Translations under genes and position numbers: made by a program
Shown here: positions 1 to 64,000 of the stretch, piece after piece
Layout: the number at the start of each line of letters is the position of its first letter
Position numbering within the stretch: position 1 is the first letter of the stretch
The notes under the pieces: model-generated
What the model saw: only the letters and a program-made list of their open reading frames with translations
Database searches by the model: none
Told to the model about the DNA's origin: nothing
Origin: Eubacteriales bacterium
GTDB taxonomy: Bacteria; Bacillota; Clostridia; Lachnospirales; Lachnospiraceae
Length of the DNA: 64,000 nt
Reading direction: 5' to 3'
NCBI GenBank assembly: GCA_030537195.1
Contig: JAUNOK010000002.1
Location: 21,632 to 85,631 of the forward strand

Positions 1-1
1 A

Positions 2-1306
2 CTTATTTATCTGCTTTTTGGACGTTCTATAGTTACAAGGGCTGTAAAGAAAAGATTTAACTCAATAGAAGAATCCTATAAGAAATCCCTTTCACAGGAC
101 GAAGCTATTCTTAATGAGGTTAAAGATAAGGATATATACATTTATAACCAGTTCCATTATCTTAGTAACCATGAAGGCTATCCTGTATATAAGAATACGG
201 ATATAGAATTTTATTCAATAGGTGAGGAAGGTCTTGAGGCACAGCTTATAGAACTTGAAAAGGCTGAGAAATTCATTTTCATGGAATATCATGCTATTGA
301 AGAAGCTTCAAGCTTTGACAGAATTAAAGATGTTCTTATAAGAAAAGCCGCAGCAGGCGTTGAAGTCCGATTATTCTATGATGATGTCGGAAGTATCTTC
401 TTCCTTAACAAGGATTTCATCAAAGAAATGCGTGCAAATGGCATTGACTGCCGTGTATTCAATCCAATTAAGCTTGCCTTCAACATGTTTATGAATAACC
501 GTGACCACAGAAAGATAACTGTAATTGACGGTAAAGTCGGCTTCACTGGAGGCTACAATCTTGCCGATGAGTACTTTAATATTACCCATCCATACGGCGA
601 GTGGAAAGATACAGGTCTTAAACTCACTGGTGATGCTGTTAAGACTCTTACTATGCTGTTTCTTTCTATGTGGAATTCTATTAAAAAAACTGATGAGCCT
701 CAGGACGATTATGTCAAATATATCAAAGCCTCTGATTACGGCTACAAGGCTGTTAATAACAACCAGTATGTTGTTCCTTACGCTGACAGCCCGCTTAATA
801 ATAACAGGGTTGCTGAAAATGTTTATCTTAATATCATTAAGAGTGCAAAGCATTACCTTTACATTACAACACCATACCTTCTTATCACAGAAGAGATGTC
901 AAGAGAACTTGCAATGGCTGCCATGCGTGGTGTTGATGTAAGAATCGTAACTCCTGGTATTCCAGATAAGAAGCTTACTTACAGCCTTACAAGATCATAT
1001 TATGCAGACCTTGTAAGATATGGTGTAAGAATATACGAATACACACCTGGTTTCATTCATGCAAAGCAGTGGGTTAGCGACGGAGAAGTGTCCATTGTCG
1101 GTACAATCAACATGGATTTCAGAAGCCTTTATCTTCACTTTGAGAATGCAGCATATGTATACGGCAAGGAAACTGCTGCCGATGTACTTAATGATTTCTA
1201 CAACATTTTCAGAAGAAGCGAGGAAGTAACCGCCAAGTACATTAATAAGCCGAGAATCTTAAGAATCGGACAATGTATATTAAGACTGGTTGCACCTTTG
1301 TTCTAA
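2..1306 (+). CDS. cls: Cardiolipin synthase (phospholipase D superfamily), 5'-partial at the window edge
   Basis: The open frame runs from nt 2 (LIYLLFGRS...) and is continuous with track ORF 281..1306. It has two HKD motifs (HRKITVIDGKVGFTGGYN and HAKQWVSDGEVSIVGTINMD). Confidence 0.85.
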   Translation, partial: LIYLLFGRSIVTRAVKKRFNSIEESYKKSLSQDEAILNEVKDKDIYIYNQFHYLSNHEGYPVYKNTDIEFYSIGEEGLEAQLIELEKAEKFIFMEYHAIEEASSFDRIKDVLIRKAAAGVEVRLFYDDVGSIFFLNKDFIKEMRANGIDCRVFNPIKLAFNMFMNNRDHRKITVIDGKVGFTGGYNLADEYFNITHPYGEWKDTGLKLTGDAVKTLTMLFLSMWNSIKKTDEPQDDYVKYIKASDYGYKAVNNNQYVVPYADSPLNNNRVAENVYLNIIKSAKHYLYITTPYLLITEEMSRELAMAAMRGVDVRIVTPGIPDKKLTYSLTRSYYADLVRYGVRIYEYTPGFIHAKQWVSDGEVSIVGTINMDFRSLYLHFENAAYVYGKETAADVLNDFYNIFRRSEEVTAKYINKPRILRIGQCILRLVAPLF

Positions 1307-1316
1307 TTGGTGTATA

Positions 1317-1827
1317 TTCATATTTGTTATTGCGTGTGTGAGATTCAGCTTTTAATTATTTTGTCTGTGTCTGGCATATATGTTTGAACGATTCGTTAGA
1401 ATTGTGTTAATTTATCAGGTGTTATTTTCGGCTCATATGTTTGTGTACATTCGCCAGATGAACACTTTCACCTAGATGTACGCCTGAGACACACTCTCTC
1501 ATGAGTGTTTCGCTTAGTGGGAGTAAATGCTGCTATCTACAAAGTTTATTACGGTGCGGTAAATCAAACGCGCTCCGCTTGAACGTGCTTTCCCGCACCG
1601 CCCTTAAGTATATAGCGGCATTAACTCCCACACAGCTCACAATAAATCGAGAGTGTGTCTCAGACGAACAGCTTCGGAGAAAGTGTACAGCTGTCGAATG
1701 AACATAAACAATCGAAAGAGCCGAAAATAATACCGATAAATTAGCAATTCTTAACGTGTTCAAACACATATGCCAGACACAGATAAAATGACTACAATAA
1801 TGACTCACACACGCAATAACAAATATC
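1317..1827. repeat. ~510-bp imperfect palindrome (arms ~250 bp, ~80% complementary, nested sub-palindromes) filling the cls/Nudix intergenic gap
   Basis: 1321 atttgttattgcgtgtgtgag is the reverse complement of ...ctcacacacgcaataacaaatat at 1803-1825. 1363 gtctgtgtctggcatatatgtttgaacg pairs with 1755 cgtgttcaaacacatatgccagacacagat. 1483 gcctgagacacactctc pairs with 1649 gagagtgtgtctcagacg. The central ggtgcgg...ccgcacc lies at ~1553-1597. Confidence 0.7.
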
Positions 1828-1857
1828 AAGTTAATAAACATTTAACAAGGAGATATA

Positions 1858-2730
1858 ATGAAAGAAGAAACTGTAACCGTGAAAATCGATCACCCCTTAG
1901 GAAGTACTGATGACGATAACCCCTCGGTGGTCTATCCTATTAATTGTGGCTATGTAGACACTGAAAGAACTGTCGGTTTTTCCGAGCTTGATAAACAGAA
2001 GGTTTATCTGTTAGGTGTTGATGTTGCTGTTGACGAATATGTTGGCGAGCTTATTGCTATTGCAAGAAGACGTGATGATTCTGAGACTGTCTGGATAATT
2101 GCTCCTGAGAATATTACTTACACAATCCAGCAGATTGAAGAAATGATATATTTTGAAGAACAGTACTATGACAGCTATGTAGAGATAGTAGACGAAGAAT
2201 TATGGGATGCCTATGATGAGAATGAGCAGCTTCTCGGCTTTGATCTGAAGAGAAGTCAGGCTAAATCATTACCAGAAGGTGTATATCATGTAATTGTCAA
2301 TGTATATACTATGACTAAGGATGGCAAGCTTCTTACTACCGAGCGTTCCCGTAATAAAACTTACCCATTAAAATGGGAAGTTACAGGAGGTTCTATTCTT
2401 AAAGGTGAGACTGCTGCCGGGGGGGCTATCCGCGAGTTATATGAGGAGACTGGCATTAAGATTACAACCGATGACCTTATTCCTCTTTACAGCTATGTAG
2501 ACAAGCCTAAGCATGCCATATATCACAGTTACCTTAATTTAATAAAAGAAGAAGTCCATGTCACCCTTCAGGAAGGAGAGACCATGGACTACATGTATGT
2601 TCCATATAAGGAATTTGATGAACTTGTTAATTCTGACAGATTCGTTCCGTCAGAACAGCGACGCTATAAGAATCAGGCTGTTTTTACGATGCTTTCACGA
2701 TTCATTCCTGATTCAGCAGCTTCTACATAA
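1858..2730 (+). CDS. Fusion protein: N-terminal inorganic-pyrophosphatase-like domain plus C-terminal Nudix hydrolase
   Basis: The N-terminus (KIDHPLGS...YPINCGYV...FEEQYYDS) resembles the small Firmicute PPase family. The C-terminus carries a Nudix box (GGSILKGETAAGGAIRELYEETGI). RBS aaggagat lies upstream. Confidence 0.7.
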   Translation: MKEETVTVKIDHPLGSTDDDNPSVVYPINCGYVDTERTVGFSELDKQKVYLLGVDVAVDEYVGELIAIARRRDDSETVWIIAPENITYTIQQIEEMIYFEEQYYDSYVEIVDEELWDAYDENEQLLGFDLKRSQAKSLPEGVYHVIVNVYTMTKDGKLLTTERSRNKTYPLKWEVTGGSILKGETAAGGAIRELYEETGIKITTDDLIPLYSYVDKPKHAIYHSYLNLIKEEVHVTLQEGETMDYMYVPYKEFDELVNSDRFVPSEQRRYKNQAVFTMLSRFIPDSAAST

Positions 2731-3572
2731 GCAATTCCATATGTTCCCGGACCTACATGAGTTCCAACAGAACACCCAATAGAGCTTACACCAACATTTC
2801 CACTAACGTCTGATATGTAAGTAAGACTCTTATTAATAAATGTTTCTAAAGATTCAGAGCAGTTGATATGACCGAACATGAAATCTCTTGTAAGACTTAA
2901 TCCGTCTTCTGTGAGTTTATCATGCATAAGTTTTTCAGCTGCTTTTTTTCCTCTTGTCTTTCCAATTACAACAACTTTTCCGTCTTCAATACTTACAACT
3001 GGTGTTATATGAAGCATTGTTCCCGCTAATGCAGCAGCACCTGAAAGTCTTCCACCCATTTTAAGATATTTTAGTGAACCGACAACAGCAGTAAGTTTGA
3101 TATATTTTGCCATCTCTGTACATGCTGTAGCGATATCAGCCACATTTTTACCAGCATCTCTTAACTTAACAGCTTCTCTTATAAGAAGGGCAGTTCCAAT
3201 TGAAGCACTTCTTGAATCTACCATATATAATTTCTTTCCTGTTTCATCTTCAACATCAGAAGCAGCAAGACATGCACTCTGATATGTTCCTGACAAATCA
3301 GAAGATATGAATATTCCTAACACATCATCTCCGGCAGCAACAGCTTCATTGAATACTTTCATAAAAGTATCAGGGCTTGGCTGTGAAGTCTTAGGTAATT
3401 CATCACATTCAGCAAGTCTTTTATAGAATTCTTCGTGTGTAATCTCAACTCCATCTAAGAACTCCTCATCCCCAAACCTTACAGATATAGGAACAATCTG
3501 AACTCCCATCTTATTCGCATCTTCTTTAGATATATCACATGTACTATCAGCAATAATTCTTAACATAATCAT
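2673..3572 (-). CDS. DegV family fatty-acid-binding protein
   Basis: The N-terminal motif IIADSTCDISKE is typical of DegV/DAK2 lipid-binding proteins. Its 3' end overlaps the convergent Nudix gene by 58 nt. Confidence 0.85.
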   Translation of the reverse strand: MIMLRIIADSTCDISKEDANKMGVQIVPISVRFGDEEFLDGVEITHEEFYKRLAECDELPKTSQPSPDTFMKVFNEAVAAGDDVLGIFISSDLSGTYQSACLAASDVEDETGKKLYMVDSRSASIGTALLIREAVKLRDAGKNVADIATACTEMAKYIKLTAVVGSLKYLKMGGRLSGAAALAGTMLHITPVVSIEDGKVVVIGKTRGKKAAEKLMHDKLTEDGLSLTRDFMFGHINCSESLETFINKSLTYISDVSGNVGVSSIGCSVGTHVGPGTYGIAYVEAAESGMNRESIVKTA

Positions 3573-3686
3573 TCTCCTTTAAAACGCCTTAATATATTTT
3601 GATATTCAAAGCTTCTTTATGTGAATGGTAACATGATAATAAACAGTTGTCAATAGTAATTTGATTATCAAAGTATTAATCATTTC

Positions 3687-3715
3687 TTGACATAACAATT
3701 CTTAAAGGCTAAAAT
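3687..3715 (+). promoter_or_regulatory. Sigma-70-type promoter for the MATE gene (TTGACA, 17-nt spacer, TAAAAT)
   Basis: ttgacataacaattcttaaaggctaaaat has consensus-like -35 and -10 hexamers about 55 nt upstream of ATG 3772. Confidence 0.45.
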
Positions 3716-3771
3716 CTAACAGCTAGGGGACAGCCCCATCTACGAAATTCAAACAAGAGGTTTCATCAATT

Positions 3772-5109
3772 ATGGCAAAAGATCTTACGCAGGGCAGAAT
3801 CATGCCTATGTTAATTAAATTCACAATTCCGCTTATACTTGGAAATATATTTCAGCTTACATATAATGCAGTTGATTCTATTATTGTCGGAAGATTTGTT
3901 GGAAAGGAAGCACTTGCTGCGGTTGGTATATGTAATCCAATAACAACACTTATTATCCTTTTCCTTAATGGATTATGCATGGGTGCAAGTATTCTTATGG
4001 GTAATTATTTCGGCGGCAAGAAGATGGACACACTTTCCCGCCAGATAAGCACAACAATGATATCAGGTATGATATTCTCTCTGGCACTTACATTGCTGGC
4101 AATAGTATTTACAAGACCAATTCTTATGCTTGTTCAGGTTGACAAATCAATCATGACACTTACAACACAGTACTTAAGAATAATCATGTTAGGACTTGTA
4201 TTTACATTCCTTTATAACTTCTTCTCAAGCACATTAAGAGCATTAGGGGATAGCGCAACGCCGCTGTATTTCCTTATCATAAGTGCTGTTTTAAATGTAT
4301 TCGGAGACCTTTTCTTTGTTGTTGTCTTAAAAGCTGGAAGCAACGGATGTGCAATTGCAACTGTAGTAAGTGAAGCACTTTGCTGTGTATTCTGCATGAT
4401 ATATATTAAGTTCAAAGTACCTATTCTGTGTCTTGGTAAGAAGTGGCTTGTGTTTGACCGCTCACTGCTTAAGAAAACAATAAGCTACGGCTGGGCGTCT
4501 GCCATGCAGCAGGCTACAGTACAGCTTGGTAAAATAGGAATACAGGCTATTATTAATACAATGGGTGTTTCGGTTTCGGCCGCATTTGCAGTAGTAAACA
4601 GAATTGATGACTACGCATATACACCTGAGCAGAACATTGCACACGGAATGACAGCAATGATGGCACAGAACAAAGGTGCCGGAAGAGATGACAGAGTAAT
4701 CAAAGGCTTTAAAGCCGGTATTATTCTTGAAATCATATACGGAATATTCATATTCTTTGTATGTTTCGTATTTGCAAAACCGCTTATGAAGCTGTTCACT
4801 TCAGATACAGAAGTTATAAGACACGGTGTAATCTACCTTAAGCTTATCTCTGTAATGTACATACTTCCAGCTATTACTAATGGTATTCAGGGATATTTCC
4901 GAGGTATAGGTGACTTAAAGATTACCCTTCTTTCAAGCTTTATCAATATGGGAGTCCGCGTGCTTGCCGCAATCCCACTTGTATTTGCATTAGGAATGGG
5001 AATAGAAGCACTTCCTTTCTCTTACCTTGCCGGATGGATTGGCATGCTTATTGCGGAAGTTCCGTTGCTTGTTAAGAATTACAAAGCGTATATTAAAAGC
5101 ATGAGATAA
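3772..5109 (+). CDS. MATE family efflux transporter
   Basis: N-terminus IPLILGNIFQLTYNAVDSIIVGRFVG. 12-TM profile typical of MATE/NorM. Confidence 0.85.
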   Translation: MAKDLTQGRIMPMLIKFTIPLILGNIFQLTYNAVDSIIVGRFVGKEALAAVGICNPITTLIILFLNGLCMGASILMGNYFGGKKMDTLSRQISTTMISGMIFSLALTLLAIVFTRPILMLVQVDKSIMTLTTQYLRIIMLGLVFTFLYNFFSSTLRALGDSATPLYFLIISAVLNVFGDLFFVVVLKAGSNGCAIATVVSEALCCVFCMIYIKFKVPILCLGKKWLVFDRSLLKKTISYGWASAMQQATVQLGKIGIQAIINTMGVSVSAAFAVVNRIDDYAYTPEQNIAHGMTAMMAQNKGAGRDDRVIKGFKAGIILEIIYGIFIFFVCFVFAKPLMKLFTSDTEVIRHGVIYLKLISVMYILPAITNGIQGYFRGIGDLKITLLSSFINMGVRVLAAIPLVFALGMGIEALPFSYLAGWIGMLIAEVPLLVKNYKAYIKSMR

Positions 5110-5138
5110 TAAGAACAGAATTCCTAATCTGCGTTAAA

Positions 5139-5178
5139 TAATCCCCTCACAAAGCATCAACCTTGTGAGGGGATTATT
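5139..5178. terminator. Bidirectional hairpin terminator between convergent MATE and anti-sigma genes
   Basis: atcccctcacaa-agcatcaacc-ttgtgaggggat followed by ttattatt. Confidence 0.5.
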
Positions 5179-5179
5179 A

Positions 5180-6175
5180 TTATCTCATCTTCTGAACATT
5201 TTTCTTTCTCATTAACAACACACCAATACCTATAAGTACCAAACCTATTGCACAGCCAGACACTAAAGTAATGAAAAATATATTTCCATTAATACAAATA
5301 TTGGTCCTCCAGTCAGACAGGTTCATATGGCTTAATGTAAGCACATTATTTTTATAAATAATAAACTCAAGAAAATCATTAGCAAAAACAAACCATAGCA
5401 CTGATATTATTGTACTAATTCCAGCTCTTATCAGTCCATGGACAGGAAGATATCTGATTACAAGAAATACAAGCCATACACCAAGCAAAAGTACGGCTGC
5501 AACTGTATATCCGTCCTTCATGCCTACGAAACCTGAATGATAATACACTATAAACATAGTAAGGAACAGCCACAAAGTATCCCATGTCATTGTTATAAGT
5601 GCTTTCTTGTCACTAAGTACCGGTGGAAGTGATACAAGACATATCACAATTGGAAAGAGTACTATTGATATTCCGAATACTGTAGGTATAGCCCATAACA
5701 GGAAGTTGCCTCCACCATTCATCTGGTCAACGAAAAACAATATAAGCATAAGTGAAACAACTCCGGCAAGAATACATTTTAACAGACGGTTATTAGTGGA
5801 CATAAGCGGAACTACCGTAAGTGCTGCAACAAGCATCATAGAGGCAGTAACAACCGAAAATACGCCTAATCCCATGCCTGTAGCAAGCTGTACTATAAAT
5901 GTAATGACAATCGGAAGCAGAAGTATTGCCGCAATCACAACTCCAGCCTTGTATGCTGCATTACGCTCTTTTTTTGCATGTCTTTCAAGTACACCCTTTG
6001 ATTCTTTTGCAAGTACCTCATCGACGTTGTTTTCTTTTAATTCGTCATATATTTTCTGACAGTCACTGCAGCCTGCCAGATGCTTCTCAACAAATCTGCG
6101 GCTTTCTTCGCTGCATGCATTGTCATAATAAAGGGGCAGTAAATCCTGCACGATATTACATTCTTTATTACTCAT
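5180..6175 (-). CDS. Anti-sigma factor with N-terminal zinc-finger (zf-HC2-like) and polytopic membrane domain
   Basis: CSEESRRFVEKHLAGCSDCQ motif at the N-terminus, then about 8 predicted TM helices. Immediately downstream of the ECF sigma gene. Confidence 0.7.
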   Translation of the reverse strand: MSNKECNIVQDLLPLYYDNACSEESRRFVEKHLAGCSDCQKIYDELKENNVDEVLAKESKGVLERHAKKERNAAYKAGVVIAAILLLPIVITFIVQLATGMGLGVFSVVTASMMLVAALTVVPLMSTNNRLLKCILAGVVSLMLILFFVDQMNGGGNFLLWAIPTVFGISIVLFPIVICLVSLPPVLSDKKALITMTWDTLWLFLTMFIVYYHSGFVGMKDGYTVAAVLLLGVWLVFLVIRYLPVHGLIRAGISTIISVLWFVFANDFLEFIIYKNNVLTLSHMNLSDWRTNICINGNIFFITLVSGCAIGLVLIGIGVLLMRKKNVQKMR

Positions 6176-6177
6176 AT

Positions 6178-6633
6178 CTAATTAATCCTTTCTTTTATTT
6201 TCAGTCTGGCCCTATGATAAGTTACTCTGGCCCAGTTCTCAGTTTTTCCAAATACCATTCCAATCTGTGCAAATGTGAGTTCTCCGAAAACTCTTAACTG
6301 AAATACTTCCTTATACGGCTCTGGAAGTTCATGAAGAACCATATGAATCCGCAAAGCAGAATCCGTATCCGATACTTTATCCACCAGATCAGCCGTCTGC
6401 TGTGGCAATGTCTCGTCAAGTTCAGAAAATTTCTTATTCTTCCGGCACTCATCAATTGCCAGATTCTTTGCTATACTGCACAGCCATGTGAGCTCACCCG
6501 CCTTGCCTTCGTATTGTCTCTTGGCGGTCATGGCTTTGTAAAAAGTATTCTGCGTGATTTCCTCAGCGAGAGACTGATTCTTTACTATCGTAAACACATA
6601 AGAATACACCTGCATATAATAGGAATTGTACAA
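6178..6633 (-). CDS. ECF (sigma-24 type) RNA polymerase sigma factor
   Basis: Region 2 (LAEEITQNTFYKA) and region 4 (ELTFAQIGMVFGKTENWARVTYHRA) are present. The 5' end lacks an ATG; the start is probably TTG or CTG a few codons after RBS ggaggtg. Confidence 0.8.
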   Translation of the reverse strand: MYNSYYMQVYSYVFTIVKNQSLAEEITQNTFYKAMTAKRQYEGKAGELTWLCSIAKNLAIDECRKNKKFSELDETLPQQTADLVDKVSDTDSALRIHMVLHELPEPYKEVFQLRVFGELTFAQIGMVFGKTENWARVTYHRARLKIKERIN

Positions 6634-6826
6634 TTTCTCATAATTCAGAACTGGTCACCTCCTTCCGTCTTACATAGGTTAGACGTATGAAATGGATTTT
6701 CGTTACAACATTTTTCAAAATATTTTATAGAAATTTTTAAAATGTGTCAAAAAATGTATGCCAAAGGTACATGCAGATGTGTTATTATACATATTGAATT
6801 TGATTCAGGAGAATTTAGACAGATTA

Positions 6827-8091
6827 TGATTAGAAAAGAACAGATGCGTCTATACGCAATCACAGATACAAGCTGGCTTAATGGTGCCAGTCTCACGGAT
6901 GTTGTTGAAAATGTATTAAAAAACGGAGCTACATTTTTACAATTAAGAGAAAAGAATGCTACACATGAAGAAATTGTTGCCAAAGCAAAGGCAATTAAAC
7001 CAATTGCGCAAAAATATGGAGTTCCATTCGTTATTGATGATGATGTGCAGGCTGCGCTTGAAGCAGATGCAGACGGAGTACATATCGGACAAAGCGACAC
7101 TGACTATATGACTGCAAGAGGTATTCTTGGAGATAATAAAATTATTGGCATGACTGCCAAGACAGTAGAACAGGCGAAAGAAGCTGAAAGACTAGGTGCA
7201 GACTATATCGGCACCGGCGCTGTATTTGGCTCAAGCACCAAGAAGGATGCTGTATACATGCCGCGTGAACGACTAATTGAAGTTGCCGGTTCGGTTAATA
7301 TACCTGTCGTTGCAATCGGCGGCATTGATTACGATAACTGTGGTGAGCTTGCAGGTACTGGTGTTGACGGAATTGCCGTTGTTTCAGCTATATTTGCTGC
7401 AGATAATCCGGGACTTGCAACGAAAGAGCTTTACTTAAAGACAGGCAGTGTATTAAACTATCACAGAGATTTCATATTTGACATGGATGGTACTATTCTT
7501 GATTCCATGCCTTACTGGAGAAATGTTTCCAAAGAATATGCAATGCAGTATGTAGATAAGCTGCCTGATGATTTTGATGAGCGTACTTATGTAATGGATC
7601 TTGATGAATGTTCTGCTTATTTCCGTGATGAATTAGGCATAAGTACTGACGCAGCAACTATGCGACAGACTGCCGTGGATATTATGACAAAACACTACAG
7701 CAATGATATTCCGGCTAAAGACGGCATGCTTGAATTAATCAGACGTGAGCATGAAGCAGGTTCTCATATGTGTATATTTACAAGTTCTGACAGAGGCTGT
7801 GTTGATGCGGCACTTAACCGCCTTGGAATAGCTGACTGTTTTAACAACATTTTTACAGTATATGACATTCCATATAACAAGAAGAATCCAGAAAGCTACA
7901 AGCTTATCGCTGAAAAAATGCATTTTAAACCGGAAGATACATGGGTATATGAAGATGTTCTTCACGGCATAGAATCAGCCAAGCAGGGCGGATTCAAAAT
8001 ATGTGCCGTATATGATGAAGATTCCAAGAAGCATTGGCATGAAATCTGCGCGCTTGCAGATGAAATCAGGGATATAAGAAATAAGGAGTAA
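6827..8091 (+). CDS. thiE: Thiamine-phosphate synthase (ThiE) fused to a C-terminal HAD-superfamily hydrolase domain
   Basis: ThiE motifs: LYAITD, LQLREK, VHIGQSD, VVAIGGI. HAD motif I: [12 protein letters not shown]. The track ORF starts at 6742 but the likely start is the Met at 6827. Confidence 0.75.
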
Positions 8092-8093
8092 TA

Positions 8094-9161
8094 ATGAAGA
8101 AGAAAGTTGTTGTCGGTATGTCAGGGGGTGTTGATTCCTCTGTTGCCGCTTATCTATTAAAGGAACAGGGCTATGATGTAATCGGTGTGACTATGCAGAT
8201 ATGGCAGGACGATGCAACAGAAGCTGCTGAGAATGGCTGCTGCGGTATCAGTGCTGTTGATGACGCAAGGCGTGTTGCCGGTCAGCTTGACATTCCATAT
8301 TATGTAATGAATTTCAAGAATGAGTTCAAATGTAATGTAATTGACTACTTTGTTGACGAATATAAAAAGGGGCGTACACCTAATCCATGTATCGCCTGCA
8401 ACCGCTATGTAAAGTGGGAGTCACTTCTTAAGAGAAGCCTTGAAATAGGTGCTGATTACATTGCAACAGGACACTATGCAAGAATTCACCAGCTTCCTAA
8501 TGGAAGATATACTATATGTAATTCAGTAACTGCCAAGAAGGACCAGACTTACGCTCTCTATAATCTTACACAGGATCAGTTATCACACACACTTCTTCCT
8601 ATTGGTGATTATACTAAGGATCAGGTGCGTGAGATTGCCTCTAAGATTGGTATTACTGTTGCCAGGAAGCCGGACAGCATGGAAATATGCTTTATTCCTG
8701 ATAATGACTATGCAGGCTTTATAACCCGTGAAACAGGCTATACTTCTGTTCCCGGTAACTTTGTTGATGTCAACGGCAATGTAATTGGAAAGCATCAGGG
8801 CATTATCCACTACACAGTTGGTCAGAGAAAAGGTCTTGGACTTGCTCTTGGAAAGCCAGCATTTGTTGTTGCTATACGACCTGAAACCAATGAAGTTGTA
8901 ATTGGTGATAATTCAGATGTATTCTCACCTAAGCTTTATGCTAACAATCTTAATTTCATGTCTATACCTTCTCTTGAAGGTGAAATGCGTGCTAAAGGCA
9001 AAATCCGTTACAGCCATGAGGGTGCTATGTGTACTATAAGAATGTTCGATGAGAATACTCTTGAATGTACATTTGACGAGCCTGTTCGTGCCATAACACC
9101 GGGTCAGGCGCTTGTATTATATGACGGGGACAATGTTCTTGGCGGCGGAACTATTATTTAA
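8094..9161 (+). CDS. mnmA: tRNA 2-thiouridine(34) synthase MnmA
   Basis: PP-loop ([15 protein letters not shown]) and conserved C-terminal domain. Confidence 0.9.
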
Positions 9162-9191
9162 TTATATTATTTAATTAATAAGGACAATATT

Positions 9192-10346
9192 ATGGAAAAA
9201 CTTATATATATGGACAATGCAGCAACTACATCAACCTCACCAGAGGTTGTGTCTGCAATGCTTCCATTTTTTACTGAATATTATGGCAATCCTTCTTCTG
9301 TATATAATTTTGCACAGAAAAGCAAGATGGCTATTGAAGACGCAAGAGAAATTATAGCTGACAGTATTGGTGCTGCGAAAAGCAACGAAATATATTTTAC
9401 AGGTGGTGGAAGCGAGTCTGATAACTGGGCTTTAAAGTCTGCTGCATTCGGACTTAGAGATAAAGGAAACCATATAATAACAACTAAAATAGAACATCAT
9501 GCGATTCTTAATACATGTGCATATCTTGAAAAGCATGGATTTGAGGTAACTTACCTTGATGTTGACAGCGACGGCTTCGTCTCTTTAGAAGATGTCGAGA
9601 ATGCCATCACTGACAAAACAATCCTTATAAGTGTTATGTTTGCCAACAATGAAATCGGAACTATTGAACCTGTCCGTGAAATAGGCGAGATTGCACATAA
9701 GCATGGTATTCTTTTCCACACTGACGCTGTTCAGGCTATGTGCCATGTTCCAATCAATGTCACAGAGATGAACATTGACCTGTTAAGCGCAAGCGCACAT
9801 AAGTTTCACGGTCCTAAAGGTGTGGGCTTTATGTATATGAAGAATTCCGCCAAGTTAGAACCTTTCATCCATGGTGGGGCACAGGAGCGTGCAAGACGCG
9901 CCGGCACAAGCAATGTTCCTGGCATCGTCGGCATGGGACAGGCTGTAAAGCTTGCTTTAAGCACTCTTGATAAAGAGACACAGACAATTATTGATATGCG
10001 TAATTATATAGTTATCAGGATTCTTGGTGAGATTCCTGATGTAACTTTTGATGGTCCGGGAATTGACAGTCTCAATCGTCTGCCGTCTAATATGCATTTC
10101 TGCTTTAAAGATGTTTCCGGCGATTCTTTACTTATAATGCTTGATATGAATGGCATATGTGCATCAAGTGGTTCAGCATGCGCTGCAGGCTCAATTGACC
10201 CTTCACATGTACTTCTTGCCATAGGACGAAGCAGTGATGAAGCTAAAGGTGCTTTAAGATTAAGCATAGATAAGGATTTAACCAAGGAAGACGCTGACTA
10301 TGCAGTAGATTCACTGAAGTCCGCTGTTGCAAGGCTGCGTGGGTAA
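9192..10346 (+). CDS. nifS: Cysteine desulfurase (NifS/IscS class V aminotransferase)
   Basis: PLP-lysine region SASAHKFHGPKGVGFMY and catalytic Cys loop SSGSACAAGS. Paired with mnmA. Confidence 0.85.
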   Translation: MEKLIYMDNAATTSTSPEVVSAMLPFFTEYYGNPSSVYNFAQKSKMAIEDAREIIADSIGAAKSNEIYFTGGGSESDNWALKSAAFGLRDKGNHIITTKIEHHAILNTCAYLEKHGFEVTYLDVDSDGFVSLEDVENAITDKTILISVMFANNEIGTIEPVREIGEIAHKHGILFHTDAVQAMCHVPINVTEMNIDLLSASAHKFHGPKGVGFMYMKNSAKLEPFIHGGAQERARRAGTSNVPGIVGMGQAVKLALSTLDKETQTIIDMRNYIVIRILGEIPDVTFDGPGIDSLNRLPSNMHFCFKDVSGDSLLIMLDMNGICASSGSACAAGSIDPSHVLLAIGRSSDEAKGALRLSIDKDLTKEDADYAVDSLKSAVARLRG

Positions 10347-10474
10347 AATTTTCAAATTATTTTTAAAAAATCACACAAACCTATTGACATAGTAGGAATA
10401 AAGGTTTATATTATCATCAACATCAAGAAAGCAATACATTTTTTGAAATAAATTAAGAAGGATGGTAATTAACT

Positions 10475-11785
10475 ATGGCAAAGAAACCTTATTCAGAAAG
10501 AAATTTAAAGTTTGAAACATTACAGCTTCATGTAGGACAGGAACAGCCTGATCCAGTAACAGATGCTAGAGCAGTACCTATTTACCTTACATCATCATAT
10601 GTATTCCATAATAGCCAGCATGCTGCTGACAGATTTGGTCTTAAGGATGCAGGTAACATCTATGGACGTCTTACTAACCCAACAGAAGATGTATTCGAGA
10701 AGAGAATCGCAGCTCTTGAGGGTGGTGTAGCAGCACTTGCAGTTGGTTCTGGTGCAGCAGCTTTAGCTTATGCTTTCCAGGCACTTGCTCATGCAGGAGA
10801 TCACATCGTAGCAGCTAAGAACATCTACGGCGGAACATATAACCTTCTTGCCCACACACTTCCAGATTACGGAATTGAAGCTACATTCGTAGATCCTTTT
10901 GATTATGATGCTATCGAAGCAGCTATCAAGCCTAATACTAAGGCTGTTCAGATTGAGACACTTGGAAATCCTAATTCAGAAGTTGTTGATATCGAAAGAA
11001 TTGCTAAGATTGCACATGCACACAACATTCCACTTGTTGTTGATAACACATTCGCAACACCTTACCTTGTAAGACCTATCGAATATGGTGCTGATATCGT
11101 TGTTCATTCAGCTACTAAGTTCATCGGTGGTCACGGTACAACACTTGGTGGTGTAATCGTTGATAGTGGTAAGTTTGACTGGGTTGGAGCTGCTGATAAG
11201 TTCCCATGGCTTGTTGAACCAAATGTATCATATCACGGTGTAAGCTTTGCTAAGGATACAGCACCTGCTGCATTCGTTACATATATCAGAGCTATCCTTC
11301 TTCGTGATACAGGAGCTACAATTTCTCCAGTTCATTCATTCATCTTCCTTCAGGGACTTGAAACATTATCACTCAGAGTTGAGAGACATGTAGAGAACGC
11401 ATTAAAGGTTGTTCAGTACTTAAAGAATCAGCCATTAGTTGAGAAGGTAAATCATCCTTCAATCTCTACTAACGAGGAACAGCAGGCTCTTTATAAGAAA
11501 TACTTCCCTAACGGTGGTGGTTCAATCTTCACATTTGAAATCAAGGGCGGCGCTGCTGAAGCACAGAAGTTCATTGATAACCTTGAGTTATTCTCACTTC
11601 TTGCTAATGTTGCCGATGTTAAGTCATTAGCAATCCACCCAGCAAGCACAACTCACTCAGAGTGCAACGAAGCTGAGCTTCTTGACCAGGGAATTAAGCC
11701 TAACACAATCAGACTTTCAATTGGTACAGAGAATATTGATGATATCATTGAAGATCTTGATGAAGCATTCAAGGCTTTACAGTAA
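10475..11785 (+). CDS. metY: O-acetylhomoserine/O-acetylserine sulfhydrylase (Cys/Met metabolism PLP enzyme)
   Basis: KFETLQLHVGQE...YGRLTNPT...HSATKFIGGHGT. Confidence 0.85.
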   Translation: MAKKPYSERNLKFETLQLHVGQEQPDPVTDARAVPIYLTSSYVFHNSQHAADRFGLKDAGNIYGRLTNPTEDVFEKRIAALEGGVAALAVGSGAAALAYAFQALAHAGDHIVAAKNIYGGTYNLLAHTLPDYGIEATFVDPFDYDAIEAAIKPNTKAVQIETLGNPNSEVVDIERIAKIAHAHNIPLVVDNTFATPYLVRPIEYGADIVVHSATKFIGGHGTTLGGVIVDSGKFDWVGAADKFPWLVEPNVSYHGVSFAKDTAPAAFVTYIRAILLRDTGATISPVHSFIFLQGLETLSLRVERHVENALKVVQYLKNQPLVEKVNHPSISTNEEQQALYKKYFPNGGGSIFTFEIKGGAAEAQKFIDNLELFSLLANVADVKSLAIHPASTTHSECNEAELLDQGIKPNTIRLSIGTENIDDIIEDLDEAFKALQ

Positions 11786-11827
11786 TTTGCCATATATATC
11801 CTTTCCGGTATAATATATTTACATCAC

Positions 11828-11872
11828 AAAAGGGGACTGATATTAATTATCAGTCCCCTTTTGAATTAGATT
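11828..11872. terminator. Bidirectional rho-independent terminator
   Basis: aaaaggggactgata-ttaat-tatcagtcccctttt. Confidence 0.55.
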
Positions 11873-11899
11873 ATATTAATCAGCTTTTAATAGGTTATA

Positions 11900-12124
11900 T
11901 TATTTCTTTTTCTTAAAATGTACTTCCGGAACAGCTACACTATCATATGTCACATGTGTCTTATCGCTGTTCTCATCTGTAATCATATCAGAAGATATAT
12001 CAACATCGTCATCGTCGGAATCTCCCTTATGTATCTCTGGAATAGCCAGATTATCATATGACAGATTATAATCTTTCTTAGGAGTGTTACCTTTATTCTT
12101 AACTCTTTTAAATATATTAAACAT
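11900..12124 (-). CDS. Small acidic hypothetical protein (74 aa) with an internal repeat
   Basis: Start Met MFNIFKRV is preceded by RBS ggaggg. Repeated motif YDNLAIPEIHK / YDSVAVPEVHFK flanks a poly-Asp stretch. The longer track ORF overlaps gltS. Confidence 0.4.
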   Translation of the reverse strand: MFNIFKRVKNKGNTPKKDYNLSYDNLAIPEIHKGDSDDDDVDISSDMITDENSDKTHVTYDSVAVPEVHFKKKK

Positions 12125-12143
12125 AGCATTCCCTCCCCAATAA

Positions 12144-13337
12144 TTATAATATATTAATAAAGAATGTAATAACAAGACTGTTAAGGAAATCTGCAAAAAG
12201 GCTTCCTATAAGTGGAATAAGAAGATAAGCCTTAACTGACGGAACATATTTGTCACATACAGCCTGCATATTAGCCATGGCATTAGGAGTAGCACCCATA
12301 CCGAATCCGCAAGTTCCTGCAACAAGTACAGCCGCATCGTAATCTCTTCCCATAACATTGAATACAACAAAATAAGTAAATAAAACAATAACAATAACCT
12401 GTGCTCCAAGAAGTATAACAAGTGGAAAAGCAAGTGAAGCAAGCTGCCATAACTTAAGTGTAATCATCGCCATACCTAAGAACAATGATAAACAGATACC
12501 ACCAAGGTCATTGATTTCGCCCATGTGAATAACAAGCTTTCCATGACCTGCATATTCTGCAATATTACGCATAAGAGCAGCTGCAATCATGGCACCTATA
12601 TATATAGGAAAAGTAAGACCAGTCTTAGTAAGTGCCCATGAAAAGATTGTTCCTAAACCTATAGCAAGTATAAGCTGGAATACGGCTGAAGCATACATTC
12701 TTGAGTGTCTTTCATGCTTCTTCTCATCTTCAACAAGAAGGCTGTCATCCTCTGGAATAGCTGTAGATAAGAGATTCCTTTTTTCAATCAGTCTCTTACC
12801 CAATGGACCACCTACAAGACTTCCGAATATAAGTCCAAATGTAGCTGCGGCAGTACATATTGTCGTTGCACCCTGAACATTAAAATCTTCAAGTACCGGA
12901 CCAAATGCACCTGCTGTACCATGTCCACCGACCATAGGAATAGAACCTGTACACATACCTATAAGTGAATTAAGTCCAAGGACTTTAGACAAGCCAACTG
13001 CAACACAGTTCTGTGTAAATATAAGCACAATGACCAGTCCTAAGAATATAACCATTGACTTTCCGCCCTTCTTAAGTACCTTAAGATTAGCCTGGAAACC
13101 AACTGATGTAAAGAAGAATACCATGCATACTTCTTTAAGTGTGTCATCAAATGAGAATTCCAATATATGTGTTACATAACATATACATGTAAATATAGCA
13201 AATAACAGACCTCCGACAACCGGAGCTGGTATACAGAATCTTTCAAGGAATTTGATTTTCTTTCGTAAATAGCTGCCCAGAAGCAGTACAAGTACTGCGA
13301 TAGCAAGCGTCTGATACATATCTAACTGAACTTTCAT
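12144..13337 (-). CDS. gltS: Sodium/glutamate symporter GltS
   Basis: ESS-family membrane profile; N-terminus MKVQLDMYQTLAIAVLVLLLG. Confidence 0.85.
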   Translation of the reverse strand: MKVQLDMYQTLAIAVLVLLLGSYLRKKIKFLERFCIPAPVVGGLLFAIFTCICYVTHILEFSFDDTLKEVCMVFFFTSVGFQANLKVLKKGGKSMVIFLGLVIVLIFTQNCVAVGLSKVLGLNSLIGMCTGSIPMVGGHGTAGAFGPVLEDFNVQGATTICTAAATFGLIFGSLVGGPLGKRLIEKRNLLSTAIPEDDSLLVEDEKKHERHSRMYASAVFQLILAIGLGTIFSWALTKTGLTFPIYIGAMIAAALMRNIAEYAGHGKLVIHMGEINDLGGICLSLFLGMAMITLKLWQLASLAFPLVILLGAQVIVIVLFTYFVVFNVMGRDYDAAVLVAGTCGFGMGATPNAMANMQAVCDKYVPSVKAYLLIPLIGSLFADFLNSLVITFFINIL

Positions 13338-13383
13338 TAAATTTCTCCATTCTTTATTACATTAACCTGATATACAGAATTAA

Positions 13384-14343
13384 TTATTCTGTCAAAACTT
13401 TGATGCCATGCTCTGTATAATAAGCCGCCGCACCTGAATGAAATGGAATATCCACTCCACTGGATGCTTCATTAACATCGAATGTAATATCAAGAGAAGT
13501 AGCATACTTAAAGTCGTTAGTATGCTCGTATAAAGTCTTAGTCACATTCTTAATCACATCATCTGATAATGACTGCTTTGCAATCAGAACCGCTTTAACA
13601 CCTATTGTTGTAACATCAGCATCCTGTCCCTGATAAGTTCCTGCCGGAATAGTGTACTTTTCACAGAGGGAATATGCTGATAACATCTTATCAATACATT
13701 TGTCATCCAGACTTACAAGGCGTATATCACATTCTTTAGACAACTGATCAATAACTCCGGTTCTTGTTCCTGCAGTACAGAAAAATGCATCAATCTCTCC
13801 ATTCTTAAGTTTTTCTGCAGCTTCAGTATAATCCATATTAACCTTATTAATAAGCTCATCTGTAATGCCACTCATCTTTAATATCTGTTCTGCATTCTTC
13901 TCTGTACCTGATTCCGAAGCACCAACACTTACCGTCTTATTAATCAGATCATCAATACTTGTAATACCAGAATCTTTTCTTACAACAATCTGGCAACCTT
14001 CAGTATAAAGAGAAGCTACTGCTTTGTAGCCTTTCTGATACTTCTTATCAGCAAATGCTCCTGTTGCATTATAGGCATCACTTAACAGGTCTGCCTGAAC
14101 AATAGCAAGATCAATGTAGCCATCAGATATAAGTCTTAAATTGGCAACCGAACCAGCAGTAGTCGTAGTTTCAAATGTATATCCATCAATTTCTTTATCA
14201 GCAAGCTCTGTAAATGTGCTTGCAAACGAATAATACATTCCACCAATATCCGCTGCGCCAAATTTCAGGTTCTTACTATGTCCGCTGCAGCCTGCCATAA
14301 CAAACAACATACAGGACATTAATATACATAATATTTTCTTCAT
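13384..14343 (-). CDS. TRAP transporter solute receptor, TAXI family (lipoprotein), no adjacent permease
   Basis: Lipobox LFVMAGCSG. TAXI-like region TTTAGSVANLRLISDGYIDLAIVQADLL. Confidence 0.7.
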   Translation of the reverse strand: MKKILCILMSCMLFVMAGCSGHSKNLKFGAADIGGMYYSFASTFTELADKEIDGYTFETTTTAGSVANLRLISDGYIDLAIVQADLLSDAYNATGAFADKKYQKGYKAVASLYTEGCQIVVRKDSGITSIDDLINKTVSVGASESGTEKNAEQILKMSGITDELINKVNMDYTEAAEKLKNGEIDAFFCTAGTRTGVIDQLSKECDIRLVSLDDKCIDKMLSAYSLCEKYTIPAGTYQGQDADVTTIGVKAVLIAKQSLSDDVIKNVTKTLYEHTNDFKYATSLDITFDVNEASSGVDIPFHSGAAAYYTEHGIKVLTE

Positions 14344-14347
14344 TCAT

Positions 14348-15517
14348 TTATCCTCGTAATAATAATTCTTTCTCGTAAACTTTACCGTCCTTTATGTACA
14401 TTCTAGGAACACGCTTACTTACTGCACATGTAAGTTCGTATGGAATAGTTCCCGCAAGCTGTGCCATATGTTCAATGGGATTAGCTTTACCAAATATCTC
14501 AACTTCGCTTCCAACGTCCACGTTCATCTTGTCAGTAAGATCAATCATGCACATATCCATACATATCTTACCTCTCTGTGGAGCTGGTCCTTCCTCAGTC
14601 ATAAGTTCATATCTGTTAGAAAGACATCTGAAATATCCATCTGCATATCCATAAGGAACAACTCCCATTCTTGTCTTTCTCTCAGTCTTATATATTCCAC
14701 CATAACTTATTGCTGTTCCGGCAGGGTAAGTCTTAATTGTGCTTACAGTTGTCTTAAGAGACATAACAGGCTTAAGTCCAAGCTCCTGTGCGAAATCTCC
14801 ATAGCCATAGAGCAGAAGTCCCGGTCTTACCATATCAAGCCATGTTTCCGGATATCTTGCAACAGCACCAGTATTGGCACAGTGTCTTATCTTGAATTTC
14901 TTTCCAAGCTTTTCTTCAACCGCATCGATTACGCTTGTAAACAATTCAAACTGATGCTTTGTATAGGCTTCACATTCTTCTCCGAATTCATCAGATACAG
15001 CAAAATGTGTGAATATTCCCTCAGCATCAAGTCCCGGAAGCGAACATCCCTCACATATTCCTTCGACACCACTGTCAAAGTAATCACCATCACACAGATA
15101 TCCAAGTCTTGACATACCAGTATCAACCTTAATGTGAATCTTTAATGTACCGCCACATCTTACAGCTTCTTCACTGTATTCAAGTGCCTTGGCCTTACAT
15201 GTAACAGCCTGTGTTATATTATTCTTAATGAGCTGCTCAACCTCTTCCTTAGGAGTATGACCAAGTATAAGAATTGGCATTGTAATTGAATTATGTCTTA
15301 ATTCTATCGCTTCATCTATACTACTGACAGCAAGATAATCTGCTCCCAAATCCTGTAACAGTCTGCTCACCTGAACAGAACCATGTCCATAGGCATCAGC
15401 TTTAACTACACCTAAGAACTTAACGTTCTCTCCAATTCTTTTACGTAATGTTTCATAATTGTGTGCAAGTGCATCCATATCTATTTCAGCCCATGTTCTT
15501 CTTAATGTTGAATCCAT
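14348..15517 (-). CDS. alr: Alanine racemase
   Basis: PLP-lysine motif VVKADAYGHGSV. Confidence 0.9.
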   Translation of the reverse strand: MDSTLRRTWAEIDMDALAHNYETLRKRIGENVKFLGVVKADAYGHGSVQVSRLLQDLGADYLAVSSIDEAIELRHNSITMPILILGHTPKEEVEQLIKNNITQAVTCKAKALEYSEEAVRCGGTLKIHIKVDTGMSRLGYLCDGDYFDSGVEGICEGCSLPGLDAEGIFTHFAVSDEFGEECEAYTKHQFELFTSVIDAVEEKLGKKFKIRHCANTGAVARYPETWLDMVRPGLLLYGYGDFAQELGLKPVMSLKTTVSTIKTYPAGTAISYGGIYKTERKTRMGVVPYGYADGYFRCLSNRYELMTEEGPAPQRGKICMDMCMIDLTDKMNVDVGSEVEIFGKANPIEHMAQLAGTIPYELTCAVSKRVPRMYIKDGKVYEKELLLRG

Positions 15518-15662
15518 AATAATCTGCCTCCATTATCTAAACATACTTTGTTATTTTACCATTTAATTGATAAATAGTGAATAATTTTTAAATTAATTTT
15601 AGGTTGTCAATTTATGATATAATACATATAAATAGAAAGATGTATCAAAAGGAGAACTTACC

Positions 15663-16838
15663 ATGCATATATCAAAAAACTCAGCTACACATATTGTTGA
15701 AGAAATCTCCAAGCTCGTAAAACAGAATATTAACCTTATGGATGAAACCGGACATATTATTGCCAGCTGTGACAAATCAAGAATCGGTAACTTCCATTAT
15801 GGTGCATACAAGATTATATCTGAATGTCTTGATGAGTATATAATTGATGAAGATGATGCATCCAAGGGTATCAAAAAAGGAATCAATCTTCCGCTTGAAC
15901 TTGATGGTGAAATTGTAGGTGTTATCGGTATGACCGGAATGTATGATGAAGTTATCTCCTCAATCAAACTCGTTAAGAAAATGACTGAGATTCTTCTTAT
16001 GGAAAGCCGCGTCAGCTATCACCAGTTAATGGATAAGCGTGTGCGTAATGCATTTTTCGAAGAATGGCTTATTAACAGTGGGTACAAGAATACCGACGAG
16101 CTTGAGGACAGAGGTAAATCATTGGGTATTGATATCAATCGCCCAAGAAGAGTATTTATTGCAAGTATTGATGAACTTGATAATTACAAAGACTCCCAGG
16201 AAGGTCAGTCTAAGATTGCCAAATTCGAGAATGATGTTGCCGCATTTCTTAACCGTAATAACTGCAAGACACATTTTAGAAATGCATCAAGACAGATTAT
16301 TATTGTTGATGATAAGCCTACTGCTAATATCGTTGAATTTGCTAAAGAGCTTGCTGACTATATATGGAATAAAGAAAATGTTGAGTTAAATATAGGTATT
16401 GATGGCGGTTCAAGTGATGATATGCATATATCATATATTCAGGCACACAGAGCATGGAGTGCTGCAGCTACTGAACATGAACAGATAACCTGCTATGAGA
16501 ATATGAGTCTTGAACTTCTGCTCAGCAGCGTTCCAATGGAAGTGAAACTTGAATATCTCAAGAAAATATTCGGTAATTCTACTAATGAAGAGCTTGCTGA
16601 ACAGATATCGCTTCTTAAGGCATATTTTAATGCGCAGGGTTCTATCCAGACGGCAGCAGATAATCTGTATATTCACAAGAATACGCTGCAGTACAGAATT
16701 ACAAAGCTGAAAGAGCAGACTGGATACGATGTCAGAAAGCCATCTGAGTGTCCTGCACTCTTCCTCGCATACACTATTGCCGAAGAAATTGAGTCAGAAA
16801 ATTATGACTTAAATGTATTGTTACACAACACGAAATAA
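15663..16838 (+). CDS. cdaR: CdaR/SdaR-family sugar diacid regulator (PucR-type C-terminal HTH)
   Basis: C-terminus TAADNLYIHKNTLQYRITKLKEQTGYD; N-terminal diacid-recognition-like domain. tgatataat extended -10 at ~15612-15625. Confidence 0.8.
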   Translation: MHISKNSATHIVEEISKLVKQNINLMDETGHIIASCDKSRIGNFHYGAYKIISECLDEYIIDEDDASKGIKKGINLPLELDGEIVGVIGMTGMYDEVISSIKLVKKMTEILLMESRVSYHQLMDKRVRNAFFEEWLINSGYKNTDELEDRGKSLGIDINRPRRVFIASIDELDNYKDSQEGQSKIAKFENDVAAFLNRNNCKTHFRNASRQIIIVDDKPTANIVEFAKELADYIWNKENVELNIGIDGGSSDDMHISYIQAHRAWSAAATEHEQITCYENMSLELLLSSVPMEVKLEYLKKIFGNSTNEELAEQISLLKAYFNAQGSIQTAADNLYIHKNTLQYRITKLKEQTGYDVRKPSECPALFLAYTIAEEIESENYDLNVLLHNTK

Positions 16839-16960
16839 TTTTATTTTTTATAGTTCCTATACCATACCATTAATAACACCCTCATGTTATGATTGCATCA
16901 TACAAAGCACAAGGAATTGTGCAGTTCGTACAAATATCATATGAAAAGGGGGTGTTTTTT

Positions 16961-18352
16961 ATGTCAGGTATACCACTGATAATCGCATTCGTCTTAGCTA
17001 TCATTGTAATGATAGTGGCCATCTCTAAGTTTAAGGTTCATCCTTTCTTAGCAATTATGGCAATTTCCCTTATTCTTGCAATCATTGCAGGAATTCCTTT
17101 CGTTGACACAGTAACGGAAGATGGAAAAACAATCGCCGGAATTCCAACCGTAATCGGCTCCGGCTTCTCAGGAACATTCAGCAGCATCGGTATTGTTATT
17201 ATATTAGGTGCATTAATTGGATCAGTTCTTGAAAAAACAGGTGCAGCTTTAAAGCTTGCAGATATGGTAATTAAAGTTGTAGGTAAAAAGAGACCTGAAC
17301 TTGCCATTGAACTTATGGGATGGGTTGTTTCAATCCCAGTATTCTGTGATAGTGGTTTCGTAATTCTTAACCCTATCAGAAAAGCCCTTGTAAAGAGAAC
17401 AGCAGCATCAAGTGTTGCCATGACTGTTGCATTGTCAGCAGGTCTTTACATATCACATGTATTTATTCCACCAACACCTGGTCCAATAGCAGCTGCTAAT
17501 ACTCTTGGAGTTGGCGACAACCTTTTACTTGTAATGGGTCTTGGTGTTGTTTGTTCAATATTCCCTCTTATTGCCGGTCTTATCTATGCCAAGTTCATCG
17601 GTAAGAAAGTTAAGAGTGCAGATGAGACAACAGACAACGGTGAAGTAACTAAGACATATGAAGAACTTGTAGCTGAGTACGGCAAGCTTCCTAACGGATT
17701 CAATGCTCTTGCTCCAATCCTTGTTCCTATTATCCTTATGGCTTTAGGTTCAATTTCTTCTATGGCTGGATGGACAGGCCCAATTGATATTGCCTGCACA
17801 TTCTTAGGAAAACCTATTATCGCTTTAGCAGTTGGTACTATATTCGCAGTTATCCAGCTTGCTACAGCACATAAGATGTCAGATTTCTACAACATTACTA
17901 ATGAAACATTAAAGACTGTTGGTCCTATTCTTTTCGTAACAGCAGCAGGTGGAGTTTTAGGAAAGGTTATCTCTTCAAGCTCAATGGTAAGCTTTATTAC
18001 ACAGCATGCAGAAGTTCTCTCTGCAGTTGGTATATTCTTCCCATTCCTCCTTGCAGCTATCTTAAAGACAGCACAGGGTTCTTCAACAGTTGCCATCACA
18101 ACTACAGCAGGTATTATTGCTCCTTTACTTTCAGCACTTGGACTTGCAACTCCAGCAAGAACAGTACTCTGCGTAATGGCTATCGGCGCTGGTGCCATGA
18201 CTGTATCACATGCTAATGATTCATACTTCTGGGTTGTTACTAACTTTGGTGAGATGGATCCTGAACAGGGATATAAGACACAGACAATGTGTACTTTAAT
18301 AATGGGTATTGCAGCAATGATTGAGATATTTGTTCTCTCATTATTCCTGTAA
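16961..18352 (+). CDS. gntP: GntP-family permease (gluconate/glycerate:H+ symporter)
   Basis: Start chosen at ATG 16961 after RBS aaaggggg. GntP-like hydrophobic profile. Confidence 0.85.
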   Translation: MSGIPLIIAFVLAIIVMIVAISKFKVHPFLAIMAISLILAIIAGIPFVDTVTEDGKTIAGIPTVIGSGFSGTFSSIGIVIILGALIGSVLEKTGAALKLADMVIKVVGKKRPELAIELMGWVVSIPVFCDSGFVILNPIRKALVKRTAASSVAMTVALSAGLYISHVFIPPTPGPIAAANTLGVGDNLLLVMGLGVVCSIFPLIAGLIYAKFIGKKVKSADETTDNGEVTKTYEELVAEYGKLPNGFNALAPILVPIILMALGSISSMAGWTGPIDIACTFLGKPIIALAVGTIFAVIQLATAHKMSDFYNITNETLKTVGPILFVTAAGGVLGKVISSSSMVSFITQHAEVLSAVGIFFPFLLAAILKTAQGSSTVAITTTAGIIAPLLSALGLATPARTVLCVMAIGAGAMTVSHANDSYFWVVTNFGEMDPEQGYKTQTMCTLIMGIAAMIEIFVLSLFL

Positions 18353-18396
18353 TCCTGTGTAACCTATAAAGGCTGTTATGCAAAAGGTGGTTAATT

Positions 18397-19632
18397 ATGA
18401 ATAAAGAGTTACGAAATATATCTGATAAAATAATTGATTCTGCCATTAAAGCCGTTCTACCTGATTCCGCAGTTAAAAGAGCGTTAGAAGGTCAGAATTT
18501 CACTGGCAAAATAATTCTGATTGCAGCAGGAAAAGCAGCATGGCAGATGGCATATGCAGCAAGTGAATACCTTGGTGACCGCATAGATAATGGTGTTGTT
18601 GTTACGAAATACGGACATGTTAAGGGAGATATACCACATATTACATGCTATGAAGCAGGACATCCTGTTCCTGATGAGAATTCTTTCAAAGGAACTCAGG
18701 CTGCACTTGAAGCAGTAAGTGGACTTTCGAAGGATGATACCGTTCTGTTCTTATTATCAGGGGGCGGAAGTGCTCTGTTTGAAAAGCCTAAGATCAGTGG
18801 TGAAGAATTGCAGGATATAACAGGTCAGCTTCTTGCTTGTGGAGCTGATATTGTAGAGATTAATACAATCCGTAAGCGCCTGTCTGAAGTAAAAGGCGGT
18901 CGTTTTGCCAAATTATGTGAACCAGCTCATGTATTCTCAATTGTTCTTTCTGATATATTAGGAGATCCTCTTGATATGATTGCCTCTGGTCCTGCCTGCC
19001 CTGATTCATCAACATGTGCAGACGCAAGACATATAATTGAGAAATACAATATCAGAATCTCTGACAAAGCTAATGAATTGATAGATATTGAGACACCTAA
19101 AGAACTTACCAATGTTACAACACATATCAACGGTAGTGTTAAGGAATTATGCCGTGCAGTAGCTGATGAATGTACTGCATATGGATTTGAACCGGTTATA
19201 CTTACAGACCAGTTATGCTGTCAGGCAAAAGAAGCAGGAAGTTTTCTTGCATCAATTGCCAAGACACACGCACAGTCTGGAAAGAAACTTGCCTATATTG
19301 CCGGTGGTGAAACTGTCGTTAATCTTACAGGACACGGAAAAGGCGGACGTAATCAGGAGATTGCTTTATCTGCTGCCGACGGAATTAAAGGCATGACCAA
19401 TGTAGCGGTATTCAGCGTTGGAAGTGACGGAACTGATGGGCCTACAGATGCTGCCGGCGGATATTCAGATGGCGATACATATACAGAATTACATTCTAAA
19501 GGCATAGATATATTCGAGGTTCTCAAGAACAACGATGCATATAATGCACTTAAAGAATGTGGCGGACTCATTATAACAGGTCCGACAGGAACTAATGTTA
19601 ATGATGTTGCTGTCCTGCTTATTGATTCATAA
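18397..19632 (+). CDS. Glycerate 2-kinase, MOFRL family
   Basis: IILIAAGKAAWQMA...LLSGGGSALFE...FSVGSDGTDGPTDAAGGY. Confidence 0.8.
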   Translation: MNKELRNISDKIIDSAIKAVLPDSAVKRALEGQNFTGKIILIAAGKAAWQMAYAASEYLGDRIDNGVVVTKYGHVKGDIPHITCYEAGHPVPDENSFKGTQAALEAVSGLSKDDTVLFLLSGGGSALFEKPKISGEELQDITGQLLACGADIVEINTIRKRLSEVKGGRFAKLCEPAHVFSIVLSDILGDPLDMIASGPACPDSSTCADARHIIEKYNIRISDKANELIDIETPKELTNVTTHINGSVKELCRAVADECTAYGFEPVILTDQLCCQAKEAGSFLASIAKTHAQSGKKLAYIAGGETVVNLTGHGKGGRNQEIALSAADGIKGMTNVAVFSVGSDGTDGPTDAAGGYSDGDTYTELHSKGIDIFEVLKNNDAYNALKECGGLIITGPTGTNVNDVAVLLIDS

Positions 19633-19774
19633 AATATCAAAATAATATTAATTTCTTATATTTATTTTTTAAAAAAGAATAATATGCTATAATAAAAAAG
19701 AATTTAGTGTAATGCTAAATTCTTTTTTATTTTTTAGTAGAGTGGAGAATTTAATACGAGGGGAGAAATCAATT

Positions 19775-20950
19775 ATGGAGCCAGATTACCAGAACAACTA
19801 TCAGAACAGTTATCAGCCTGACTATCGTAACAATTATCAGAACGATAGTTTTCAGGACGACCTTCATCTGGATGATGAAGTATATGAGATTAAGTCCGAC
19901 AGGATTAATCCGGAATATCTTAACAATCCGCCAAGAAGGAAGAAAAGATACTCTGAAACCAATCCTAAAAACATGCCGGTTATACTTATCATTATTCTTG
20001 CCAATTTCATTGCAGGAGTAATGTGTATAATAGCTAACAGCGACCATTTTGACACAGGTGGTCTTAATTACCAGTATATTCACAATAATAAAGAGTATAT
20101 AAGACTTCTTACTTATATGTTCCTGCATGCTAACATACCACATTTTGTTAATAATATGGTTGCACTTTATATATTCGGTTCAAGACTTGAACCCCGTGTC
20201 GGTTCACTTCGTACTGCAATTATATATTTCGGTTCAGGAATTGCATCAGGTCTTGTATCTGTATATGTATCACACCTTATCAATCCAGATGTCATCCGTT
20301 TTGCAGCCGGTGCATCAGGTGCTATATTTGGTGTAATGTGTGCAACTCTGTTTACCAATTTCAGTTCCAAGACTGATTCTAACAAGACAACTGTAATCGT
20401 ATCTATTGCGTTAATTGTTGTATATGCACTCATATCCAACGGTGCTAATGTTGATATTCTCGGTCACTTGGGCGGTGGTATCGCAGGTGGAATTCTTATA
20501 TTCATTCTGTACCATGACAATCTTGATGATGCATTTGAAAGCACTGTATCAACGATAATTGCAATTGTGCTTACCATAATTATAAGTTTTGTTGGTGTCA
20601 GCAGTGCGGGTATTGGAACTAAAGCTAACCCTATGCAGGATTCCCGCATTGATACTGTTAAGTCACAACAGATATTCAAGGATTATACCGTAACCTATGG
20701 AGAGTGCCTTGATAACAAATGTACTGACCCTGAATGGACTATATTCAGTTCTACTGATGACAAGAAAGTTGTAGAATTCAACGGTAATGTAGTATATAAT
20801 AACCTGAATTCTTCATTAACAATTCAATTTGTATATAATGATTCTGATGATTACTGGGCTCTAAGCTATATGGCCCTTAACGGCACTGCAATGGATAGTA
20901 ACGGTGCAGCTCTGCTTCTTAACTATCTATGCAGCGATTACTTCAATTAG
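19775..20950 (+). CDS. Rhomboid-family intramembrane serine protease with low-complexity YQN-repeat N-terminus and C-terminal extracytoplasmic domain
   Basis: Catalytic GASGAIFG serine motif and the later histidine motif GHLGG. Start at ATG 19775 after RBS gaggggag. Confidence 0.75.
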   Translation: MEPDYQNNYQNSYQPDYRNNYQNDSFQDDLHLDDEVYEIKSDRINPEYLNNPPRRKKRYSETNPKNMPVILIIILANFIAGVMCIIANSDHFDTGGLNYQYIHNNKEYIRLLTYMFLHANIPHFVNNMVALYIFGSRLEPRVGSLRTAIIYFGSGIASGLVSVYVSHLINPDVIRFAAGASGAIFGVMCATLFTNFSSKTDSNKTTVIVSIALIVVYALISNGANVDILGHLGGGIAGGILIFILYHDNLDDAFESTVSTIIAIVLTIIISFVGVSSAGIGTKANPMQDSRIDTVKSQQIFKDYTVTYGECLDNKCTDPEWTIFSSTDDKKVVEFNGNVVYNNLNSSLTIQFVYNDSDDYWALSYMALNGTAMDSNGAALLLNYLCSDYFN

Positions 20951-20962
20951 GAGGCGATGTTT

Positions 20963-22486
20963 ATGTCTAAGCTGTTTGATTCTGATGACGATGATCTTGG
21001 GTATCTTGATGATACTGTGCATATTAACTGGAAGAAAATACTGCCTGCAATCATAATTGTTGCAGTAGCAGTAATTGCATTAATCATTGTACTTATTGTT
21101 TCTTTCGGTCATAGAGGGAAAAAAGTACCTGCAAATGCATCATCAACTGAAGAAACTTCATCTGTCAGCGGAACAGATGCCGATGGCAATAATACCTTAA
21201 GCGATAAAGACGAGAAAGAACAGGATCCACAGTACTCCGACAATGATGGTTCAATGAATCAGTCAGCCGGTAATGGTGCTTCTGTAATCCTTTCTAACAG
21301 CACTAATGAAACATCAGATATTACAATAGGTATAGATGTATCAAAGTTTCAGGGAACTATAGACTGGGCACAGGTTGCTTCATCAGGTGTTGATTATGCA
21401 ATGATAAGAGTCGGCTACAGAGCCCAGAAAACAGGCGTTATCTATGCTGACACCAATGCAAAGTACAACATGCAGCAGGCTGCCGCTAACGGAATCAAAG
21501 TCGGAGCATACTTCTTCTCATCAGCAGTTAATGAGACTGAAGCAGTTGAAGAAGCGGACTGGGTTACAGATTTCATAGCAGATTACAGCATAACTTATCC
21601 TGTAGCATTTGACTGTGAAGGCTTCAATACATCTGAAAGCAGGCAGAGGAGCATGACTAAGGCTGAAAGAACTGCCGTTGCCACCGCATTTTTACAGGAA
21701 ATATATAATAAAGGCTATACACCTATGTTCTATGCAGCTTCCTCTGAGCTTACCAATAACAGCCAGTGGAACACTGCCAGCTTGGAAAGTTCATTTAAGA
21801 TATGGGTTGCACAATATCCGTCAACACCTTACCCGCAGACTCCTTCCACATCATATGCAGGAACATGCAGCATGTGGCAGTACACTAATCAGGGCAGGGT
21901 AGCAGGAATTGGTACAAATGTTGATATCAATGTTGCGTATTTCGGTTATTCTGAAAGTAACGGCTCTCTAAGCGGTGAAACTGCAGCCGCTGCATCACCT
22001 GATGTAGAAGCAGGCATGGTATTCACATCTGTTAATGATACTGTTACTGCCAAAGATGAAGTAAGACTGCGCGACAAGCCTAGTCAGGATACTGACGCAA
22101 CAGTAATTGCAACTCTTGTTAATGGTGAAACAGTCACCCGAACAGGTACAAGCAGCAGCGGATGGTCAAGACTTGTCTATAACGGTCAGACTGTATATGC
22201 TGTTACAAGTTACCTGACAACAGACCTTACACCTAAGACAACTGAAAGTCCAACAGCCGGATTTAACACGAAATTCACGGACTGTAACGACACAGTAACA
22301 CCAAAGGATGAAGTTAATCTGAGAAACAAGCCAAGCGTAACGGATGAAGATTCTGTTGTTGTAGCAACAGTTAAAAAAGGTGAGCTTTTCACCAGAACCG
22401 GCTATAATACAGAGGTTGGCTGGTCAAGGGTTGTCTATAACGGGCAGACACTTTACTGTGTGACAAGCCTGCTGTCGGTTCAATAA
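20963..22486 (+). CDS. Membrane-anchored GH25 muramidase (lysozyme) with two C-terminal SH3b-like repeats
   Basis: N-terminal TM helix. GH25 core GIDVSKFQGTIDWAQV...GAYFF. Two ~65-aa repeats ending W-S-R-(L/V)-V-Y-N-G-Q-T-(V/L)-Y. Confidence 0.75.
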   Translation: MSKLFDSDDDDLGYLDDTVHINWKKILPAIIIVAVAVIALIIVLIVSFGHRGKKVPANASSTEETSSVSGTDADGNNTLSDKDEKEQDPQYSDNDGSMNQSAGNGASVILSNSTNETSDITIGIDVSKFQGTIDWAQVASSGVDYAMIRVGYRAQKTGVIYADTNAKYNMQQAAANGIKVGAYFFSSAVNETEAVEEADWVTDFIADYSITYPVAFDCEGFNTSESRQRSMTKAERTAVATAFLQEIYNKGYTPMFYAASSELTNNSQWNTASLESSFKIWVAQYPSTPYPQTPSTSYAGTCSMWQYTNQGRVAGIGTNVDINVAYFGYSESNGSLSGETAAAASPDVEAGMVFTSVNDTVTAKDEVRLRDKPSQDTDATVIATLVNGETVTRTGTSSSGWSRLVYNGQTVYAVTSYLTTDLTPKTTESPTAGFNTKFTDCNDTVTPKDEVNLRNKPSVTDEDSVVVATVKKGELFTRTGYNTEVGWSRVVYNGQTLYCVTSLLSVQ

Positions 22487-22512
22487 ATACTATAAATATC
22501 AGGAGAATTATT

Positions 22513-23088
22513 GTGAGTATTATAATCACAGATTTATGCAAAAATTTTGATGATAACCGGGTTCTTAATAATGTTAATATATCACTTGAAGATAATTCCA
22601 TATATTGTCTTATGGGAGCTTCCGGCATTGGAAAAACAACGCTTTTAAGAATTCTAATGGGTCTTGAACATGCAGATTCAGGCAGTATATCCGGTATAGA
22701 TACCAAAAACATATCCTGTATGTTTCAGGAGGACAGGCTTATTCCTGACCTTTCAGCAATAGATAATGTCAGAATAGTGCTTCGCGGCAAACCCAATAAA
22801 CAAGAAATCCGCAATAATCTATTATCAATTCTACCTGACGACAGTCTTGATATGCCTGTAAGTTCATTATCCGGAGGAATGAAAAGGCGGGTTGCCCTTG
22901 CAAGAGCATTATCATATCCTGGAAAACTTATTATACTTGATGAGCCATTTACAGGCTTAGATAATGATACTAAGTTAAATGTAATAGATTATATTCTAAA
23001 AATGCGTAATAACCGCACTTTACTTATTGCAACTCACGGAACTGATGATGCTGATTTGCTGGGTGCCAAAATAATAAAGCTTGATTAA
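22513..23088 (+). CDS. Compact ABC transporter ATP-binding protein (191 aa, GTG start), orphan
   Basis: Walker A GASGIGKTT, signature LSGGMKRRVALARAL, Walker B LIILDEPF. No permease gene adjacent. Confidence 0.75.
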   Translation: MSIIITDLCKNFDDNRVLNNVNISLEDNSIYCLMGASGIGKTTLLRILMGLEHADSGSISGIDTKNISCMFQEDRLIPDLSAIDNVRIVLRGKPNKQEIRNNLLSILPDDSLDMPVSSLSGGMKRRVALARALSYPGKLIILDEPFTGLDNDTKLNVIDYILKMRNNRTLLIATHGTDDADLLGAKIIKLD

Positions 23089-23094
23089 ATACTA

Positions 23095-23125
23095 AAGGGA
23101 GACTGTCTTAATGACAATCTCCCTT
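23095..23125. terminator. Bidirectional hairpin between convergent ABC ATPase and FAD oxidoreductase genes
   Basis: aagggagactgtc-ttaa-tgacaatctccctt followed by attatt. Confidence 0.45.
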
Positions 23126-23146
23126 ATTATTAATATTATCATGCTA

Positions 23147-24517
23147 TTATATTTCTTCGATAATCTTTCTTGCAACATATACGCCACTGGCAGAAGCGTG
23201 TGATAATGAATGTGTAACGCCACTTCCGTCGCCAATTATGTATAAGCCTTTATATCTTGTCTCAAGATTGTGGTCAATCTCAACTTCCATGTTGTAGAAC
23301 TTAACCTCAACACCGTACAGAAGTGTATCATCATTGGCTGTTCCCGGTGCAATCTTATCAAGTGCATAAATCATCTCTATAATTCCATCAAGAATTCTCT
23401 TAGGAAGTACAAGACTTAAATCACCCGGAGTAGCAGCAAGAGTAGGCTTTACAAGTCCCTCCTCAATTCGCTTCTCTGTACTTCTTCTGCCTCTCATAAG
23501 GTCGCCGAATCTCTGAACAATAACGCCGCCGCCAAGCATGTTAGAAAGTCTGGCAATACTTTCACCGTATCCGTTACTGTCCTTGAATGGCTCTGAAAAA
23601 TGCTTTGCAACAAGAAGCGCAAAGTTGGTGTTCTCTGTCTGCTTCTCAGCACCTTCATAGCTGTGTCCGTTAACTGTTACAATTCCGTTAGTGTTCTCAT
23701 TAACTACGATTCCATTAGGATTCATACAGAAGGTTCTGACAAGATCCTCGAATTTCTCTGTTCTGTATACAATCTTGCTTTCGTACAGTTCATCTGTAAG
23801 ATGTGCAAATATAACTGCTGGAAGTTCAACTCGAACACCGATATCAACACGGTTAGACTTAGTTGGAATCTCAAGATTCTGACAGACATTTTCAATCCAT
23901 TTGCTTCCGCTTCGACCAACGGAAACAATACATTTGTCACAATCCATGTACTCGTCCTTATAGAATACTCTGTAACCGCCTTCAATCACCTCAATGTTGC
24001 TTACAGGAGTGTTAAAGTAGAAGTCTATATGGTCTTTCATCTCATTGTACATATTCTCAAGAACAATATAGTTAATGTCTGTTCCAAGATGTCTTACCGA
24101 TGCATCAAGAAGCTTTAACTTGTTCTGCATGCATAAAGTCTTGAACTTAGTACCCGCTGTCGAATACATGTGAGTCTCTTCACCGCCATGTGATGTATTG
24201 ATTGTATCAACATACTTCATCAGGTCAATTGCCTCATCCCTGCCAATATATTCGTAAAGAGTTCCACCGAAATCATTAGTTATATTGTATTTACCATCTG
24301 AAAATGCACCAGCACCGCCAAATCCATTCATAATCGCACATGTTGGACATTTGATACATGATTTAACTTTCTTGCCATCTATAGGACATTTTCTCTTCTC
24401 TAATGTATTGCCTTCCTCAAACACAGCCACTCTTGTTTCCGGTGACTTCTTCATAAGCTCGTACGCAGAAAAGATTCCACCTGGTCCTGCTCCAATAATA
24501 ATTACATCGTATTTCAT
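23147..24517 (-). CDS. FAD-dependent oxidoreductase (COG2509-like uncharacterized FAD dehydrogenase)
   Basis: Rossmann dinucleotide motif DVIIIGAGPGG at the N-terminus; CxxC pairs after it. Confidence 0.75.
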   Translation of the reverse strand: MKYDVIIIGAGPGGIFSAYELMKKSPETRVAVFEEGNTLEKRKCPIDGKKVKSCIKCPTCAIMNGFGGAGAFSDGKYNITNDFGGTLYEYIGRDEAIDLMKYVDTINTSHGGEETHMYSTAGTKFKTLCMQNKLKLLDASVRHLGTDINYIVLENMYNEMKDHIDFYFNTPVSNIEVIEGGYRVFYKDEYMDCDKCIVSVGRSGSKWIENVCQNLEIPTKSNRVDIGVRVELPAVIFAHLTDELYESKIVYRTEKFEDLVRTFCMNPNGIVVNENTNGIVTVNGHSYEGAEKQTENTNFALLVAKHFSEPFKDSNGYGESIARLSNMLGGGVIVQRFGDLMRGRRSTEKRIEEGLVKPTLAATPGDLSLVLPKRILDGIIEMIYALDKIAPGTANDDTLLYGVEVKFYNMEVEIDHNLETRYKGLYIIGDGSGVTHSLSHASASGVYVARKIIEEI

Positions 24518-24620
24518 ACATTATCCTCCTAAGGGAAATTTCTTAGGATATTATATCATAGAATCGGGGTTATGTGTTATAGTGTAGGTATTAAGTTAAT
24601 GCAAAATGGAGGAACCGGAC

Positions 24621-25076
24621 ATGTTAGAAGTTGGAACAAAAGCACCTGATTTTGAATTACCAGATCAGAATGGAGATATGCACAAGCTCAGTGATTACAC
24701 AGGAAAGAAAGTTATATTATATTTCTACCCAAAAGACAATACGGCGGGCTGCACCAAACAGGCATGCGGCTTTTCAGACAGATATCCTCAATTCACTGAA
24801 AAAGGGGCAGTTATACTCGGTGTCAGCAAGGATTCTGTTGCTTCACATAAGAAATTCGAAGAAAAATATGGATTAGCGTTCACTCTCTTAGCAGACCCTG
24901 AGCGTAAAGTAATCGAGGCATATGATGTGTGGAAAGAAAAGAAGAATTACGGCAAAGTGTCTATGGGTGTTGTAAGAACTACATACCTCATTGATGAGCA
25001 GGGTATTATTGTTAAGGCAAATGATAAGGTCAAGGCTGCAGATGACGCTGAAAATATGCTTAAGGAATTAAATTAA
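24621..25076 (+). CDS. bcp: Thiol peroxidase Bcp/PrxQ (peroxiredoxin)
   Basis: FYPKDNTAGCTKQACGF peroxidatic Cys motif. ATG 24621 follows RBS ggagga. Confidence 0.85.
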   Translation: MLEVGTKAPDFELPDQNGDMHKLSDYTGKKVILYFYPKDNTAGCTKQACGFSDRYPQFTEKGAVILGVSKDSVASHKKFEEKYGLAFTLLADPERKVIEAYDVWKEKKNYGKVSMGVVRTTYLIDEQGIIVKANDKVKAADDAENMLKELN

Positions 25077-25691
25077 ATGACAGAAAAAGATTGGGAAAAG
25101 CTCCTTAGAATAAAGACTACCGGCAGGGATGACTCAAGATCCGATACATACAGATATCCGTATGAACCAACTTCTTACGAAGTGCTTAACAGGCTGGCTA
25201 ACACCGGAATCATCGGCAAGAACAATACTCTGCTTGATTATGGCTGTGGAAAAGGACGCGTCAGTCTGTTCATGGCTTACCAGACCAAATGTCACTCTAT
25301 TGGCATAGAATACGACAACCGTATATTTGAGCGTGCCATGACCAATAAAGATGACAGTATATCCGGTGGAAGAGTCACATTTATAAATGAGGACGCACTT
25401 AAATATAATATTCCTAAAGAAGCTGACAGATTTTTCTTCTTTAATCCATTCTCTGTCGAAATCTTTAAGGGCGTACTTGCTAATATTATGAACAGCTTTT
25501 ATGACAATCCACGGGAAATGTATATGATTTTCTATTACCCTTCCGATGAGTACCTTATGTGTCTGTCTCAGGAGTACGGCGTGAGTCTGTATGATGAGAT
25601 TGACTGCAGTGATATATCTGGTGGGGAAGCCCGGAGGGAGAGAGTGATGGTGTATAAAGTTGGAGAGAACACGGAGGAGAAAGATATATGA
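25077..25691 (+). CDS. Class I SAM-dependent methyltransferase
   Basis: LDYGCGKGR glycine-rich SAM-binding motif. Confidence 0.6.
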   Translation: MTEKDWEKLLRIKTTGRDDSRSDTYRYPYEPTSYEVLNRLANTGIIGKNNTLLDYGCGKGRVSLFMAYQTKCHSIGIEYDNRIFERAMTNKDDSISGGRVTFINEDALKYNIPKEADRFFFFNPFSVEIFKGVLANIMNSFYDNPREMYMIFYYPSDEYLMCLSQEYGVSLYDEIDCSDISGGEARRERVMVYKVGENTEEKDI

Positions 25692-26209
25692 CATTTGAAG
25701 CAGCCCACCCAGACGATTTTACTGAAATACAAAATCTCTACTGGGATTTAATAGATAAAAGCAAAGATGAGCTATCTTTTCCTGACTGGAAAAAGGGCGA
25801 ACACCCATCTTCTGATTTTTTAATACAAAGCATTGCCAATAATCAGTTATTAATTCTAAGAGATGAGGGCATAATTAAAGCCTGTGCCATAGTAAACAGC
25901 ATTTCTAATAAAGAATATGCAAATGTAGCATGGCAGGTTAAAGAAAAAGACAACAATGTATGGATTCTGCATGCTCTTGCGGTACGATTCGAGTACAGAG
26001 GTATGGGACTTGGCACACTTCTTATCAGGCACATTTTATCATATGCAAAGGCAAAAAATATTGAAGCAATCCACCTTGACGTAATTGATAAGAACACTGT
26101 GGCTGATAAGCTGTATATCAAGGCTGAATTTAAGTATATAAGCACTGAAAAGATATTTTATGAGGTTGTTGGTACCAGGGAGTTTCGAATGTATGAGTAT
26201 GTGGTATAA
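25688..26209 (+). CDS. GNAT family N-acetyltransferase
   Basis: R-G-MGLGTLL acetyl-CoA binding motif. Overlaps the upstream gene by 4 nt (operon). Confidence 0.8.
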   Translation: MTFEAAHPDDFTEIQNLYWDLIDKSKDELSFPDWKKGEHPSSDFLIQSIANNQLLILRDEGIIKACAIVNSISNKEYANVAWQVKEKDNNVWILHALAVRFEYRGMGLGTLLIRHILSYAKAKNIEAIHLDVIDKNTVADKLYIKAEFKYISTEKIFYEVVGTREFRMYEYVV

Positions 26210-26217
26210 TAATACCC

Positions 26218-27543
26218 ATGAAAACAAATGATTTAACTAAGGGAAATATAACAAAGGGGCTGTGGGGATTCGCGATACCGTTAATGTTCGGAAATGTCCT
26301 GCAGCAGCTATACAATCTTGTCGATACGTGGGTAGTAGGCAGATATGTTGGTGACAACGCGCTCGCCGCGGTCGGCTCGTCTTATACGCTTATGACATTT
26401 CTTACATCAATAATTATAGGACTGTGTCTGGGAAGCAGTTCATTTATATCAATGGCATATGGCAAAAGAAAAGACGACACTATAAGAAACGGCATATTCA
26501 TTTCATCAATTATGATAGGACTGCTTACTGTTTTAATAGTTGTATTGTTCTATCTGCTGATTAATCCTATCATCACAATACTGCAGGTACCTGACGAGAT
26601 ATTTTGTGATATGAGAATGTATCTAGTGTATGTATTTATAGGATTTGTCGCAATCTACATATATAATTATGTTGCAAATGTGTTAAGAGGTCTTGGTAAT
26701 TCCGTTATACCACTTATATTTTTGTCGGTATCCGTTATATTAAATATTGTTCTTGACTTACTTTTTGTCGCAGGATTTTCAATGGGAATAAAAGGAGCTG
26801 CGATAGCAACAGTAATAGCACAGTATATTTCGGGTATTGGAATACTTATATATTTCATTGCAGCTTATCCGGTGTATCGGGTTAAGAAAAAGGATATGCA
26901 TTTTGACAGTTCCAATATGCACAATATATTGTCATTATCTGGATTTACATGCCTGCAGCAGTCAGTCATGAATTTCGGTATACTCTGTGTACAGGGCATT
27001 GTAAACAGCTTCGGTACAAATGTAATGGCTGCATTTGCTGTCGCTGTCAAGATAGACACAATAGCTTATATGCCGGTACAAGACTTTGGAAATGCATTTT
27101 CAGTATTCGTTGCACAGAATTTCGGTGCTGAGAAACATGACCGTATCAAATCCGGTATCAGACAGGCTGGAATCAGCGTTATTGTCTTTTGCTTATGCAT
27201 AAGTGCAATAGTATTCACATTTGCAAGAACATTCATGAGTATATTTGTTGACAGTACAAGTGTTGAAGTCATCAATACCGGAGTTCAGTATCTTCACATA
27301 GAAGGTGCATTTTACATAGGAATCGGTATTCTCTTTATGCTGTATGGCTATTACAGAGCGGTTAATAAACCTGTGATGTCGGTTGTATTAACTATCATAT
27401 CACTTGGCACAAGAGTGCTTCTTGCGTATGTGTTATCGACTGTTCCGGCAATTGGAGTTGTTGGAATATGGGCAGCAATTCCGATAGGCTGGTTTCTGGC
27501 TGACGCTGTGGGAATTGTAATTTACTGGATAAAAAGGAAATGA
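26218..27543 (+). CDS. MATE family efflux transporter (second copy)
   Basis: N-terminus GFAIPLMFGNVLQQLYNLVDTWVVGRYVG. Confidence 0.85.
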   Translation: MKTNDLTKGNITKGLWGFAIPLMFGNVLQQLYNLVDTWVVGRYVGDNALAAVGSSYTLMTFLTSIIIGLCLGSSSFISMAYGKRKDDTIRNGIFISSIMIGLLTVLIVVLFYLLINPIITILQVPDEIFCDMRMYLVYVFIGFVAIYIYNYVANVLRGLGNSVIPLIFLSVSVILNIVLDLLFVAGFSMGIKGAAIATVIAQYISGIGILIYFIAAYPVYRVKKKDMHFDSSNMHNILSLSGFTCLQQSVMNFGILCVQGIVNSFGTNVMAAFAVAVKIDTIAYMPVQDFGNAFSVFVAQNFGAEKHDRIKSGIRQAGISVIVFCLCISAIVFTFARTFMSIFVDSTSVEVINTGVQYLHIEGAFYIGIGILFMLYGYYRAVNKPVMSVVLTIISLGTRVLLAYVLSTVPAIGVVGIWAAIPIGWFLADAVGIVIYWIKRK

Positions 27544-27719
27544 TTTCTTTGTGTTGTGGTTTAAACTTAATTAAATAAATAAAAATCATTAAAATACAAT
27601 TAATAATTTAGTGTAAGCCTATTTATCATTATTATATTTATATATTATAATAGCATCTGATTGCAAAAATTTAAAAAGGATGTTTAGCTATATTATCAAA
27701 TAGTGAATAGGTACAAAAA

Positions 27720-28472
27720 ATGAGTATAGGAATGTTTATTCTCGTATGTGCTCTTGTATTTTTAGCTGGTTTTGTCGATTCTATAGGCGGTGGCGGCGGA
27801 TTAATTTCGTTGCCCTCCTATTTATTTGCCGGAATACCAGCTCATAATGCAATTGCTACTAATAAACTGTCATCGTCTACCGGAACACTTGTATCCACAT
27901 TTCGTCTTGTAAAGAACAAGCATGTAGACTTCGGTCTGGTGCCGGGAACGGTGATTTGTGCACTGGTGGGCTCAGTTATAGGATCAAATCTTGCATTGCT
28001 GGTTACAGATAAGATTTTAAAGATTGTGTTAATCTTTGTATTACCAGTTGTAGCATTTGGTGTGTTGAAAGATAAAAAAATGGAAACCGTTATTCCAGAA
28101 GGATTTTCAAGAAAAAGGCAGTACATAATCATGGCAGTATGTTCCCTCGGAATTGGTATTTATGATGGATTTTACGGTCCCGGAACAGGCACATTTTTAC
28201 TGCTGGCATTCACCAAGCTTGGAAAAATGGATATGGAAAAAGCCACCGGAAATGTAAAGGTTGTGAATCTGTCATCTAATCTGTCAGCACTTGTAACATT
28301 CATTCTGGCTGGACAGATACTGTGGAAAGTCGGGCTTGCAGCATCCGCATTCAGTATTCTTGGACATTATGTTGGTGCAGGCATGGTTATGAGCAATGGT
28401 GTCAAAATTATAAAACCTATTATAATTGTTGTCCTGTTACTTTTAATAATAAAGATTATAACTGGCATCTGA
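27720..28472 (+). CDS. TauE/SafE (DUF81) family sulfite/anion exporter
   Basis: GGGGGLISLP motif and repeated 4-TM halves. Confidence 0.85.
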   Translation: MSIGMFILVCALVFLAGFVDSIGGGGGLISLPSYLFAGIPAHNAIATNKLSSSTGTLVSTFRLVKNKHVDFGLVPGTVICALVGSVIGSNLALLVTDKILKIVLIFVLPVVAFGVLKDKKMETVIPEGFSRKRQYIIMAVCSLGIGIYDGFYGPGTGTFLLLAFTKLGKMDMEKATGNVKVVNLSSNLSALVTFILAGQILWKVGLAASAFSILGHYVGAGMVMSNGVKIIKPIIIVVLLLLIIKIITGI

Positions 28473-28517
28473 ATTTAATATTAGAAATCGTGAATTACTT
28501 GAAATGGAGAAATTATT

Positions 28518-29756
28518 ATGAGTAAATAAAAGAAGAAACTTCCCTTAGCAGCACAGATATTTATTTCGTTAATCCTGGCAATTATCGTTGGTCTGCTGAT
28601 TCAGAAATATGCTGCATTTGCAGAAACTTACATCAAACCGTTTGGTACAATCTTTCTTAATCTTATTAAATTTATAGTTGGACCTATCGTACTGTTTTCA
28701 ATCATGTGCGGAATAATTTCCATGAAGGACATTAAGAAAGTCGGTTCAATCGGCTTAAAAACAGTTGTTTACTATATGTGTACAACGGCATTTGCAATTA
28801 CATTTGGACTGATTGGCGGTAATTTATTTAAAGGCCTTTTCCCTGTTGTCACAACAACAGACCTCGCCTATGAAACATCATCAAAAATGTCTATTATGGA
28901 CACAATTGTTAATATTTTTCCATCAAACTTTCTTGCACCTATAGCAGAATCCAACATGCTTCAGGTCATTGTTATGGCTCTGTTATTAGGTTTTGCAATC
29001 ATACTTATCGGAGATGAAAAGAATCAGGGCATTGTAAAGGCCTGCAACCGCCTGAATGATGTATTCATGAAATGTATGGAGATGATACTAAAACTATCTC
29101 CAATAGGTGTATTTTGTCTTCTGTGTCCGGTTGTTGCAAGTAATGGAGCAGTAATTATCGGCTCGCTGGCAATGGTTCTGCTTACTGCGTATGTCTGCTA
29201 TATTGTACACGGTCTTGTAGTATATTCTATAGCCGTAAAAACTGTTGGCGGAACAAGCCCTGTAAAATTCTTTAAAGAAATGCTACCAGCAATTATGTTT
29301 GCCTTCTCAAGTGCATCTTCAGTAGGAACTCTTCCTATTAATATGGAATGTGTTGAGAAAGTAGGAGCGAAAAAAGAAATATCATCCTTCGTCCTCCCAC
29401 TTGGAGCTACTATTAATATGGATGGAACAGCAATTTATCAGGGTGTGTGTGCAATATTTATCGCATCATGCTATGGAATTAATCTGACATTTTCACAGAT
29501 GATAACGATTATTCTAACTGCAACTCTTGCCTCAATAGGGACAGCCGGCGTTCCTGGTGCAGGAATGGTTATGCTTGCAATGGTACTTACATCTGTTGGA
29601 CTTCCAGTTGATGGTATTGCCCTGGTTGCCGGAATTGACCGTATATTCGATATGGGACGTACTGTTGTCAATATTACTGGTGACGCAAGCTGCTGTGTTG
29701 TAGTAACCAATCTTGAGCGCAAACGTGACATTAGAAAAGCTAAGAAAATGCAATAA
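28518..29756 (+). pseudogene. Dicarboxylate/amino acid:cation symporter (DAACS/GltP family) interrupted by an in-frame TAA at codon 4
   Basis: RBS ggaga + ATG 28518, then AGT AAA TAA (stop 28527-28529). The frame then stays open (KKKLPLAAQIFISLILAII...) into track ORF 28704..29756. The first usable downstream ATG (28704) would delete TM1. Confidence 0.5.
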
Positions 29757-29827
29757 GTATTAATCAGAATAGAAATTATGTATTATAATTAGTGATATCA
29801 TATAAGAAAAATGTATGGAGGAATATC

Positions 29828-30220
29828 ATGGAAAAAGTACTTAATTTTTTAAAAGAAGCTGAGACATATTATTTAGCAACAGTTGAAGGCGACCAGCCAC
29901 GAGTAAGACCTTTTGGAACAGCACACATTTTTGAAGGTAAGCTTTATATACAGACTGGTAAGTCAAAAGATGTATCTAAGCAGATTCACAAGAATCCAAA
30001 GGTTGAGATATGTGCATTTAAGAACGGAGAGTGGCTTCGTGTTGCTGGTGAACTTGTAGAAGATGACAGAAGAGAAGCCAGACAGTCTATGCTTGACGCA
30101 TATCCTTCATTACAGAAAATGTATTCTGCTGATGATGGCAACACAGAGGTTTTCTATTTTAAAAATGCAACTGCTACATTTTCAGCATTTACACACGAAC
30201 CAGAAGTCGTTGAATTCTAA
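29828..30220 (+). CDS. Pyridoxamine 5'-phosphate oxidase-like FMN-binding (split-barrel) protein
   Basis: YLATVEGDQPRVRPFG...KLYIQTGKSK. ATG 29828 follows RBS ggagg. Confidence 0.7.
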   Translation: MEKVLNFLKEAETYYLATVEGDQPRVRPFGTAHIFEGKLYIQTGKSKDVSKQIHKNPKVEICAFKNGEWLRVAGELVEDDRREARQSMLDAYPSLQKMYSADDGNTEVFYFKNATATFSAFTHEPEVVEF

Positions 30221-30252
30221 TTATAACGACAGATAATTCTACATATTTTAAA

Positions 30253-30291
30253 TAGGCTGTTGCATTAGCAAATATTTTTGTTGGCGACAGC
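30253..30291 (+). terminator. Hairpin terminator 1 downstream of the PNPOx-like gene
   Basis: ggctgttgc-(loop)-gcgacagcc. Confidence 0.4.
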
Positions 30292-30308
30292 CCTGCTTTA
30301 TTCCTAAA

Positions 30309-30345
30309 TGGCATCGAAATCGGTTGTGGTTTCGATGCCATTTCT
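30309..30345 (+). terminator. Rho-independent terminator 2
   Basis: ggcatcgaaa-tcggttgtgg-tttcgatgcc followed by atttctt. Confidence 0.55.
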
Positions 30346-30887
30346 TATAACCGCATTTCATTCCCAGCCATCCCTTTTGGCATTCCTTATTTCAAACTGT
30401 TTTATTTAAAATCTATACCATCTTTAATAAAAAAAGATGGCTTCCAGTCTTAATCCTGCAATATAAAGCTTATTTATATTCTATCCCATTGCCATAATGA
30501 CGCTCTATGCCAGTGCATTTGATTTTCCATGGTACAAATATCTCCGAAAATTCATGCCTTATTTTGCATCTCCAGTTTCAATTAATCTTTGGGTAATCAT
30601 TCTTATGGATTCACGTATTCTTTTGCAGATATCCTCTTCAATAAGTGCACATCTGTAACCAATATTAGTTCCCGACAGCTTGTGATTTGCAAACATTGTA
30701 TTATAAAACGCTTACATTATTGCTGTCGATTTTGTTGATAATAATTGTTTATATTTATAAAATATGATAGAATACATATGTATTCATTATTTGTGTCAAA
30801 AAATACATATTTTGAAAAAGACCAAATTAAATTGACACATTCTTTAATAAACAAATTAACAGTTTAATAAATAAAAGAGGAAAGTTG

Positions 30888-31079
30888 ATGAGCGATATAT
30901 TAAGAATCGAAGCAAAGAAATATGTAGAAGAATCAATAGTTATATCTTCCAGAATTCCAAAGGACATGTTGCAAGATATAGATTTTGTCGCAAAGAAATC
31001 GGGAAGAACACGAAACGAGGTTGTAACTATGTTTTTAGAATATTCATTAAAACATACAGAAATAATTAACAAACAGTAA
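30888..31079 (+). CDS. Ribbon-helix-helix (CopG/Arc-type) DNA-binding protein, first gene of the TIR cassette
   Basis: RIPKDMLQDIDFVAKKSGRTRNEVVTMFLEYSL has the RHH beta-strand + two-helix pattern. RBS aagagg lies 7 nt upstream. Confidence 0.6.
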   Translation: MSDILRIEAKKYVEESIVISSRIPKDMLQDIDFVAKKSGRTRNEVVTMFLEYSLKHTEIINKQ

Positions 31080-31099
31080 AAGTAGGAAGGTGTAGTGAT

Positions 31100-32902
31100 A
31101 TGGGAAAGTTTGCGATTGAATGTCCGGTTTGCGGAAAATATGCGGAAGCAAGTACAGGATTTTTTTCCAAAAAGAAAATTGAATGTGCATGTGGAAATGT
31201 AATTAATGTTAGAACTGATAAGTATGCATCAAGAAAATGCGTACATTGTGGCAATCAGGTAATTTTCGATCAAACGAAGGGGGAAGATGCTTTATGTCCG
31301 GTTTGCCATGCAAAGATAAATACCATGGCAGACAATCAAAAGACACAGGAGTTTTCATGCGGACAGTGTGGCATTCGTTTGACAACGGTTACAAGTGCAA
31401 AAACATATGTGTGTCCGATATGCGATTTCGAAAATGATATTCAGGAACGCTTTATGTCAGAAAAAATTAAGAATGATGGTATGGCAAGCATCATAAAGTA
31501 TGAGGGAGATAATTCGACATTCATATGGAAGCATCCAATTGAGGATTTCAATTATGGTTCTCAGCTCATTGTTCATGAGAGTCAGGAAGCAATCTTCTTT
31601 AAGGATGGACAGGCATTAGATTTATTTGGACCAGGTCGTTATACATTAGAGACACAACAACTTCCATTGTTGGAAAAGACATATAGTTTGCCAACTGATA
31701 CCCAGAGAACATTTCATTCAGAGGTTTATTTTATAAATAAAACAGTTCAGATGGCTATTAAGTGGGGAACTCCAGATAAGGTTAGATTCATTGACCCGTT
31801 AACAGGAACACCCCTTGCTCTTGGAGCATCTGGTGAGATGAATATTCAAGTTTCTAATGCAAGAAAGCTTTTAATTAAGTTGGTTGGAACTATGAAAGGG
31901 ATTTCATGGGAAGAAGATCCCGAATTTACGAAATCCTTACAGTCATCATTCCGTCCGTTGATTGTAAACGCGGTAAAGACAAACCTTTCAGCAGTAATAA
32001 AAAATGAAGCAATCGATATTTTAGAGATAGATGAAAAACTGGATATAATCTCTGACAATTTACGTGAAAAAATATTGCCGGGATTAGAAGAATATGGTCT
32101 TACAGTACCTCAGTTTTATGTAACAAATATTGTTTTGCCAGAAGATGACCCTAACTTTAAGAGAATTAGGGAATTACATACAATCACACTTCAGACAAGA
32201 GTAATACAAGCGGAAGCAACCGTAAAAACAGTGCAGGCTCAGGCTCAGACTCAATACAGAATGGCAGAGGAGCAGAGCAAAGCCGCAATTGAAGCTGCTC
32301 ATAGAGAGGCTGAATTGCAACGTCAGACAACCGAAACTGAAATTGCGAAGATGAAAGCAGAGAGGGAGCTTATTGCGGCACAGGCAGCAGCACAGGCGAA
32401 ACGCATGGATGGTATTACTGAAGCTGAGATTATGCAGGCAAAGGGATACAATCAAAAGGATGTCCTTCAGGTAGATGTACAGAAGGCATATGCGGAAGCT
32501 ATCGGAAATATGGGACCAGCTATTTCCTCTGGTGGTGGAAGCGGCATAGTAGGTGATATGCTTGGCTTGGGGGTTGGAATGGCAGCTATGAATGCAGTAG
32601 CACCGCAGGTAGGCGGAATGATAAGTGGAATGGGAAACCAGATGAATCAGGCTATGAATAATGGTACAACTTTGCCATCATTTGCTGAACAGCAGACTAT
32701 GAATACAAATATAACTAGGGCAGTCAATGCTTCGAACACATGGGATTGTAAATGTGGCAATAGAGGAGTGATTGGCAATTTCTGTAATAACTGCGGAGCT
32801 AAGAAACCAGAGCCAGTATCAGCAACATGGGATTGTTCTTGTGGAAATAAGGGAATAATAGGAAACTTCTGCAATAACTGTGGTGCGAAGAGAGGAGAAT
32901 AA
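31100..32902 (+). CDS. Multi-zinc-ribbon protein fused to an SPFH/Band-7 domain (COG4260, B. subtilis YdjI-like) with coiled coil and tandem C-terminal zinc ribbons
   Basis: Five N-terminal CxxC...CxC/CxxC pairs. SPFH core (IIKYEGDNSTFIWKHPIEDFNYGSQLIVHESQEAIFF...AIKWGTP). QAQAQ coiled coil. Two repeats WDCxCGNxGxIGNFCNNCGAK. Confidence 0.75.
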   Translation: MGKFAIECPVCGKYAEASTGFFSKKKIECACGNVINVRTDKYASRKCVHCGNQVIFDQTKGEDALCPVCHAKINTMADNQKTQEFSCGQCGIRLTTVTSAKTYVCPICDFENDIQERFMSEKIKNDGMASIIKYEGDNSTFIWKHPIEDFNYGSQLIVHESQEAIFFKDGQALDLFGPGRYTLETQQLPLLEKTYSLPTDTQRTFHSEVYFINKTVQMAIKWGTPDKVRFIDPLTGTPLALGASGEMNIQVSNARKLLIKLVGTMKGISWEEDPEFTKSLQSSFRPLIVNAVKTNLSAVIKNEAIDILEIDEKLDIISDNLREKILPGLEEYGLTVPQFYVTNIVLPEDDPNFKRIRELHTITLQTRVIQAEATVKTVQAQAQTQYRMAEEQSKAAIEAAHREAELQRQTTETEIAKMKAERELIAAQAAAQAKRMDGITEAEIMQAKGYNQKDVLQVDVQKAYAEAIGNMGPAISSGGGSGIVGDMLGLGVGMAAMNAVAPQVGGMISGMGNQMNQAMNNGTTLPSFAEQQTMNTNITRAVNASNTWDCKCGNRGVIGNFCNNCGAKKPEPVSATWDCSCGNKGIIGNFCNNCGAKRGE

Positions 32903-32904
32903 AT

Positions 32905-33594
32905 ATGGGGCAAAATAATATTAGAGGATACATTGTTGATGCAATATTATTTGTTGTGTTTAGCGTCATTGCTTTTGCGGCACCATTTAAAATGACTGGA
33001 GTATTTTGGTTAGGATATATATTTGGTGTAATTGCAATAGTGTCACAAATATATTTTATAAAGATATCTTTTTTGAATGGTAAAGATGTAAAGAGTAAGT
33101 TTTATGGATTTCCTATAGCAAAGATAGGAGTGTTCTATCTTGGAATACAAGTTGGTTTGAGTTTGGCAGAATTTATTACTGCTGGATTCCTGCCAGTCTG
33201 GATAGCACTTATTGTTAATACGCTTATGATAGCATTTGCTGCGATTGGTACAATAGCTGCAGATGTAATGCGTAATGAAATTGTAAAGCAGGATGTTCAG
33301 ATAAAAATGAATGTAAAAAATATCCGTGCATTACAGTCTCAGACGGTTTCGTTTGTAGATATGTGCCAAGATGCGGATATAAAGAAGCAGTTGCAAGGGT
33401 TGGCAGATGATTTTAAATATAGTGATCCGGTATCATCGGAAGATACTCAAGAAATGGAAACAGAACTGAAATTCCTTGTAAACGAAATCCAGCGAGCACT
33501 TGTAGATGGGGATATGAAATCTGTTGAAAGCTTTTGTGTACGTGTGAAAGCTAGCTTGGCAGAGAGAAACAGAATTTGCAAGTTGGCGAAGTAG
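32905..33594 (+). CDS. Membrane protein with four N-terminal TM helices and ~100-aa cytoplasmic helical tail, translationally coupled to the SPFH gene
   Basis: Hydrophobic segments at about residues 10-30, 35-55, 70-95, 100-125. Stop/start are 2 nt from the upstream gene. No family recognised. Confidence 0.55.
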   Translation: MGQNNIRGYIVDAILFVVFSVIAFAAPFKMTGVFWLGYIFGVIAIVSQIYFIKISFLNGKDVKSKFYGFPIAKIGVFYLGIQVGLSLAEFITAGFLPVWIALIVNTLMIAFAAIGTIAADVMRNEIVKQDVQIKMNVKNIRALQSQTVSFVDMCQDADIKKQLQGLADDFKYSDPVSSEDTQEMETELKFLVNEIQRALVDGDMKSVESFCVRVKASLAERNRICKLAK

Positions 33595-33612
33595 GAGAAT
33601 TAAAGCATATGA

Positions 33613-34300
33613 AAAAATGCACTTGAAGAGATTAATAGTTTTTATAATGATGATCTGGTATGTAAATTAAAAAAGGCAGAGTATTTTGATAAAATTGCAG
33701 GAAGCAGAAAACTGGCAAAAGTGTATTACGATATCGAAAATAAAGTGGCCTTTTCCGGTGCAATAAATGAAAATATAACCATAATGCTTGATGAGGCAAA
33801 TAATAAGCAAAAAGAGGTATTTAACATACAGGCAGCAGATACAGGAAGTTTTTCAGAAGTTAAGGATATAATTGCGGTGATAGGGATTACAAAAGAGGCA
33901 GGAAGCTCTCTTATGAATGTTTTGCTATTTGCTGCAACTGCAATCGGAATTATCGGCACTGACGTTGTGAGGGATGAAGTACAGCATAAGGAAGTGAAAA
34001 TTGAGATAAACACAAGTAGCATGATGAAAATGCGAAATATGGTTGAAACATTGGTGGAAAGTGCTCAGATTCAGAAGCCAGAAGGGCTGTGCAGGAATTG
34101 GCAGCGGAGTTTAAGTTTAGTGATCCGGTGAGTAATGATGGTTTAAAAATTATTGAGATAGAAATAGAAAATTCAATGGAATAACTTCAAAAATGTGTTT
34201 TTAGTGACAATACAGAAGAAGTTATAGAAATGACCAAGAGGACAGTTGCATTGTTAATTGAAAGAAATCAGCAATGTAAACAGTATAAGAAAATATAATG
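33613..34300 (+). pseudogene. Decayed tandem partial duplicate of the 3' two-thirds of gene 32905..33594 (frameshifts and stops)
   Basis: LLFAATAIGIIGTDVVRDEVQHKEVKIEIN parallels LMIAFAAIGTIAADVMRNEIVKQDVQIKMN. After a frameshift, AVQELAAEFKFSDPVS parallels LQGLADDFKYSDPVS. The final segment ALLIERNQQCKQYKK parallels ASLAERNRICKLAK. Confidence 0.55.
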
Positions 34301-34309
34301 AGGTTACTT

Positions 34310-34951
34310 ATGGATAAAGGAATTGTTAGAGAAGTCCTTGAGAGAGGAAAGTACGAGATAGTATTAGAAAAAAGATTTAAAAAATACGCTTGGCGGTTCA
34401 AATTAAGTAATGGAACATCAGTGTACTGTGGAGATAATGAAAAAGTATGGACACAGGGAAAAGCTGGAGTCGATGTAAAACGGTTTCTTGATTTGAATTT
34501 ACCTATCATGTCTAACAATAAAGTTTTTATAGTATATGGGCATGATACAGCTGCGAAAGATGAACTTGTTCACATGCTGCACACTTGGGGAATTGATGCT
34601 TTAGCTATTGATGCCTTGCCTACACAGGGACGTACTATTATCGAACAATTGGAGCATTATATTCCGCAGACAAATTATGGGGTAGTATTGGCTACACCAG
34701 ATGACATTGCTTGTTCTAAAGAGAATCGCACTGTGATGCAGTGCAGGGCACGACAAAATGTTGTACTAGAATTAGGAATGCTTTTGTCAAAGTTAGGAAG
34801 GTCTCGCGTTGCGATTTTGATGAAGGAATGTGAAAATTTTGAAATTCCATCAGATATTGATGGAATTCTTTATATTAGATTTTCCAATTCTGTAACAGAA
34901 GCGGAGAACAGTTTAAAAAGAGAATTGAATTCACATGGATATAATATTTAG
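34310..34951 (+). CDS. TIR-like nucleotide-binding domain protein (COG4271 / CAP12-PycTIR-type TIR-like) with ~70-aa N-terminal domain of unknown function
   Basis: KVFIVYGHD...GRTIIEQLE...GVVLATPDD...ARQNVVLELGMLLSKLGRSRVAILMK...IPSDIDGILYI matches the conserved pattern of this TIR-like family. Start at ATG 34310 after RBS tgagg. Confidence 0.7.
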   Translation: MDKGIVREVLERGKYEIVLEKRFKKYAWRFKLSNGTSVYCGDNEKVWTQGKAGVDVKRFLDLNLPIMSNNKVFIVYGHDTAAKDELVHMLHTWGIDALAIDALPTQGRTIIEQLEHYIPQTNYGVVLATPDDIACSKENRTVMQCRARQNVVLELGMLLSKLGRSRVAILMKECENFEIPSDIDGILYIRFSNSVTEAENSLKRELNSHGYNI

Positions 34952-34975
34952 TAATAATACGAGGGGAGAAGAAAA

Positions 34976-37351
34976 ATGACAATCTTTAGATGCAAAATGT
35001 GTGGCGGTGATTTGGAAATTGCAGAAGGAATTTCTTTCTGCACCTGTGAGTTTTGTGGTACAAAGCAGACAATTCCAACTGTAAAAGATGAAGATCTGCA
35101 GACATTGTTTAACAGGGCTAATGTTCTGCGTATGAAGTCTGAGTTTGATAAGGCGGCAGAGATATATGAAAAGATTCTGTTAAAAAATGAAAGTGAAGCA
35201 GAGGCATACTGGGGATTGATACTCTGTAAGTACGGAATAGAGTATGTGGAGGATCCGGCTACATTCAAGCGCGTGCCTACTTGTCATAGAGCTTCTTATG
35301 ATCCAGTGGTGTCTGATGAAGATTATAAGAGTGCGCTAAATTATGCTGATGCGGTTCAGCGAAACATTTATAAACAGCAAGCTGCTGAAATTGACACAAT
35401 ACAGAAAGGCATTTTAGCACTTGCGCAAAAGGAAGATCCCTACGATATTTTTATCTGCTACAAAGAAACAGATGAATTAGGACAGAGAACACAGGACAGT
35501 GCGATTGCCAATGATATCTATCATCAGTTGACTATAGAAGGCTTTAAGGTGTTCTATGCGGCAATTACGCTGGAAGATAAGCTTGGCACAGAGTATGAGC
35601 CATATATCTTTTCTGCCTTAAATACAGCAAAAGTTATGCTTTCTATAGGCACAAAACCGGAATACTTCAATGCTGTATGGGTTAAAAACGAGTGGTCCAG
35701 ATTCTTGAAAATCATGAAAAAGGATCGTAGTAAACTTCTTATTCCTTGCTATCGCGAAATGGATCCTTATGAGCTTCCAGAGGAGTTCGCCCATCTGCAG
35801 GCACAAGATATGAGTAAGATCGGATTTATCAATGACATTGTGCGTGGTATCAAGAAGGTGATCACCAAAGATTCGCCTAAAACACAGAGTCAGGAAACTG
35901 TAGTTGTACAGCAGGGCGGTTCCGGAACAACCGTAAATGCGCAAATAAAGCGTGGTAATATGGCTCTTGAGGATTGCGATTGGGATAGGGCAGAAAGCTT
36001 TTTTGAAGAGGCGTTAAATCTTGATCCAGAATGTGCAGAGGCGTATCTTGGTCTTTATATGGTAGAACAAGAATTGCCATATATGTTGGATGTACAAGAC
36101 TCATATATATATGATGATGATTATTTTACACATCATCGCTATTGGAAACGCGTGAAACAGTATGCTACAGGAAACCTTGCTAAAACACTAAATAAATGGG
36201 ATCGCATGCGAAGTGCACGACTTCAAAGAGAAAAGGATGATGAGTTTAGAAAAAAGGATGCTGAGCGCAGAGAAGCGGAACAGAAAAAGAAGATAGCTGA
36301 AGATGATAGAAAGAAAAAACTGGAAGTGATTAGACCATTGCAAGAGCAATTGCGAGAAATTGCTGAAGAGGAACGGGAAGAGCTGGAAAAGTTGAATGCG
36401 AATGCAAAAGCGGCATTGGAAATCCTTCAGAATGCGAAGTCGCATGAAAAAACAGAGGTTCAGGAATTTCACAAGTTGGAAGAATTGATTTCATCAAAAA
36501 AAGCAGAGCTATTAGAAATGGGATTTTTAAAGCGAAAAGAAAAGAAAGAATTAAAATCACAAATTGAAAACCTTAGTGAAAATTTATTGAAAGCAAAAAA
36601 TAAAGTTTCCGAAGCAGACGCTAGTATTATTCGATTGAAAAATCAAGCAGAGAAAGCCGAGAAACATATTAAGGAATACAGTGAAAAAGTTGTGAATGGT
36701 AAAAAGAAAAAGATTTTGGAGCAGATATTCAGAATTTTAGAGCTAGATTTTGACGGAGATAAGGTTAAATTTGGTTCTTATAAGAAAGGAGAGGAGGAAA
36801 AAGAACCAATTGAATGGCTTGTATTGGAAATATCGGATAAAGGGATTTTTTTGCTTGCTAAACATATAATTGATACAAAAAAATACCATAATAAGATGGA
36901 TGGCTCTATAACATGGGAGACATGTGACTTGCGGAAGTGGTTGAATAGTGAATTTCTGAATTCAGCATTTGATGATAGTCAGCGAATGATGATTGCACAT
37001 ACGAAGTGTCATACTGATGATAATCCGATGTATGAAACCGAAGGAGGAAATGATACGAAAGATCAGATTTTTCTTCTTAGTATAGATGAAGTAGAGAAGT
37101 ATTTTCCTTCAGATAGTGATATTGAAGAAAAGTTAGAAAACTACGGTTTTGGTAGAAGCCGGTGGTGGCTGCGCTCCCCTGGCGAAAGTAGCAATTACGC
37201 TGCGGGTGTTTATGATGACGGCTCGGTCGACTACGATGGCTGCGAGGTCAACTACCAGCTTAAAAGCGGCTGGGAGGAAGACTATAGTGACCCGGTTTAC
37301 TATATTTATGATTGTGTGCGTCCCGCTTTGTGGATTAATCTGGAATCATGA
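34976..37351 (+). CDS. 791-aa multidomain protein: N-terminal zinc ribbon, TPR-like repeats, TIR domain, long charged coiled coil, C-terminal DUF6273-like domain
   Basis: CKMCGG...CTCEFCG. TIR core DIFICYKETDE...KVFYAAITLE...SALNTAKVMLSIGT...WVKNEWSRF. KEKKELK-type charged helix. C-terminus IEWLVLE...TWETCDLRKWLNSEFLNSAF...WWLRSPG...CVRPALWINL typical of DUF6273. RBS gagggga lies upstream. Confidence 0.75.
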   Translation: MTIFRCKMCGGDLEIAEGISFCTCEFCGTKQTIPTVKDEDLQTLFNRANVLRMKSEFDKAAEIYEKILLKNESEAEAYWGLILCKYGIEYVEDPATFKRVPTCHRASYDPVVSDEDYKSALNYADAVQRNIYKQQAAEIDTIQKGILALAQKEDPYDIFICYKETDELGQRTQDSAIANDIYHQLTIEGFKVFYAAITLEDKLGTEYEPYIFSALNTAKVMLSIGTKPEYFNAVWVKNEWSRFLKIMKKDRSKLLIPCYREMDPYELPEEFAHLQAQDMSKIGFINDIVRGIKKVITKDSPKTQSQETVVVQQGGSGTTVNAQIKRGNMALEDCDWDRAESFFEEALNLDPECAEAYLGLYMVEQELPYMLDVQDSYIYDDDYFTHHRYWKRVKQYATGNLAKTLNKWDRMRSARLQREKDDEFRKKDAERREAEQKKKIAEDDRKKKLEVIRPLQEQLREIAEEEREELEKLNANAKAALEILQNAKSHEKTEVQEFHKLEELISSKKAELLEMGFLKRKEKKELKSQIENLSENLLKAKNKVSEADASIIRLKNQAEKAEKHIKEYSEKVVNGKKKKILEQIFRILELDFDGDKVKFGSYKKGEEEKEPIEWLVLEISDKGIFLLAKHIIDTKKYHNKMDGSITWETCDLRKWLNSEFLNSAFDDSQRMMIAHTKCHTDDNPMYETEGGNDTKDQIFLLSIDEVEKYFPSDSDIEEKLENYGFGRSRWWLRSPGESSNYAAGVYDDGSVDYDGCEVNYQLKSGWEEDYSDPVYYIYDCVRPALWINLES

Positions 37352-38669
37352 TTCTTTATATCTGAAATCAACCACTCAGCGCCATAGGTGCAATCCTTCT
37401 TCCAAGGGGAAGGTGGCACGCGGTAGCGTGACGGATGGGGAACTTTAAGCCACCGACAGGCGGTCAAGTGAAGTTTTTACTATGTGTTCTCCATTATCCT
37501 AAATATGTGATATCAGGGGATATTAATTTAATTTGTGATGAGGTAGGTAATTTGAGTAATTATGTATGGTGTGAATAGTCATGGAACGAAGATAAAGAAT
37601 TAAAGGTCGTAAACAAGGCTAAAGATTTGTGTTCCTATGTTATGAATGTAGAAAAGAAATCTCCCAAAGTATTATCGTTATACATTTGTGAGCCATTTAC
37701 AGAATTTATCATTGTCGGTGATTGAAACATATTATCCGGGCAAATGATGTTTTGCCCAAAAGGGTGATACCATCACGATGGAGAACGATGCATTTTACCT
37801 AAACAGTACGAACTGATAGAGCCATCCAGATAATGGATTGTCAGAACTTGCTTGGTGCTTGGATGAAAAGTGAGAGGAAGAGATTACAACCGTAGGGCTT
37901 AATCAGGGAATTTGATTGAATGGGTAGTCAGCTGGTGGTGGTTGTAATCCCTGTTTTTATATTGACAGGTTGCAAAACGAATTTACCTTTCAAAACAGTA
38001 AAACACAGATAAGTAGTTGCCTTTAACATGAAGCTGTGAGAATATAATTATAGTTATTTGTTTTATATTTTAATTCCTATGTAGGAGTTTGGTTGATTTC
38101 TCTTTAAGATGTTAAGAGAAAACGGAAGAGTCGTGTCTTCAGAGTTATTTGTAATATTCATATAAATGATTGTGAAGACACGGCATGAGCTGCCGCGAGC
38201 AGTAACCGGTATGCCAGTGGGCAAAAATGGACGTGAAGTGTGAAAACACAAATAAAATGGTGGAGAGGGCAGTAAGATGAGTTGCGAATCATCGAGCTGC
38301 TTTTTTCGTTGCAAAGTTTCTAAATGTCGGAACATAAATATATCCCCGACAAACCAATAACTTCTCCCCGCTAAAATTTCTCAAAAGCTGAAATCTGATA
38401 TAATAATTTTAGTTAGATAAAAATGGAGTAACGAATGATTGAAAAAGTTGTATTCATGAACATGTCTGCAGACCATAACGGAAGATGGAATAATTGCAAA
38501 AATACAATAAAAAGTCCTGTCTATGTATATCAAGCAACAGGAGCAATGAAAGCGTTTCAAAACTACAGAACAGCAATTAATGAATAACAGAACCACGCAA
38601 AATGTATATTTTAATCACTTCGCTAAATCACCGTTTAACGAAGTGATTACCACATGACATAGTCTACTA

Positions 38670-39470
38670 TTAAAAGGCGTACCATTCGCACCTTCTCAAA
38701 TCAGTATAAGGCTTGCTTTTTCTTATTCGCTTGCTTTCCATCAAGTCCATATCCGCATATATTATCTGCTCATTATCATCAGCCTTTACAATCACATTAC
38801 CTGATGCATCAACCAATATTGATTCTCCTGAGAATTCCATTTTATCCTCAGTTCCAACTCTGTTGCACATTGCAATTGCGACGCTGTTCTGGAATGCCTG
38901 CACACGAAGTTCCCATTCAAACATTTCAGATGGTTCTGATTTGGTATTTATAGTAGGAATAAGTATTAAGTCCGCGTCCATTAAAGTTTCTGTACGGATA
39001 CTTTCAGGATAATGTCTGTCAAAGCATACAACAATTCCAATCTTGCCAAAAGCTGTGTCGAACACCTTAAATCCATCATCAGATGGTGTATAATAATCCT
39101 GCTCATAAAATTGTTCTGCCTGTGCAACATGTACCATTTTCTGTATTCCCTGAATTTCACCCTTATGATTAATAAAAATGCTTGCATCATATGCTTTTCC
39201 ATTTTCATTCAGATATATATTAGGGACTGCCGATATACCATATTTTTCGCATGTATCTTGAAACTGATGAGCTTCTCTGGAATCAATTGTCAGACAATAT
39301 GCCGACACATCTTTCTTTTCATATTGTGGAAAGAATTCTGTAAGCTGAACCTCTGGAAATAATATTAAGTCTGCACCGTTTTCCGCTGCCTGACGGATAT
39401 ATTCTATACTCTTATTAAGATTAGCTTCCATATTCCCTTCATTTTTCATCTGTGCTAATGCAATTCGCAT
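38670..39470 (-). CDS. Carbon-nitrogen hydrolase (nitrilase superfamily) protein
   Basis: MRIALAQM...ADLILFPE...catalytic triad context (E, K, C in VAIAMCNRVG). Confidence 0.8.
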   Translation of the reverse strand: MRIALAQMKNEGNMEANLNKSIEYIRQAAENGADLILFPEVQLTEFFPQYEKKDVSAYCLTIDSREAHQFQDTCEKYGISAVPNIYLNENGKAYDASIFINHKGEIQGIQKMVHVAQAEQFYEQDYYTPSDDGFKVFDTAFGKIGIVVCFDRHYPESIRTETLMDADLILIPTINTKSEPSEMFEWELRVQAFQNSVAIAMCNRVGTEDKMEFSGESILVDASGNVIVKADDNEQIIYADMDLMESKRIRKSKPYTDLRRCEWYAF

Positions 39471-39627
39471 AATTCCTCCTCTTCCCGATATGTTTTCTTG
39501 ATAATATCAACATATATTTTTCTAATTAAAAAGTCAAGAAGTACTAAACATTACCCTCAATTTGATTTACACCTATATGCCATCATGCTATAATAATTTT
39601 ATATTATTTATTGTAAAGGCAGACATC

Positions 39628-40581
39628 ATGAACAAAACATTAGATGCAACACATTTAAAAATTATAGCAATTATTTCTATGGTTATTGACCATTTTGCAT
39701 GGGGATTCTTAGATTTCTATTCGTGGCAGGGTCAGGTTCTTCATGTATGCGGCAGACTCACAATACCAATCATGTGTTTCTTTATTGCACAGGGATACAG
39801 CAAGACATCAAACCTTCACCGCTATATTGGACGAATGATTATATTCTGGCTTTTGTCCATCGTACCTTTTTATCTATTTTTTCATGAAGAATACGGATTC
39901 AGACAGAATATTATATTCGATCTGTTACTAGGCTTACTTTTCCTTGTCTGTCTTAATAGCAGGAAACTTGCTGTATGGCACAAGGTTTTAATCAGTATAT
40001 TGTTATTCACAGTATCTCTCGTCATTGGCGGCTGGCCGGTTCTTCCTATGGTTTACATAGCAATCTTTTATTTTATTAAGAACTGGAAAAAACAGGTGAC
40101 ATGGTTCTGCATCGCTACTGTATCACTAGTTTTATTCATGATGGCTGCAATCAGCCTGAATCAGATATATCATTTTTCTCACTATAACTGGATATGGTAC
40201 GAAAAAACATATTTCCTTGGATTCATGCTTGCTCTTCCATTGCTTGCCAGATATAACGGTCAGAAAGGCCGTTATCCTATTGGAAAATATTTCTTTTACT
40301 GCTTTTATCCAATACATTTTCTGGTTTTGTATGCATTTAAACAAATGTATCATATATACTCAGGCTATACAGTATATGTAGCTTTACAGGTTTTGACACT
40401 TATACTTGCAATGTATGTTATATATAAAATGAATGTTTCAACAACGTCCATCCAAAGCACAGACTGGCAGTATTCTTTTCGGATGTGCAACAATTATTTA
40501 CATGTATGGATTTCTTCTGGAAGTGACAACTACTACTCTCAGTGGTGTTTATCAGGCTGTAAAAGTCGAATATTTTGGTGA
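39628..40581 (+). CDS. TraX-family membrane protein (C-terminal ~50 aa probably not genuine)
   Basis: LKIIAIISMVIDHFAW is the TraX signature. The 3' tail overlaps the next ORF by 149 nt in another frame and looks like out-of-frame translation (Cys/Trp-rich). Confidence 0.55.
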   Translation: MNKTLDATHLKIIAIISMVIDHFAWGFLDFYSWQGQVLHVCGRLTIPIMCFFIAQGYSKTSNLHRYIGRMIIFWLLSIVPFYLFFHEEYGFRQNIIFDLLLGLLFLVCLNSRKLAVWHKVLISILLFTVSLVIGGWPVLPMVYIAIFYFIKNWKKQVTWFCIATVSLVLFMMAAISLNQIYHFSHYNWIWYEKTYFLGFMLALPLLARYNGQKGRYPIGKYFFYCFYPIHFLVLYAFKQMYHIYSGYTVYVALQVLTLILAMYVIYKMNVSTTSIQSTDWQYSFRMCNNYLHVWISSGSDNYYSQWCLSGCKSRIFW

Positions 40582-41956
40582 ATGCTTCGTTGTTGTAGGA
40601 TTTACATTGTTTTTATCAGAATTCTGTAAAATCCGTATATCCAAATGGCTGTATTTTGTAGAACATATTGTTTCATTTGTGATTATGTATCTTATATTTA
40701 CAACACAGCAGAATCATATATTTTACAGAGATATGCGTATAGTTAATTCTGCGCCACACTCACGTCTTGTTCTTGAATATGGCCCGGGTTTTTATTTCTT
40801 CTTCTGCTATCTTGGTATATTGACTATTGGAACTATCTTGGTGTTTATTAAATCAATGAAAAAAACTACAGCTCTTGGAAAAGCAAGAATCAGACTGATT
40901 ATATATGCCCTTGCCTGTCCATGGATTCCGCTTATTATCCGTGCATCCGGCATTACAGGAGGATATGAAGTATCATTTCTTGGAGTTGCTGCAAGCTCAA
41001 TACTGATTATGACAGCACTTGTAAAATATGGCTATCTTGATTCTGTACAACTTGCCGGAACTAATGCCCTTTTCAATGCAGATGAAGGCCTTATGGTAAT
41101 TGATACTAATAACCAGATTCTTTACTGTAATAAGCGCTTGAACGAATGGTTCCCTGCTGCTGAAAAATACAGTGATGCAACTGACTATATTAATATTAAC
41201 GATGTTCAGCATGGCAATTTCCTAAGGGTCGAATTAGGCGGCTGCATATGTGACATTATTTCAGAGCCAATAATAGAGATGAATGAAATTCAGGGTTATC
41301 TTATTCGTATTATAGACATGACTGAACATTACCAACAGCTTGAACTCGCTGAGAAATCCGCACATATTGATGCATTAACTGGTCTTTGGGATCGTGAATT
41401 ATTCAAACTTACAATGATGGACTATCTTAAGAATAATGGTAATGGAACAATGTTCATGATGGATATTGATAATTTCAAAGGAATTAATGATAACCACGGT
41501 CATGATACCGGAGACAAGGTTCTTATAACGCTTGGTAAGACTCTTACACAAATATGCAATGAAACACACCTGTGCTGTAGAATCGGCGGCGATGAATTTG
41601 GATTATTTCTGAAAGATATTACTACATCAGATGAAATCAGAGAGTACTCTGAGACAATAAGTAACCTATATAAGAAGCTTATTTCAGAAACTGATTCTTA
41701 TGTTAATTCATCTATATCCATCGGTGGAACAATAATTAACAACGAATCTCATAATATAACCATTGATTCATTTGAAGAAATATACTGTAAAGCTGATGAA
41801 GCTATGTATGCTGCTAAGAAAGGCGGTAAAGACAGATATTTTGTGAATAAACTATCAAAAATAAAAATCCGTAACTGCTATTATGTTAAATGCATAGCAG
41901 CTACGGATTTTTATTTTTCAATTATTTCTGATGTGATTTCTTCTCTCTTTTTATAA
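40433..41956 (+). CDS. Membrane-sensor diguanylate cyclase (GGDEF domain)
   Basis: About 6 TM helices at the N-terminus. GGDEF core ALTGLWDRE...MFMMDIDNFKGINDNHGHDTGD...RIGGDEFGLFL. Confidence 0.75.
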   Translation: MFQQRPSKAQTGSILFGCATIIYMYGFLLEVTTTTLSGVYQAVKVEYFGECFVVVGFTLFLSEFCKIRISKWLYFVEHIVSFVIMYLIFTTQQNHIFYRDMRIVNSAPHSRLVLEYGPGFYFFFCYLGILTIGTILVFIKSMKKTTALGKARIRLIIYALACPWIPLIIRASGITGGYEVSFLGVAASSILIMTALVKYGYLDSVQLAGTNALFNADEGLMVIDTNNQILYCNKRLNEWFPAAEKYSDATDYININDVQHGNFLRVELGGCICDIISEPIIEMNEIQGYLIRIIDMTEHYQQLELAEKSAHIDALTGLWDRELFKLTMMDYLKNNGNGTMFMMDIDNFKGINDNHGHDTGDKVLITLGKTLTQICNETHLCCRIGGDEFGLFLKDITTSDEIREYSETISNLYKKLISETDSYVNSSISIGGTIINNESHNITIDSFEEIYCKADEAMYAAKKGGKDRYFVNKLSKIKIRNCYYVKCIAATDFYFSIISDVISSLFL

Positions 41957-42614
41957 AAAGACAGACACATAAAGCTGCAAAAATAATTGTTGCAGCTATA
42001 AGTATTGGCCACACTGGAATCGGACAGACAGAAGCCTTTATAAGCTTAAGTCCCTGATAAAGTGTGAACACACCGAATATCGAGAATATTGCGAATGCAA
42101 GTGTATTAAGAAGCCCTTCAGGCGTCTTGCTCTTTAACAGATATCCGACTAACATACCAAGAATGTCCGCTGCAAAAAGTCCGAGTGAACATCCAATCCA
42201 CACAATAAGTGCTGCGCTCATACCTTCATTAGCGCCAAATGTTATGGCTGTAAGCTGGGTTTTATCACCAAGCTCTGCAACGAAAAATGTACAGAAAACA
42301 GCAAGTGGTGCAAACTTAATCTTTGTTTTGCCGCTGCCCTCTTCTTCATCGTCATCATCACCAGCAATAGTTGATGCAGCAAAATAAAGAAATGCAAGTG
42401 CTGCAATAGTCTTTATAAGCCAGTCAGGAATGAATTCGCTGACAAGTCCGCCTGCTAAAACTGCAAGTCCGTTAAGTACAAGAATTGCAGCAGCAGTTCC
42501 TAATATAATGTCTCTTAACTTGTATTTTGAAGTAAGAGCAATAAGCATAAGCTGGGTTTTATCTCCCATCTCTGCTATGAATTCAGTAAAAAATACTTTT
42601 AAAAATAATAACAT
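41922..42614 (-). CDS. GDT1/TMEM165 (UPF0016) family cation (Ca2+/Mn2+):H+ antiporter
   Basis: Two E-x-G-D-K-T-Q repeats (EMGDKTQL and ELGDKTQL) separated by an acidic loop. Confidence 0.8.
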   Translation of the reverse strand: MLLFLKVFFTEFIAEMGDKTQLMLIALTSKYKLRDIILGTAAAILVLNGLAVLAGGLVSEFIPDWLIKTIAALAFLYFAASTIAGDDDDEEEGSGKTKIKFAPLAVFCTFFVAELGDKTQLTAITFGANEGMSAALIVWIGCSLGLFAADILGMLVGYLLKSKTPEGLLNTLAFAIFSIFGVFTLYQGLKLIKASVCPIPVWPILIAATIIFAALCVCLFIKREKKSHQK

Positions 42615-42630
42615 TTGTCTGATACCTCAT

Positions 42631-43632
42631 TTATCTTATTATGATATACGCTGCATATATTGCGTAAAGCGCAACCATTGAGAAACCTTCGACTCTTCCG
42701 ATTTTCTTCTTCGTTCCCGCAAATATCCATACACATATTGTAAATACAATAAGCACACAAAGATCAATAATATTCTCAGTAATGATTGTGATTGGGCTGA
42801 TTGCTGATGCGATACCAAGTACCATAAGTATATTAAATACATTTGAACCAATCGCATTACCAAGTGCCATATCGACTTCGTTCTTTCTGGCTGCAACGAT
42901 TGAAGTTACAAGCTCTGGAAGTGATGTTCCAATTGATACAATTGTAAGTCCGATAAGTGTCTGACTCATTCCAAGGTCACTTGCTATTCTAGAAGCAGCA
43001 TCTACAGTGATGTCCCCGCCAACTGCAATCGCAGCTGCACCGCCAACGATGAACAGAATACTAAGCGGAACTGATATTAACTTGATATCTTCATCAGAAC
43101 CACCCTCAATCTCGACCTTCTTACCTTCCCTGCTTGCCTTCAATGCAATCTTAATCATGTAAAAAATGTAGCCTGCAAACGCACCAAGGAATATTACACC
43201 GTCAAGATGCCCCAATGTCATACCTGATTTATCACCAAATCCAAGAATACCTAAAAGCAATAAAAGTCCTGCACAGATTAGTGAAAATGGGATATCTCTC
43301 TTTATTGTTTCTTTTGCAACATTTACTGTGGCAATCATTGCACACACACCAATAACAACCATCAGATTAAATATATTGGAACCAACTACATTACTTACTG
43401 CAAGCTCATTGTTACCTGTGAGTGATGCCGATACACTGACCGCTGTTTCTGGGAGCGATGTTCCCATTGCAACAATTGTAAGTCCGATTATTATAGACGG
43501 AACATGCAGTCTCTTTGCTACACTTGAACTTCCCTCTACGAAAAAGTCTGCACCTTTGATAAGAAGTACAAAGCCTACTACAAGACATACAAGTACAAGA
43601 GCAAATGGGGCGTTGTTAATGAATTTTTCCAT
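42631..43632 (-). CDS. CaCA-family sodium/calcium exchanger (YrbG-like)
   Basis: Alpha-repeat motifs GSNIFNLMVVIG and GTSLPELVTSIVAARKNEVDMALGNAIGSNVFNIL. Confidence 0.85.
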   Translation of the reverse strand: MEKFINNAPFALVLVCLVVGFVLLIKGADFFVEGSSSVAKRLHVPSIIIGLTIVAMGTSLPETAVSVSASLTGNNELAVSNVVGSNIFNLMVVIGVCAMIATVNVAKETIKRDIPFSLICAGLLLLLGILGFGDKSGMTLGHLDGVIFLGAFAGYIFYMIKIALKASREGKKVEIEGGSDEDIKLISVPLSILFIVGGAAAIAVGGDITVDAASRIASDLGMSQTLIGLTIVSIGTSLPELVTSIVAARKNEVDMALGNAIGSNVFNILMVLGIASAISPITIITENIIDLCVLIVFTICVWIFAGTKKKIGRVEGFSMVALYAIYAAYIIIR

Positions 43633-43922
43633 GTTTTCCTCCTTTTTCTCTCTCCATAATAAGTGCCGTCAGCCGAAAAACCGCTTTTACAAGTATAACC
43701 AGCAGATAAAAAAAGACTCATGTATATCAACTACCCGTCGTGTACAACACTAACTGTTAATCGATATACATGAGTCTCATTATTTAAGATTTGCCAGATT
43801 ATACTCTTTAATTATAATCAGAATGTTGACAAATCACACTTTCGCGCTAACTACTCCCTCATGGAATATTAAGTTACTTGATAAATAATATCAAATGCGT
43901 GCATGTGTGTCAATAACTAATT

Positions 43923-45410
43923 TTAATTCTTATGAAATCTCTTCTCTTCCTCATATGCCGGCTCACATGTAAGATTCATGCCAAGTCTCTTGAATGTATC
44001 CTTATCAACTGACGAAAGAATAACTGTTGAATGGACATCACAACCGTAAAGCTTAGGAATCTGCTTTAATGCCTTGTCAGCTAAAGGATTGGCTACAACT
44101 GATGATGAAAGCGCAATAAGGATTTCATCAGTATGAAGTCTTGGATTCCTGCTGCCAAGATAATTAGTCTTTAATGTCTGGATTGGGCTGATTGACTCAG
44201 GTGATAATAAATCTACTGAATCATCAATTCCTGCAAGCTGTTTTAATGCATTAAGCAATGCTGATGATGCAGCACCTAACAGGTCTCCTGTCTTTCCAGT
44301 AACAATAGTTCCGTCTTCCAGCTCAATTGCAACTGCAGGCTTGTCACCGCTTTTTGCTGACTTTTCAAGTGCAGCATTAACAACTGGTCTTGAAGAAGTT
44401 GTTATTCCAGCCTGATTCATTAAAAGCTCAATCTTGTATATTTCCTGACTGTTTACGCCAGTTTTCTTCTGGTCGCACAAGCATTTGTAATATCTTCTGA
44501 TAATCTCCATATTAGAAGCATAACGGCATGCCTCATCATCAACAATACAGTTACCAGCCATATTAACGCCCATATCTGTTGGTGACTTATATGGGCTCTC
44601 ACCGGCGATAAGCTCGAACATTGCATTAAGTACAGGGAATATCTCAATATCTCTGTTATAATTAACTGTTGTCTTTCCGTATGCTTCGAGATGGAATGGA
44701 TCAATCATATTAACATCGTTAAGGTCTGCTGTTGCTGCCTCATAAGCGAGATTAACTGGGTGCTTAAGTGGAATATTCCAGATTGGGAATGTTTCAAACT
44801 TCGCATATCCAGCCTTAACTCCATGCTTATATTCATGGTAAAGCTGTGAAAGGCATGTAGCCATCTTTCCACTTCCAGGTCCAGGTGCAGTAACAACTAC
44901 AAGTGGTCTGCTTGTCTCAATGAATTCATTCTTTCCATATCCTTCGTCACTTACAATCTTGGCAACATCATTAGGATATCCTGCAATCTTGTAATGCTTG
45001 AAATTCTTGATTCCATGTGCATCTAACACCTTAATGAAATTGTCAACATCCGGCTGCTGGAAATACTTTGTAATACATACGCTTCCAACGAAAAGTCCAT
45101 ATTCTGTAAATGCGTCAATAAGTCTTAACACTTCCTGATCATAAGTAATACCATAATCACCACGAATCTTATTGCTTGCAATATCTTCTGCGCTAATTGC
45201 TATAACAACCTCCGCCTGATCCTTTAACTGTAAAAGCATCTGAAGCTTTGAATCCGGCTTAAATCCTGGAAGGACTCTTGATGCATGGTAATCATCAAAC
45301 AGCTTTCCACCAAATTCAAGGTATAACTTATTGTCAAACTTGGCAATTCTCTCCTTAATATGCTCAGACTGCATTTTTAAATATTTGTCGTTATCAAATC
45401 CTATCTTCAT
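43923..45410 (-). CDS. DUF1846 (UPF0371) family protein
   Basis: About 495 aa with the conserved N-terminus MKIGFDNDKYLKMQSEHIKERI...RVLPGF characteristic of this Firmicute family. Confidence 0.7.
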   Translation of the reverse strand: MKIGFDNDKYLKMQSEHIKERIAKFDNKLYLEFGGKLFDDYHASRVLPGFKPDSKLQMLLQLKDQAEVVIAISAEDIASNKIRGDYGITYDQEVLRLIDAFTEYGLFVGSVCITKYFQQPDVDNFIKVLDAHGIKNFKHYKIAGYPNDVAKIVSDEGYGKNEFIETSRPLVVVTAPGPGSGKMATCLSQLYHEYKHGVKAGYAKFETFPIWNIPLKHPVNLAYEAATADLNDVNMIDPFHLEAYGKTTVNYNRDIEIFPVLNAMFELIAGESPYKSPTDMGVNMAGNCIVDDEACRYASNMEIIRRYYKCLCDQKKTGVNSQEIYKIELLMNQAGITTSSRPVVNAALEKSAKSGDKPAVAIELEDGTIVTGKTGDLLGAASSALLNALKQLAGIDDSVDLLSPESISPIQTLKTNYLGSRNPRLHTDEILIALSSSVVANPLADKALKQIPKLYGCDVHSTVILSSVDKDTFKRLGMNLTCEPAYEEEKRFHKN

Positions 45411-45445
45411 AATCTTATTCCTTTAAGTAAAATTCTTTAATAAAA

Positions 45446-46735
45446 TTAACATAAATCGCAAAATTTATCCAGTTCTTTAGTGACAATATTTTTCGTTTTA
45501 AACTTCGGATTATTGTACAATCTGCCTCGTGCCATGACTAAATCCACATTACGAAGCGCCCTGAGGTCATCTAACGGATTATTCTTAGTCACAATCAGGT
45601 CAGCACATTTGCCGGCTTCAACGGAACCCGTCACATCTCCGATGCCTGCCATTACTGCACTGTTAAGCGTAGCTGTGTATAGTGCAAATGCATTGCTCAC
45701 ACCGACATATTTGTGGAAATAATAAAGTTCTCTCCAGAAATCATACTGTGTAATCCATGGACATCCGACATCATTACCAAGAACAACCGGAATGTCATTG
45801 GCAATTGCTGCCTTGGCACATTCTTTGATTCCCTCAAACACGATATTGCCATTGTACTGTTCAACCTCTGACGCATTAGATACGCTTCTGTCAAAAAGTG
45901 CATATGGCAGAGCCGGAGATAAAGTTGTGCATAAAAATGCATTATTCTCCTTAAACAAATGTATTATCTCATCATCAGGCTTTGCTCCATGCTCAATTGA
46001 ATCAACGCCATTTTCAAGTGCAACCTTTACACCCTCTGGAGATTCAACATGAGCAGCAACCTTGTAACCAAGAGCATGTGCCTTATCACATACTGCCTTG
46101 ACCATCTCTGGTTTCATCTTAAGCTCACCCGGAACGCCCTTAGCCTTGGCATCAAGCACGCCTCCTGTAATCATAAGCTTTATAAGGTCAACATTCTGGC
46201 TCTTTGCAATATCAACCTGCACAAGTGCTTCATCAATACTGTTTGCAGCCACCGCAACCGAACCAGCCATATGTCCACCCGGCACAGAAATTCCTTCATT
46301 AGCTGCAAGTATTCTTGGTCCGTCAGCCTTGCCATTTCTGATATCGTCCCTTACTCTTGTATCATAATCAGCCAGACCACCAACAGTTCTTATTGTAGTT
46401 ACTCCACTCATAAGCTCAGTCTTTGCAAAATCCTTTACAACCTTATATGTCACAGCCCTTGAAAGTGATGTTCCCATAAGCATCTTAACAGTCTTTTCAT
46501 TATCACTCTGTTTCTTCTGCGGCTTTCCATTGCCTGCAAGATGAACATGCATATTAATAAGTCCCGGCATAAGGTACTTTCCCTCAAGATTAATCTCCTT
46601 AAAACCGTCCGGTACAGTGTTACCCTTTACAATACCAGTAATCTTGTCATCTTCAACAAGCACAGAATGACCATCTAACACTTTCATATCCTTAGTTCCA
46701 TCAAGGATATGTCCATTAGTAAAAATGTATTTCAT
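45446..46735 (-). CDS. Amidohydrolase-superfamily metal-dependent hydrolase
   Basis: GLINMHVHL metal-binding HxH motif. TIM-barrel amidohydrolase pattern. Confidence 0.75.
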   Translation of the reverse strand: MKYIFTNGHILDGTKDMKVLDGHSVLVEDDKITGIVKGNTVPDGFKEINLEGKYLMPGLINMHVHLAGNGKPQKKQSDNEKTVKMLMGTSLSRAVTYKVVKDFAKTELMSGVTTIRTVGGLADYDTRVRDDIRNGKADGPRILAANEGISVPGGHMAGSVAVAANSIDEALVQVDIAKSQNVDLIKLMITGGVLDAKAKGVPGELKMKPEMVKAVCDKAHALGYKVAAHVESPEGVKVALENGVDSIEHGAKPDDEIIHLFKENNAFLCTTLSPALPYALFDRSVSNASEVEQYNGNIVFEGIKECAKAAIANDIPVVLGNDVGCPWITQYDFWRELYYFHKYVGVSNAFALYTATLNSAVMAGIGDVTGSVEAGKCADLIVTKNNPLDDLRALRNVDLVMARGRLYNNPKFKTKNIVTKELDKFCDLC

Positions 46736-46770
46736 AACCCGTCGCTCCTTGCTTTTAGCATAATCTTAAG

Positions 46771-47760
46771 TTATTTTACCACATTTTCACCAGTAATGTC
46801 ACCTGAAATAAATGCTTTCGCGTTCTTTAATGTTGTTTCGCTTATGGCGTCAAGCGCTTCTTCTGTAAGAAAGCCCTGATGTGAGGTTACGATAACATTA
46901 GGGAATGACAGAAGCCTTGCAGTTATTGAATGCTGCAGTATGTCGTCTTCAAGATTTTCAAATACATAATCTGACTCTTCCTCATACACATCTAGTCCTA
47001 CAGCATGAAACTTCATATCCCTGATGCCCTTGATAAGTGCATCAGTATTGACTATCGCTCCTCTTGAGGTATTGACTAATATAACACCGTTTTTCATCAT
47101 ATCTATTGTTCTTTCATCAATCAGATGATATGTCGTGTCATCAAGCGGACAATGAAGAGATATAAGGTCACTTTCAGAAAGCAGCCTGTCAAGCTCCACA
47201 TACTCAACAAAATCAAGGCTTTCATTATGATATTTGTCATATGCAATAACCTTCATTCCAAAGCCCCTGCATATACGGCACATAGCCGCACCAATCTTGC
47301 CAGTTCCGACAATTCCAGCAGTTTTCCCATAAAGTGTTACACCTGTAAGCCCCTGAAGGCTGAAATTATTCTCCCTTACTTTAATATACGCTTTATGAAT
47401 CCTTCTCTGTGCAGCGAGTGCAAGCCCCATAGCAAGTTCCGCAACCGCCTCCGGTGAATATCCCGGAACTCTCATCACAGTTATTCCCAGCCTGTCAGCC
47501 TCATTAACATCAACATTATTAAATCCTGCACACCGCATAAGTACAAGTCCGATTCCATTATCATAAAGAATCTTTAACACATCTGCATCAATAACAGAAT
47601 TAACAAATGCGCACACAGCATCATACCCCTTGCTGTACACCGCTGTCCTCGCATCTAAGTCAGCAACCATATACTCAATAGATATATCACTAAAATGCCT
47701 CAACGCCTTATCAAAAGACTGCTTGTCGTAACTTTTCGAATCATAAAAAATAATACGCAT
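46771..47760 (-). CDS. ldhA: D-isomer-specific 2-hydroxyacid (D-lactate) dehydrogenase
   Basis: GKTAGIVGTGKIGAAM NAD motif. Start set at MRIIFYD (47760) after RBS aggaga. The longer track ORF overlaps feoB. Confidence 0.8.
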   Translation of the reverse strand: MRIIFYDSKSYDKQSFDKALRHFSDISIEYMVADLDARTAVYSKGYDAVCAFVNSVIDADVLKILYDNGIGLVLMRCAGFNNVDVNEADRLGITVMRVPGYSPEAVAELAMGLALAAQRRIHKAYIKVRENNFSLQGLTGVTLYGKTAGIVGTGKIGAAMCRICRGFGMKVIAYDKYHNESLDFVEYVELDRLLSESDLISLHCPLDDTTYHLIDERTIDMMKNGVILVNTSRGAIVNTDALIKGIRDMKFHAVGLDVYEEESDYVFENLEDDILQHSITARLLSFPNVIVTSHQGFLTEEALDAISETTLKNAKAFISGDITGENVVK

Positions 47761-47822
47761 ATTATATGTCTCCTTGTGATTAAAGATACATATAATATGC
47801 GTATTTTCTGTTTTATTTATAC

Positions 47823-50162
47823 TTAAGAAAACATCATCACCACACCATGTACAACAAATGCCATCACCCACGCAATCAGGCACTGCCATACAACCATTAT
47901 AACAGCCCATTTTCCACCAAGTTCACGCTTTACAGAAGCAATGGCTGCGATACAAGGAGTGTACAAGAGGCTGAATACAAGCATTGCGGCTGCACCGGCT
48001 GTTGAAAGTGCTGCCTGTATGCCTGTTCCGAAAAGTATCTGCATTGTTGATACGACACTTTCCTTTGCCATGACACCGCATAGAAGAGATGTACATATTC
48101 TCCAGTCGCCAAGTCCCAAAGGTGCAAATACAGGTGCGATTATTCCTGCAATAAGTGCAAGTATGCTGTCCTTTGAATCTGTAACAAGATTAAGATGCAG
48201 ATTAAAGCTCTGTAAAAACCAGACAATTACAGTTGCAACAAATATAACTGTGAATGCTCTCTGCAGGAAATCCCTTGCTTTCTCCCATAATAACTGCAAA
48301 ACATTTTTCATGCCGGGAAGTCTGTAATTAGGAAGCTCCATAACGAAAGGCACAGCTTCGCCTTTGAATAATGTTCCCTTATAAAGGAGTGCCACAAGAA
48401 TTCCCATAATAATTCCGAAGAAATACAGTCCACCCATTATAAGCGCGCCCTTTCCCGGGAAAAATGCACTGACAAAAAATGAATATATTGGCAGCTTGGC
48501 TGAACAGCTCATAAAAGGAGTAAGAAGAATTGTCATCTTCCTGTCTCTCTCACTTGGGAGAGTTCTTGTTGCCATAACCGCAGGAACAGTACATCCGAAT
48601 CCAATAAGCATAGGCACTATACTTCTGCCGGACAGACCAATCTTTCTTAACAGCTTATCCATAAAAAATGCTACTCTTGCAATATAACCGCTGTCTTCCA
48701 TAAGAGAGAGGAAGAAAAACAGCGTAACAATAATTGGCAGGAATGAAAGCACAGAACCTACACCCGCAAATATTCCATCAATTACAAGACTGTGAATAAC
48801 CTTATTCACGCCTGCTGCCGCAAGTGCATTATCAACAATGCCAGTGAGCGCATCAATTCCCATCTGAAGCAGATTCTGTAAAAATGCACCTATCACATTA
48901 AATGTAAGAAAGAATATTGCAAGCATAATCGCCACAAAGCAAGGTATCGCCGTATATTTTCCAGTAAGAATCTTATCAATCTTCTGGCTTCGTATTCTTT
49001 CCCTGCTCGCCTTTGGCTTAACAACGTTAGCTTCGCATATCTTCTCAATAAATGTAAATCTCATATCCGCGATTGCTGCGCTTCTGTCAAGACCTCGCTC
49101 AGTCTCCATCTGAAGGACGATATGCTCAAGCATTTCTTTCTCATTCTCATCAAGCTGCAACAGCTTTAATATAAGAGGATCGCCTTCAATAATCTTGCTT
49201 GCTGCAAATCTTACCGGTATATCAGCTCTTTTTGCATGATCCTCGATAAGATGAATAACTGCATGAATACATCTGTGTACTGCGCCGCCGAAATCATTCT
49301 CATCACAGTAATCCTTTCTTGCCGGCTTCTCCTGATATTCTGCAATATGAAGTGCGTGCCTTATAAGCTCGTCAACGCCTTCATTCTTAGCAGCAGATAT
49401 AGGAATAACCGGTATTCCAAGCATATTTTCCATGCCGTTAATATCAATAGAACCTGAATTGCCTACTACCTCATCCATCATATTAAGTGCAAGCACCATA
49501 GGCACATCCATCTCTAAGAGCTGCATTGTAAGATACATGTTTCTTTCAATATTAGTTGCATCAACAATATTAATAATTGCCTTTGGCTTCTCATTAAGCA
49601 CGAAATTTCTGGAAACAATCTCCTCACTGCTGTATGGAGACATAGAGTATATCCCCGGCAGATCCGTTACTGATGTATTCTCATGTCCTTTAATCATTCC
49701 GCTTTTACAGTCAACCGTAACGCCTGGGAAATTGCCGACATGCTGGTTAGAACCAGTAAGCTGGTTAAACAACGTCGTCTTTCCACAATTCTGATTACCA
49801 ACAAGTGCAAATGTAAGCTTTGTTCCTTCTGGAAGCTTTTCTCCATCTCCCTTAGCATGGTATTTACCAGTCTCACCAAGGCCTGGATGGTCAGACTTAT
49901 ATATACGGTCTGGTCTTTCGTGTTTTCTTGTACGCTCATCAATTGGATCAATAGTAATCTCTCCTGCATCAGCAACACGAAGTGTGAGTTCATAACCATG
50001 TATCTGTAATTCCATCGGATCACCCATAGGGGCCAGCTTTACGAGTGTAACTTCCGCTCCCGGTATTACGCCCATATCAAGAAAATGCTGTCTTAATGCG
50101 CCTTCACCACCAACTTTAGTAATTCTTGCACACTGTCCAATCTTAAGTTCATTTAATTTCAT
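47823..50162 (-). CDS. feoB: Ferrous iron transporter FeoB with fused N-terminal FeoA domain
   Basis: FeoA-like SH3 N-terminus (LKIGQCARITKV). G-domain (GNQNCGKTTLFNQLTG). Polytopic C-terminus. Confidence 0.9.
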   Translation of the reverse strand: MKLNELKIGQCARITKVGGEGALRQHFLDMGVIPGAEVTLVKLAPMGDPMELQIHGYELTLRVADAGEITIDPIDERTRKHERPDRIYKSDHPGLGETGKYHAKGDGEKLPEGTKLTFALVGNQNCGKTTLFNQLTGSNQHVGNFPGVTVDCKSGMIKGHENTSVTDLPGIYSMSPYSSEEIVSRNFVLNEKPKAIINIVDATNIERNMYLTMQLLEMDVPMVLALNMMDEVVGNSGSIDINGMENMLGIPVIPISAAKNEGVDELIRHALHIAEYQEKPARKDYCDENDFGGAVHRCIHAVIHLIEDHAKRADIPVRFAASKIIEGDPLILKLLQLDENEKEMLEHIVLQMETERGLDRSAAIADMRFTFIEKICEANVVKPKASRERIRSQKIDKILTGKYTAIPCFVAIMLAIFFLTFNVIGAFLQNLLQMGIDALTGIVDNALAAAGVNKVIHSLVIDGIFAGVGSVLSFLPIIVTLFFFLSLMEDSGYIARVAFFMDKLLRKIGLSGRSIVPMLIGFGCTVPAVMATRTLPSERDRKMTILLTPFMSCSAKLPIYSFFVSAFFPGKGALIMGGLYFFGIIMGILVALLYKGTLFKGEAVPFVMELPNYRLPGMKNVLQLLWEKARDFLQRAFTVIFVATVIVWFLQSFNLHLNLVTDSKDSILALIAGIIAPVFAPLGLGDWRICTSLLCGVMAKESVVSTMQILFGTGIQAALSTAGAAAMLVFSLLYTPCIAAIASVKRELGGKWAVIMVVWQCLIAWVMAFVVHGVVMMFS

Positions 50163-50242
50163 GTGTGTTTTCCTTTTCTAAATAATCCGCCCAAATCATT
50201 ATTGATAATTCTTCTCAATAAACATTGTATCACACATGACAA

Positions 50243-50282
50243 GTGCAGGACACCCCTAATTAGGTATCCTGCACATTTTTCT
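50243..50282. terminator. Hairpin between rbsK and feoB (T-run on + strand only)
   Basis: gtgcagga...tcctgcac followed by atttttctt. Confidence 0.3.
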
Positions 50283-51157
50283 TAATATTCAACTTCACTT
50301 CTGTATGGAATTGAAGGTATCGCACCTTTTCTTGTAACTGCAATCGAAGAAGCCTTTGCACTCATTCTTAAAATGTTCTCAACAGGCATGCCTTCTATGA
50401 TTCCGGCAAGGAAATAACCTGTAAATGTATCTCCTGCAGCGGTTGTGTCAACTGCATCAACCTTGAATACCGGCTGTGTAAGTTTTGTATCTTTGTCCGC
50501 ATATACAGCCCCATCACCTCCAAGAGTAAGAACTATTCTTGCCCCTGGGAAATGTTCAAGTAGACTCTTTATTATCTCATCAGGCTCTTTCTTTCCAGTA
50601 ATCTGTTCTCCTTCAACCTCATTAAGAAGAAAGATACTTATTTTACTCATATCAACCGCATCTAACTTTTCATTGTAAGGTGAAGGATTAAGTGCAATAG
50701 TAAGACCTTTTTCATATGCCTTATCGACAATATAAGCAATGTCATTGACCTCATTCTGTAAAAGCAATATGTCGCCTTTATCAAATTTATCAATTACATC
50801 ATCTATGAACTCCTTAGTAAGCTGCTGGTTAGCACCACCATATATCAGAATACAGTTCTGGGCATTGTCATCTATCTGTATTATTGCATGTCCTGTCTTG
50901 GTATCTGTCTGCTTTATATAGTCTGAATTAACACCGAATTCTTTGCACGCATCTAAAAATACTGTACCATCATCACCAATCATTCCACAGTGATATACAT
51001 TTGCGCCAGCTTTAGCCAATGCAATTGACTGGTTAATTCCCTTGCCGCCAAGATATACATTCATATCACGGCTTGCAAGTGTTTCTCCCGCACCTACAAT
51101 GTGCGGAACTGAATATACATAATCAAGGTTTAATGAACCTATATTTAATACTTTCAT
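50282..51157 (-). CDS. rbsK: Ribokinase
   Basis: GGKGINQS and GAGDTFTGYF signatures. Confidence 0.85.
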   Translation of the reverse strand: MKVLNIGSLNLDYVYSVPHIVGAGETLASRDMNVYLGGKGINQSIALAKAGANVYHCGMIGDDGTVFLDACKEFGVNSDYIKQTDTKTGHAIIQIDDNAQNCILIYGGANQQLTKEFIDDVIDKFDKGDILLLQNEVNDIAYIVDKAYEKGLTIALNPSPYNEKLDAVDMSKISIFLLNEVEGEQITGKKEPDEIIKSLLEHFPGARIVLTLGGDGAVYADKDTKLTQPVFKVDAVDTTAAGDTFTGYFLAGIIEGMPVENILRMSAKASSIAVTRKGAIPSIPYRSEVEY

Positions 51158-51166
51158 ATTGCCTCC

Positions 51167-52105
51167 TTAAGATGCATTGTCCTTAGTGATAAGTGTTACT
51201 TCAACCGGAATTGATTCAGGAATTGTCTCGCCATTGATAAGCTTTATTGCATTCTCAACTGCGGTCTTTCCGATAAGTTCTGGCTGCTGTGCAACTGTCG
51301 CTGCCATTCTTCCTGCCTTAATAGCCGCAATAGCATCGTCTGTCGCATCAAATCCGACAACCATTACATTTTTACCTGCTCCTGAAATTGCTTCAACCGC
51401 ACCAAGTGCCATCTCATCATTGGCTGCAAATACTGCCTTGATATCACCATCTGCCTGAAGCATATTCTCCATAACTGTCATTCCTTCTGTTCTGTTGAAG
51501 TTAGCTGTCTGGCTTGCCACAACTTTCAGTTTATCATCTGCAACATTATGGAAGCCTGCAGACCTGTCAATGGCAGCAGATGCACCTGATGTTCCGACAA
51601 GTTCTGCTGTCTTAACGCCTTCACCCAACTTCTCAACTATATAAAGAGTTGCAAGCTGTGCTCCGGCTACATTATCTGAAGCTATCTGGCAGTCAATATC
51701 TACATTATTAACAACACGGTCAACTGATATTACTGCAACGCCCTGATTCTTGGCAGCCTGTACAGCTCCTGTAACAGCATCTGAATCAACCGGATTAACA
51801 ATAAGTACACTGATATTCTTAGATACAAGGTCCTCTATATCACTTACCTGCTTAGTTGCATCATCACCTGCATCAACTATCGTAAGGCTGACACCTGCAG
51901 CATCAGCAGCCTTCTTTGCACCCTCTGCCAGTGTAACAAAGAACGGATTATTCTGTGTTGATATGGAAAGTCCGATTGCGCCGCTTTTCTTAGTGTTCTT
52001 TCCTGATGAAGAACCTTCACCTTCTATTACAATTCCACAGCCTGTCATGCCAAGCACAAGCAGCAGGCTTAATAATAATGCTGATAATCTCTTAAACATT
52101 TTCAT
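51167..52105 (-). CDS. rbsB: Ribose ABC transporter substrate-binding lipoprotein
   Basis: Lipobox LVLGMTGC. Periplasmic-binding-protein type I fold pattern. Confidence 0.8.
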   Translation of the reverse strand: MKMFKRLSALLLSLLLVLGMTGCGIVIEGEGSSSGKNTKKSGAIGLSISTQNNPFFVTLAEGAKKAADAAGVSLTIVDAGDDATKQVSDIEDLVSKNISVLIVNPVDSDAVTGAVQAAKNQGVAVISVDRVVNNVDIDCQIASDNVAGAQLATLYIVEKLGEGVKTAELVGTSGASAAIDRSAGFHNVADDKLKVVASQTANFNRTEGMTVMENMLQADGDIKAVFAANDEMALGAVEAISGAGKNVMVVGFDATDDAIAAIKAGRMAATVAQQPELIGKTAVENAIKLINGETIPESIPVEVTLITKDNAS

Positions 52106-52123
52106 CTATAATACCCCGCTTTC

Positions 52124-53107
52124 TTAACGCTTACGGTCTGATAATACTGCGACAAGAATAACAACTGCTTTAATTACCTGCTGATAATATGTAGATACAC
52201 CAAGAATATTAAGTCCGTTGTTAAGTACCGCAATAATCATTACACCTGCAATAGTTCCTGCTATCTTACCGCGTCCGCCGCTCATACTTGTTCCGCCAAG
52301 TGCAACTGCTGCAATAGCATCAAGCTCATAACCCTCACCAAGTGTAGGCTGGGCTGAGTCAACTCGTGATATCATGATAAGACCTGCAAGTGCAGCCATA
52401 AAGCCAGATATCGCATATACTGCAATCTTAATTCTTGCAGTATTAACACCTGCTAATCTCGCACATTTTTCATTACTTCCTGTAGCATATATTCTCTTGC
52501 CAAATGTTGTGTGATGCAGAACAAAGTAAAATACTGCAAACGCAACGACAAGAATTATAACAGGAATAGGAATTGATATAATATCATTAGGTCCTAATAC
52601 AAGCTTTCCTTTTCCAAGTACCTTGAATAAAAATGCTCCTGCTGAACTGTCTATATTGGCTGCAAGTCTTGAAACCGGCTTTCCGTTAGTAAGAATAAGT
52701 GCAAATCCTCTGTAAGCTGTCATTGTAATAAGTGTTGCAATGAATGGCTGTAATCTTCCCTTAGTTACAAGGATTCCGCTTACCATACCAAGAAGTGTTC
52801 CTGCAATAAGTGATAAAAGAATTGCAAGCGGTGCAGGAACTGAATGCATGATAAGTTCTGCACATATAATTGCTGATAATGCAAATGTTGAACCAACCGA
52901 CAGGTCAATTCCATCAGAAAGGATAACGCATGTCATACCAAATGCGATAAGGCCGTTAAATGATGCCTGTCTTAAAAGATTAAGAAAATTGTTAGCTGTT
53001 CTGAATTCCGGACTGATACAGCTTATAATAATTACAAGCAGTGCCAGTGCTATAAATGCTCCATACTCACCAAGTATAGCTCCTATGCTTTTTTTATTTT
53101 TCTCCAT
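52124..53107 (-). CDS. rbsC: Ribose ABC transporter permease
   Basis: Polytopic BPD-type permease adjacent to rbsA/rbsB. Confidence 0.85.
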   Translation of the reverse strand: MEKNKKSIGAILGEYGAFIALALLVIIISCISPEFRTANNFLNLLRQASFNGLIAFGMTCVILSDGIDLSVGSTFALSAIICAELIMHSVPAPLAILLSLIAGTLLGMVSGILVTKGRLQPFIATLITMTAYRGFALILTNGKPVSRLAANIDSSAGAFLFKVLGKGKLVLGPNDIISIPIPVIILVVAFAVFYFVLHHTTFGKRIYATGSNEKCARLAGVNTARIKIAVYAISGFMAALAGLIMISRVDSAQPTLGEGYELDAIAAVALGGTSMSGGRGKIAGTIAGVMIIAVLNNGLNILGVSTYYQQVIKAVVILVAVLSDRKR

Positions 53108-53145
53108 GTGAGTTAAACCTCCATTCCATTGTATTCTGGCTGACT

Positions 53146-54630
53146 TTAAAGACTTCCGCCTGTAGCAAGAGTCATTATCATTGACTGGTCAGCATCTTTT
53201 CCGTCTATGATTCCCATAACCTTACCTTCTCTGACAACCATTATGCGGTCGCTCATTCCAAGCACTTCAGGAAGCTCTGATGAAACCATGATTACCGCAA
53301 CTCCCTTGGCTGCCATATCATTAATTACATTGTATATCTCTTTCTTGGCTCCAATATCAACACCTCTTGTCGGTTCATCAAGAATAAGAATCTTAGGATC
53401 TGTATGTACCCATTTTGCAAGTACAACCTTCTGCTGGTTACCACCGCTTAGGCTTCCACATTCCTGTGCGTCGTTAAAGCATTTGATTCTGAACTCCTCA
53501 ATCGACTGGGAAACAAGCGATTTCTTCTTGTTTTTCTTAATTACACCCTTATCAGATACTTTCCCAAGATTAGCAATCTCAATATTGTCGGCTATGCTCT
53601 TTTCAAGAAGAAGTCCTTCTGTCTTTCTGTCCTCAGTTATGAAACCAATTCCTGCTTTAATAGCCTGTGCCGGTTTCTTAATAACAACCTTCTGACCATC
53701 AATATATATGTCGCCCTTCTCGCAAGGCAGATTGCCGAATATTGCCTGCATAATCTCAGTTCTTCCGGCTCCCATAAGTCCTGCAACACCAAGTACCTCA
53801 CCTGCTCTTACACTAAAGCTTACATCTGCAAATGCTTTCTTATGTGTAAGGTGTTCTACCTTAAGAACCTCATCGCCTATAGTTACATTTCTCTTAGGAA
53901 ATCTTTCTCCGATTTCCCTTCCAATCATCATCTGGACTATATCGTCCATCGTAATCTCGCTTATATTTCTTGTGCCTATGTATTCACCATCTCTAAGCAC
54001 TGTGATTCTGTCACACAGTTCAAATATTTCTTCCATACGGTGCGATATATAGACAATTGACACGCCTTTTGCCTTGAGTGACTTTATTACCTGAAACAGC
54101 ACCTGTGTCTCACTTTCTGTAAGTGCTGCTGTAGGCTCATCCATGATAATTACCTTCGCATCTACCATAAGTGCCTTACATATCTCAACCATCTGCTGCT
54201 GGCCAACCGAAAGCTCTGACATAACTGCATCTACAGGAATATGTACTCCCATTTTGTCCATTATCTCCTGTGCTTTCGCCCTCATTGCCTTTTTATCACA
54301 TATACCGAATCTCTTCGTAATCTCTTTTCCCATAAAAAGGTTATCAACGACGGTCAGGTCAAACATTACATTTAACTCCTGATAGATAAATACGATTCCT
54401 GCCTTCTCCGCTTCCTTAGGTGACTTATATACAACCTCCTTGCCATCTACAATGACAGTTCCCGCATCTTTAGTATAGACACCTGTAAGAATCTTCATGA
54501 GTGTTGACTTTCCGGCACCGTTCTCGCCCATAAGTGCATGAACTTCACCATCCGCCAGCTCAAATCCGGCATTCTTAAGCACTTTGTTACTTCCAAATGC
54601 TTTATCAATGCCTTTCATTACAATATTCAT
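53146..54630 (-). CDS. rbsA: Ribose import ATP-binding protein (two tandem ABC NBDs)
   Basis: Two Walker A boxes (GENGAGKST and GAGRTE), two signature motifs. Confidence 0.85.
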   Translation of the reverse strand: MNIVMKGIDKAFGSNKVLKNAGFELADGEVHALMGENGAGKSTLMKILTGVYTKDAGTVIVDGKEVVYKSPKEAEKAGIVFIYQELNVMFDLTVVDNLFMGKEITKRFGICDKKAMRAKAQEIMDKMGVHIPVDAVMSELSVGQQQMVEICKALMVDAKVIIMDEPTAALTESETQVLFQVIKSLKAKGVSIVYISHRMEEIFELCDRITVLRDGEYIGTRNISEITMDDIVQMMIGREIGERFPKRNVTIGDEVLKVEHLTHKKAFADVSFSVRAGEVLGVAGLMGAGRTEIMQAIFGNLPCEKGDIYIDGQKVVIKKPAQAIKAGIGFITEDRKTEGLLLEKSIADNIEIANLGKVSDKGVIKKNKKKSLVSQSIEEFRIKCFNDAQECGSLSGGNQQKVVLAKWVHTDPKILILDEPTRGVDIGAKKEIYNVINDMAAKGVAVIMVSSELPEVLGMSDRIMVVREGKVMGIIDGKDADQSMIMTLATGGSL

Positions 54631-54650
54631 TCACGACACCCCCTTGTCAC

Positions 54651-55055
54651 TCAGGCAAATATGCAGCCGGACTGAAGAATTATATTGGCATAAGGTGTTG
54701 TCTCTCCTGTTCTTATAACAGCCTTGCAATCCTTAGTCTGTCTCTTTAATTCTTCATGCGGTACAAAACATATCTCTACACCTGTTTCTTTAAATATATC
54801 CTCAACCTGTGCTAACATTTCTTTGTTCTGCTCTTTAATCTCTTCTGCTAATGTAATCTTTTCCACTTTGCAGTCTGAAACAACACATTTTAACACATCA
54901 ATAAATGATGGCACTCCAAATGTAAGTGCAAGGTCAATTCTTTCTGTCTCATCCGGAATCGGAAGTCCACAGTCACCTATCGCAATAGTATCTGTGTGTC
55001 CCATGTAAGATAAAACCCTTGAAATGTCGCTGTTTAAAATCCCATTTTTCTTCAT
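54651..55055 (-). CDS. rbsD: D-ribose pyranase
   Basis: MKKNGILNSDISRVLSYMGHTDTIAIGDCGLPIP; ~134 aa RbsD/FucU family. Confidence 0.85.
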   Translation of the reverse strand: MKKNGILNSDISRVLSYMGHTDTIAIGDCGLPIPDETERIDLALTFGVPSFIDVLKCVVSDCKVEKITLAEEIKEQNKEMLAQVEDIFKETGVEICFVPHEELKRQTKDCKAVIRTGETTPYANIILQSGCIFA

Positions 55056-55105
55056 AACTCATCTCTCCTTTTTATTTTTCTATGTCTTGCTTTTATCTCT
55101 TTGCT

Positions 55106-56074
55106 TTATTTCGTTGTTTCACGCTTTATTAACTCTGGTTTGTAAACAACCGCTTTCTGTGAAATCTGTTCTCCTGTTATAAGCTTTACCGCCATTCTTC
55201 CCATCTTATCAATTGGCTGTGATATTGTCGTAATCTCTGGTGTAACCAGCTTCGAAAGCATAACATTATCAAAACCTACAATTGAAATATCCTGCGGAAC
55301 TTTTATTTCCTTCTGGGTAAGCTGCTTGTATAGCGATAATGCCATCATGTCATTACATGCAAATACGCCATCAGCCTGCGGGCTTACTTTCATAATTGCT
55401 GTAACAATATCTCCTTCAAATGTAAAATCATGTTCACAGTCAATACAGCCAATCTTCAAGCCTTTCTCCGTGCACACATCAGAAAAACCAAGAAATCTTT
55501 CTCTTGCACTTGAAATGCTCTGTTCACCACGGATACAGACTATATCCTTACATCCACTATCTATAAGACACTGTGCTGCCAGCCGTCCGCCATAATAATG
55601 ATCACTTGTTATGAGTGTGTATGTACTTTCTGAAGACATGTTTCTGTCAATCATGACAACTGACATACCGCTTTTATCAATCACATCAATTAGTTCCTCA
55701 TTATTCGATGTTATTATTATTCCATCTGCGTTCATGGACTTTAACATTCCAACCGCATTTTTCTCTTTCTCTGGATTGTTGTCTGTATTATAGTAAACAA
55801 CTCTGAAACCGCTTTCATCAGCAGCCTTCTCTACCGCATCTGCAAGCTCTGTAAAAAATGGATTCGTTATGCTTGGTATAATAAGTCCTATCAGCTTGGC
55901 TGATTTCTTAAAAAGCGACCTCGCCACTTCATTAGGAACAAACCCCGTTTTCCTGATTGCATCATAAACCCTCTGCCTTTTCTCAGCATCAACATTGGCT
56001 GTTCCGTTCATAACCCTTGACACTGTTGCCGGCGATACTCCTGCAATCTTCGCTACATCTCTTATACTTGCCAT
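55106..56074 (-). CDS. rbsR: LacI-family transcriptional repressor of the ribose operon
   Basis: HTH MASIRDVAKIAGVSPATVSRVMNG. First gene of the rbs cluster. Confidence 0.8.
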   Translation of the reverse strand: MASIRDVAKIAGVSPATVSRVMNGTANVDAEKRQRVYDAIRKTGFVPNEVARSLFKKSAKLIGLIIPSITNPFFTELADAVEKAADESGFRVVYYNTDNNPEKEKNAVGMLKSMNADGIIITSNNEELIDVIDKSGMSVVMIDRNMSSESTYTLITSDHYYGGRLAAQCLIDSGCKDIVCIRGEQSISSARERFLGFSDVCTEKGLKIGCIDCEHDFTFEGDIVTAIMKVSPQADGVFACNDMMALSLYKQLTQKEIKVPQDISIVGFDNVMLSKLVTPEITTISQPIDKMGRMAVKLITGEQISQKAVVYKPELIKRETTK

Positions 56075-56166
56075 AGGCATATCTCCTGTTAAATCTGTGA
56101 TTTCATAACCAATGCACTTTTATCACGCACCACCCCTGAATACATTATTTTGTGCATATATTCTTT

Positions 56167-56180
56167 TGAAACCCGTTTCA
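56167..56180. promoter_or_regulatory. Candidate LacI-family operator / cre-like palindrome upstream of rbsR
   Basis: tgaaacccgtttca is a 14-bp near-perfect palindrome (TGAAAC-CC-GTTTCA) about 95 nt upstream of the rbsR start. Confidence 0.35.
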
Positions 56181-56260
56181 AGTTAATTACATTGTAACAT
56201 TTATATATAAAAATGCAAGCGTTTTATTTTTATCAATGTAAATATATACTGACAAGATGT

Positions 56261-56296
56261 AAAAACTCCACCAGTTATATGTCTCTGGTGGAGTTA
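56261..56296 (-). terminator. Rho-independent terminator (minus strand) after gene 56326..57492
   Basis: On the minus strand: ctccaccagagacatataactggtggag followed by ttttt. Confidence 0.5.
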
Positions 56297-56325
56297 GTGT
56301 TATACATATTAAATTGGTATATAAA

Positions 56326-57492
56326 TTACTTCGTAGTCGCAATCATATCCGCAATCACCCATTTTCCCTCATATTTCACGAAATAGAATGTCGAATCAAT
56401 AACATCTTTTCTCGCTCCACCTGAGGTAAGCGTCATATTCTTTGTAAATGCAATATGACATGAATAGCAGTCGTCATTATATTCAATATAATTATCAACT
56501 GTCACACCTGTATATGGATTATCTGAAAGTCTGTGGTCACTGATAAATGTAATATCAGCACTTGAAGCATAATCTTTCGCAAGATTCCAGTAATAAGAAT
56601 CCTCAATAAGATACTGCTGCACTGTTGCAAGACCATGACCTGAACCGCTTAAATCATTAGTGAGGAAATTATCCCATATTTTAGCCATATTAAGAGCCTC
56701 TTCTTTTCTTTCAGATGGCATATCAGAGACTTCGCCACCTACGGCCAATACTACATTGCCCTTAGCGTCAACATTTGCAGCAACTTCACTGCCTGAGGCA
56801 TTATATATTTTGATTTCCGGCTTGTTGACAAATCCTGTCAGCTTATACTCAACTGATTTTGGCATTGTGACATATTTAGAAACATTTGCAAAATCAGGAT
56901 TCTCTATAACTTTGCCAGTCTTATAATCATCTGACACTGTAATTCCATTAACTGTAAATGTATATCCTTCCGGAATTGAAACAGTATAATCAGTGGTCTT
57001 TGCTGAAAATACAGGCTCAATCGACTTAATCTTCCAGTCAAGCACTGTAAGTATTCCAAGAACAACATGCTGGTCTTTGGCTTCAAGTGTCATTCTTGCG
57101 ACCTTCTTGTCATCAGCATATATGTCATACATAGGCTCTTCTGTATTATAGCTTCCCTCTGATTTCTTATATGTATAGTCTGTTGTTCCATCTAATTCAG
57201 ACATGTACATATTGACAAATGTATCTTTTCCCTCAAACTCACTGCTGGCTGGAAGCTCAATATTATCAGCTAATGTCTTATCATCAGCCATCTTTGTAAA
57301 GTCATTAAGGAAATCATTCATAACCTTGTCTGACTGCGAATTCTCATATTTCTTAAGGCATGAACCCGTATATACAATCATACAGATTGCAAGAATAAGA
57401 AGAATCACTGCATATACAGCAAGGCCTGTCCAGTAATTCAATGATATATTGATTTTGCCTATCTTTATAGACTTCTTAGCATTATTTTTCAT
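56326..57492 (-). CDS. Hypothetical membrane-anchored extracytoplasmic protein
   Basis: Single N-terminal TM helix (LAVYAVILLILAICMIVY). No recognisable family. Confidence 0.5.
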   Translation of the reverse strand: MKNNAKKSIKIGKINISLNYWTGLAVYAVILLILAICMIVYTGSCLKKYENSQSDKVMNDFLNDFTKMADDKTLADNIELPASSEFEGKDTFVNMYMSELDGTTDYTYKKSEGSYNTEEPMYDIYADDKKVARMTLEAKDQHVVLGILTVLDWKIKSIEPVFSAKTTDYTVSIPEGYTFTVNGITVSDDYKTGKVIENPDFANVSKYVTMPKSVEYKLTGFVNKPEIKIYNASGSEVAANVDAKGNVVLAVGGEVSDMPSERKEEALNMAKIWDNFLTNDLSGSGHGLATVQQYLIEDSYYWNLAKDYASSADITFISDHRLSDNPYTGVTVDNYIEYNDDCYSCHIAFTKNMTLTSGGARKDVIDSTFYFVKYEGKWVIADMIATTK

Positions 57493-57514
57493 ATCTATAC
57501 AGTTCTCCTTCCAA

Positions 57515-58597
57515 TTACTTAGGCATTACAACAAATGCTGTTGGCAGCTTCCATGATGAATTCTGATAATAAAATGTTACACTTGTCATCTCATAGCCGC
57601 CGTTATAGACCATTGTTGAAGAACTTCCTCCATCTAGGTTTGCTGCATTGACTGCCCCATATTCCTGCATAACTGATATCAGGTCTGACGCAGTTGCACC
57701 AAGATGTCCTGAAGCACCTCTTCCGTCAGTAACTAAAAGAAGTATTGCACCATCAGCTCTCTGTCCGATTGCTGTTCTTGGATTAGCTCCGCTTCCCTGT
57801 CCTTTTAACACTCTTGCTTCGTTGTTAATAATAAGCGGAACAAAATGATTGTTAGAGTCGGAGCTTTCCTCCTGAAAAGCTACAGCGTCCCTGATTCCGG
57901 CTTCATTAACATAGCTTTCAAAATCTGCTGCCGACATGCCGTCTATATCCTTAACAACAAGAAGGTTATCCTTATTAAGACCTATTAAGTAAAGACCTGA
58001 AAGCGCTGATGGACTGTTATATGTAATCTTTCCGTCCTGTACGACAATTCCAAGCGGTGAACCTCCTCTGTTTCCAGATGATACATACAGTCCGCCATTA
58101 ACTCCTGCAACAGCCCCTGCTCCGCTTACGATCTCATCAAGCTCTTTTCCGTAATCTCCCCAAGGATATGTAGTTCCGACTTTAACCTGTGACGGATCTT
58201 TTATAATCAGCATTTTTCCAAAGAATGACCTTCCTGAAATCTCAACCATTCTTATTCCATTCTCGTCAAACTGCTCTATCTCTCCATTATTATCCACTGT
58301 CGGTGTATCTGTATCTGTTGATATATTAATAAGTGATGTGTCAATATCTGAATCCATTGACTCCATCTTATTAGCATTAATTACCTCATTAATCTGCTCA
58401 TCTGTACAGAACCACGAAGCCAGAAACTTCATCTGACCTGATTCAAGAACTGTTGATATGAAAAGATTTCTGGCAGCAGGTGCTGAATCGCTGCATATTC
58501 TCTTAATCATAATAAATAAAGTTCCTACAAGCATTACTATAGTAACAAGTACCACCAGTAACACCCTGCCTATAATTCTGGCAATCTTCTTTCCCAT
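57515..58597 (-). CDS. Phosphodiester glycosidase family protein (NAGPA/DUF2233-like), membrane anchored
   Basis: N-terminal TM. GVNGGLY...LIGLNKD...DGRGASGHLGAT...ANLDGGSSSTM pattern. Confidence 0.6.
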   Translation of the reverse strand: MGKKIARIIGRVLLVVLVTIVMLVGTLFIMIKRICSDSAPAARNLFISTVLESGQMKFLASWFCTDEQINEVINANKMESMDSDIDTSLINISTDTDTPTVDNNGEIEQFDENGIRMVEISGRSFFGKMLIIKDPSQVKVGTTYPWGDYGKELDEIVSGAGAVAGVNGGLYVSSGNRGGSPLGIVVQDGKITYNSPSALSGLYLIGLNKDNLLVVKDIDGMSAADFESYVNEAGIRDAVAFQEESSDSNNHFVPLIINNEARVLKGQGSGANPRTAIGQRADGAILLLVTDGRGASGHLGATASDLISVMQEYGAVNAANLDGGSSSTMVYNGGYEMTSVTFYYQNSSWKLPTAFVVMPK

Positions 58598-58739
58598 AAT
58601 TTTCTCCCATTCTGCGTTATATGTTATTCCCGCCTCATTGATTTAGATATCCCTGAACATGAAATACTGAAAATATTAATCATTATACCACTAATATGGC
58701 AGTGTTTACCATATATGATTTCTAAATTGCTTTAACAAA

Positions 58740-59378
58740 TCACTTTCTGACTTCTAATAAATCCATAGGACTACAGCATAAAACCTGTGCCAGTTTTATC
58801 ACATATTCTGCCTGTGCTTTATTAATGTCTTTTCTCCCCTGTTCATATTGCTGTATCGTCTTTACAGGTATTCCCGTTTCTTCGGATAACTGGCTCTGTG
58901 TAAGTCCTGCCAGCTTTCTGAATTTCTTAAGATAAGTTTCCATTCGTGTCTGCTGGCTTAACTCTATAATCCTGTCAACCGACTGTGATATATCCATTTC
59001 ATGATAAGGATTATACATATCTCTTATTCTTTCAATCGGAACCTCTTTCTGAATTATCCTGAAAGACTTTCCTGTATACCACTGATAATATGCTAATATC
59101 CAGCCAGTCCAGTATTCCTGGCTTCTCCCATCATATACTCCCGGCATAATTATCTTATCATCTGGAATGTCCAGCACTTTTATAGCAAGTTCTGCACCTG
59201 ACATTCCGGCTATAACAAATATATCTCCCTTTCCAAAACGCTCCGAATAACCTGATTCAAGAAATATATTATAATATTCAGATAATTCATAACCACAATC
59301 ATATACTGCATAATTAAGCATATTTCCCATTACTCTCTGTGCCATATTAAAATAGACCTTGTCATATGCGCAAATCAT
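58740..59378 (-). CDS. DUF3791-like domain protein with C-terminal XRE-type HTH
   Basis: C-terminus LAGLTQSQLSEETGIPVKTIQQYEQGRKDINKAQ. Partner of the downstream DUF3990 gene. Confidence 0.55.
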   Translation of the reverse strand: MICAYDKVYFNMAQRVMGNMLNYAVYDCGYELSEYYNIFLESGYSERFGKGDIFVIAGMSGAELAIKVLDIPDDKIIMPGVYDGRSQEYWTGWILAYYQWYTGKSFRIIQKEVPIERIRDMYNPYHEMDISQSVDRIIELSQQTRMETYLKKFRKLAGLTQSQLSEETGIPVKTIQQYEQGRKDINKAQAEYVIKLAQVLCCSPMDLLEVRK

Positions 59379-60030
59379 CTGCTTTCAACTCCTCATCTAT
59401 AATCTTAGTAATATATAATTCACCTTTTCTATAGTTCTCTTTTTCCATTGCTTTATAACCATTTCTTGCATACATGTCTCTTGACATTTTCTTTGGGTAC
59501 CATTCATTATAATCAACTTTCTGATAACCTGAAAATGTAATTAATTCAAATGCTTTCTCACTCTTAAGACATATCTGTTCACCAAGATTACCTAACACTA
59601 TTGCTTTGCATAACTGTTCATAGGATATTATGCCGCTTATAAAATCTCTTGCATAAGAAAAATAACTATCATCCGCCCTGTATCCCTTAATAATATCTGC
59701 ATTATCAGTGTCTATATTAAACTCCTGTGTAATATATCTTTTAGCCTCACGTTCAAGCGGGGTTGAACAGTCAAATATCCTGTTATTAATTAATATATTA
59801 AGCCAGTGCATTATTGTATAATCCTGACCGTTGATATCCAGAATATTCAATCCATCAGTATTCATATCATATATATTAACATATCCATCCAGATTATCTG
59901 ATACAGACCATTCTTTTGCAAGCTCTATATTTTCTGTGCAATAAAATCCAATGCCATAATCATTGTGTATCTTTCCCGCTCCGTACAGTGGCTTATCTAT
60001 TATATGATTAGAACCATGATATAAAATCAT
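59362..60030 (-). CDS. DUF3990 domain protein
   Basis: Characteristic N-terminus MILYHGSNHIIDKP...GFYCTEN. Confidence 0.7.
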   Translation of the reverse strand: MILYHGSNHIIDKPLYGAGKIHNDYGIGFYCTENIELAKEWSVSDNLDGYVNIYDMNTDGLNILDINGQDYTIMHWLNILINNRIFDCSTPLEREAKRYITQEFNIDTDNADIIKGYRADDSYFSYARDFISGIISYEQLCKAIVLGNLGEQICLKSEKAFELITFSGYQKVDYNEWYPKKMSRDMYARNGYKAMEKENYRKGELYITKIIDEELKADDLRI

Positions 60031-60102
60031 AAAAACTCCTCCTACAGATGTATAAATATATTATACGCCTGTGGGCGGAGTTGTCAACTTATATATTTTC
60101 TT

Positions 60103-60304
60103 CGTATATTCTCATCGCTGTCCGCGCAGACAGCTCATATGCCAGAACGCAGTTCTGGCATTGTCGCGACGCTCCTCGAATATACAAAAAACAAGCTCCA
60201 GCCCATGCTGGCATGGCTGTCACTTGTTCTCGTACATTCTCATCGCTGTCCGCGCAAAAAAAGAGCGACGGCAAATCAACTCTGCCATCGCTCTCTTTAA
60301 AAAA
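60103..60304. repeat. Two copies of a 26-nt direct repeat (25/26 identical, 128 nt apart), each followed by a perfect hairpin, the second terminator-like
   Basis: cgtatattctcatcgctgtccgcgca (60103-60128) and cgtacattctcatcgctgtccgcgca (60231-60256). Hairpins tgccagaacgcagttctggca (60141-60161) and aaaaaaagagcgacggca-aatcaactc-tgccatcgctctctttaaaaaa (60256-60304). Confidence 0.45.
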
Positions 60305-60417
60305 TATGAGGGAGAAAAAATGTTTTCTTTACTCCATCATAATACAACACCAACTGCGATATGTTAATATATATTATATAAAGTGTTTATAAAAAAAATA
60401 TAAACTCATATATAAAC

Positions 60418-61125
60418 TTAGTTAGGCCGTCCAAGATAAAATCCCTGAACAAGGTCTATTCCATTGTCTCTTAAAAATTCATATTCTTCTCTTGTTTCCA
60501 CACCTTCAGCTAATACTTTTATGCCTCTTTTATGAAAACTGTCTCTATAATAGAAATAATACTCCTGTTTATCAACATCATCTTCAATATCTCTTATAAG
60601 GCTTCTGTCCAGCTTAACAATATGTGGTGCAAATATATCAACTGCCATCATGTTATTATTGCCTGTTCCAAAATCATCAAGTGCAATATTGAATCTGCTT
60701 CTGTTAATTGTATTCTTCTTGGACTGCCATTTATCAATATCAAGAGCTGTATACTCAAGTATCTCAATTATCCCTTTATCACCAAGAACATCAGCATAAA
60801 ATTCATCAAAAATTGCCTGTTCCTCATCCGAAAAAGATTCCGCAGGGAATGAATTAATTGCTATATATGAATGATATCCACGCTTTGCATAGCACTGTAC
60901 TGCTCCAAATATCGTTGCAACTTCAAGTGTATGTAAATCATCCTTTGCACGAAATTCTTCTATTAAATCAGTCACTGATATATTCTTTGGTCTCATTAAA
61001 GCTTCATGCGCATATATCTCCTTACCATCTGGAAAGAAAATAGGCTGAAATGCATAGCTTATTTCTAACTTTGCAAGCTTGTCTTTAATCTCTTCATCAA
61101 GCGGAAAAATGCTGTAATCAACCAT
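60418..61125 (-). CDS. Stand-alone EAL-domain c-di-GMP phosphodiesterase
   Basis: YAHEALMRP and LDDFGTGNNNM motifs. Confidence 0.8.
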   Translation of the reverse strand: MVDYSIFPLDEEIKDKLAKLEISYAFQPIFFPDGKEIYAHEALMRPKNISVTDLIEEFRAKDDLHTLEVATIFGAVQCYAKRGYHSYIAINSFPAESFSDEEQAIFDEFYADVLGDKGIIEILEYTALDIDKWQSKKNTINRSRFNIALDDFGTGNNNMMAVDIFAPHIVKLDRSLIRDIEDDVDKQEYYFYYRDSFHKRGIKVLAEGVETREEYEFLRDNGIDLVQGFYLGRPN

Positions 61126-61220
61126 ACTTTTATTAAAACCCTCTCATCTAGTTTACAAAACATACCTAAAAGATTTTACAGCTTTGTTACATTCTTTGCA
61201 ACTGTTATATTCGGTCATAT

Positions 61221-62624
61221 TCATTCAAACTGCTTCAAATCTATCAGCTTATTACAGGCCTCCCTGAACTTATTAATAACGATATCAGAATAGCTTATAA
61301 CGAATCTGTGGCTGATACTTTCTGCTTTATTGTGATAATATTCTGATAACGCATTGATATGGATACCTTCTGCTTCAAGTTTCTGCTTTACTTCCTGGTC
61401 AGTATATTCCGTGTTTAACTCAAGGATAAAATGTAATCCTGAATCAGCTTCATTAACTTTTCCAACACATTTATACTTATCTTCTTTAAGGACAGATAAA
61501 ACTTCTTCTCTCTGTTTCATATAATAATGTCTCATTCTGTTAAGATGTTTTTCAAAATATCCTTCTTCAATAAATGATGCCAATGTATACTGTTCAAAAT
61601 TAGAAACCGTACATGCATAGAAATTAAGTTTTTCATGGTAAAGCGCTGCAAGATGCGGAGGTAACACCATATAACTGATTCGGATTGTTGGTGTCAGTGT
61701 TCTTGAAAATGTATTCATATATATAACCTTTTCGCTTATATCTATGCTCTTCATTGTTGGAATTGTCTTTCCTGTCATACGGAATTCCGAATCATAATCA
61801 TCTTCAATAATATATCTGTCAGACTGTTCATTAGCCCATGCAAGAAGTTCAAAACGTCTGCTTACTGGCATAGTTATTCCTGTAGGATAATGATGTGTAG
61901 GACTTATATGTACAATATCAGCATTACATTGTCTCACTGCATCAGGCTTAATTCCTTCATCATCCATATCTGCATAACAACATTTTACATTGTTGCTTGC
62001 ATATATTCGTGCTATCTTGGAATACCCCGGGTCCTCAACACAATATACCTTATCCCTGCCAAGAAGCTGGATAAGAAGACTGTACATATATTCTGTTCCG
62101 GCACCTACAACAATCTGTTCTGGCATAACCTGCATATCACGGAATGATGCCAGATGATTAGCTATTGCGCGTCTTAATTCATATGTTCCTTCACTGGGTG
62201 ATATCTTCATAAGTGCTTCCTTCTTATCAGTTATCACTCTACGCATAAGTTTTGCCCATGTTGCAAATGGAAAACTGTCCGGATCAGTCCTGTTTGACGA
62301 CAGATCTGATTCATACTTAGTCTGCTCTTTAACTATAATTCTTGGTATTTCATGCTTTACCGGCTTTATTTTCGCCACACCGGAAATATCTGCAACATAA
62401 TACCCTTTCTTGGGAACAGAGTATATATATCCTTCGCTCATAAGCTGGCCATATGAGTTTTCCACTGTTATCGTACTTATTCCCAGATTGACAGCAAGTG
62501 TACGTTTTGATGGAAGATGCTCACCTGTGGCGAGTTTTCCTTCAATTATATCTTTCTTGATGCATTTGTATAAATATTCATATATAGATTCTTTTCCTAT
62601 ATTTTCAAATGAGTATGTTAACAT
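61221..62624 (-). CDS. MocR/PdxR-type regulator (GntR HTH fused to aminotransferase class I/II domain)
   Basis: LPSKRTLAVNLGISTITVENSY HTH, then a PLP fold-type I domain. Confidence 0.85.
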   Translation of the reverse strand: MLTYSFENIGKESIYEYLYKCIKKDIIEGKLATGEHLPSKRTLAVNLGISTITVENSYGQLMSEGYIYSVPKKGYYVADISGVAKIKPVKHEIPRIIVKEQTKYESDLSSNRTDPDSFPFATWAKLMRRVITDKKEALMKISPSEGTYELRRAIANHLASFRDMQVMPEQIVVGAGTEYMYSLLIQLLGRDKVYCVEDPGYSKIARIYASNNVKCCYADMDDEGIKPDAVRQCNADIVHISPTHHYPTGITMPVSRRFELLAWANEQSDRYIIEDDYDSEFRMTGKTIPTMKSIDISEKVIYMNTFSRTLTPTIRISYMVLPPHLAALYHEKLNFYACTVSNFEQYTLASFIEEGYFEKHLNRMRHYYMKQREEVLSVLKEDKYKCVGKVNEADSGLHFILELNTEYTDQEVKQKLEAEGIHINALSEYYHNKAESISHRFVISYSDIVINKFREACNKLIDLKQFE

Positions 62625-62731
62625 AATCTGACCTTATACCTTTATCGTATATCTTTCTTGATATTAATGTCAGATATTATAACATACGTTATATTTTGTG
62701 ACAATCTGTCAACAATTATATTATTAATATA

Positions 62732-63649
62732 TTACAGACTCCAGTTAGCAGCTGTAAGCTGAGTCTTTACCATAGCTGCATATATTCCGGATTTTTCCAT
62801 AAGTTCTGATGGGGTACCGGTTTCGGCTACTTTGCCTTCTTTTAGCACTACTATCTTGTCGGCGTCTGCTACTGTTCTCATTCTGTGGGCTATTATCATT
62901 ACTGTCTTATTCATCACAATGTGCCAATTTTGCTGCTGCTATAACTTCTTCGTCTGTCGCATCCATTTTTCCTATCCTGATGTTCTCCATAACTGTATTG
63001 TTATACAGTGTAACATCCTGAAATACAAGAGAATAAAGTGACATCATTGTTTCAGAATCAATCTTTGATATATCCATTCCACCAACTGTTATCTTTCCCT
63101 TATCAGCATCCCAGAAACGTGCTGCAAGTCGTGAAATTGTTGTCTTACCACCTCCTGATGGTCCGATGAGTGCTGTTACCTCTCCCTGTTTTGCAGTAAA
63201 AGACACATCTTTTAATACATCATCGCCTGTATCATATGAGAATCCAACATTAGAAAACTCTATATCGTAGCCCTTGTTATCAAGCTTCTCAGCAAGCCCT
63301 TTCATATACTCTTCCTGAGTATTATATGCCTGAATGTCTCTTACACTTTCGAGGCACTTCTGAAGGCTGACAGATGTGAGCACATCAATGCACCTATGTA
63401 TATAAGCATTGCTCCTATTGCAAATGCAACGGCACTCCAGCCATATACTGACAGGTTCTGCGCATTGACATAATCAGGTGCAACATGAAGCACCTCTTTA
63501 ATCAATCTCCATATAAAATAAAATGGTACAAGTGCAACGAAAGCACTTATCGCAGCAAGTACCCATGACGCAATTGTCAGATACCTGTAATTACCAGCAT
63601 ATTCAAACAACTGCTTAATTGTATCTGGCTTTTCATCTTTCTTTGCCAT
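62732..63649 (-). pseudogene. Fragmented ABC exporter (fused TMD-NBD type): N-terminal TM fragment, NBD and C-terminal tail in three frames
   Basis: 63649..63341 covers TM1-2 only. 63383..62907 is the NBD (GPSGGGKTT, frame-shifted). 62917..62732 is the C-terminus. Together they span ~0.9 kb versus ~1.7 kb expected. Confidence 0.6.
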
Positions 63650-63831
63650 AATAATCCTCCTTGCTTTACTGCTTTGTTATACAACACTATTCAGAGTAAG
63701 GCATCACTGACTTCTACTTTTAAATAAAGGCTGCCATTTCTGACAACCATATATTTTTTGTATATTATCTTTAAAATTCTATGTCAATATTTCACATTTC
63801 AAAACGCGATTATTGATATTTATTATCATTA

Positions 63832-64000
63832 GTCGTTGTATTTTGCCTTATTTTTTCTGTTACACCAGATATAGAATACCACATTTAACACAATTCCGAA
63901 AATAGTTGCCACTGGCGCAGCTAAACCAATCTTAGTAAGACTCGCATCTGGCTGGATACTCATAAAGTACGCAAATGGCAGACGGACAAGCAATGTCTGT
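63832..64000 (-). CDS. 3' end of a membrane protein gene (partial at the window edge)
   Basis: Open frame ...LLVRLPFAYFMSIQPDASLTKIGLAAPVATIFGIVLNVVFYIWCNRKNKAKYND ends at TAA (63829-63831 complement). Confidence 0.3.

Follow-up and report, generated by a model that had tools for sequence, protein, structure and literature searches.

A previously undescribed non-coding foldback hairpin family in the gut bacterium Lachnospira eligens, with an interior that is inverted between strains

The ERIC/IRU, Correia (CREE), BOX, RUP and bcr1 repeats of bacteria are small non-coding imperfect palindromes that form long hairpins, are cotranscribed with flanking genes and occupy short spacers that separate or precede genes. 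The element described here resembles them in being a non-coding imperfect palindrome with a long hairpin fold and in its position, as well as in its strain-variable presence and in having size variants that arise by internal deletion or insertion. ERIC repeats are best conserved around their central repeat, as the present element is at its apex. The differences are that our principal copy, between the genes for cardiolipin synthase (cls) and a NUDIX-domain protein, is several times larger (513 bp), that only three loci of the family were found, with one per 627-kb replicon, that it has neither a sequence relationship to these repeats nor an Rfam match and that its termini are not common to the copies. 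To our knowledge, internal flip/flop inversion has not been described for ERIC- or Correia-type families. MITEs offer a second comparison: like them, the element has terminal inverted repeats, no coding capacity, a length below 600 bp and both filled and empty sites in related genomes. Unlike them, it lacks a clear target-site duplication, common terminal repeats, a cognate transposase (in 342 kb) and multiple copies.

Three further systems bear on the inversion. Invertons, such as fimS, hin, the Bacteroides polysaccharide promoters and the RecV targets of C. difficile, share with our family repeats of 23 to 40 nt around a segment of a few hundred bp, the occurrence of both orientations and a position directly upstream of a gene. 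However, our family has no nearby invertase and no identified internal promoter, its invertible segment is itself a palindrome and its orientation changes look rare and are tied to diverged alleles. The inverted terminal repeats of parvoviruses and the telomeres of poxviruses are likewise imperfect palindromes found as two inverted-complement isomers, with the asymmetry residing in unpaired bases near the apex. Those isomers come from hairpin-primed replication of linear genomes, whereas the palindrome here lies within a circular replicon of a bacterium, with its exchange points in the outer stem. Finally, template switching at quasi-palindromes, as presented in PMC8604942 and PMC7202029, predicts enzyme-free inversion of the spacer between two short imperfect inverted repeats as a rare event and also predicts hairpin-stimulated deletions. 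Most described cases are small, with spacers that measure a few to tens of bases, whereas the structured interior here is 250–370 bp long and its inversion recurs in one family.

The element occupies positions 1317–1829 of the window (the whole 64-kb stretch of DNA that was analysed) and is an imperfect palindrome of 513 bp between cls (3′ part, 281–1306, plus strand) and the Nudix gene (1858–2730, plus strand; ribosome-binding site AAGGAG at 1846–1851). It takes up 513 of the 551 nt that separate the cls stop (1306) from the Nudix start (1858), beginning 10 nt past the stop codon and ending 28 nt ahead of the start codon; this spacing, with both genes on the same strand, argues for cotranscription. 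Gapped alignment of 1317–1570 with the reverse complement of 1571–1829 gave 203 matches, 38 mismatches and 31 gap columns, corresponding to an arm identity of 84% over aligned bases (75% with gaps counted). The longest perfect arm-to-arm identity, read from this alignment, was 23 nt. An initial annotation of the window had reported a giant palindrome filling the cls/Nudix spacer, with arms about 80% identical, and this was borne out, although its right end had to be moved from 1827 to 1829. A nested sub-palindrome reported as perfect proved to be so for 15 nt only (CTGAGACACACTCTC / GAGAGTGTGTCTCAG), beyond which the right arm reads ...CTCAGAC and not ...CTCAGGC.

The self-reverse-complement local score of the element was 384, compared with 24.4 ± 4.2 (maximum, 42) for 200 shuffled sequences, and a repeat search covered 1317–1829 with five nested inverted-repeat blocks. 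Terminal inverted repeats of 26 nt, 96% complementary, lie at 1317–1342 and 1804–1829 and have the same orientation in all strains. The predicted RNA minimum free energies were −256.3 kcal/mol (z = −19.7) for the plus strand and −261.2 kcal/mol (z = −23.3) for the minus strand, and folding with DNA parameters yielded −157.6 kcal/mol (z = −22.1). All three folds had the shape of one long bulged hairpin. The single bulged hairpin of about 250 bp that the initial annotation had expected of a transcript was therefore recovered on both strands (z about −20 to −23).

The open reading frames inside the element (1501–1701, plus strand; 1533–1841, minus strand), already dismissed as mirror artefacts in the initial annotation, were rejected as coding sequences. 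They are mirror images, their exact translations are absent from a collection of 15 billion proteins and the spacer carries no gene call in other assemblies. Comparison with Rfam yielded no family: the whole window gave no match at the gathering threshold, and a scan of the element region (1000–2200) at E ≤ 10 gave three weak matches with E-values of 0.16–3.6 and scores far under each family's gathering threshold. No tRNA or tmRNA was found in the 64-kb window, and phage and viral collections contained no match to the element or its apex core. Inside the element, a search for promoters and terminators returned no convincing candidate but only weak consensus matches, the better of which lie in the outer part that does not invert. 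The literature on invertons or MITEs in L. eligens and Lachnospiraceae provided nothing relevant.

Comparison with related genomes identifies the 513-bp element as a clade-specific insertion of L. eligens. The orthologous locus of strain ATCC 27750 matches the window over exactly 1317–1829. The cls–Nudix spacer is empty in the relatives L026 and L027–L032; where the Nudix proteins are 81% and 68% identical it is only 70 and 83 nt long, and the flanking GGTGTATATT...AAACATTTAA is kept. No target-site duplication is visible at the cls/Nudix copy against the empty sites of L026 and L027, which are themselves diverged relatives; the initial annotation had likewise seen none.

Between strains, the interior of the element is inverted. 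Aligned with ATCC 27750 in the syntenic orientation, the element gave 415 matches, 77 mismatches and 42 gaps; with the whole element inverted, the same comparison gave 483 matches, 27 mismatches and 6 gaps. Breakpoint mapping and an exhaustive breakpoint search found only two orientation states of the 368-bp segment 1390–1757, with the same breakpoints in 13 full-length loci. The window has the minority orientation (W), and ATCC 27750 and most assemblies have the other (A). The segment is bounded by a 40-nt inverted repeat (1350–1389, 88% complementary to 1758–1797), and the crossover always falls in one 9-bp block of this repeat, 1381–1389 (TGTTTGAAC) on the left and 1758–1766 (GTTCAAACA) on the right. 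By eye, the right junction (ACGTGTT-CA-AACACAT) resembles a short dyad with an asymmetric dinucleotide at its centre. L007 and L012 have the orientation opposite to that of L017 and L021 in flanks that are 99.8–100% identical. Both orientations are again present in the window/L022 lineage, so that both states occur in each of two diverged flank lineages. The Nudix and DegV proteins of the window have no record, and its MATE protein led to a 1.7-kb contig alone, which added no further strains to the lineage of the window. An interior inversion between strains is not visible from one sequence.

The flipped alleles form a clade with mutations of its own (1389 C>T and others). Because of this, and because only 1 of 35 assemblies is flipped at the third locus of the family (see below), the indirect evidence suggests that flipping is rare, not rapid, on the timescale of strain divergence. 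Gene-conversion patches were considered as the source of the differences in flipped alleles and rejected, since most are ordinary C>T and G>A changes. All three inversions detected resolve to the innermost block of about 9 nt of the bounding repeat and not to longer identical blocks; by a rough estimate, the joint chance of this under uniform exchange is about 0.04–0.05. This hints at a preferred exchange point and counts against the explanation that we favour below. The two flipped family members do not have related crossover cores (TGTTTGAAC in one, GTCTGCATC in the other).

Deletions of three independent types were also found: the right arm is lost in L024/L025, the left arm in L023 and the centre in L010/L013. 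Read by eye, the deletion junctions resemble short direct repeats. Contig ends inside the element were considered, and rejected, as a sign of mixed orientations. The second member of the family, which is not flipped, also ends a contig at its apex, and the breaks thus reflect the difficulty of assembling palindromes. In the replicon of ATCC 27750, the annotation of 342 kb (1–250 kb and 300–392 kb) lists neither a recombinase nor a transposase, none was found among 20 open reading frames scanned from window-specific segments and there is no recombinase gene within about 90 kb of the element.

The sequence of the element is unusually well conserved. Between lineages it is 96.7% identical, and third codon positions of the same lineages are 70–73% identical; the last ≈ 100 nt of cls share the high identity of the element. 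In the still more distant L023 lineage, identity over the arm that survives and the apex is 82.5%, compared with about 65% at third codon positions. A junction block of 61 nt, which adjoins the Nudix gene in the A orientation, is perfectly conserved between that orientation and the L023 lineage (p ≤ 0.003 even against a background of 86% identity). In the window this block lies on the cls side (1358–1418, minus strand) and has two differences (1380 and 1405). A selfish or neutral repeat would not be expected to be so well conserved, which counts against our favoured explanation; the conservation could reflect host function or recent recombinational spread. Strain-level substitutions along the long stem looked neutral with respect to pairing and showed no selection for it, and the mismatches between the arms had no G·U bias (6 versus 4 of 38).

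The foldback family has at least three loci, of which cls/Nudix is the largest known copy. The second member (276 bp) lies between a HAD gene and gltX and is insertion-polymorphic: in L017 and L007 it is placed 1 nt past the stop of the HAD gene, and in ATCC 27750 and L016 the site is empty. It has a possible TTAA/ATTAA duplication at an ambiguous junction. The third member (≈ 328 bp) lies between an ABC-transporter gene and a cell-wall hydrolase gene, upstream of the latter, and was present in 35 of 35 sampled spacers. It is flipped in L048 only, and its bounding inverted repeat is 23 nt long. At this locus promoter-like matches occur only beyond the element, so that transcription in the direction of the ABC gene would pass through the element. 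The three members have the apex in common and differ in their termini and outer stems, and their neighbouring genes show no common functional theme.

A high-copy MITE was rejected on the searches for further copies. BLAST of the 64-kb window found no other copy, PLSDB, which includes the complete 627-kb replicon in two strains, gave the cls/Nudix locus as sole match and neither local BLAST of 342 kb of the replicon nor a covariance-model search of about 490 kb revealed another. The cls/Nudix copy has terminal inverted repeats, and filled and empty sites exist in relatives, but the many copies with common termini of a MITE occur neither in the window nor in the complete replicon. The copies found amount to one locus in that replicon and three loci in all. 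In sequence terms, a conserved centre with differing termini is the opposite of a transposase-mobilised MITE, and this also counts against the explanation favoured below, as do the lack of a clear target-site duplication at the cls/Nudix copy, of a convincing promoter or terminator inside the element and of selection for pairing along the long stem.

What the members share is a hairpin of ≈ 125 nt at the apex (1511–1636; CGCTTAGT...ACACAGC), with covarying stems and conserved asymmetric internal loops. Across the three loci, 10 of its 46 pairs have changes on both sides. Paired positions make up 98.3% of the alignment cells, a value reached in none of 500 shuffles and far above the 30–44% obtained with slid registers. 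The asymmetry of the apex is itself conserved (alignment score, 188 in one orientation versus 70 in the other), and its 22-nt tip (1564–1585, plus strand; TCAAACGCGCTCCGCTTGAACG) is near-invariant in the family, varying only at two central pyrimidines. In the majority orientation, the strand with the same sense as the closest gene downstream (Nudix, gltX or the ABC-transporter gene) pairs better than its complement (98.3% versus 92.8% of cells) and has the lower consensus energy (−54.9 versus −42.0 kcal/mol), a strand difference that rests on about 6 versus 3 independent G·U positions. DNA-level maintenance of the palindrome produces the same covariation signal. The apex is a candidate new structured RNA or DNA motif absent from Rfam.

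The initial annotation had offered three identities for the element, each partly supported by these results and none touching the main point, the inversion of the interior. A MITE-like non-autonomous element comes closest, in that the insertion is clade-specific and a smaller relative is present or absent by strain; the low copy number and the sharing of the centre in place of the ends do not fit. A long-hairpin structured non-coding RNA finds some support for the apex but none for the 250-bp stem as a whole, the covariation being confined to the 10 apical pairs, with no selection for pairing along the long outer stem. The element is a recombination site as well, but in a sense that had not been expected, its interior having been inverted between strains by exchange in its own inverted repeats.

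Our best explanation, to which we assign a probability of roughly one half, is a low-copy foldback repeat family that is cotranscribed with its neighbours and whose own inverted repeats give rise to rare spontaneous inversions. Each copy would consist of the conserved ≈ 125-nt apex hairpin and locus-specific outer stems, placed in a short spacer directly upstream of the ribosome-binding site of a gene. Transcription would include the neighbouring genes, with the element between cistrons at cls/Nudix and probably in a 5′ leader at the ABC-transporter locus, and the long RNA hairpin could serve as a processing or stability element or as a barrier to transcription. Since the element is a quasi-palindrome, its inverted repeats would occasionally recombine, by homologous exchange or by template switching during replication, and thereby flip the interior to give flip/flop isomers, or remove an arm or the centre. 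PMC8604942 reports that template switching between short inverted repeats inverts the intervening spacer. The inversions would then be rare by-products of the structure, and no programmed switch would be involved.

A programmed inverton is the obvious competitor for the inversion itself. In that case a site-specific recombinase encoded elsewhere in the genome would flip the 368-bp segment at GTT-TG-AAC cores. This would change either the sequence adjoining the Nudix gene, where the conserved junction block would hold a promoter or operator, or the transcribed strand of the asymmetric apex. Inverted repeats of 27–40 nt around the segment give an inverton-like geometry, and there are two discrete states. 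Two independent events confined the exchange to the same 9 bp, and the other flipped family member shows an analogous one. The dyad with its asymmetric central dinucleotide, seen by eye at the right junction, and the perfect conservation of the 61-nt junction-spanning block in a distant lineage point the same way, and trans-acting invertases do occur in Clostridia, RecV of C. difficile being one. We nevertheless consider this unlikely: no recombinase gene was found within about 90 kb, in 342 kb of the replicon or among the 20 scanned reading frames, and the crossover cores of the two flipped members have no common sequence. Flipping is rare, as judged from the accumulated mutations and single clade of the flipped alleles and the 1 in 35 at the third locus. 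The flipped segment is itself quasi-palindromic, so that flipping changes little, and it contains no convincing promoter, although its asymmetric apex is an oriented feature; the deletion variants show an intact switch to be dispensable, and the contig breaks reflect palindrome assembly and not mixed orientations. A DNA hairpin or cruciform site would account for both movement and inversion. The hairpin, extruded or single-stranded and with a sequence-specific apex, would be the substrate of a DNA enzyme such as an HUH nuclease or a recombinase of the Xer or integron type that works on folded single strands. This enzyme would mobilise the family and also make the flip/flop isomers, as at the hairpin termini of parvoviruses and poxviruses. 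Flip/flop isomers are indeed a hallmark of hairpin-based replication or resolution. The strong DNA fold (−157.6 kcal/mol, z = −22), the covarying stems with extrahelical or asymmetric conserved features, typical of folded-DNA recombination sites, and the insertion at AT-rich sites directly past stop codons, with no clear duplication, all suit such a site. It is very improbable all the same, because no candidate enzyme gene was found in the neighbourhood of the copies or in the 342 kb of replicon covered, the breakpoints fall within ordinary blocks of inverted repeat, away from the apex, and the phage and viral collections gave no match. The likely replication terminus is also about 37 kb away from the element, which is therefore not of dif type; a dif/Xer site at the terminus was rejected on this distance from the GC-skew switch, the resemblance to dif being only AT-rich similarity.

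Selection on the host side could instead have shaped the apex as a structured RNA, a cis-acting leader or small RNA of ≈ 125 nt whose structure and loop sequences matter and which is transcribed in the same sense as the closest gene downstream; the stem would then have grown outward secondarily into the giant palindrome. The 10 covarying pairs, the conserved asymmetric internal loops, the invariant 22-nt tip over three loci, the better pairing of the sense strand in the majority orientation and a conservation well over neutral speak for this. We hold it to be doubtful, given that the strand difference comes from so few G·U positions (about 6 versus 3), that one member is present or absent by strain, that the three neighbour genes have no functional theme and that in some strains, that of the window among them, the apex is on the opposite strand with no obvious consequence. 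The absence of an Rfam family match also counts against it. Furthermore, according to PMC8794818 and PMC8604942, arm-to-arm correction at the DNA level can also keep a palindrome paired. There is next to no chance that the inversions are mis-assemblies caused by the palindrome. Several metagenome contigs do end inside family palindromes, and L014 is a probable chimera. However, the longest perfect arm-to-arm identity of 23 nt is shorter than typical final assembly k-mers, each orientation recurs across different projects and assemblers, linked mutations of their own mark the flipped alleles and complete and isolate genomes agree with the metagenome contigs.

A more far-reaching reading, which we think distinctly unlikely, is that of an invertible cassette in which the flipped item is not a promoter but the conserved, asymmetric ≈ 125-nt hairpin, and the perfectly conserved 61-nt block is a recombination and control site for a recombinase encoded elsewhere. 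If this were true, inversion would select which of two complementary hairpins with different loops is shown, whether in the mRNA of the adjacent gene (Nudix, or ABC transporter as opposed to hydrolase) or on the leading as opposed to the lagging DNA strand. The result would be a heritable two-state regulator made of structured nucleic acid, and the flipping of a hairpin in place of a promoter would represent a hitherto undescribed principle of regulation.

Bacteria do not usually maintain long palindromes stably. The present one, of 513 bp, persists at a constant site in a common human gut commensal and is conserved far above neutral sites. In assemblies of gut metagenomes the family, which goes unannotated, causes contigs to break or become chimeric, and pipelines that call invertons could flag the element as a false or unusual inverton. 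With inversions, arm loss and centre loss side by side, it offers a natural system in which to study the evolution of quasi-palindromes, whether by template switching or by recombination between inverted repeats.

A single imperfect palindrome, at 1317-1829, lies in the 551-nt spacer that separates the stop codon of cls (1306) from the start of the NUDIX gene (1858). When the left arm was aligned, with gaps, to the reverse complement of the right arm, aligned bases were 84% identical (203 matches and 38 mismatches, plus 31 gap columns). The local score of the sequence against its own reverse complement was 384, as compared with 24 ± 4 in shuffles, and a repeat search found five nested inverted-repeat blocks. 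Both RNA strands and the DNA were predicted to fold into one long bulged hairpin (z = −19.7, −23.3 and −22.1, respectively). The giant palindrome proposed in the initial annotation is thus real, and both RNA strands are predicted to form its single hairpin; the coordinates given were correct to within 2 nt, and one sub-palindrome described as perfect is mismatched at its end. The internal ORFs, dismissed there as mirror artefacts, were indeed never called as genes and are missing from a collection of 15 billion proteins. Searches for Rfam families, tRNAs and tmRNAs gave no match.

An orthologous locus (ABC transporters, cls, element, NUDIX, DegV, MBL-fold hydrolase, MATE) on the 627-kb second replicon of Lachnospira (Eubacterium) eligens ATCC 27750 matches the element over exactly 1317-1829. 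A 21-nt pattern, run against collections of genomes and metagenomes, hit 21 loci (homologous loci and contigs carry L-numbers), 18 of which were the cls/NUDIX locus of L. eligens-like genomes. The cls–NUDIX gap is only 70 nt in L026 and 83 nt in L. pectinoschiza (NUDIX proteins 81% and 68% identical), and both short spacers retain the flanking motifs GGTGTATATT and AAACATTTAA. The palindrome is therefore an insertion or expansion confined to the L. eligens clade; comparison with the short-spacer relatives revealed no clear target-site duplication. The NUDIX protein (1858-2730) has an N-terminal extension of ≈ 110 residues that in some homologues matches the inorganic pyrophosphatase family PF00719.

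The whole element aligned with ATCC 27750 in inverted orientation with 483 matches, 27 mismatches and 6 gaps, versus 415, 77 and 42 in the syntenic orientation; the outer ≈ 70 bp on each side matched in the syntenic orientation only. Among 13 full-length loci the interior (1390-1757) was found in just two states: W, as in the window, L007 and L012, and A, which ATCC 27750 shares with about 15 further loci. W was also seen in incomplete loci: L018, whose contig stops within the element; L014, probably a chimera; and L024/L025, which have lost the right arm. On the left, diagnostic positions 1380 and 1390 always bracketed the switch point; on the right, 1757 and 1767 did. The crossover therefore falls within TGTTTGAAC/GTTCAAACA, on the inner margin of the inverted repeat 1350-1389/1758-1797, and an exhaustive breakpoint search gave the same placement. 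Three rumen contigs (L005 3329-3350, L006 949-970 and L020 720-741; one labelled Prevotellaceae) match the inverted-repeat core of the window exactly over 22-23 nt (GTTCAAACATATATGCCAGACA) and share nothing else, which reflects either chance or a shared motif.

Flanks were 99.8-100% identical among L007 and L012 (W) and L017 and L021 (A), which make up one lineage; a second, ≈ 11% diverged from it, comprises the window (W) and L022 (A). Identity between the two W interiors was 95.7%, versus 98.4% with the A mates of their own lineages. Since both states occur in each lineage and W interiors are closer to their A mates, the inversion has arisen at least twice at the same place. Mis-assembly is an unlikely source, because the arms match perfectly over at most 23 nt, independent projects repeatedly recovered both states and the flipped alleles have linked mutations of their own: L007 and L012 share 1389 C>T plus several further transitions. 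In this flipped allele of the ATCC-type lineage C>T and G>A transitions were over-represented (7/368 versus 1/800 in near-identical flanks), with changes equivalent to 1389, 1469, 1576 and 1750, one of which falls on the final base of the left crossover core.

Two further family members were found. The second is a 276-bp palindrome in L017 and L007, 1 nt past a HAD hydrolase stop codon and upstream of gltX; the site is uninterrupted in ATCC 27750 and L016. The third, present in 35/35 sampled assemblies, is a ≈ 328-bp palindrome in a 434-nt spacer between divergent ABC/FtsX transporter and cell-wall hydrolase genes. It was found via the chimeric contig L014, where the Nudix-side arm and apex of the cls/Nudix element are fused, within 873-1320, to the third member's outer arm; the fusion arose either during assembly, at the shared apex, or by real recombination between elements. 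A covariance-model search of ≈ 490 kb gave no additional copy, nor were further copies present in the 64-kb window or the complete 627-kb replicon; Rfam, phage and plasmid collections held no sequence relatives. Three other GC-rich intergenic foldback hairpins of 140-230 nt (L037 49366-49598 and 49745-49970, L034 8085-8225; NC_012780.1 99366-99970 and 358084-358225) are unrelated in sequence to the family; two of them are alike, sharing ...CCGGYACTTAGTG...ACTTAGTACC...CGAGCGGGAGCG.

In L048, 23-nt repeats (CGGATTGGGAAYTKGTCTGCATC) bound an inverted interior of the third member, at about 54-302 of the spacer, with the exchange point in their innermost GTCTGCATC; the 34 other loci, including L043, have the common orientation. 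L043 and L048 differ at 7/3,212 flanking positions, and their spacers at 19 sites even after the best-fitting inversion. The flipped alleles are thus not fresh copies. Inversion recurs in the family, yet it is slow relative to strain divergence, because flipped alleles (L007/L012, L048) bear their own differences and only one is flipped versus 34 at the third locus. Deletions have removed the right arm in L024/L025, the left arm in L023 (derived from a full palindrome, because both terminal repeats are still present) and the centre in L010/L013. Their junctions resemble short direct repeats, as judged by eye, and these losses represent classical long-palindrome instability.

Between the two main lineages, identity is 96.7% for the element and 96% for the final 100 nt of cls, versus 72.8% (cls) and 70.3% (NUDIX) at third codon positions. 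Identity over 1200-1306 in cls compares with 87-88% further upstream, suggesting a recombination tract or constraint reaching into the gene. In comparison with the L023 lineage, which is more distant, identity is 82.5% over the surviving arm and apex (third codon positions ≈ 65%), with perfect blocks of 61, 27 and 26 nt, the longest spanning the right inversion junction (p ≤ 0.003). Such conservation may reflect either purifying selection on parts or recent spread of the segment by homologous recombination.

The likely replication terminus (GC-skew switch) lies ≈ 37 kb from the element: cumulative GC skew peaks at about 38000-40000, where gene orientation changes from mostly plus to mostly minus, probably the terminus of the 627-kb replicon. 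A putative defence island at 31100-37351 has no counterpart in the syntenic stretch of ATCC 27750. It has genes for an SPFH/Band_7 protein (31100-32902), an unknown protein (32905-33594), a TIR-domain protein of the CAP12/Pycsar type (34298-34951) and a protein that combines TIR_2, TPR and DUF6273 (34976-37351). A minus-strand gene pair for a zf-HC2 anti-sigma factor and an ECF-type sigma-70 factor (5180-6633) is window-specific, not being at the corresponding position in ATCC 27750.

The best-supported reading, to which we assign a probability of roughly 0.5, is a low-copy foldback hairpin repeat with rare spontaneous inversions and deletions. It would probably be co-transcribed with neighbouring genes; at the third locus, promoter-like sites lie beyond the element, so that the ABC-gene transcript would have to traverse it. 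Its own inverted repeats would give rise to the rearrangements by homologous exchange or by template switching, which has been described at quasi-palindromes (PMC8604942). Only the central ≈ 125 nt (1511-1636) is common to all three members, outer stems and termini being different. Across 15 distinct apex sequences, 10 of 46 pairs changed on both sides and 98.3% of cells were paired, a value reached in 0/500 shuffles (slid registers, 30-44%). The internal loops and 22-nt tip TCAAACGCGCTYYGCTTGAACG are conserved, as is the asymmetry (alignment score 188 in one orientation versus 70 in the other). At each of the three loci, in the majority orientation, the strand that pairs better has the same sense as the closest downstream gene (98.3% versus 92.8% paired; consensus energy −54.9 versus −42.0 kcal/mol), a difference that rests on only ≈ 6 versus 3 independent G·U positions. 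The 250-bp stem as a whole shows no sign of RNA-type selection, because substitutions among strains broke pairs about as often as they restored them and arm mismatches had no G·U bias (6 versus 4 of 38). A structured RNA with a host function, built around the apex, is a less likely reading of the element.

A programmed inverton that relies on a recombinase from elsewhere in the genome is more doubtful still: the annotation of 342 kb of the ATCC 27750 replicon lists no recombinase or transposase, none was found among 20 ORFs scanned from window-specific segments, and the third-member core GTCTGCATC is unrelated in sequence to TGTTTGAAC. Promoter and terminator scans of the element gave only weak matches. 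A hairpin-flipping switch is currently improbable. A folded-DNA recombination substrate, for all the stability of the predicted DNA fold, is very improbable.

As a low-copy foldback repeat, the element is functionally nearest to ERIC, Correia and BOX-type intergenic palindromes. It lacks both the shared termini and high copy number that define MITEs, and both the nearby recombinase and common core of invertons. We found no published description of the family. Its size, conserved centre with variable ends, strong conservation and recurrent flip/flop inversion are unusual for intergenic foldback repeats, and the natural flip/flop series and covarying apex should be of interest to specialists and merit follow-up.

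Follow-up and report, generated by a model that had tools for sequence, protein, structure and literature searches.

The window, a 64 kb stretch of DNA analysed here as a whole, stems from a gut Lachnospiraceae-type genome and features an 8,128-bp island between a PNPOx gene and the remnant of a NUDIX gene. Synteny with a relative (L164; 93%, blastn) ends at 30258 and restarts at 38387, and where the window has the island this relative has an empty site of about 36 bp, with flanks that are 85-93% identical. The right end of the island, 38386, is also the limit of homology to two further loci, L002 and L003. Based on the empty site in a close relative and the mosaic make-up, the island is accessory. 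The initial annotation, which had described an accessory cassette in a housekeeping neighbourhood, was right on both counts, as the neighbours on the left side are MatE, TauE, SDF and PNPOx genes and those on the other side CN_hydrolase, TraX and GGDEF genes. The island and its features are:

30259..38386, strand., accessory island
30259..33700, + strand, left module: upstream spacer, A, B, C and the 5' stub of gene X
30735..30763, + strand, best sigma-70-like promoter match upstream of A (TTGATA-17-TAAAAT)
30888..31079 (ORF 30885/30888), + strand, A, putative RHH/CopG-like regulator, 63 aa
31100..32902, + strand, B, YdjI-like soluble SPFH protein, 600 aa
32905..33594, + strand, C, integral membrane partner, 229 aa
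33607..33700, + strand, 5' stub of gene X, cut at a recombination joint
33909..37475, + strand, right module part 1: C-paralogue remnant, E, F and post-VR element
33910..34289, + strand, C-paralogue pseudogene (D remnant), C-terminal 127 residues
34310..34951 (ORF start 34298/34310), + strand, E, CAP12/PycTIR-type TIR protein, 213/217 aa
34976..37351, + strand, F, cytoplasmic ZnR-TPR-TIR protein, 791 aa
35690..35692, + strand, codon of Glu239 of F, in the invariant WVKNEW motif
37157..37335, + strand, VR-type 3' end of F, tip of the lectin domain
37336..37440, + strand, post-VR element: IMH-like VR end and a small GC hairpin past the stop codon
37585..37898, + strand, pseudogene of avd (DGR accessory four-helix-bundle protein), in three frames
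37899..37951, + strand, pre-TR spacer and the first ~15-20 nt of the TR
37957..38386, strand., right module part 2: 430 bp of non-coding DNA, right end of the island

Genes and proteins of the island

Six same-strand ORFs with intergenic gaps of 20, 2 and 24 nt had been described initially, and all were verified by their coordinates. The ORF-free flanks of this gene run are likewise present, measuring 664 bp on the upstream and 1318 bp on the downstream side, but they do not bracket an operon as had been proposed, since the downstream flank, described as 1.3 kb free of ORFs, is mostly a dead cassette of a diversity-generating retroelement (DGR). The hairpins that had been read as upstream terminators also exist, but their number in the spacer is not in excess of that in shuffled sequence. 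In a consensus scan, sigma-70-like sites upstream of A (best match 10/12) were as numerous as expected from shuffled sequence, and they are pattern matches only.

The domain assignments of the initial annotation stand, although for the first core gene, A, the RHH call is a tentative one, with a match to Pfam Arc (E=5e-3) that is below the Pfam cutoff and a match to a PHROG CopG-like repressor at 5.5e-6. In 18/37 and 7/32 related loci, a homologue of A immediately precedes B or the first TIR gene. B matches the Pfam SPFH family PF13421 Band_7_1 (E=3.1e-36), which is preceded by an N-terminal Zn-ribbon array and followed by a coiled coil, a Gly/Met-rich low-complexity region and two C-terminal Zn ribbons, the latter corresponding to a 74-nt tandem duplication (32738-32811/32825-32898). 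The protein has seven CxxC motifs (residues 8, 47, 66, 87, 105, 562 and 591) and no TM segment was found in it. Soluble SPFH, low-complexity region and C-terminal zinc ribbons are shared with YdjI of B. subtilis, which reaches the membrane only with the membrane proteins YdjG and YdjH (PMC8581546). C belongs to no described family; its predicted model (pLDDT 81.6) consists of four TM helices and a cytoplasmic 4-helix bundle, there was no Pfam family match and a fold search was uninformative. TM segments occur in C only, with none in B, E or F, and neither B nor C has a recognisable nucleotide-sensing or pore-forming domain.

Of the two TIR proteins, E matches Pfam PF10137 CAP12-PCTIR_TIR (E=1e-33) and, in the PDB, Cap12 TIR-STING (7un8, 2.8e-6) and PycTIR (8jsj), and the Glu in its NVVLELG aligns with Cap12 NVVFEFG. 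In PADLOC, E is a full-length match to PDLC05006 (E=2.5e-68), which represents the already known candidate single-gene system PDC-S35, whereas B, C and F match no model. F runs from a Zn ribbon (2-32, Cys4) through TPR-like helices, a TIR domain (158-295), a linker, TPR (320-396) and an antiparallel coiled coil (399-587) to a DUF6273/C-type-lectin domain (591-788). Pfam recovers TIR_2 (E=8e-11), TPR and DUF6273 (E=1.6e-27), and the AlphaFold model (pLDDT 82.9, with a low-confidence loop at residues 762-775) gives Foldseek TIR matches at probability 1.0 to SPARTA TIR-APAZ, MyD88, TcpB and TIR-STING; the SPFH and TIR folds predicted from the initial reading were thus recovered. F has no TM segment, signal peptide or known secretion-targeting domain. 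Its W235-V-K-N-E239-W240 motif is invariant in an alignment of 41 homologues, and from its position in the motif Glu239 is presumed to be the catalytic Glu of a TIR NADase, which we take to be that of the 'W/C-x-x-E' motif in known TIR NADases.

Mosaic structure and the decayed DGR cassette

Gut and rumen Clostridia widely share an accessory gene set, of which the region holds a composite and partly decayed copy. The left module is 97.9% identical to positions 1-3637 of the L170 locus, in a match that takes in the chromosomal flank from 30067. The stub of the accessory gene X, ~32 codons long, translates to KKNALEEINSFYNDDL.CKLKKAEYFDKIA, the N-terminus of a 257-aa gene in L170, and its nucleotide homology stops at 33700. 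Part 1 of the right module shows 94.4% identity with L002 1240-4822 and with L003, and part 2 shows 93% identity with L002 4821-5252 and with L003; the latter part includes a 22-nt inverted repeat (38132-38182) and had no Rfam match. In L002/L003, the block adjoins ParE/Phd toxin-antitoxin genes and a tyrosine integrase, and A, B and C are missing beside E-F (2.3 kb and 3.9 kb of contig upstream of F). ORF D, annotated at 33721-34131, is a chimera across a recombination joint. The decayed duplicate that had been suspected here is indeed a remnant of a C paralogue, which aligns with residues 103-229 of C across two reading frames (tblastn with C as query, E=2.4e-14; BLASTP of C and D, E=3e-8), without TM1-3 and with a frameshift near 34065 and an in-frame stop. 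The L002/L003-like block has its left breakpoint where this remnant begins. E arrived with F on this separate 4.5-kb recombined block, apart from A-B-C, and the block is found elsewhere without these genes.

The 3' end of F, of the variable-region (VR) type, is homologous to the template repeats (TRs) of DGR-active relatives (L004 TR 76%, E=5e-11). Mismatches to the 94%-identical L002 copy reach densities of 39 and 25 per 100 nt in the VR but stay at 0-1 per 100 nt over the N-terminal half of F, which makes the VR the mismatch hotspot of the two copies; the low-confidence loop 762-775 falls inside it. The post-VR element matches both L004 VR flanks (blastn) and has many invariant columns when aligned with four DGR-active loci. 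Further downstream, three frame-shifted segments match the intact L009 Avd (tblastn, E=7.5e-19) and the avd genes of L004, L009, L054, L056 and L066 (blastn). In intact DGRs of relatives, avd, TR and RT follow in this order right behind the gene; here, homology to five independent DGR loci reaches the TR start and ends at window position 37944, no TR copy was found anywhere within the 64 kb and no RT by tblastn. All that would follow the TR start, RT included, is deleted. In the relatives, VR/TR mismatches fall at TR adenines in 17/21 and 18/24 cases (L004), 16/17 (L009), 18/19 (L054) and 19/20 (L056). The lectin tip of F is a DGR variable region, and the intact cassettes of relatives mutagenise this same tip at adenines. 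Among the 53 loci that combine a TIR-DUF6273 gene with sufficient sequence downstream, only 5 show DGR parts. DUF6273 has a C-type-lectin fold that DGRs are known to target, and in phage tail proteins such lectin domains make up the receptor-binding tips (PMC10743442, PMC11792537). With its C-paralogue pseudogene, gene X stub and dead DGR, the window copy is degraded and perhaps only partly functional. The initial annotation had missed the island's composite origin, the TIR paralogue arrays described below and the DGR link to the lectin tip.

Conserved core and its variation across relatives

Related loci were sampled using F as a seed (79 loci from GTDB species genomes) and using B as a seed (80 metagenome loci), and loci with at least 4 kb of sequence on both sides were regarded as fully flanked. 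Of the F-seeded loci, 53/59 informative ones contained B, and in 19/25 fully flanked ones it was next to the TIR gene; of the B-seeded loci, 58/59 informative ones contained a TIR gene, which was next to B in 25/26 fully flanked ones; and C was directly 3' of B in 88 loci. This two-way linkage, seen over about 160 independent loci, strongly suggests a functional tie between the SPFH/4-TM membrane module and the TIR protein, and it upholds the link drawn initially between SPFH and TIR genes. The conserved core consists of A, B, C and one or more F-type TIR proteins. E was in none of the 51 fully flanked loci (0/25 F-seeded, 0/26 B-seeded) and is an independent PDC-S35-type TIR gene outside this core. 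One six-gene unit with two cooperating TIR effectors is thus not supported, as E, besides, matches a stand-alone candidate and sits on a block that also occurs without A-B-C.

In other loci the slot occupied by E holds a SIR2-like gene, weakly similar to ThsA1 and LmuA; this gene directly follows the TIR genes in 10 loci and also does so in L171, where the gene set adjoins restriction-modification, GmrSD and HEPN genes. An NAD+ theme can be seen in E as a PDC-S35 match and in the SIR2-like gene after the TIR genes elsewhere. Of 109 neighbours sampled within 5 kb, only about 10 had a PADLOC family match (E<=1e-10; a raw count), and since neighbours are mostly housekeeping genes the usual defence-island signal is weak. 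We found no published description of the SPFH/4-TM/TIR combination, in agreement with the initial view that it matches no named system.

Each locus carries 1-6 TIR paralogues, with mean identities between paralogues of the same locus of 49-69% in the N-terminal and 13-40% in the C-terminal halves. The C-terminal domains of 111 paralogues include DUF6273 (57), RCC1 (17) and LRR (7), but also TPR and RHS, and at E<=1e-30 the F-type N-terminal module turns up in 4,182 clusters of 50% identity. F-type proteins thus combine a near-constant N-terminal half with interchangeable ligand-binding modules in the C-terminal half, the one in the window being the coiled coil together with the DUF6273 C-type-lectin domain.

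Possible function and rival explanations

Our preferred reading, with a probability of roughly 0.5, is that the gene set encodes TIR NADase sensors on an SPFH/4-TM membrane platform, acting by abortive infection with diversified recognition. For it speak the two-way linkage, the constant and variable halves of the TIR proteins, the TIR fold with its invariant WVKNEW motif, the confinement of TM segments to C, the DGR at the lectin tip, the accessory nature of the island and the NAD+ theme. Against it count the missing PADLOC matches of B, C and F, the weak defence-island signal, the absence of recognisable nucleotide-sensing or pore-forming domains from B and C, the small share of loci with DGR parts and the degraded state of the window copy. 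Alternatively, but with clearly lower probability, the F-type proteins could be sensors in a Thoeris-like relay, making an NAD+-derived second messenger while other proteins kill, namely the SPFH/4-TM complex and/or swappable slot NADase genes (E here, SIR2-like elsewhere). TIR paralogue arrays round one conserved partner pair would suit such a relay, as in Thoeris thsB arrays surround thsA, and so would the SIR2-like gene directly after the TIR genes, the CAP12/PycTIR-type TIR of E, which is a nucleotide-activated effector in CBASS and Pycsar, and the joint travel of E and F on the L002/L003 block. However, F matches neither ThsB nor another PADLOC model, domain searches found no SLOG, Macro, SAVED, STING or cNMP-type ligand domains in B or C, and Pfam recognised no sensor domain in the ~70-residue N-terminus of E. 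Further, E occurs in only a small minority of loci, as does the SIR2-like gene, and therefore neither can serve as a general effector. The model of the initial annotation, in which six genes form one defence system and the SPFH/4-TM scaffold localises or gates both E and F, now appears rather unlikely. Same strand and tight spacing, with 24 nt between E and F, the repeated E-F adjacency in L002/L003 and the other NAD+-related genes in the C-to-TIR slot elsewhere speak for it, but E is absent from the fully flanked core-bearing loci, matches a stand-alone candidate over its full length, occurs with F where A, B and C are missing, and here has a recombination joint on its left and a pseudogene between it and C.

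Two non-immune or outward-directed roles have also been considered. An envelope-stress or membrane-homeostasis module akin to pspA-ydjGHI, with TIR proteins as adaptors or metabolic regulators sensing membrane state, is in our opinion improbable: it is favoured by the YdjI architecture of B, by the nature of YdjGHI as a membrane complex that senses stress (PMC8581546; bioRxiv 10.64898/2026.02.06.704340) and by the mostly housekeeping neighbours of the gene set, yet the island, unlike that B. subtilis module, has no PspA gene, a close relative has an empty site in place of this mosaic island, and arrays with hyper-divergent binding ends and DGR hypermutation are ill-suited to a constant physical stress. 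Very improbable is an exported weapon, with F-type proteins as bacteriocin-like or host-directed NADase toxins whose diversified lectin/LRR/RCC1 end binds target-cell receptors, and with B and C for release or self-protection. The receptor-binding role of DUF6273 lectins in phage tails, phage-type matches of F (PHROG, and a BFVD tail protein at E=6e-6) and the LRR and RCC1 ends among paralogues, BspA-type LRR and RCC1 domains being common in surface proteins, are in its favour. Nevertheless, F has an N-terminal Cys4 zinc ribbon and none of the export features searched for, there is no immunity-gene candidate, and in the F type the binding end varies while the enzymatic part is constant, which is opposite to the pattern of polymorphic toxins.

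Returning to the platform reading, for which we infer the defence role, C would tether B's SPFH assembly to the membrane, a role that YdjH plays for YdjI in B. subtilis, this part for the SPFH pair being drawn from analogy, and the RHH protein A would repress the operon. The invariant ZnR-TPR half would dock the TIR proteins on the B/C platform, where the variable C-terminal domain of the F type would bind an invader-derived ligand. Clustering via the coiled coil, driven by the ligand, could then bring the TIR domains together and switch on NAD+ cleavage, leading to NAD+ depletion or a nucleotide signal and, as the end result, to abortive infection. Paralogue arrays together with DGR hypermutation would widen the range of ligands that such a system may recognise.

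Genes of the island and their conserved unit

Nucleotide synteny between the window and the related locus L164, which shares its flanks (MatE-TauE-SDF-PNPOx and CN_hydrolase-TraX-GGDEF, with the CN_hydrolase 91% identical), ends at 30258 and restarts at 38387, and the island therefore comprises positions 30259-38386. At the site of the island L164 has about 36 bp, which bears out the accessory nature that the initial annotation had ascribed to the locus. The six same-strand ORFs described there were reproduced by an ORF scan, with gaps of 20, 2 and 24 nt and ORF-free flanks of 664 bp and 1318 bp.

ORFs of the island, from the ORF scan
A, 30885/30888-31079, same strand as B-F: putative RHH regulator
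B, 31100-32902, same strand as the other five ORFs: YdjI-like Zn-ribbon SPFH protein
C, 32905-33594, same strand as the other five ORFs: 4-TM protein
D, 33721-34131, same strand as the other five ORFs: ORF previously read as a decayed duplicate
E, 34298/34310-34951, same strand as the other five ORFs: CAP12/PycTIR-type TIR gene
F, 34976-37351, same strand as the other five ORFs: ZnR-TPR-TIR-lectin protein

Profile searches recovered all of the domains guessed earlier, although the RHH assignment of A is weak (Arc E=5e-3 in Pfam; CopG-like PHROG 5.5e-6). B carries an SPFH domain (Band_7_1, PF13421; E=3.1e-36, 125.4 bits vs a Pfam cutoff of 24) and seven CxxC motifs, two of them at residues 562 and 591, and has zero TM segments in a hydropathy scan. 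It also has the low-complexity region, the C-terminal zinc finger and the adjoining membrane partner that mark the YdjI type; a PspA domain, the sign of the pspA operon of that type, was found by Pfam in none of the six island proteins. The two C-terminal zinc ribbons of B are encoded by a 74-nt tandem duplication (window 32738-32898; copies 76% identical, 87-nt period). A sequence search of PDB with B gave zero matches. C, which starts 2 nt past the end of B, is the sole membrane protein of the set, being the only island protein with TM segments (hydropathy scan). In its model (pLDDT 81.6) the four TM helices lead into a four-helix bundle on the cytoplasmic side, and C matched zero families in Pfam, NCBIfam and PHROGs.

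F combines TPR, TIR_2 (E=7.8e-11) and DUF6273 (PF19789, residues 624-788; E=1.6e-27, 96.9 bits vs a cutoff of 23.5) in profile searches. Two CxxC motifs lie at its N-terminal extremity and the hydropathy scan found no TM segment; with its Cys4 ribbon, F is cytoplasmic. The model (pLDDT 82.9) runs from a Zn ribbon through helical repeats, TIR, a linker, TPR and a long antiparallel coiled coil to a lectin-like domain, in which one loop is of low confidence. By sequence, the TPR repeats were the sole matches of F in PDB, and by structure its TIR fold was matched by Foldseek with probability 1.0 to SPARTA TIR-APAZ, MyD88, TcpB and TIR-STING. The stretch W235-V-K-N-E239-W240 of this TIR is invariant in 41 full-length homologues, and Glu239 is the putative catalytic residue. 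We consider the structural claims of this report highly probable.

Conservation of the gene set was assessed in two samples, namely 79 loci from species-representative genomes with F as the seed and 80 metagenome loci with B as the seed, by searching the six-frame ORFs of both sets with the window proteins; loci with flanks of 4 kb or more on each side formed a strict, fully flanked subset. Among F-seeded loci, B was present in 53 of the 59 informative ones (19/25 fully flanked) and C in 49 of 55 (19/25), while an F-type TIR gene was present in 58 of the 59 informative B-seeded loci (25/26). C lies immediately 3' of B in 88 loci, and an A homologue is often the first gene of the cluster. A homologue of E was found in 0 informative loci, which includes 0/25 fully flanked F-seeded and 0/26 fully flanked B-seeded loci. 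It follows from the linkage counts and the absence of E that the unit consists of the RHH, SPFH and 4-TM proteins and n TIR sensors, without E. The proposed coupling of SPFH and TIR genes was thus upheld by the comparison of orthologous loci in both directions, and the part of the earlier interpretation that placed two TIR proteins, E and F, in one system was not.

Related loci hold 1-6 TIR paralogues each. Within a locus the N-terminal halves are on average 49-69% identical and the C-terminal halves 13-40%; the C-terminal parts of 111 paralogues carry DUF6273 (57), RCC1 propellers (17), LRRs (7), and TPRs or RHS. Homologues of F are numerous, with at least 8,000 matches in a word-indexed search, and its residues 1-370 alone recover 4,182 representatives of 50%-identity clusters at E<=1e-30 in exhaustive HMMER. 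No close relatives of B or E were found in IMG/VR viral contigs. Some MAGs labelled Chloroflexi, Treponemataceae, Bacteroidaceae or Sodaliphilus hold typical Clostridial-type copies (L013, L014, L054, L056, L059); these odd labels could reflect mis-binning or horizontal transfer.

Variable slot, mosaic structure and insertion site

E is a CAP12/PycTIR-type TIR protein (PF10137, Pfam E=1e-33). It alone among the island proteins resembles PDC-S35, Cap12 and PycTIR, with a full-length match to PADLOC model PDLC05006, the candidate single-gene defence system PDC-S35 (E=2.5e-68; residues 5-217 to profile positions 1-226 of 231). It also matches the solved Cap12 and PycTIR TIR domains, and the Glu of its NVVLELG motif, the candidate catalytic residue, lines up with Cap12 NVVFEFG. 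Against the Cap12 equivalog E scores 40.8 bits vs a cutoff of 450, and it has no sensor domain. Unlike CBASS and Pycsar, the island encodes no CD-NTase, no pyrimidine cyclase (PycC) and no SAVED, STING or cNMP sensor domain; since both cyclase and nucleotide-sensor domain are absent, E is not a CBASS or Pycsar effector. A literature search found no paper on PDC-S35, itself a candidate whose anti-phage activity is, as far as we could find, putative. E is accordingly a known candidate that lies outside the conserved core.

Other genes occupy a comparable position in relatives. L171 has a SIR2_2-like gene between C and the TIR gene (9710-10630), and in 10 other loci of the 159 related ones a SIR2-like family lies immediately 3' of the TIR genes (SIR2_2 E=2.5e-6, LmuA 3e-8, ThsA1 7e-7), which suggests TIR-SIR2 pairs inside the system. 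In L171 and in those 10 loci (L014, L017, L021, L070, L076, L085, L103, L111, L112, L135) the gene is stand-alone and of about 300 aa. From these positions we deduce that one slot of the cluster varies in content, with a tendency towards NAD+-related genes, and in the window this slot is filled by E. The sampled neighbours are mostly housekeeping genes; in L171, however, the set adjoins restriction-modification, GmrSD and HEPN genes. Enrichment in defence islands was considered and dropped, as in a raw count about 10 of 109 sampled neighbours match PADLOC.

In the window the gene set is present as a mosaic that has partly decayed. Its left part (30067-33700), which comprises the flank, spacer, A, B, C and the first ~32 codons of X, a 257-aa gene, is 97.9% identical to L170. 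Gene X is a rare accessory gene found in 4 loci; a 233-aa gene in L004 that was considered as a second C paralogue was rejected as such and is likewise X. The right part (33909-37475 and 37957-38386) is 93-94% identical to L002/L003, where it is set between ParE/Phd toxin-antitoxin genes and a tyrosine integrase, with no A, B or C on the available contig (2.3 kb and 3.9 kb upstream of F). Since the start of the right block coincides exactly with that of a C-paralogue remnant at 33910, ORF D crosses the joint: one part of it is junction DNA, and the rest comes, frameshifted, from the C-terminal end of a C paralogue. Among the 170 fetched loci, the spacer 30259-30884 has a homologue in L170 only and the junction 33701-33908 has none. 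No tRNAs were found, and Rfam gave zero matches, at gathering thresholds for the whole window and at E-value thresholds for 37200-38750.

Several features of the insertion site and its surroundings were also recorded. The rightmost 430 bp of the island (37957-38386) are 93% conserved with L002/L003, where they lie 5' of the tyrosine integrase; they hold a 22-nt inverted repeat (38132-38182) and a 90-aa antisense ORF, and have zero Rfam family or coding homologue. Near the right end of the island a 32-nt stretch (window 38322-38353) has an inverted copy (L002 5367-5398) some 150 bp farther along in L002/L003, directly ahead of the integrase gene, and may be a recombination-site remnant. Immediately beyond the island, at 38387-38587, the genes that separate the insertion site from CN_hydrolase in L164 (NUDIX, 57-aa, transglutaminase-core and 93-aa) have been lost from the window except for two short NUDIX-gene remnants (38387-38465 and 38462-38511); the variability of this hotspot is not limited to the island. 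On the other side, the SDF-family transporter gene (28518-29756), 97% identical to the 413-aa gene of L164, has a stop at codon 4 (MSK* vs MSKEKKK) and its first usable start 62 codons in, owing to a genuine nonsense mutation or else to an error of assembly. At 39562-41956 the ORFs of TraX (339 aa) and GGDEF (507 aa) overlap by ~150 nt, whereas L164 has calls of 135 aa and 604 aa; the two strains differ in gene boundary or in frame.

Diversity-generating retroelements at TIR-lectin genes

DUF6273 is a C-type-lectin fold that diversity-generating retroelements (DGRs) hypermutate in phage tail proteins, with the variable region (VR) at the C-terminal end (PMC10743442, PMC11792537). Four related loci have, downstream of a TIR-DUF6273 gene, a second copy of the 3' end of that gene, and the mismatches between the copies fall nearly all at adenines of the downstream copy, the template repeat (TR). 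The counts at TR adenines are 17/21 and 18/24 in L004, which has one TR and two VRs, 16/17 in L009, 18/19 in L054 and 19/20 in L056. All four combine an adenine-specific TR/VR pair on a TIR-lectin gene with matches to the DGR accessory gene avd and to a reverse transcriptase (RT), and the intact order is TIR-lectin gene (VR), avd, TR and RT with a YMDD motif. The three repeat copies of L004 are located at 7670-7796, 12247-12373 and 14601-14727, with the VRs on two TIR-lectin paralogues 2.2 and 6.8 kb from the TR, and DGR targeting at a distance therefore occurs in the TIR-lectin family.

The 1318 bp downstream of F, which had been taken as a bare ORF-free bracket, contain the remains of such an element that the initial annotation had missed. 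A six-frame reading of 37351-38669 hinted at a broken four-helix-bundle gene, and tblastn with intact Avd located an Avd remnant spread over three frames at 37585-37898 (E=7.5e-19). In blastn against five independent DGR loci, homology extends through avd and the spacer and ends each time at 37944, about 15 nt into the TR, of which a stub of ~15-20 nt is left at 37930-37951. This 481-bp avd/TR stub is missing from L002/L003. Within the 64-kb window there is no TR copy for the VR of F and no RT (tblastn with the RT of L009).

The 3' end of F (37157-37335) is homologous to the TRs of relatives, and DGR-active loci share with the window a conserved stretch of ~100 nt past the stop codon of F, which holds a small GC hairpin. 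The homology between the window VR and the TRs of other loci has no clear adenine bias, so these TRs are not its cognates. Compared with the 94%-identical L002 copy, F has 0-1 mismatches per 100 nt in its N-terminal half, and in the VR 39 and 25 mismatches per 100 nt, with indels. We conclude that F is, now or recently, a DGR target whose local cassette has decayed, and it may also be targeted from another genomic site by a trans-acting DGR.

Relation to known systems and proposed function

B, C and F match no PADLOC model (at E<=0.01 for F), and full-text searches of the literature found neither an SPFH-TIR system nor, in Clostridia, TIR proteins targeted by DGRs. Because the defining partners were searched for and are absent, the set is not Thoeris, CBASS or Pycsar. 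We rate it as a candidate variant of TIR-based sensor-effector immunity.

[quoted passage not shown] The island differs from that module in the absence of PspA, in a 4-TM partner of an undescribed family instead of YdjG/YdjH, in the extra N-terminal Zn-ribbon array of B and in its strict coupling to TIR genes, as well as in being accessory and outside the sigma-W stress regulon. By analogy, C would anchor an SPFH assembly of B in the membrane, and the invariant ZnR-TPR half of the TIR proteins would dock at this SPFH/4-TM platform. Their variable end would bind an invader ligand, and clustering through the coiled coil would switch on the TIR NADase. A weak point is that B and C have zero recognisable effector or sensor domain. 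To this full mechanistic statement we give a probability of about 0.5.

The main mechanistic rival is a Thoeris-like relay, in which the TIR protein makes a signal and B/C or accessory NADases carry out the response. As in Thoeris, the TIR protein is the variable and often multi-copy part around a conserved partner, the logic centres on NAD+, and some related loci add the SIR2-like gene with weak ThsA1 similarity. The island differs from Thoeris in having no ThsA (no SIR2-SLOG and no TM-Macro), in an F that matches no ThsB model, in an SPFH protein and a 4-TM protein as the partner, and in large TIR proteins with ZnR, TPR, coiled coil and dedicated ligand-binding domains.

A more far-reaching version of the platform mechanism is that the ZnR-TPR-TIR proteins are somatically hypermutable cytoplasmic immune receptors, with a DGR-made repertoire of lectin tips directed against phage or plasmid proteins and a ligand-triggered TIR NADase on the SPFH/4-TM platform; we put it forward tentatively and judge the odds to be against it. 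Its nearest precedent is the DGR-diversified conflict sensors of multicellular bacteria (Thiohalocapsa, cyanobacteria), which are cytoplasmic, with a C-terminal C-type-lectin VR, an adjacent avd-TR-RT and effectors that include TIR (PMC10907252), and the TIR-lectin genes of relatives here likewise have adenine-specific VR/TR pairs. In those sensors the framework is a STAND NTPase or a MoxR-vWA ternary system, and their occurrence is linked to multicellular lineages (PMC10907252), whereas here there is an SPFH/4-TM partner, no NTPase and unicellular gut and rumen Clostridia, and the DGR of the window is dead. Phage DUF6273 targets of DGRs (tentaclins, Faecalibacterium prophage targets) share the lectin-fold domain with the VR at its C-terminal end, but they are extracellular virion receptor-binding proteins, in contrast to the domain of F, which is fused to a cytoplasmic ZnR-TPR-TIR protein.

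For annotation, the locus illustrates that an apparently neat "operon" may be pieced together as a mosaic from two modules and pseudogenes. The findings also make testable the role of cellular (non-phage) DGR targets in gut bacteria and the uses of YdjI-type SPFH proteins. If the proposed function is true, gut and rumen Firmicutes would have in this set a very widespread candidate immune system that present defence catalogues overlook; at 50% identity its TIR module falls into no fewer than 4,000 sequence clusters. SPFH/flotillin-like scaffolds would then gain a direct role in bacterial immunity, bacteria would have, in TIR proteins that carry lectin, LRR or RCC1 sensors, an NTPase-free equivalent of TIR-LRR receptors, and DGR hypermutation would diversify intracellular receptors in unicellular commensals, which published work ties to multicellular lineages. 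Should the hypermutable-receptor reading also be true, the set would represent a TIR defence system of a new class, with the SPFH microdomain as an obligatory immune component, and DGR-diversified "antigen sensors" would extend beyond multicellular bacteria.

Follow-up and report, generated by a model that had tools for sequence, protein, structure and literature searches.

Why should a protein of the SPFH membrane-scaffold class be encoded beside TIR-domain effectors, and what could it contribute there? The question is raised by a gene cluster in a stretch of Lachnospiraceae DNA of 64,000 nucleotides (the window), in which an earlier note had seen a fusion of the Bacillus subtilis zinc-ribbon protein YdjG with the SPFH-like protein YdjI, an envelope-stress-type scaffold and an atypical setting among TIR genes. 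The genes of the cluster are the following.

30888-31079, + strand: small protein of ribbon-helix-helix type (RHH; Arc/CopG/BrnA-like), encoded first in the cluster (weak Pfam Arc match, E 0.005; NCBIfam BrnA/aCcr1)
31100-32902, + strand: SPFH scaffold protein, 600 aa, soluble, Band_7_1 (YdjI/SamI class), with ribbon arrays at both ends (ORF, Pfam, homologue alignment)
32905-33594, + strand: TM4, a 229-aa protein with four transmembrane (TM) helices and a predicted cytosolic four-helix bundle (hydropathy, AF2)
33721-34184, + strand: decayed, frameshifted remnant of a second TM4 copy, comprising the fourth TM helix and the cytosolic domain (BLASTP against TM4, E 3e-8)
34298-34951, + strand: TIR217, a Cap12/PycTIR-type TIR protein of 217 aa, PADLOC PDC-S35 (PF10137, E 1e-33; PDC-S35, E 2.5e-68)
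34976-37351, + strand: TIR791, 791 aa, ZnR-TPR-TIR-TPR-coiled coil-DUF6273 (Pfam TIR_2, TPR, DUF6273)

The SPFH gene is one uninterrupted frame of 600 aa from 31100 to 32902, closed by a TAA stop at 32900-32902, and more than 120 database proteins align with its product over the full length (coverage 100%, identity 65-84%); the ORF is therefore neither a frameshift artefact nor two genes, and the single polypeptide described previously stands. It is built of five parts.

31121-31423, + strand: three N-terminal four-Cys zinc ribbons, aa 8-31, 47-69 and 87-108 (Cys alignment)
31541-32146, + strand: SPFH/Band 7 core, aa 148-349 (PF13421)
32150-32506, + strand: long alpha-helical, coiled-coil-type region, aa ~351-469 (AF2 secondary structure)
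32507-32734, + strand: Gly/Met/Ala-rich low-complexity linker, aa ~470-545 (pLDDT about 30, no secondary structure in AF2)
32738-32898, + strand: two tandem C-terminal zinc ribbons, WDCxCGNxGxIGNFCNNCGAK (direct repeat D1, alignments)

The core scores 125.4 bits with Pfam PF13421 (Band_7_1), whose cut-off is 24 (E 3.1e-36, covering positions 9-198 of the 211 in the profile), and carries the AIKWGTP motif at aa 219-225, so that the SPFH assignment made from the letters holds, while the match to Band_7 (PF01145) is weak and below its cut-off. Homologues are named 'membrane protease subunit (stomatin/prohibitin family)' by JGI. The QAQAQ stretch, previously assigned to a coiled coil, lies at about aa 378-382 within the first of the helices predicted by AF2 (H351-436, H441-447 and H452-469, local pLDDT 70-80), and a weak match to FloT-scaffold covers aa 359-454; the linker that follows varies in length and sequence between homologues in the alignment. 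No hydrophobic segment is present, with no 19-residue window reaching a Kyte-Doolittle mean of 1.6. The AF2 model of the whole protein, computed from a 39-sequence alignment with a mean column identity of 73%, is poor (mean pLDDT 56) and leaves the core unmodelled (aa 126-268, pLDDT 24-48). A PDB sequence search returned nothing meaningful, and no PADLOC model matched the protein.

The N-terminal cysteines fall into the pairs C8/C11, C29/C31, C47/C50, C66/C69, C87/C90 and C105/C108, that is, five CxxC pairs, in line with the at least five counted earlier, and one CxC (C29/C31), which together make three four-Cys ribbons. All 12 cysteines are invariant in the 39-sequence alignment, and Pfam returns only generic zinc-ribbon matches, all sub-threshold. 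Homologues carry three, one or no N-terminal ribbons, the shorter ones beginning at aa ~128 or ~80; judged from these sequences, the triplet is an optional add-on in the SPFH family, absent or single in many homologues. The architecture speaks against an origin by fusion with YdjG, which is described as two ribbons, an NTF2-like domain and a TM segment: the three ribbons here abut the SPFH core directly, and both a further globular domain and a TM helix are absent. They also show no significant similarity to the ZnR protein of a YdjGHI-like Bacteroides locus (E 0.12).

The two C-terminal ribbons are found where they had been reported, at aa 547-568 and 576-597, and are encoded by a 74-nt direct repeat of 76% identity. 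Similar ribbons occur in two to five copies in every SPFH homologue examined. YdjI itself has a low-complexity stretch followed by a C-terminal zinc ribbon (PMC8581546), and a fusion event is rejected for this end, the linker and ribbon being native to YdjI. The logic of the annotation is corrected accordingly: what stands of the proposed fusion is a YdjI-class SPFH protein with ribbons at both ends, the C-terminal ones being a family trait. Weak correlations between the numbers of C-terminal ribbons and of TIR paralogues (rho -0.25 and 0.27) come from a regular expression that missed CxxC-type ribbons and carry no weight.

The next gene begins with an ATG at 32905, 2 nt past the SPFH stop and with its Shine-Dalgarno sequence GAGAGGAG inside the SPFH 3' end, and encodes a protein with four predicted TM helices, both as noted before. 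TM4 is translationally coupled to the SPFH gene and probably anchors the SPFH protein to the membrane. Its AF2 model (pLDDT 78), together with hydropathy, is all-helical, with the four TM helices and a cytosolic four-helix bundle. Invariant residues include F170 and D174-P175-V176 of a cytosolic FKYSDPV motif, and an ERNRxCKLxK motif lies at the C-terminus (alignment). The 701 homologues are fixed in length at ~229 aa, and none belongs convincingly to a Pfam family; TM4 itself has zero Pfam matches, TPM_phosphatase and NfeD included, a Foldseek search of the model against the PDB gave nothing below E 0.18, and the TM neighbour of the Bacteroides locus is unrelated to the TM4 profile (hhalign probability 0.9%). 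Identification as YdjH (TPM) or NfeD is rejected on the Pfam result and on the all-helical model, which differs from the OB-fold of NfeD, and TM4 is a family of its own. The TM4 and SPFH genes are neighbours in 14 of the 31 genome loci and in 47 of 55 metagenome loci; being missing from a minority of loci, TM4 is not obligatory. By our own count, the TIR partner has a TM helix in seven of the eight SPFH-anchored genome loci that lack TM4. In the window, the TM4 gene is paired with the decayed copy by a DNA repeat of 80% identity (D2, 33392-33431 and 34090-34129).

The RHH frame as listed begins at a TTG at 30885, and the ATG at 30888 is preceded by a Shine-Dalgarno sequence, AAAGAGGAAAG. The protein is probably a transcriptional regulator, and its homologues (41-60% identity) are the first gene of the cluster in eight genome loci and in many metagenome loci. 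Scans of the window for tRNAs and Rfam families returned nothing, and a promoter/terminator scan gave no more than shuffled expectation.

The TIR genes downstream are genuine, given their matches to PF10137/PDC-S35 and TIR_2. TIR217 covers positions 1-226 of the 231 of PADLOC profile PDLC05006 with its aa 5-217 (E 2.5e-68) and aligns with Cap12 (PDB 7un8, E 2.8e-6) at the RxNVVxExG motif; PDC-S35 is a PADLOC candidate single-gene defence system. Zero homologues of TIR217 were found in the other 111 loci, and the protein is specific to this window.

Over aa 158-280 TIR791 scores 43 bits with TIR_2 (PF13676; cut-off 28, E 8e-11), and nine homologues likewise match the profile. A WVxNE motif lies at about aa 235-239, where W235, V236, N238 and E239 are invariant in 20 homologues, and the motif glutamate may correspond to the catalytic Glu of SARM1 or bacterial TIRs, a likening by motif and not by structural superposition. 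The family shares an invariant ZnR-TPR-TIR-TPR head of 420 aa with differing tails, DUF6273 or RCC1. A simple hydropathy scan of 125 complete TIR partners finds a strong TM helix with KKxKR in front of it in 98, and most are thus predicted to be single-pass proteins with the C-lectin-like (DUF6273) or RCC1 domain outward. TIR791, unlike most homologues, has no TM helix, and this receptor topology is therefore inapplicable to it. DUF6273 is a common target of DGRs; a DGR is rejected here, with no direct repeat resembling a template repeat within 30-40 kb and no reverse transcriptase recurring in related loci. TIR791 matched none of the PADLOC models convincingly, ThsB included, and the window lacks a ThsA; the hits of TM4 and TIR791 were at noise level (QatB/NsnC, E 0.006-0.024; LmuB, E 0.02). 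Since neither the SPFH protein nor TIR791 matches a PADLOC model, neither is tied directly to a validated defence system.

The SPFH and TIR families are found together from both directions. Of 31 SPFH-anchored, species-level genome loci, 24 contain a ZnR-TPR-TIR protein, and an SPFH gene is present in 58/80 TIR-anchored metagenome loci, whose exceptions are nearly all cut contigs; the metagenome set holds the best 80 of more than 561 matches and includes near-duplicate loci, so its counts are not independent events. The partner is missing despite full flanks at only one locus in each set. Just three families recur around the SPFH gene in the 31 genome loci, namely SPFH, the TIR protein and TM4; the flanking genes are not conserved and differ at every genome locus, and gene order is reshuffled while the SPFH-TIR linkage is retained. 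The linkage spans Lachnospiraceae, Oscillospiraceae, Ruminococcus, Erysipelotrichaceae and Anaerotignum, and the module is nearly restricted to gut and rumen Clostridia. A TIR neighbourhood, which had been called atypical, is thus the rule for this SPFH clade and not an oddity. SPFH genes also have ZnR-TPR proteins without a TIR domain beside them, in Bacteroides (hhalign 67.5%) and on a plasmid of Butyrivibrio (93.6%), which suggests that it is through the ZnR-TPR head that the TIR proteins are associated with SPFH.

This linkage bears on the proposal that SPFH and TM4 form an envelope-stress or membrane-maintenance scaffold like YdjI/SamI, stabilising or repairing the membrane, with the TIR genes merely sharing a variable island. 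The protein belongs to the same Pfam family and follows the same logic as YdjGHI, a soluble SPFH protein with an operon-encoded membrane protein, and more distant homologues in Bacteroides have a housekeeping neighbourhood that includes a TM protein and a small ZnR-TPR protein but lacks a TIR. No pspA, YdjG-type or TPM/YdjH-type gene recurs in the 31 loci, however, and the sigma-W-like promoter looked for upstream was not found, the sole window match to TGAAAC-N16-CGTA lying 27 kb off on the minus strand (3741-3765). With TIR linkage that is reciprocal and survives reshuffling across the five named taxa, we consider this explanation unlikely. Of the envelope-stress-type scaffold first suggested, the YdjI-class protein is retained, while the stress-operon context is given up: there is no pspA and no sigma-W-type promoter, and TM4 is not YdjH-like.

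Known defence genes are found inside the module, including Shedu SduA (E 1.6e-99), SIR2, AbiH, a ThsB-like TIR, PDC-S15/S31/S66 and the HEPN-like Rx4H, and the inserted defence gene in this window is PDC-S35. Such genes could reflect an integration hotspot. In its strongest form this would make the SPFH and TIR genes conserved landmarks for defence-gene insertion with no joint mechanism, which would agree with the diverse single-gene systems and an IS1595 transposase between core genes and with the decayed duplicate and inserted PDC-S35 gene seen here. Hotspot landmarks are normally conserved housekeeping genes at fixed genomic positions, whereas this whole module moves between unrelated flanks, and we regard a purely positional association as very unlikely. 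A viral search gave one weak phage match, and the 7 SPFH and 2 TIR matches among 2.9 million viral contigs lead us to reject a phage origin; the module is essentially chromosomal, with the SPFH gene on a plasmid in one case.

The reading that we favour, with a probability of about 45%, is that the SPFH protein and TM4 are the membrane platform of a conserved module made up of the RHH protein, one to four ZnR-TPR-TIR proteins, SPFH and TM4. SPFH proteins generally oligomerise at the membrane, and this one would do so on the inner membrane face, held there by TM4 and/or the TM helices of most TIR partners. The flexible, multivalent zinc-ribbon arrays of the SPFH protein would dock the ZnR-TPR head of the TIR proteins and keep them clustered yet restrained. 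The trigger may be a perturbation of the membrane, or a ligand bound by the TIR protein at its variable C-terminus, where a DUF6273 domain of C-lectin-like type or an RCC1 propeller is predicted to lie outside the cell in most homologues and in the cytosol in this window. The TIR domains would then assemble and cleave NAD+, resulting in its depletion or in signal production, and the outcome may be growth arrest or abortive infection in a putative anti-phage role.

Several observations speak for the membrane platform. PF13421 membership, the soluble nature of the SPFH protein, the 2-nt gap with a ribosome-binding site in the upstream gene and the YdjI precedent argue for a scaffold recruited by a co-encoded membrane protein; YdjI, a soluble SPFH protein, needs operon-encoded membrane proteins for its membrane localisation and there scaffolds a partner (PMC8581546; bioRxiv 10.64898/2026.02.06.704340). 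The reciprocal linkage that survives reshuffled gene order, with a three-family core and variable flanks, ties this scaffold to the TIR proteins. The conserved TIR head with its variable tails, the TM helices in 98/125 partners and the defence genes inside the module also speak for this reading.

The same components can be assigned in a Thoeris-like order, in which the TIR protein makes a NAD-derived signal, TM4 is a signal-gated membrane-disrupting effector and the SPFH protein restrains or organises TM4. CBASS, Pycsar and type II Thoeris often employ small multi-TM effectors, and TM4 shows high conservation, invariant residues in its cytosolic part and tight coupling to SPFH. It is nevertheless absent from part of the loci that retain SPFH and TIR, and its cytosolic domain matches no known nucleotide-sensing fold. 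A decayed second copy in the window would be odd for a lethal effector, though this is not decisive. We judge this arrangement improbable.

The membrane platform may be extended to a more tentative view, in which the cluster is an undescribed immune/sensing system of gut Clostridia whose SPFH platform organises transmembrane TIR receptors. The TIR proteins would use C-lectin-like or RCC1 ectodomains to recognise extracellular ligands, NAD+ would be cleaved inside, and the zinc-ribbon arrays would be the multivalent docking sites; bacteria would then have their own version of receptor-plus-raft TIR signalling. DUF6273 is also found in secreted proteins of gut bacteria, including an IgA protease, and in phage receptor-binding proteins, so non-immune surface sensing fits the domain equally well: the transmembrane TIR proteins would then be receptors for host, dietary or neighbour-cell ligands, organised by the SPFH protein and with a metabolic or signalling output. 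Such a role is consistent with the predicted exposure of the C-lectin-like or RCC1 domain in most TIR partners and with the near confinement of the module to gut and rumen Clostridia. Against it stand the repeated insertion of defence genes, variable flanks and multiplied TIR paralogues such as are usual in conflict systems, an RHH gene in first position and the occurrence on a plasmid alongside TA and RM genes, and we think a non-immune function has only a small chance of being correct.

SPFH proteins are ubiquitous, and few of their clients in bacteria are known. Comparative genomics here names a candidate client class, large TIR proteins, for an SPFH clade abundant in human-gut and rumen microbiota, and our search of open-access papers and bioRxiv for SPFH together with TIR, anti-phage or defence turned up no account of one. 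Should the link prove functional, a membrane-scaffold component would be added to the architectures of TIR-based immunity, the idea that some bacterial TIR proteins sense ligands outside the cell would gain ground, and a tractable system would be at hand for asking what SPFH platforms do to their clients.

Compared with known systems, most TIR partners resemble animal Toll-like receptors, by analogy only, in a predicted arrangement of extracellular ligand domain, single TM helix and cytoplasmic TIR, and the best PDB TIR match of the TIR-family profile is the TLR15/TLR2 TIR (E 0.004). The similarity is weak, the orientation is reversed (TIR N-terminal), no LRR ectodomain is present, TIR791 lacks a TM helix and whole-protein homology is not implied. 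With Thoeris, Cap12 TIR-STING, PycTIR and PDC-S35 the module shares a TIR with a conserved Glu-containing motif, and it resembles TIR anti-phage systems in that its sensor-like tails vary, its paralogues have expanded and defence genes lie nearby. It differs from them in having no ThsA, cyclase or SAVED/STING partner, and an SPFH scaffold as a conserved partner was found in no described defence system in the open-access papers and bioRxiv.

For the SPFH/NfeD, HflK/C-FtsH and flotillin-type systems the common concept is that an SPFH oligomer corrals a membrane client. Tight coupling of the SPFH gene to a membrane-protein gene is common to SPFH/NfeD pairs and this locus; the SPFH proteins of SPFH/NfeD, HflK/C and flotillin (FloA/FloT) have a TM helix or hairpin of their own, whereas the protein here has none, and the C-domain of NfeD is an OB-fold, whereas TM4 is all-helical in its AF2 model and has no NfeD match. 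The resemblance extends furthest to YdjI (SamI) of the B. subtilis pspA-ydjGHI (samGHI) operon, which is likewise a PF13421 protein with no TM helix of its own, a coiled coil, a low-complexity stretch and a C-terminal ribbon, and which is likewise encoded with a membrane protein, in B. subtilis needed for membrane recruitment. The window neighbours include no pspA, YdjG or YdjH (TPM), the partner being the unrelated TM4, and the SPFH protein here has three extra N-terminal ribbons and multiplied C-terminal ones (two to five). The conserved client-type neighbour is PspA in B. subtilis and a TIR protein here.

The SPFH gene lies in a ~8.4-kb + strand block with a PNPOx-like gene on one side and a CN-hydrolase gene on the other, and the genes around this cluster in the window are ordinary housekeeping genes. 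The cluster is composed of the following features.

30888-31079, + strand: small ribbon-helix-helix (RHH) gene, first of the cluster, preceded by a 660-bp intergenic region
31100-32902, + strand: SPFH gene, a single unbroken 600-aa ORF
32905-33594, + strand: 4-TM partner gene (229 aa), its Shine-Dalgarno sequence within the SPFH gene
33721-34184, + strand: frameshifted remnant of a second 4-TM gene, preceding the 217-aa TIR gene
34298-34951, + strand: 217-aa stand-alone TIR gene of the Cap12/PycTIR type
34976-37351, + strand: 791-aa TIR gene downstream of the latter, encoding zinc ribbon (ZnR)-TPR-TIR_2-TPR-coiled coil-DUF6273

Both TIR genes downstream of the SPFH gene are real, the first matching PADLOC candidate PDC-S35 end to end (E 2.5e-68) and the second containing a TIR_2 domain. 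The scan for a sigma-W-type promoter that the earlier note had asked for found none, and no pspA gene is present. Purine/GC skew is greater in the cluster than in its flanks (GC skew +0.26 to +0.30 with positive AT skew at 32000-38000; ~0.1 or negative in the flanks, at similar G+C). The 1.3 kb past the 791-aa TIR gene (37352-38669) contains no ORF >90 aa, tRNA or Rfam match, and terminator-like hairpins are positioned behind that gene at 37379-37391 (+) and 37760-37735 (-). Farther out, the match of a sodium:dicarboxylate symporter ORF (28704-29756, +) covers its profile only from position 51 of 387, pointing to a possible truncation or frameshift at the 5' end of the ORF, and a TraX-like ORF (39562-40581, +) and a 7TM-GGDEF ORF (40433-41956, +) overlap by ~150 nt as listed, probably through a wrongly assigned start or a frameshift.

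Linkage of the SPFH gene with TIR proteins is the rule. When every ORF was clustered in 31 loci of species-representative genomes anchored on the SPFH protein, three families recurred: SPFH itself, the family of the 791-aa TIR protein (24 loci, window included) and the 4-TM protein (17 loci); outside these, genes vary locus by locus. A tblastn search also places the TIR protein in 24 of the 31. Among the seven loci lacking a TIR partner, full flanks are found in L019 alone, plus L031, an outlier at 31% identity. For the reciprocal test, metagenome contigs were scanned with the aligned N-terminal 420 aa of 20 TIR relatives, giving 561 confirmed matches; the SPFH gene is present in 58 of the best 80 of these 561, and one alone of the remaining 22 has at least 5 kb on both sides. 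Within this clade a TIR neighborhood is the norm, and calling it atypical, as the earlier note did, needs qualification. An envelope-stress scaffold independent of PspA and merely adjacent to TIR genes would explain part of the data. Observed gene orders are RHH-TIR-...-SPFH-4-TM, SPFH-4-TM-TIR and SPFH-TIR, and many loci carry 2-4 TIR paralogues. Hosts of the module include Lachnospiraceae, Oscillospiraceae, Ruminococcus, Erysipelotrichaceae and Anaerotignum; it is rare on viral contigs (seven SPFH and two TIR matches), where both TIR-bearing contigs also have SPFH. Some loci whose SPFH protein has three N-terminal ribbons carry, between the SPFH and 4-TM genes, a second ZnR-headed type with a repetitive GTVxVEG stretch, TPR, an RCC1 propeller and no TIR (L002:9830-11479, L005:9900-11516).

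The single-gene reading of 31100-32902 is secure because more than 120 database proteins, which come from Lachnospiraceae MAGs and from metagenomes of the gut and rumen, align with the product end to end (100% coverage, 65–84% identity); together with the uninterrupted ORF, this confirms one polypeptide, not two genes. Database relatives, where named, are 'SPFH domain-containing protein' or 'membrane protease subunit (stomatin/prohibitin family)'. The N-terminus contains six Cys pairs, the five CxxC pairs previously given as a minimum plus one CxC, making three 4-Cys ribbons in which none of the twelve Cys varies across an alignment of 39 sequences. The predicted SPFH domain is indeed present (Pfam Band_7_1, PF13421, aa 148-349; 125 bits, cut-off 24), followed by a long helix (aa 351-436 and beyond), a Gly/Met-rich stretch for which no structure is predicted (aa ~470-545) and, in the same translated ORF as claimed, two WDCxCGNxGxIGNFCNNCGAK ribbons, which at the DNA level are a 74-nt tandem duplication of 76% identity. 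The proposed fusion of YdjG with YdjI, products of the B. subtilis pspA-ydjGHI operon, is not supported. The linker and C-terminal ribbon, which YdjI has too, are the normal tail of the family, duplicated in the window (homologues carry 2–5 copies, of the WDCxCG or CPxCG...FCxECG type), and the sole addition is the N-terminal triplet, which is optional: related genome loci have three ribbons, one (alignment from aa ~80) or none (SPFH domain from aa ~128). Neither an NTF2-like domain nor a TM segment accompanies the triplet, whose profile matches are to generic ribbon families only, all sub-threshold.

The next gene, starting 2 nt past the SPFH stop, does encode a 4-TM protein; AF2 (pLDDT 78) and hydropathy agree on four TM helices and a cytosolic four-helix bundle. 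Its 701 database relatives are nearly constant in length (~229 aa), none with a convincing Pfam family (one has a chance-level PF00760 match), and a PDB fold search gave no match. Invariant cytosolic residues are F170, D174-P175-V176 and the C-terminal ERNRxCKLxK motif. Identity with TPM/YdjH or NfeD was ruled out. The 33721-34184 remnant (BLASTP E 3e-8 to the 4-TM partner; 40-nt repeat, 80% identity) retains the fourth TM helix and cytosolic domain, with an FKxSDPVS relic in a different frame. A 4-TM effector gated by a TIR signal would account for part of the data.

Relatives of the 791-aa TIR protein share an invariant head, composed of a CKMCGG...CxxCG ribbon, TPR, a TIR_2 domain whose W-V-x-N-E motif is conserved, and TPR again. 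The tails are variable and terminate in either an RCC1-like propeller or DUF6273; the latter, a fold of the C-type-lectin-like kind, is also known from a secreted IgA protease and from phage receptor-binding proteins diversified by DGRs. A strongly hydrophobic helix (Kyte-Doolittle 2.5–3.0) with KKxKR just before it is found in 98 of 125 complete TIR relatives (L018:9597-12422, aa 620-638, for example), from L008, L009, L015, L018, L026-L029 and most of L034-L113. This single TM helix lies between head and tail and, preceded by KKxKR, would place the TIR domain in the cytoplasm and the tail outward, so that most TIR partners are predicted to be receptor-like. Surface sensing of a non-immune kind would also cover part of these observations. 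In L016:7289-10489 a multi-pass membrane domain replaces the single helix, and the window's 791-aa protein has a charged coiled coil there and no TM. In 7 of the 8 genome loci without a 4-TM gene, a TM helix is present in the TIR protein, a count that fits a soluble SPFH protein needing some membrane partner.

More distant SPFH (Band_7_1) genes are followed by TIR-less ZnR-TPR proteins in Butyrivibrio fibrisolvens plasmid pNP21 (L032, 6700-10053; hhalign 93.6%, E 2e-7) and, with a weaker match (67.5%), Bacteroides finegoldii (L033, 5935-8546). This adjacency suggests that the ZnR-TPR head is the SPFH-tied part of the TIR partner, and the pairing may predate TIR acquisition. The B. finegoldii SPFH protein has a C-terminal GYF_2 domain where others have ribbons.

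In other loci, 55 genes are intercalated within the module on the same strand, a conflict-system signature. These include Shedu SduA (E 1.6e-99); SIR2-like proteins (about 8 loci), whose genes separate the TIR gene from the 4-TM or SPFH gene (L022:5012-6061, L036:4171-5409, L051, L052, L094, L107 and others); AbiH; a ThsB-like TIR; PADLOC candidates PDC-S15, S31 and S66; FRG, DUF2971 and YaaC-like proteins; an IS1595 transposase; and two small-protein families with an Rx4H (HEPN-like) motif (about 15 loci). The latter (~154 and ~221 aa; RRNPLIH, RNALAH) recall HEPN RNases, have no Pfam match and are encoded directly 5' of the SPFH gene (L009:2948-3409, L010:6797-7258, L103:5655-6116, L080:6936-7598 and others). 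In the window, the PDC-S35 TIR gene sits in a comparable slot; since the other 111 related loci contain no homologue, it has the look of an insertion specific to this locus. The module interior behaves like a defense-gene hotspot, and core genes that were simply landmarks of an integration hotspot would explain some of the data.

In the best-supported model, the SPFH protein and its 4-TM anchor would form a membrane platform for TIR proteins in a defense or sensing module. The four alternatives either are a poorer fit to the reciprocal, mobile linkage or do not account for the defense-gene context. Linkage, architecture and context are observed and the topology is predicted; oligomerization, contacts, NADase activity, the trigger and the phenotype are inferred. 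The SPFH family assignment and ribbon tail were already known, with thousands of relatives deposited as 'SPFH domain-containing protein'. The conserved SPFH-TIR module, the dedicated 4-TM family and the receptor-like topology predicted for the majority of TIR partners appear undescribed, with no account of any of them in the searchable literature or PADLOC v2. As a solid lead from comparative genomics, the SPFH-TIR module would extend two known kinds of system, SPFH-plus-partner operons and TIR conflict systems.
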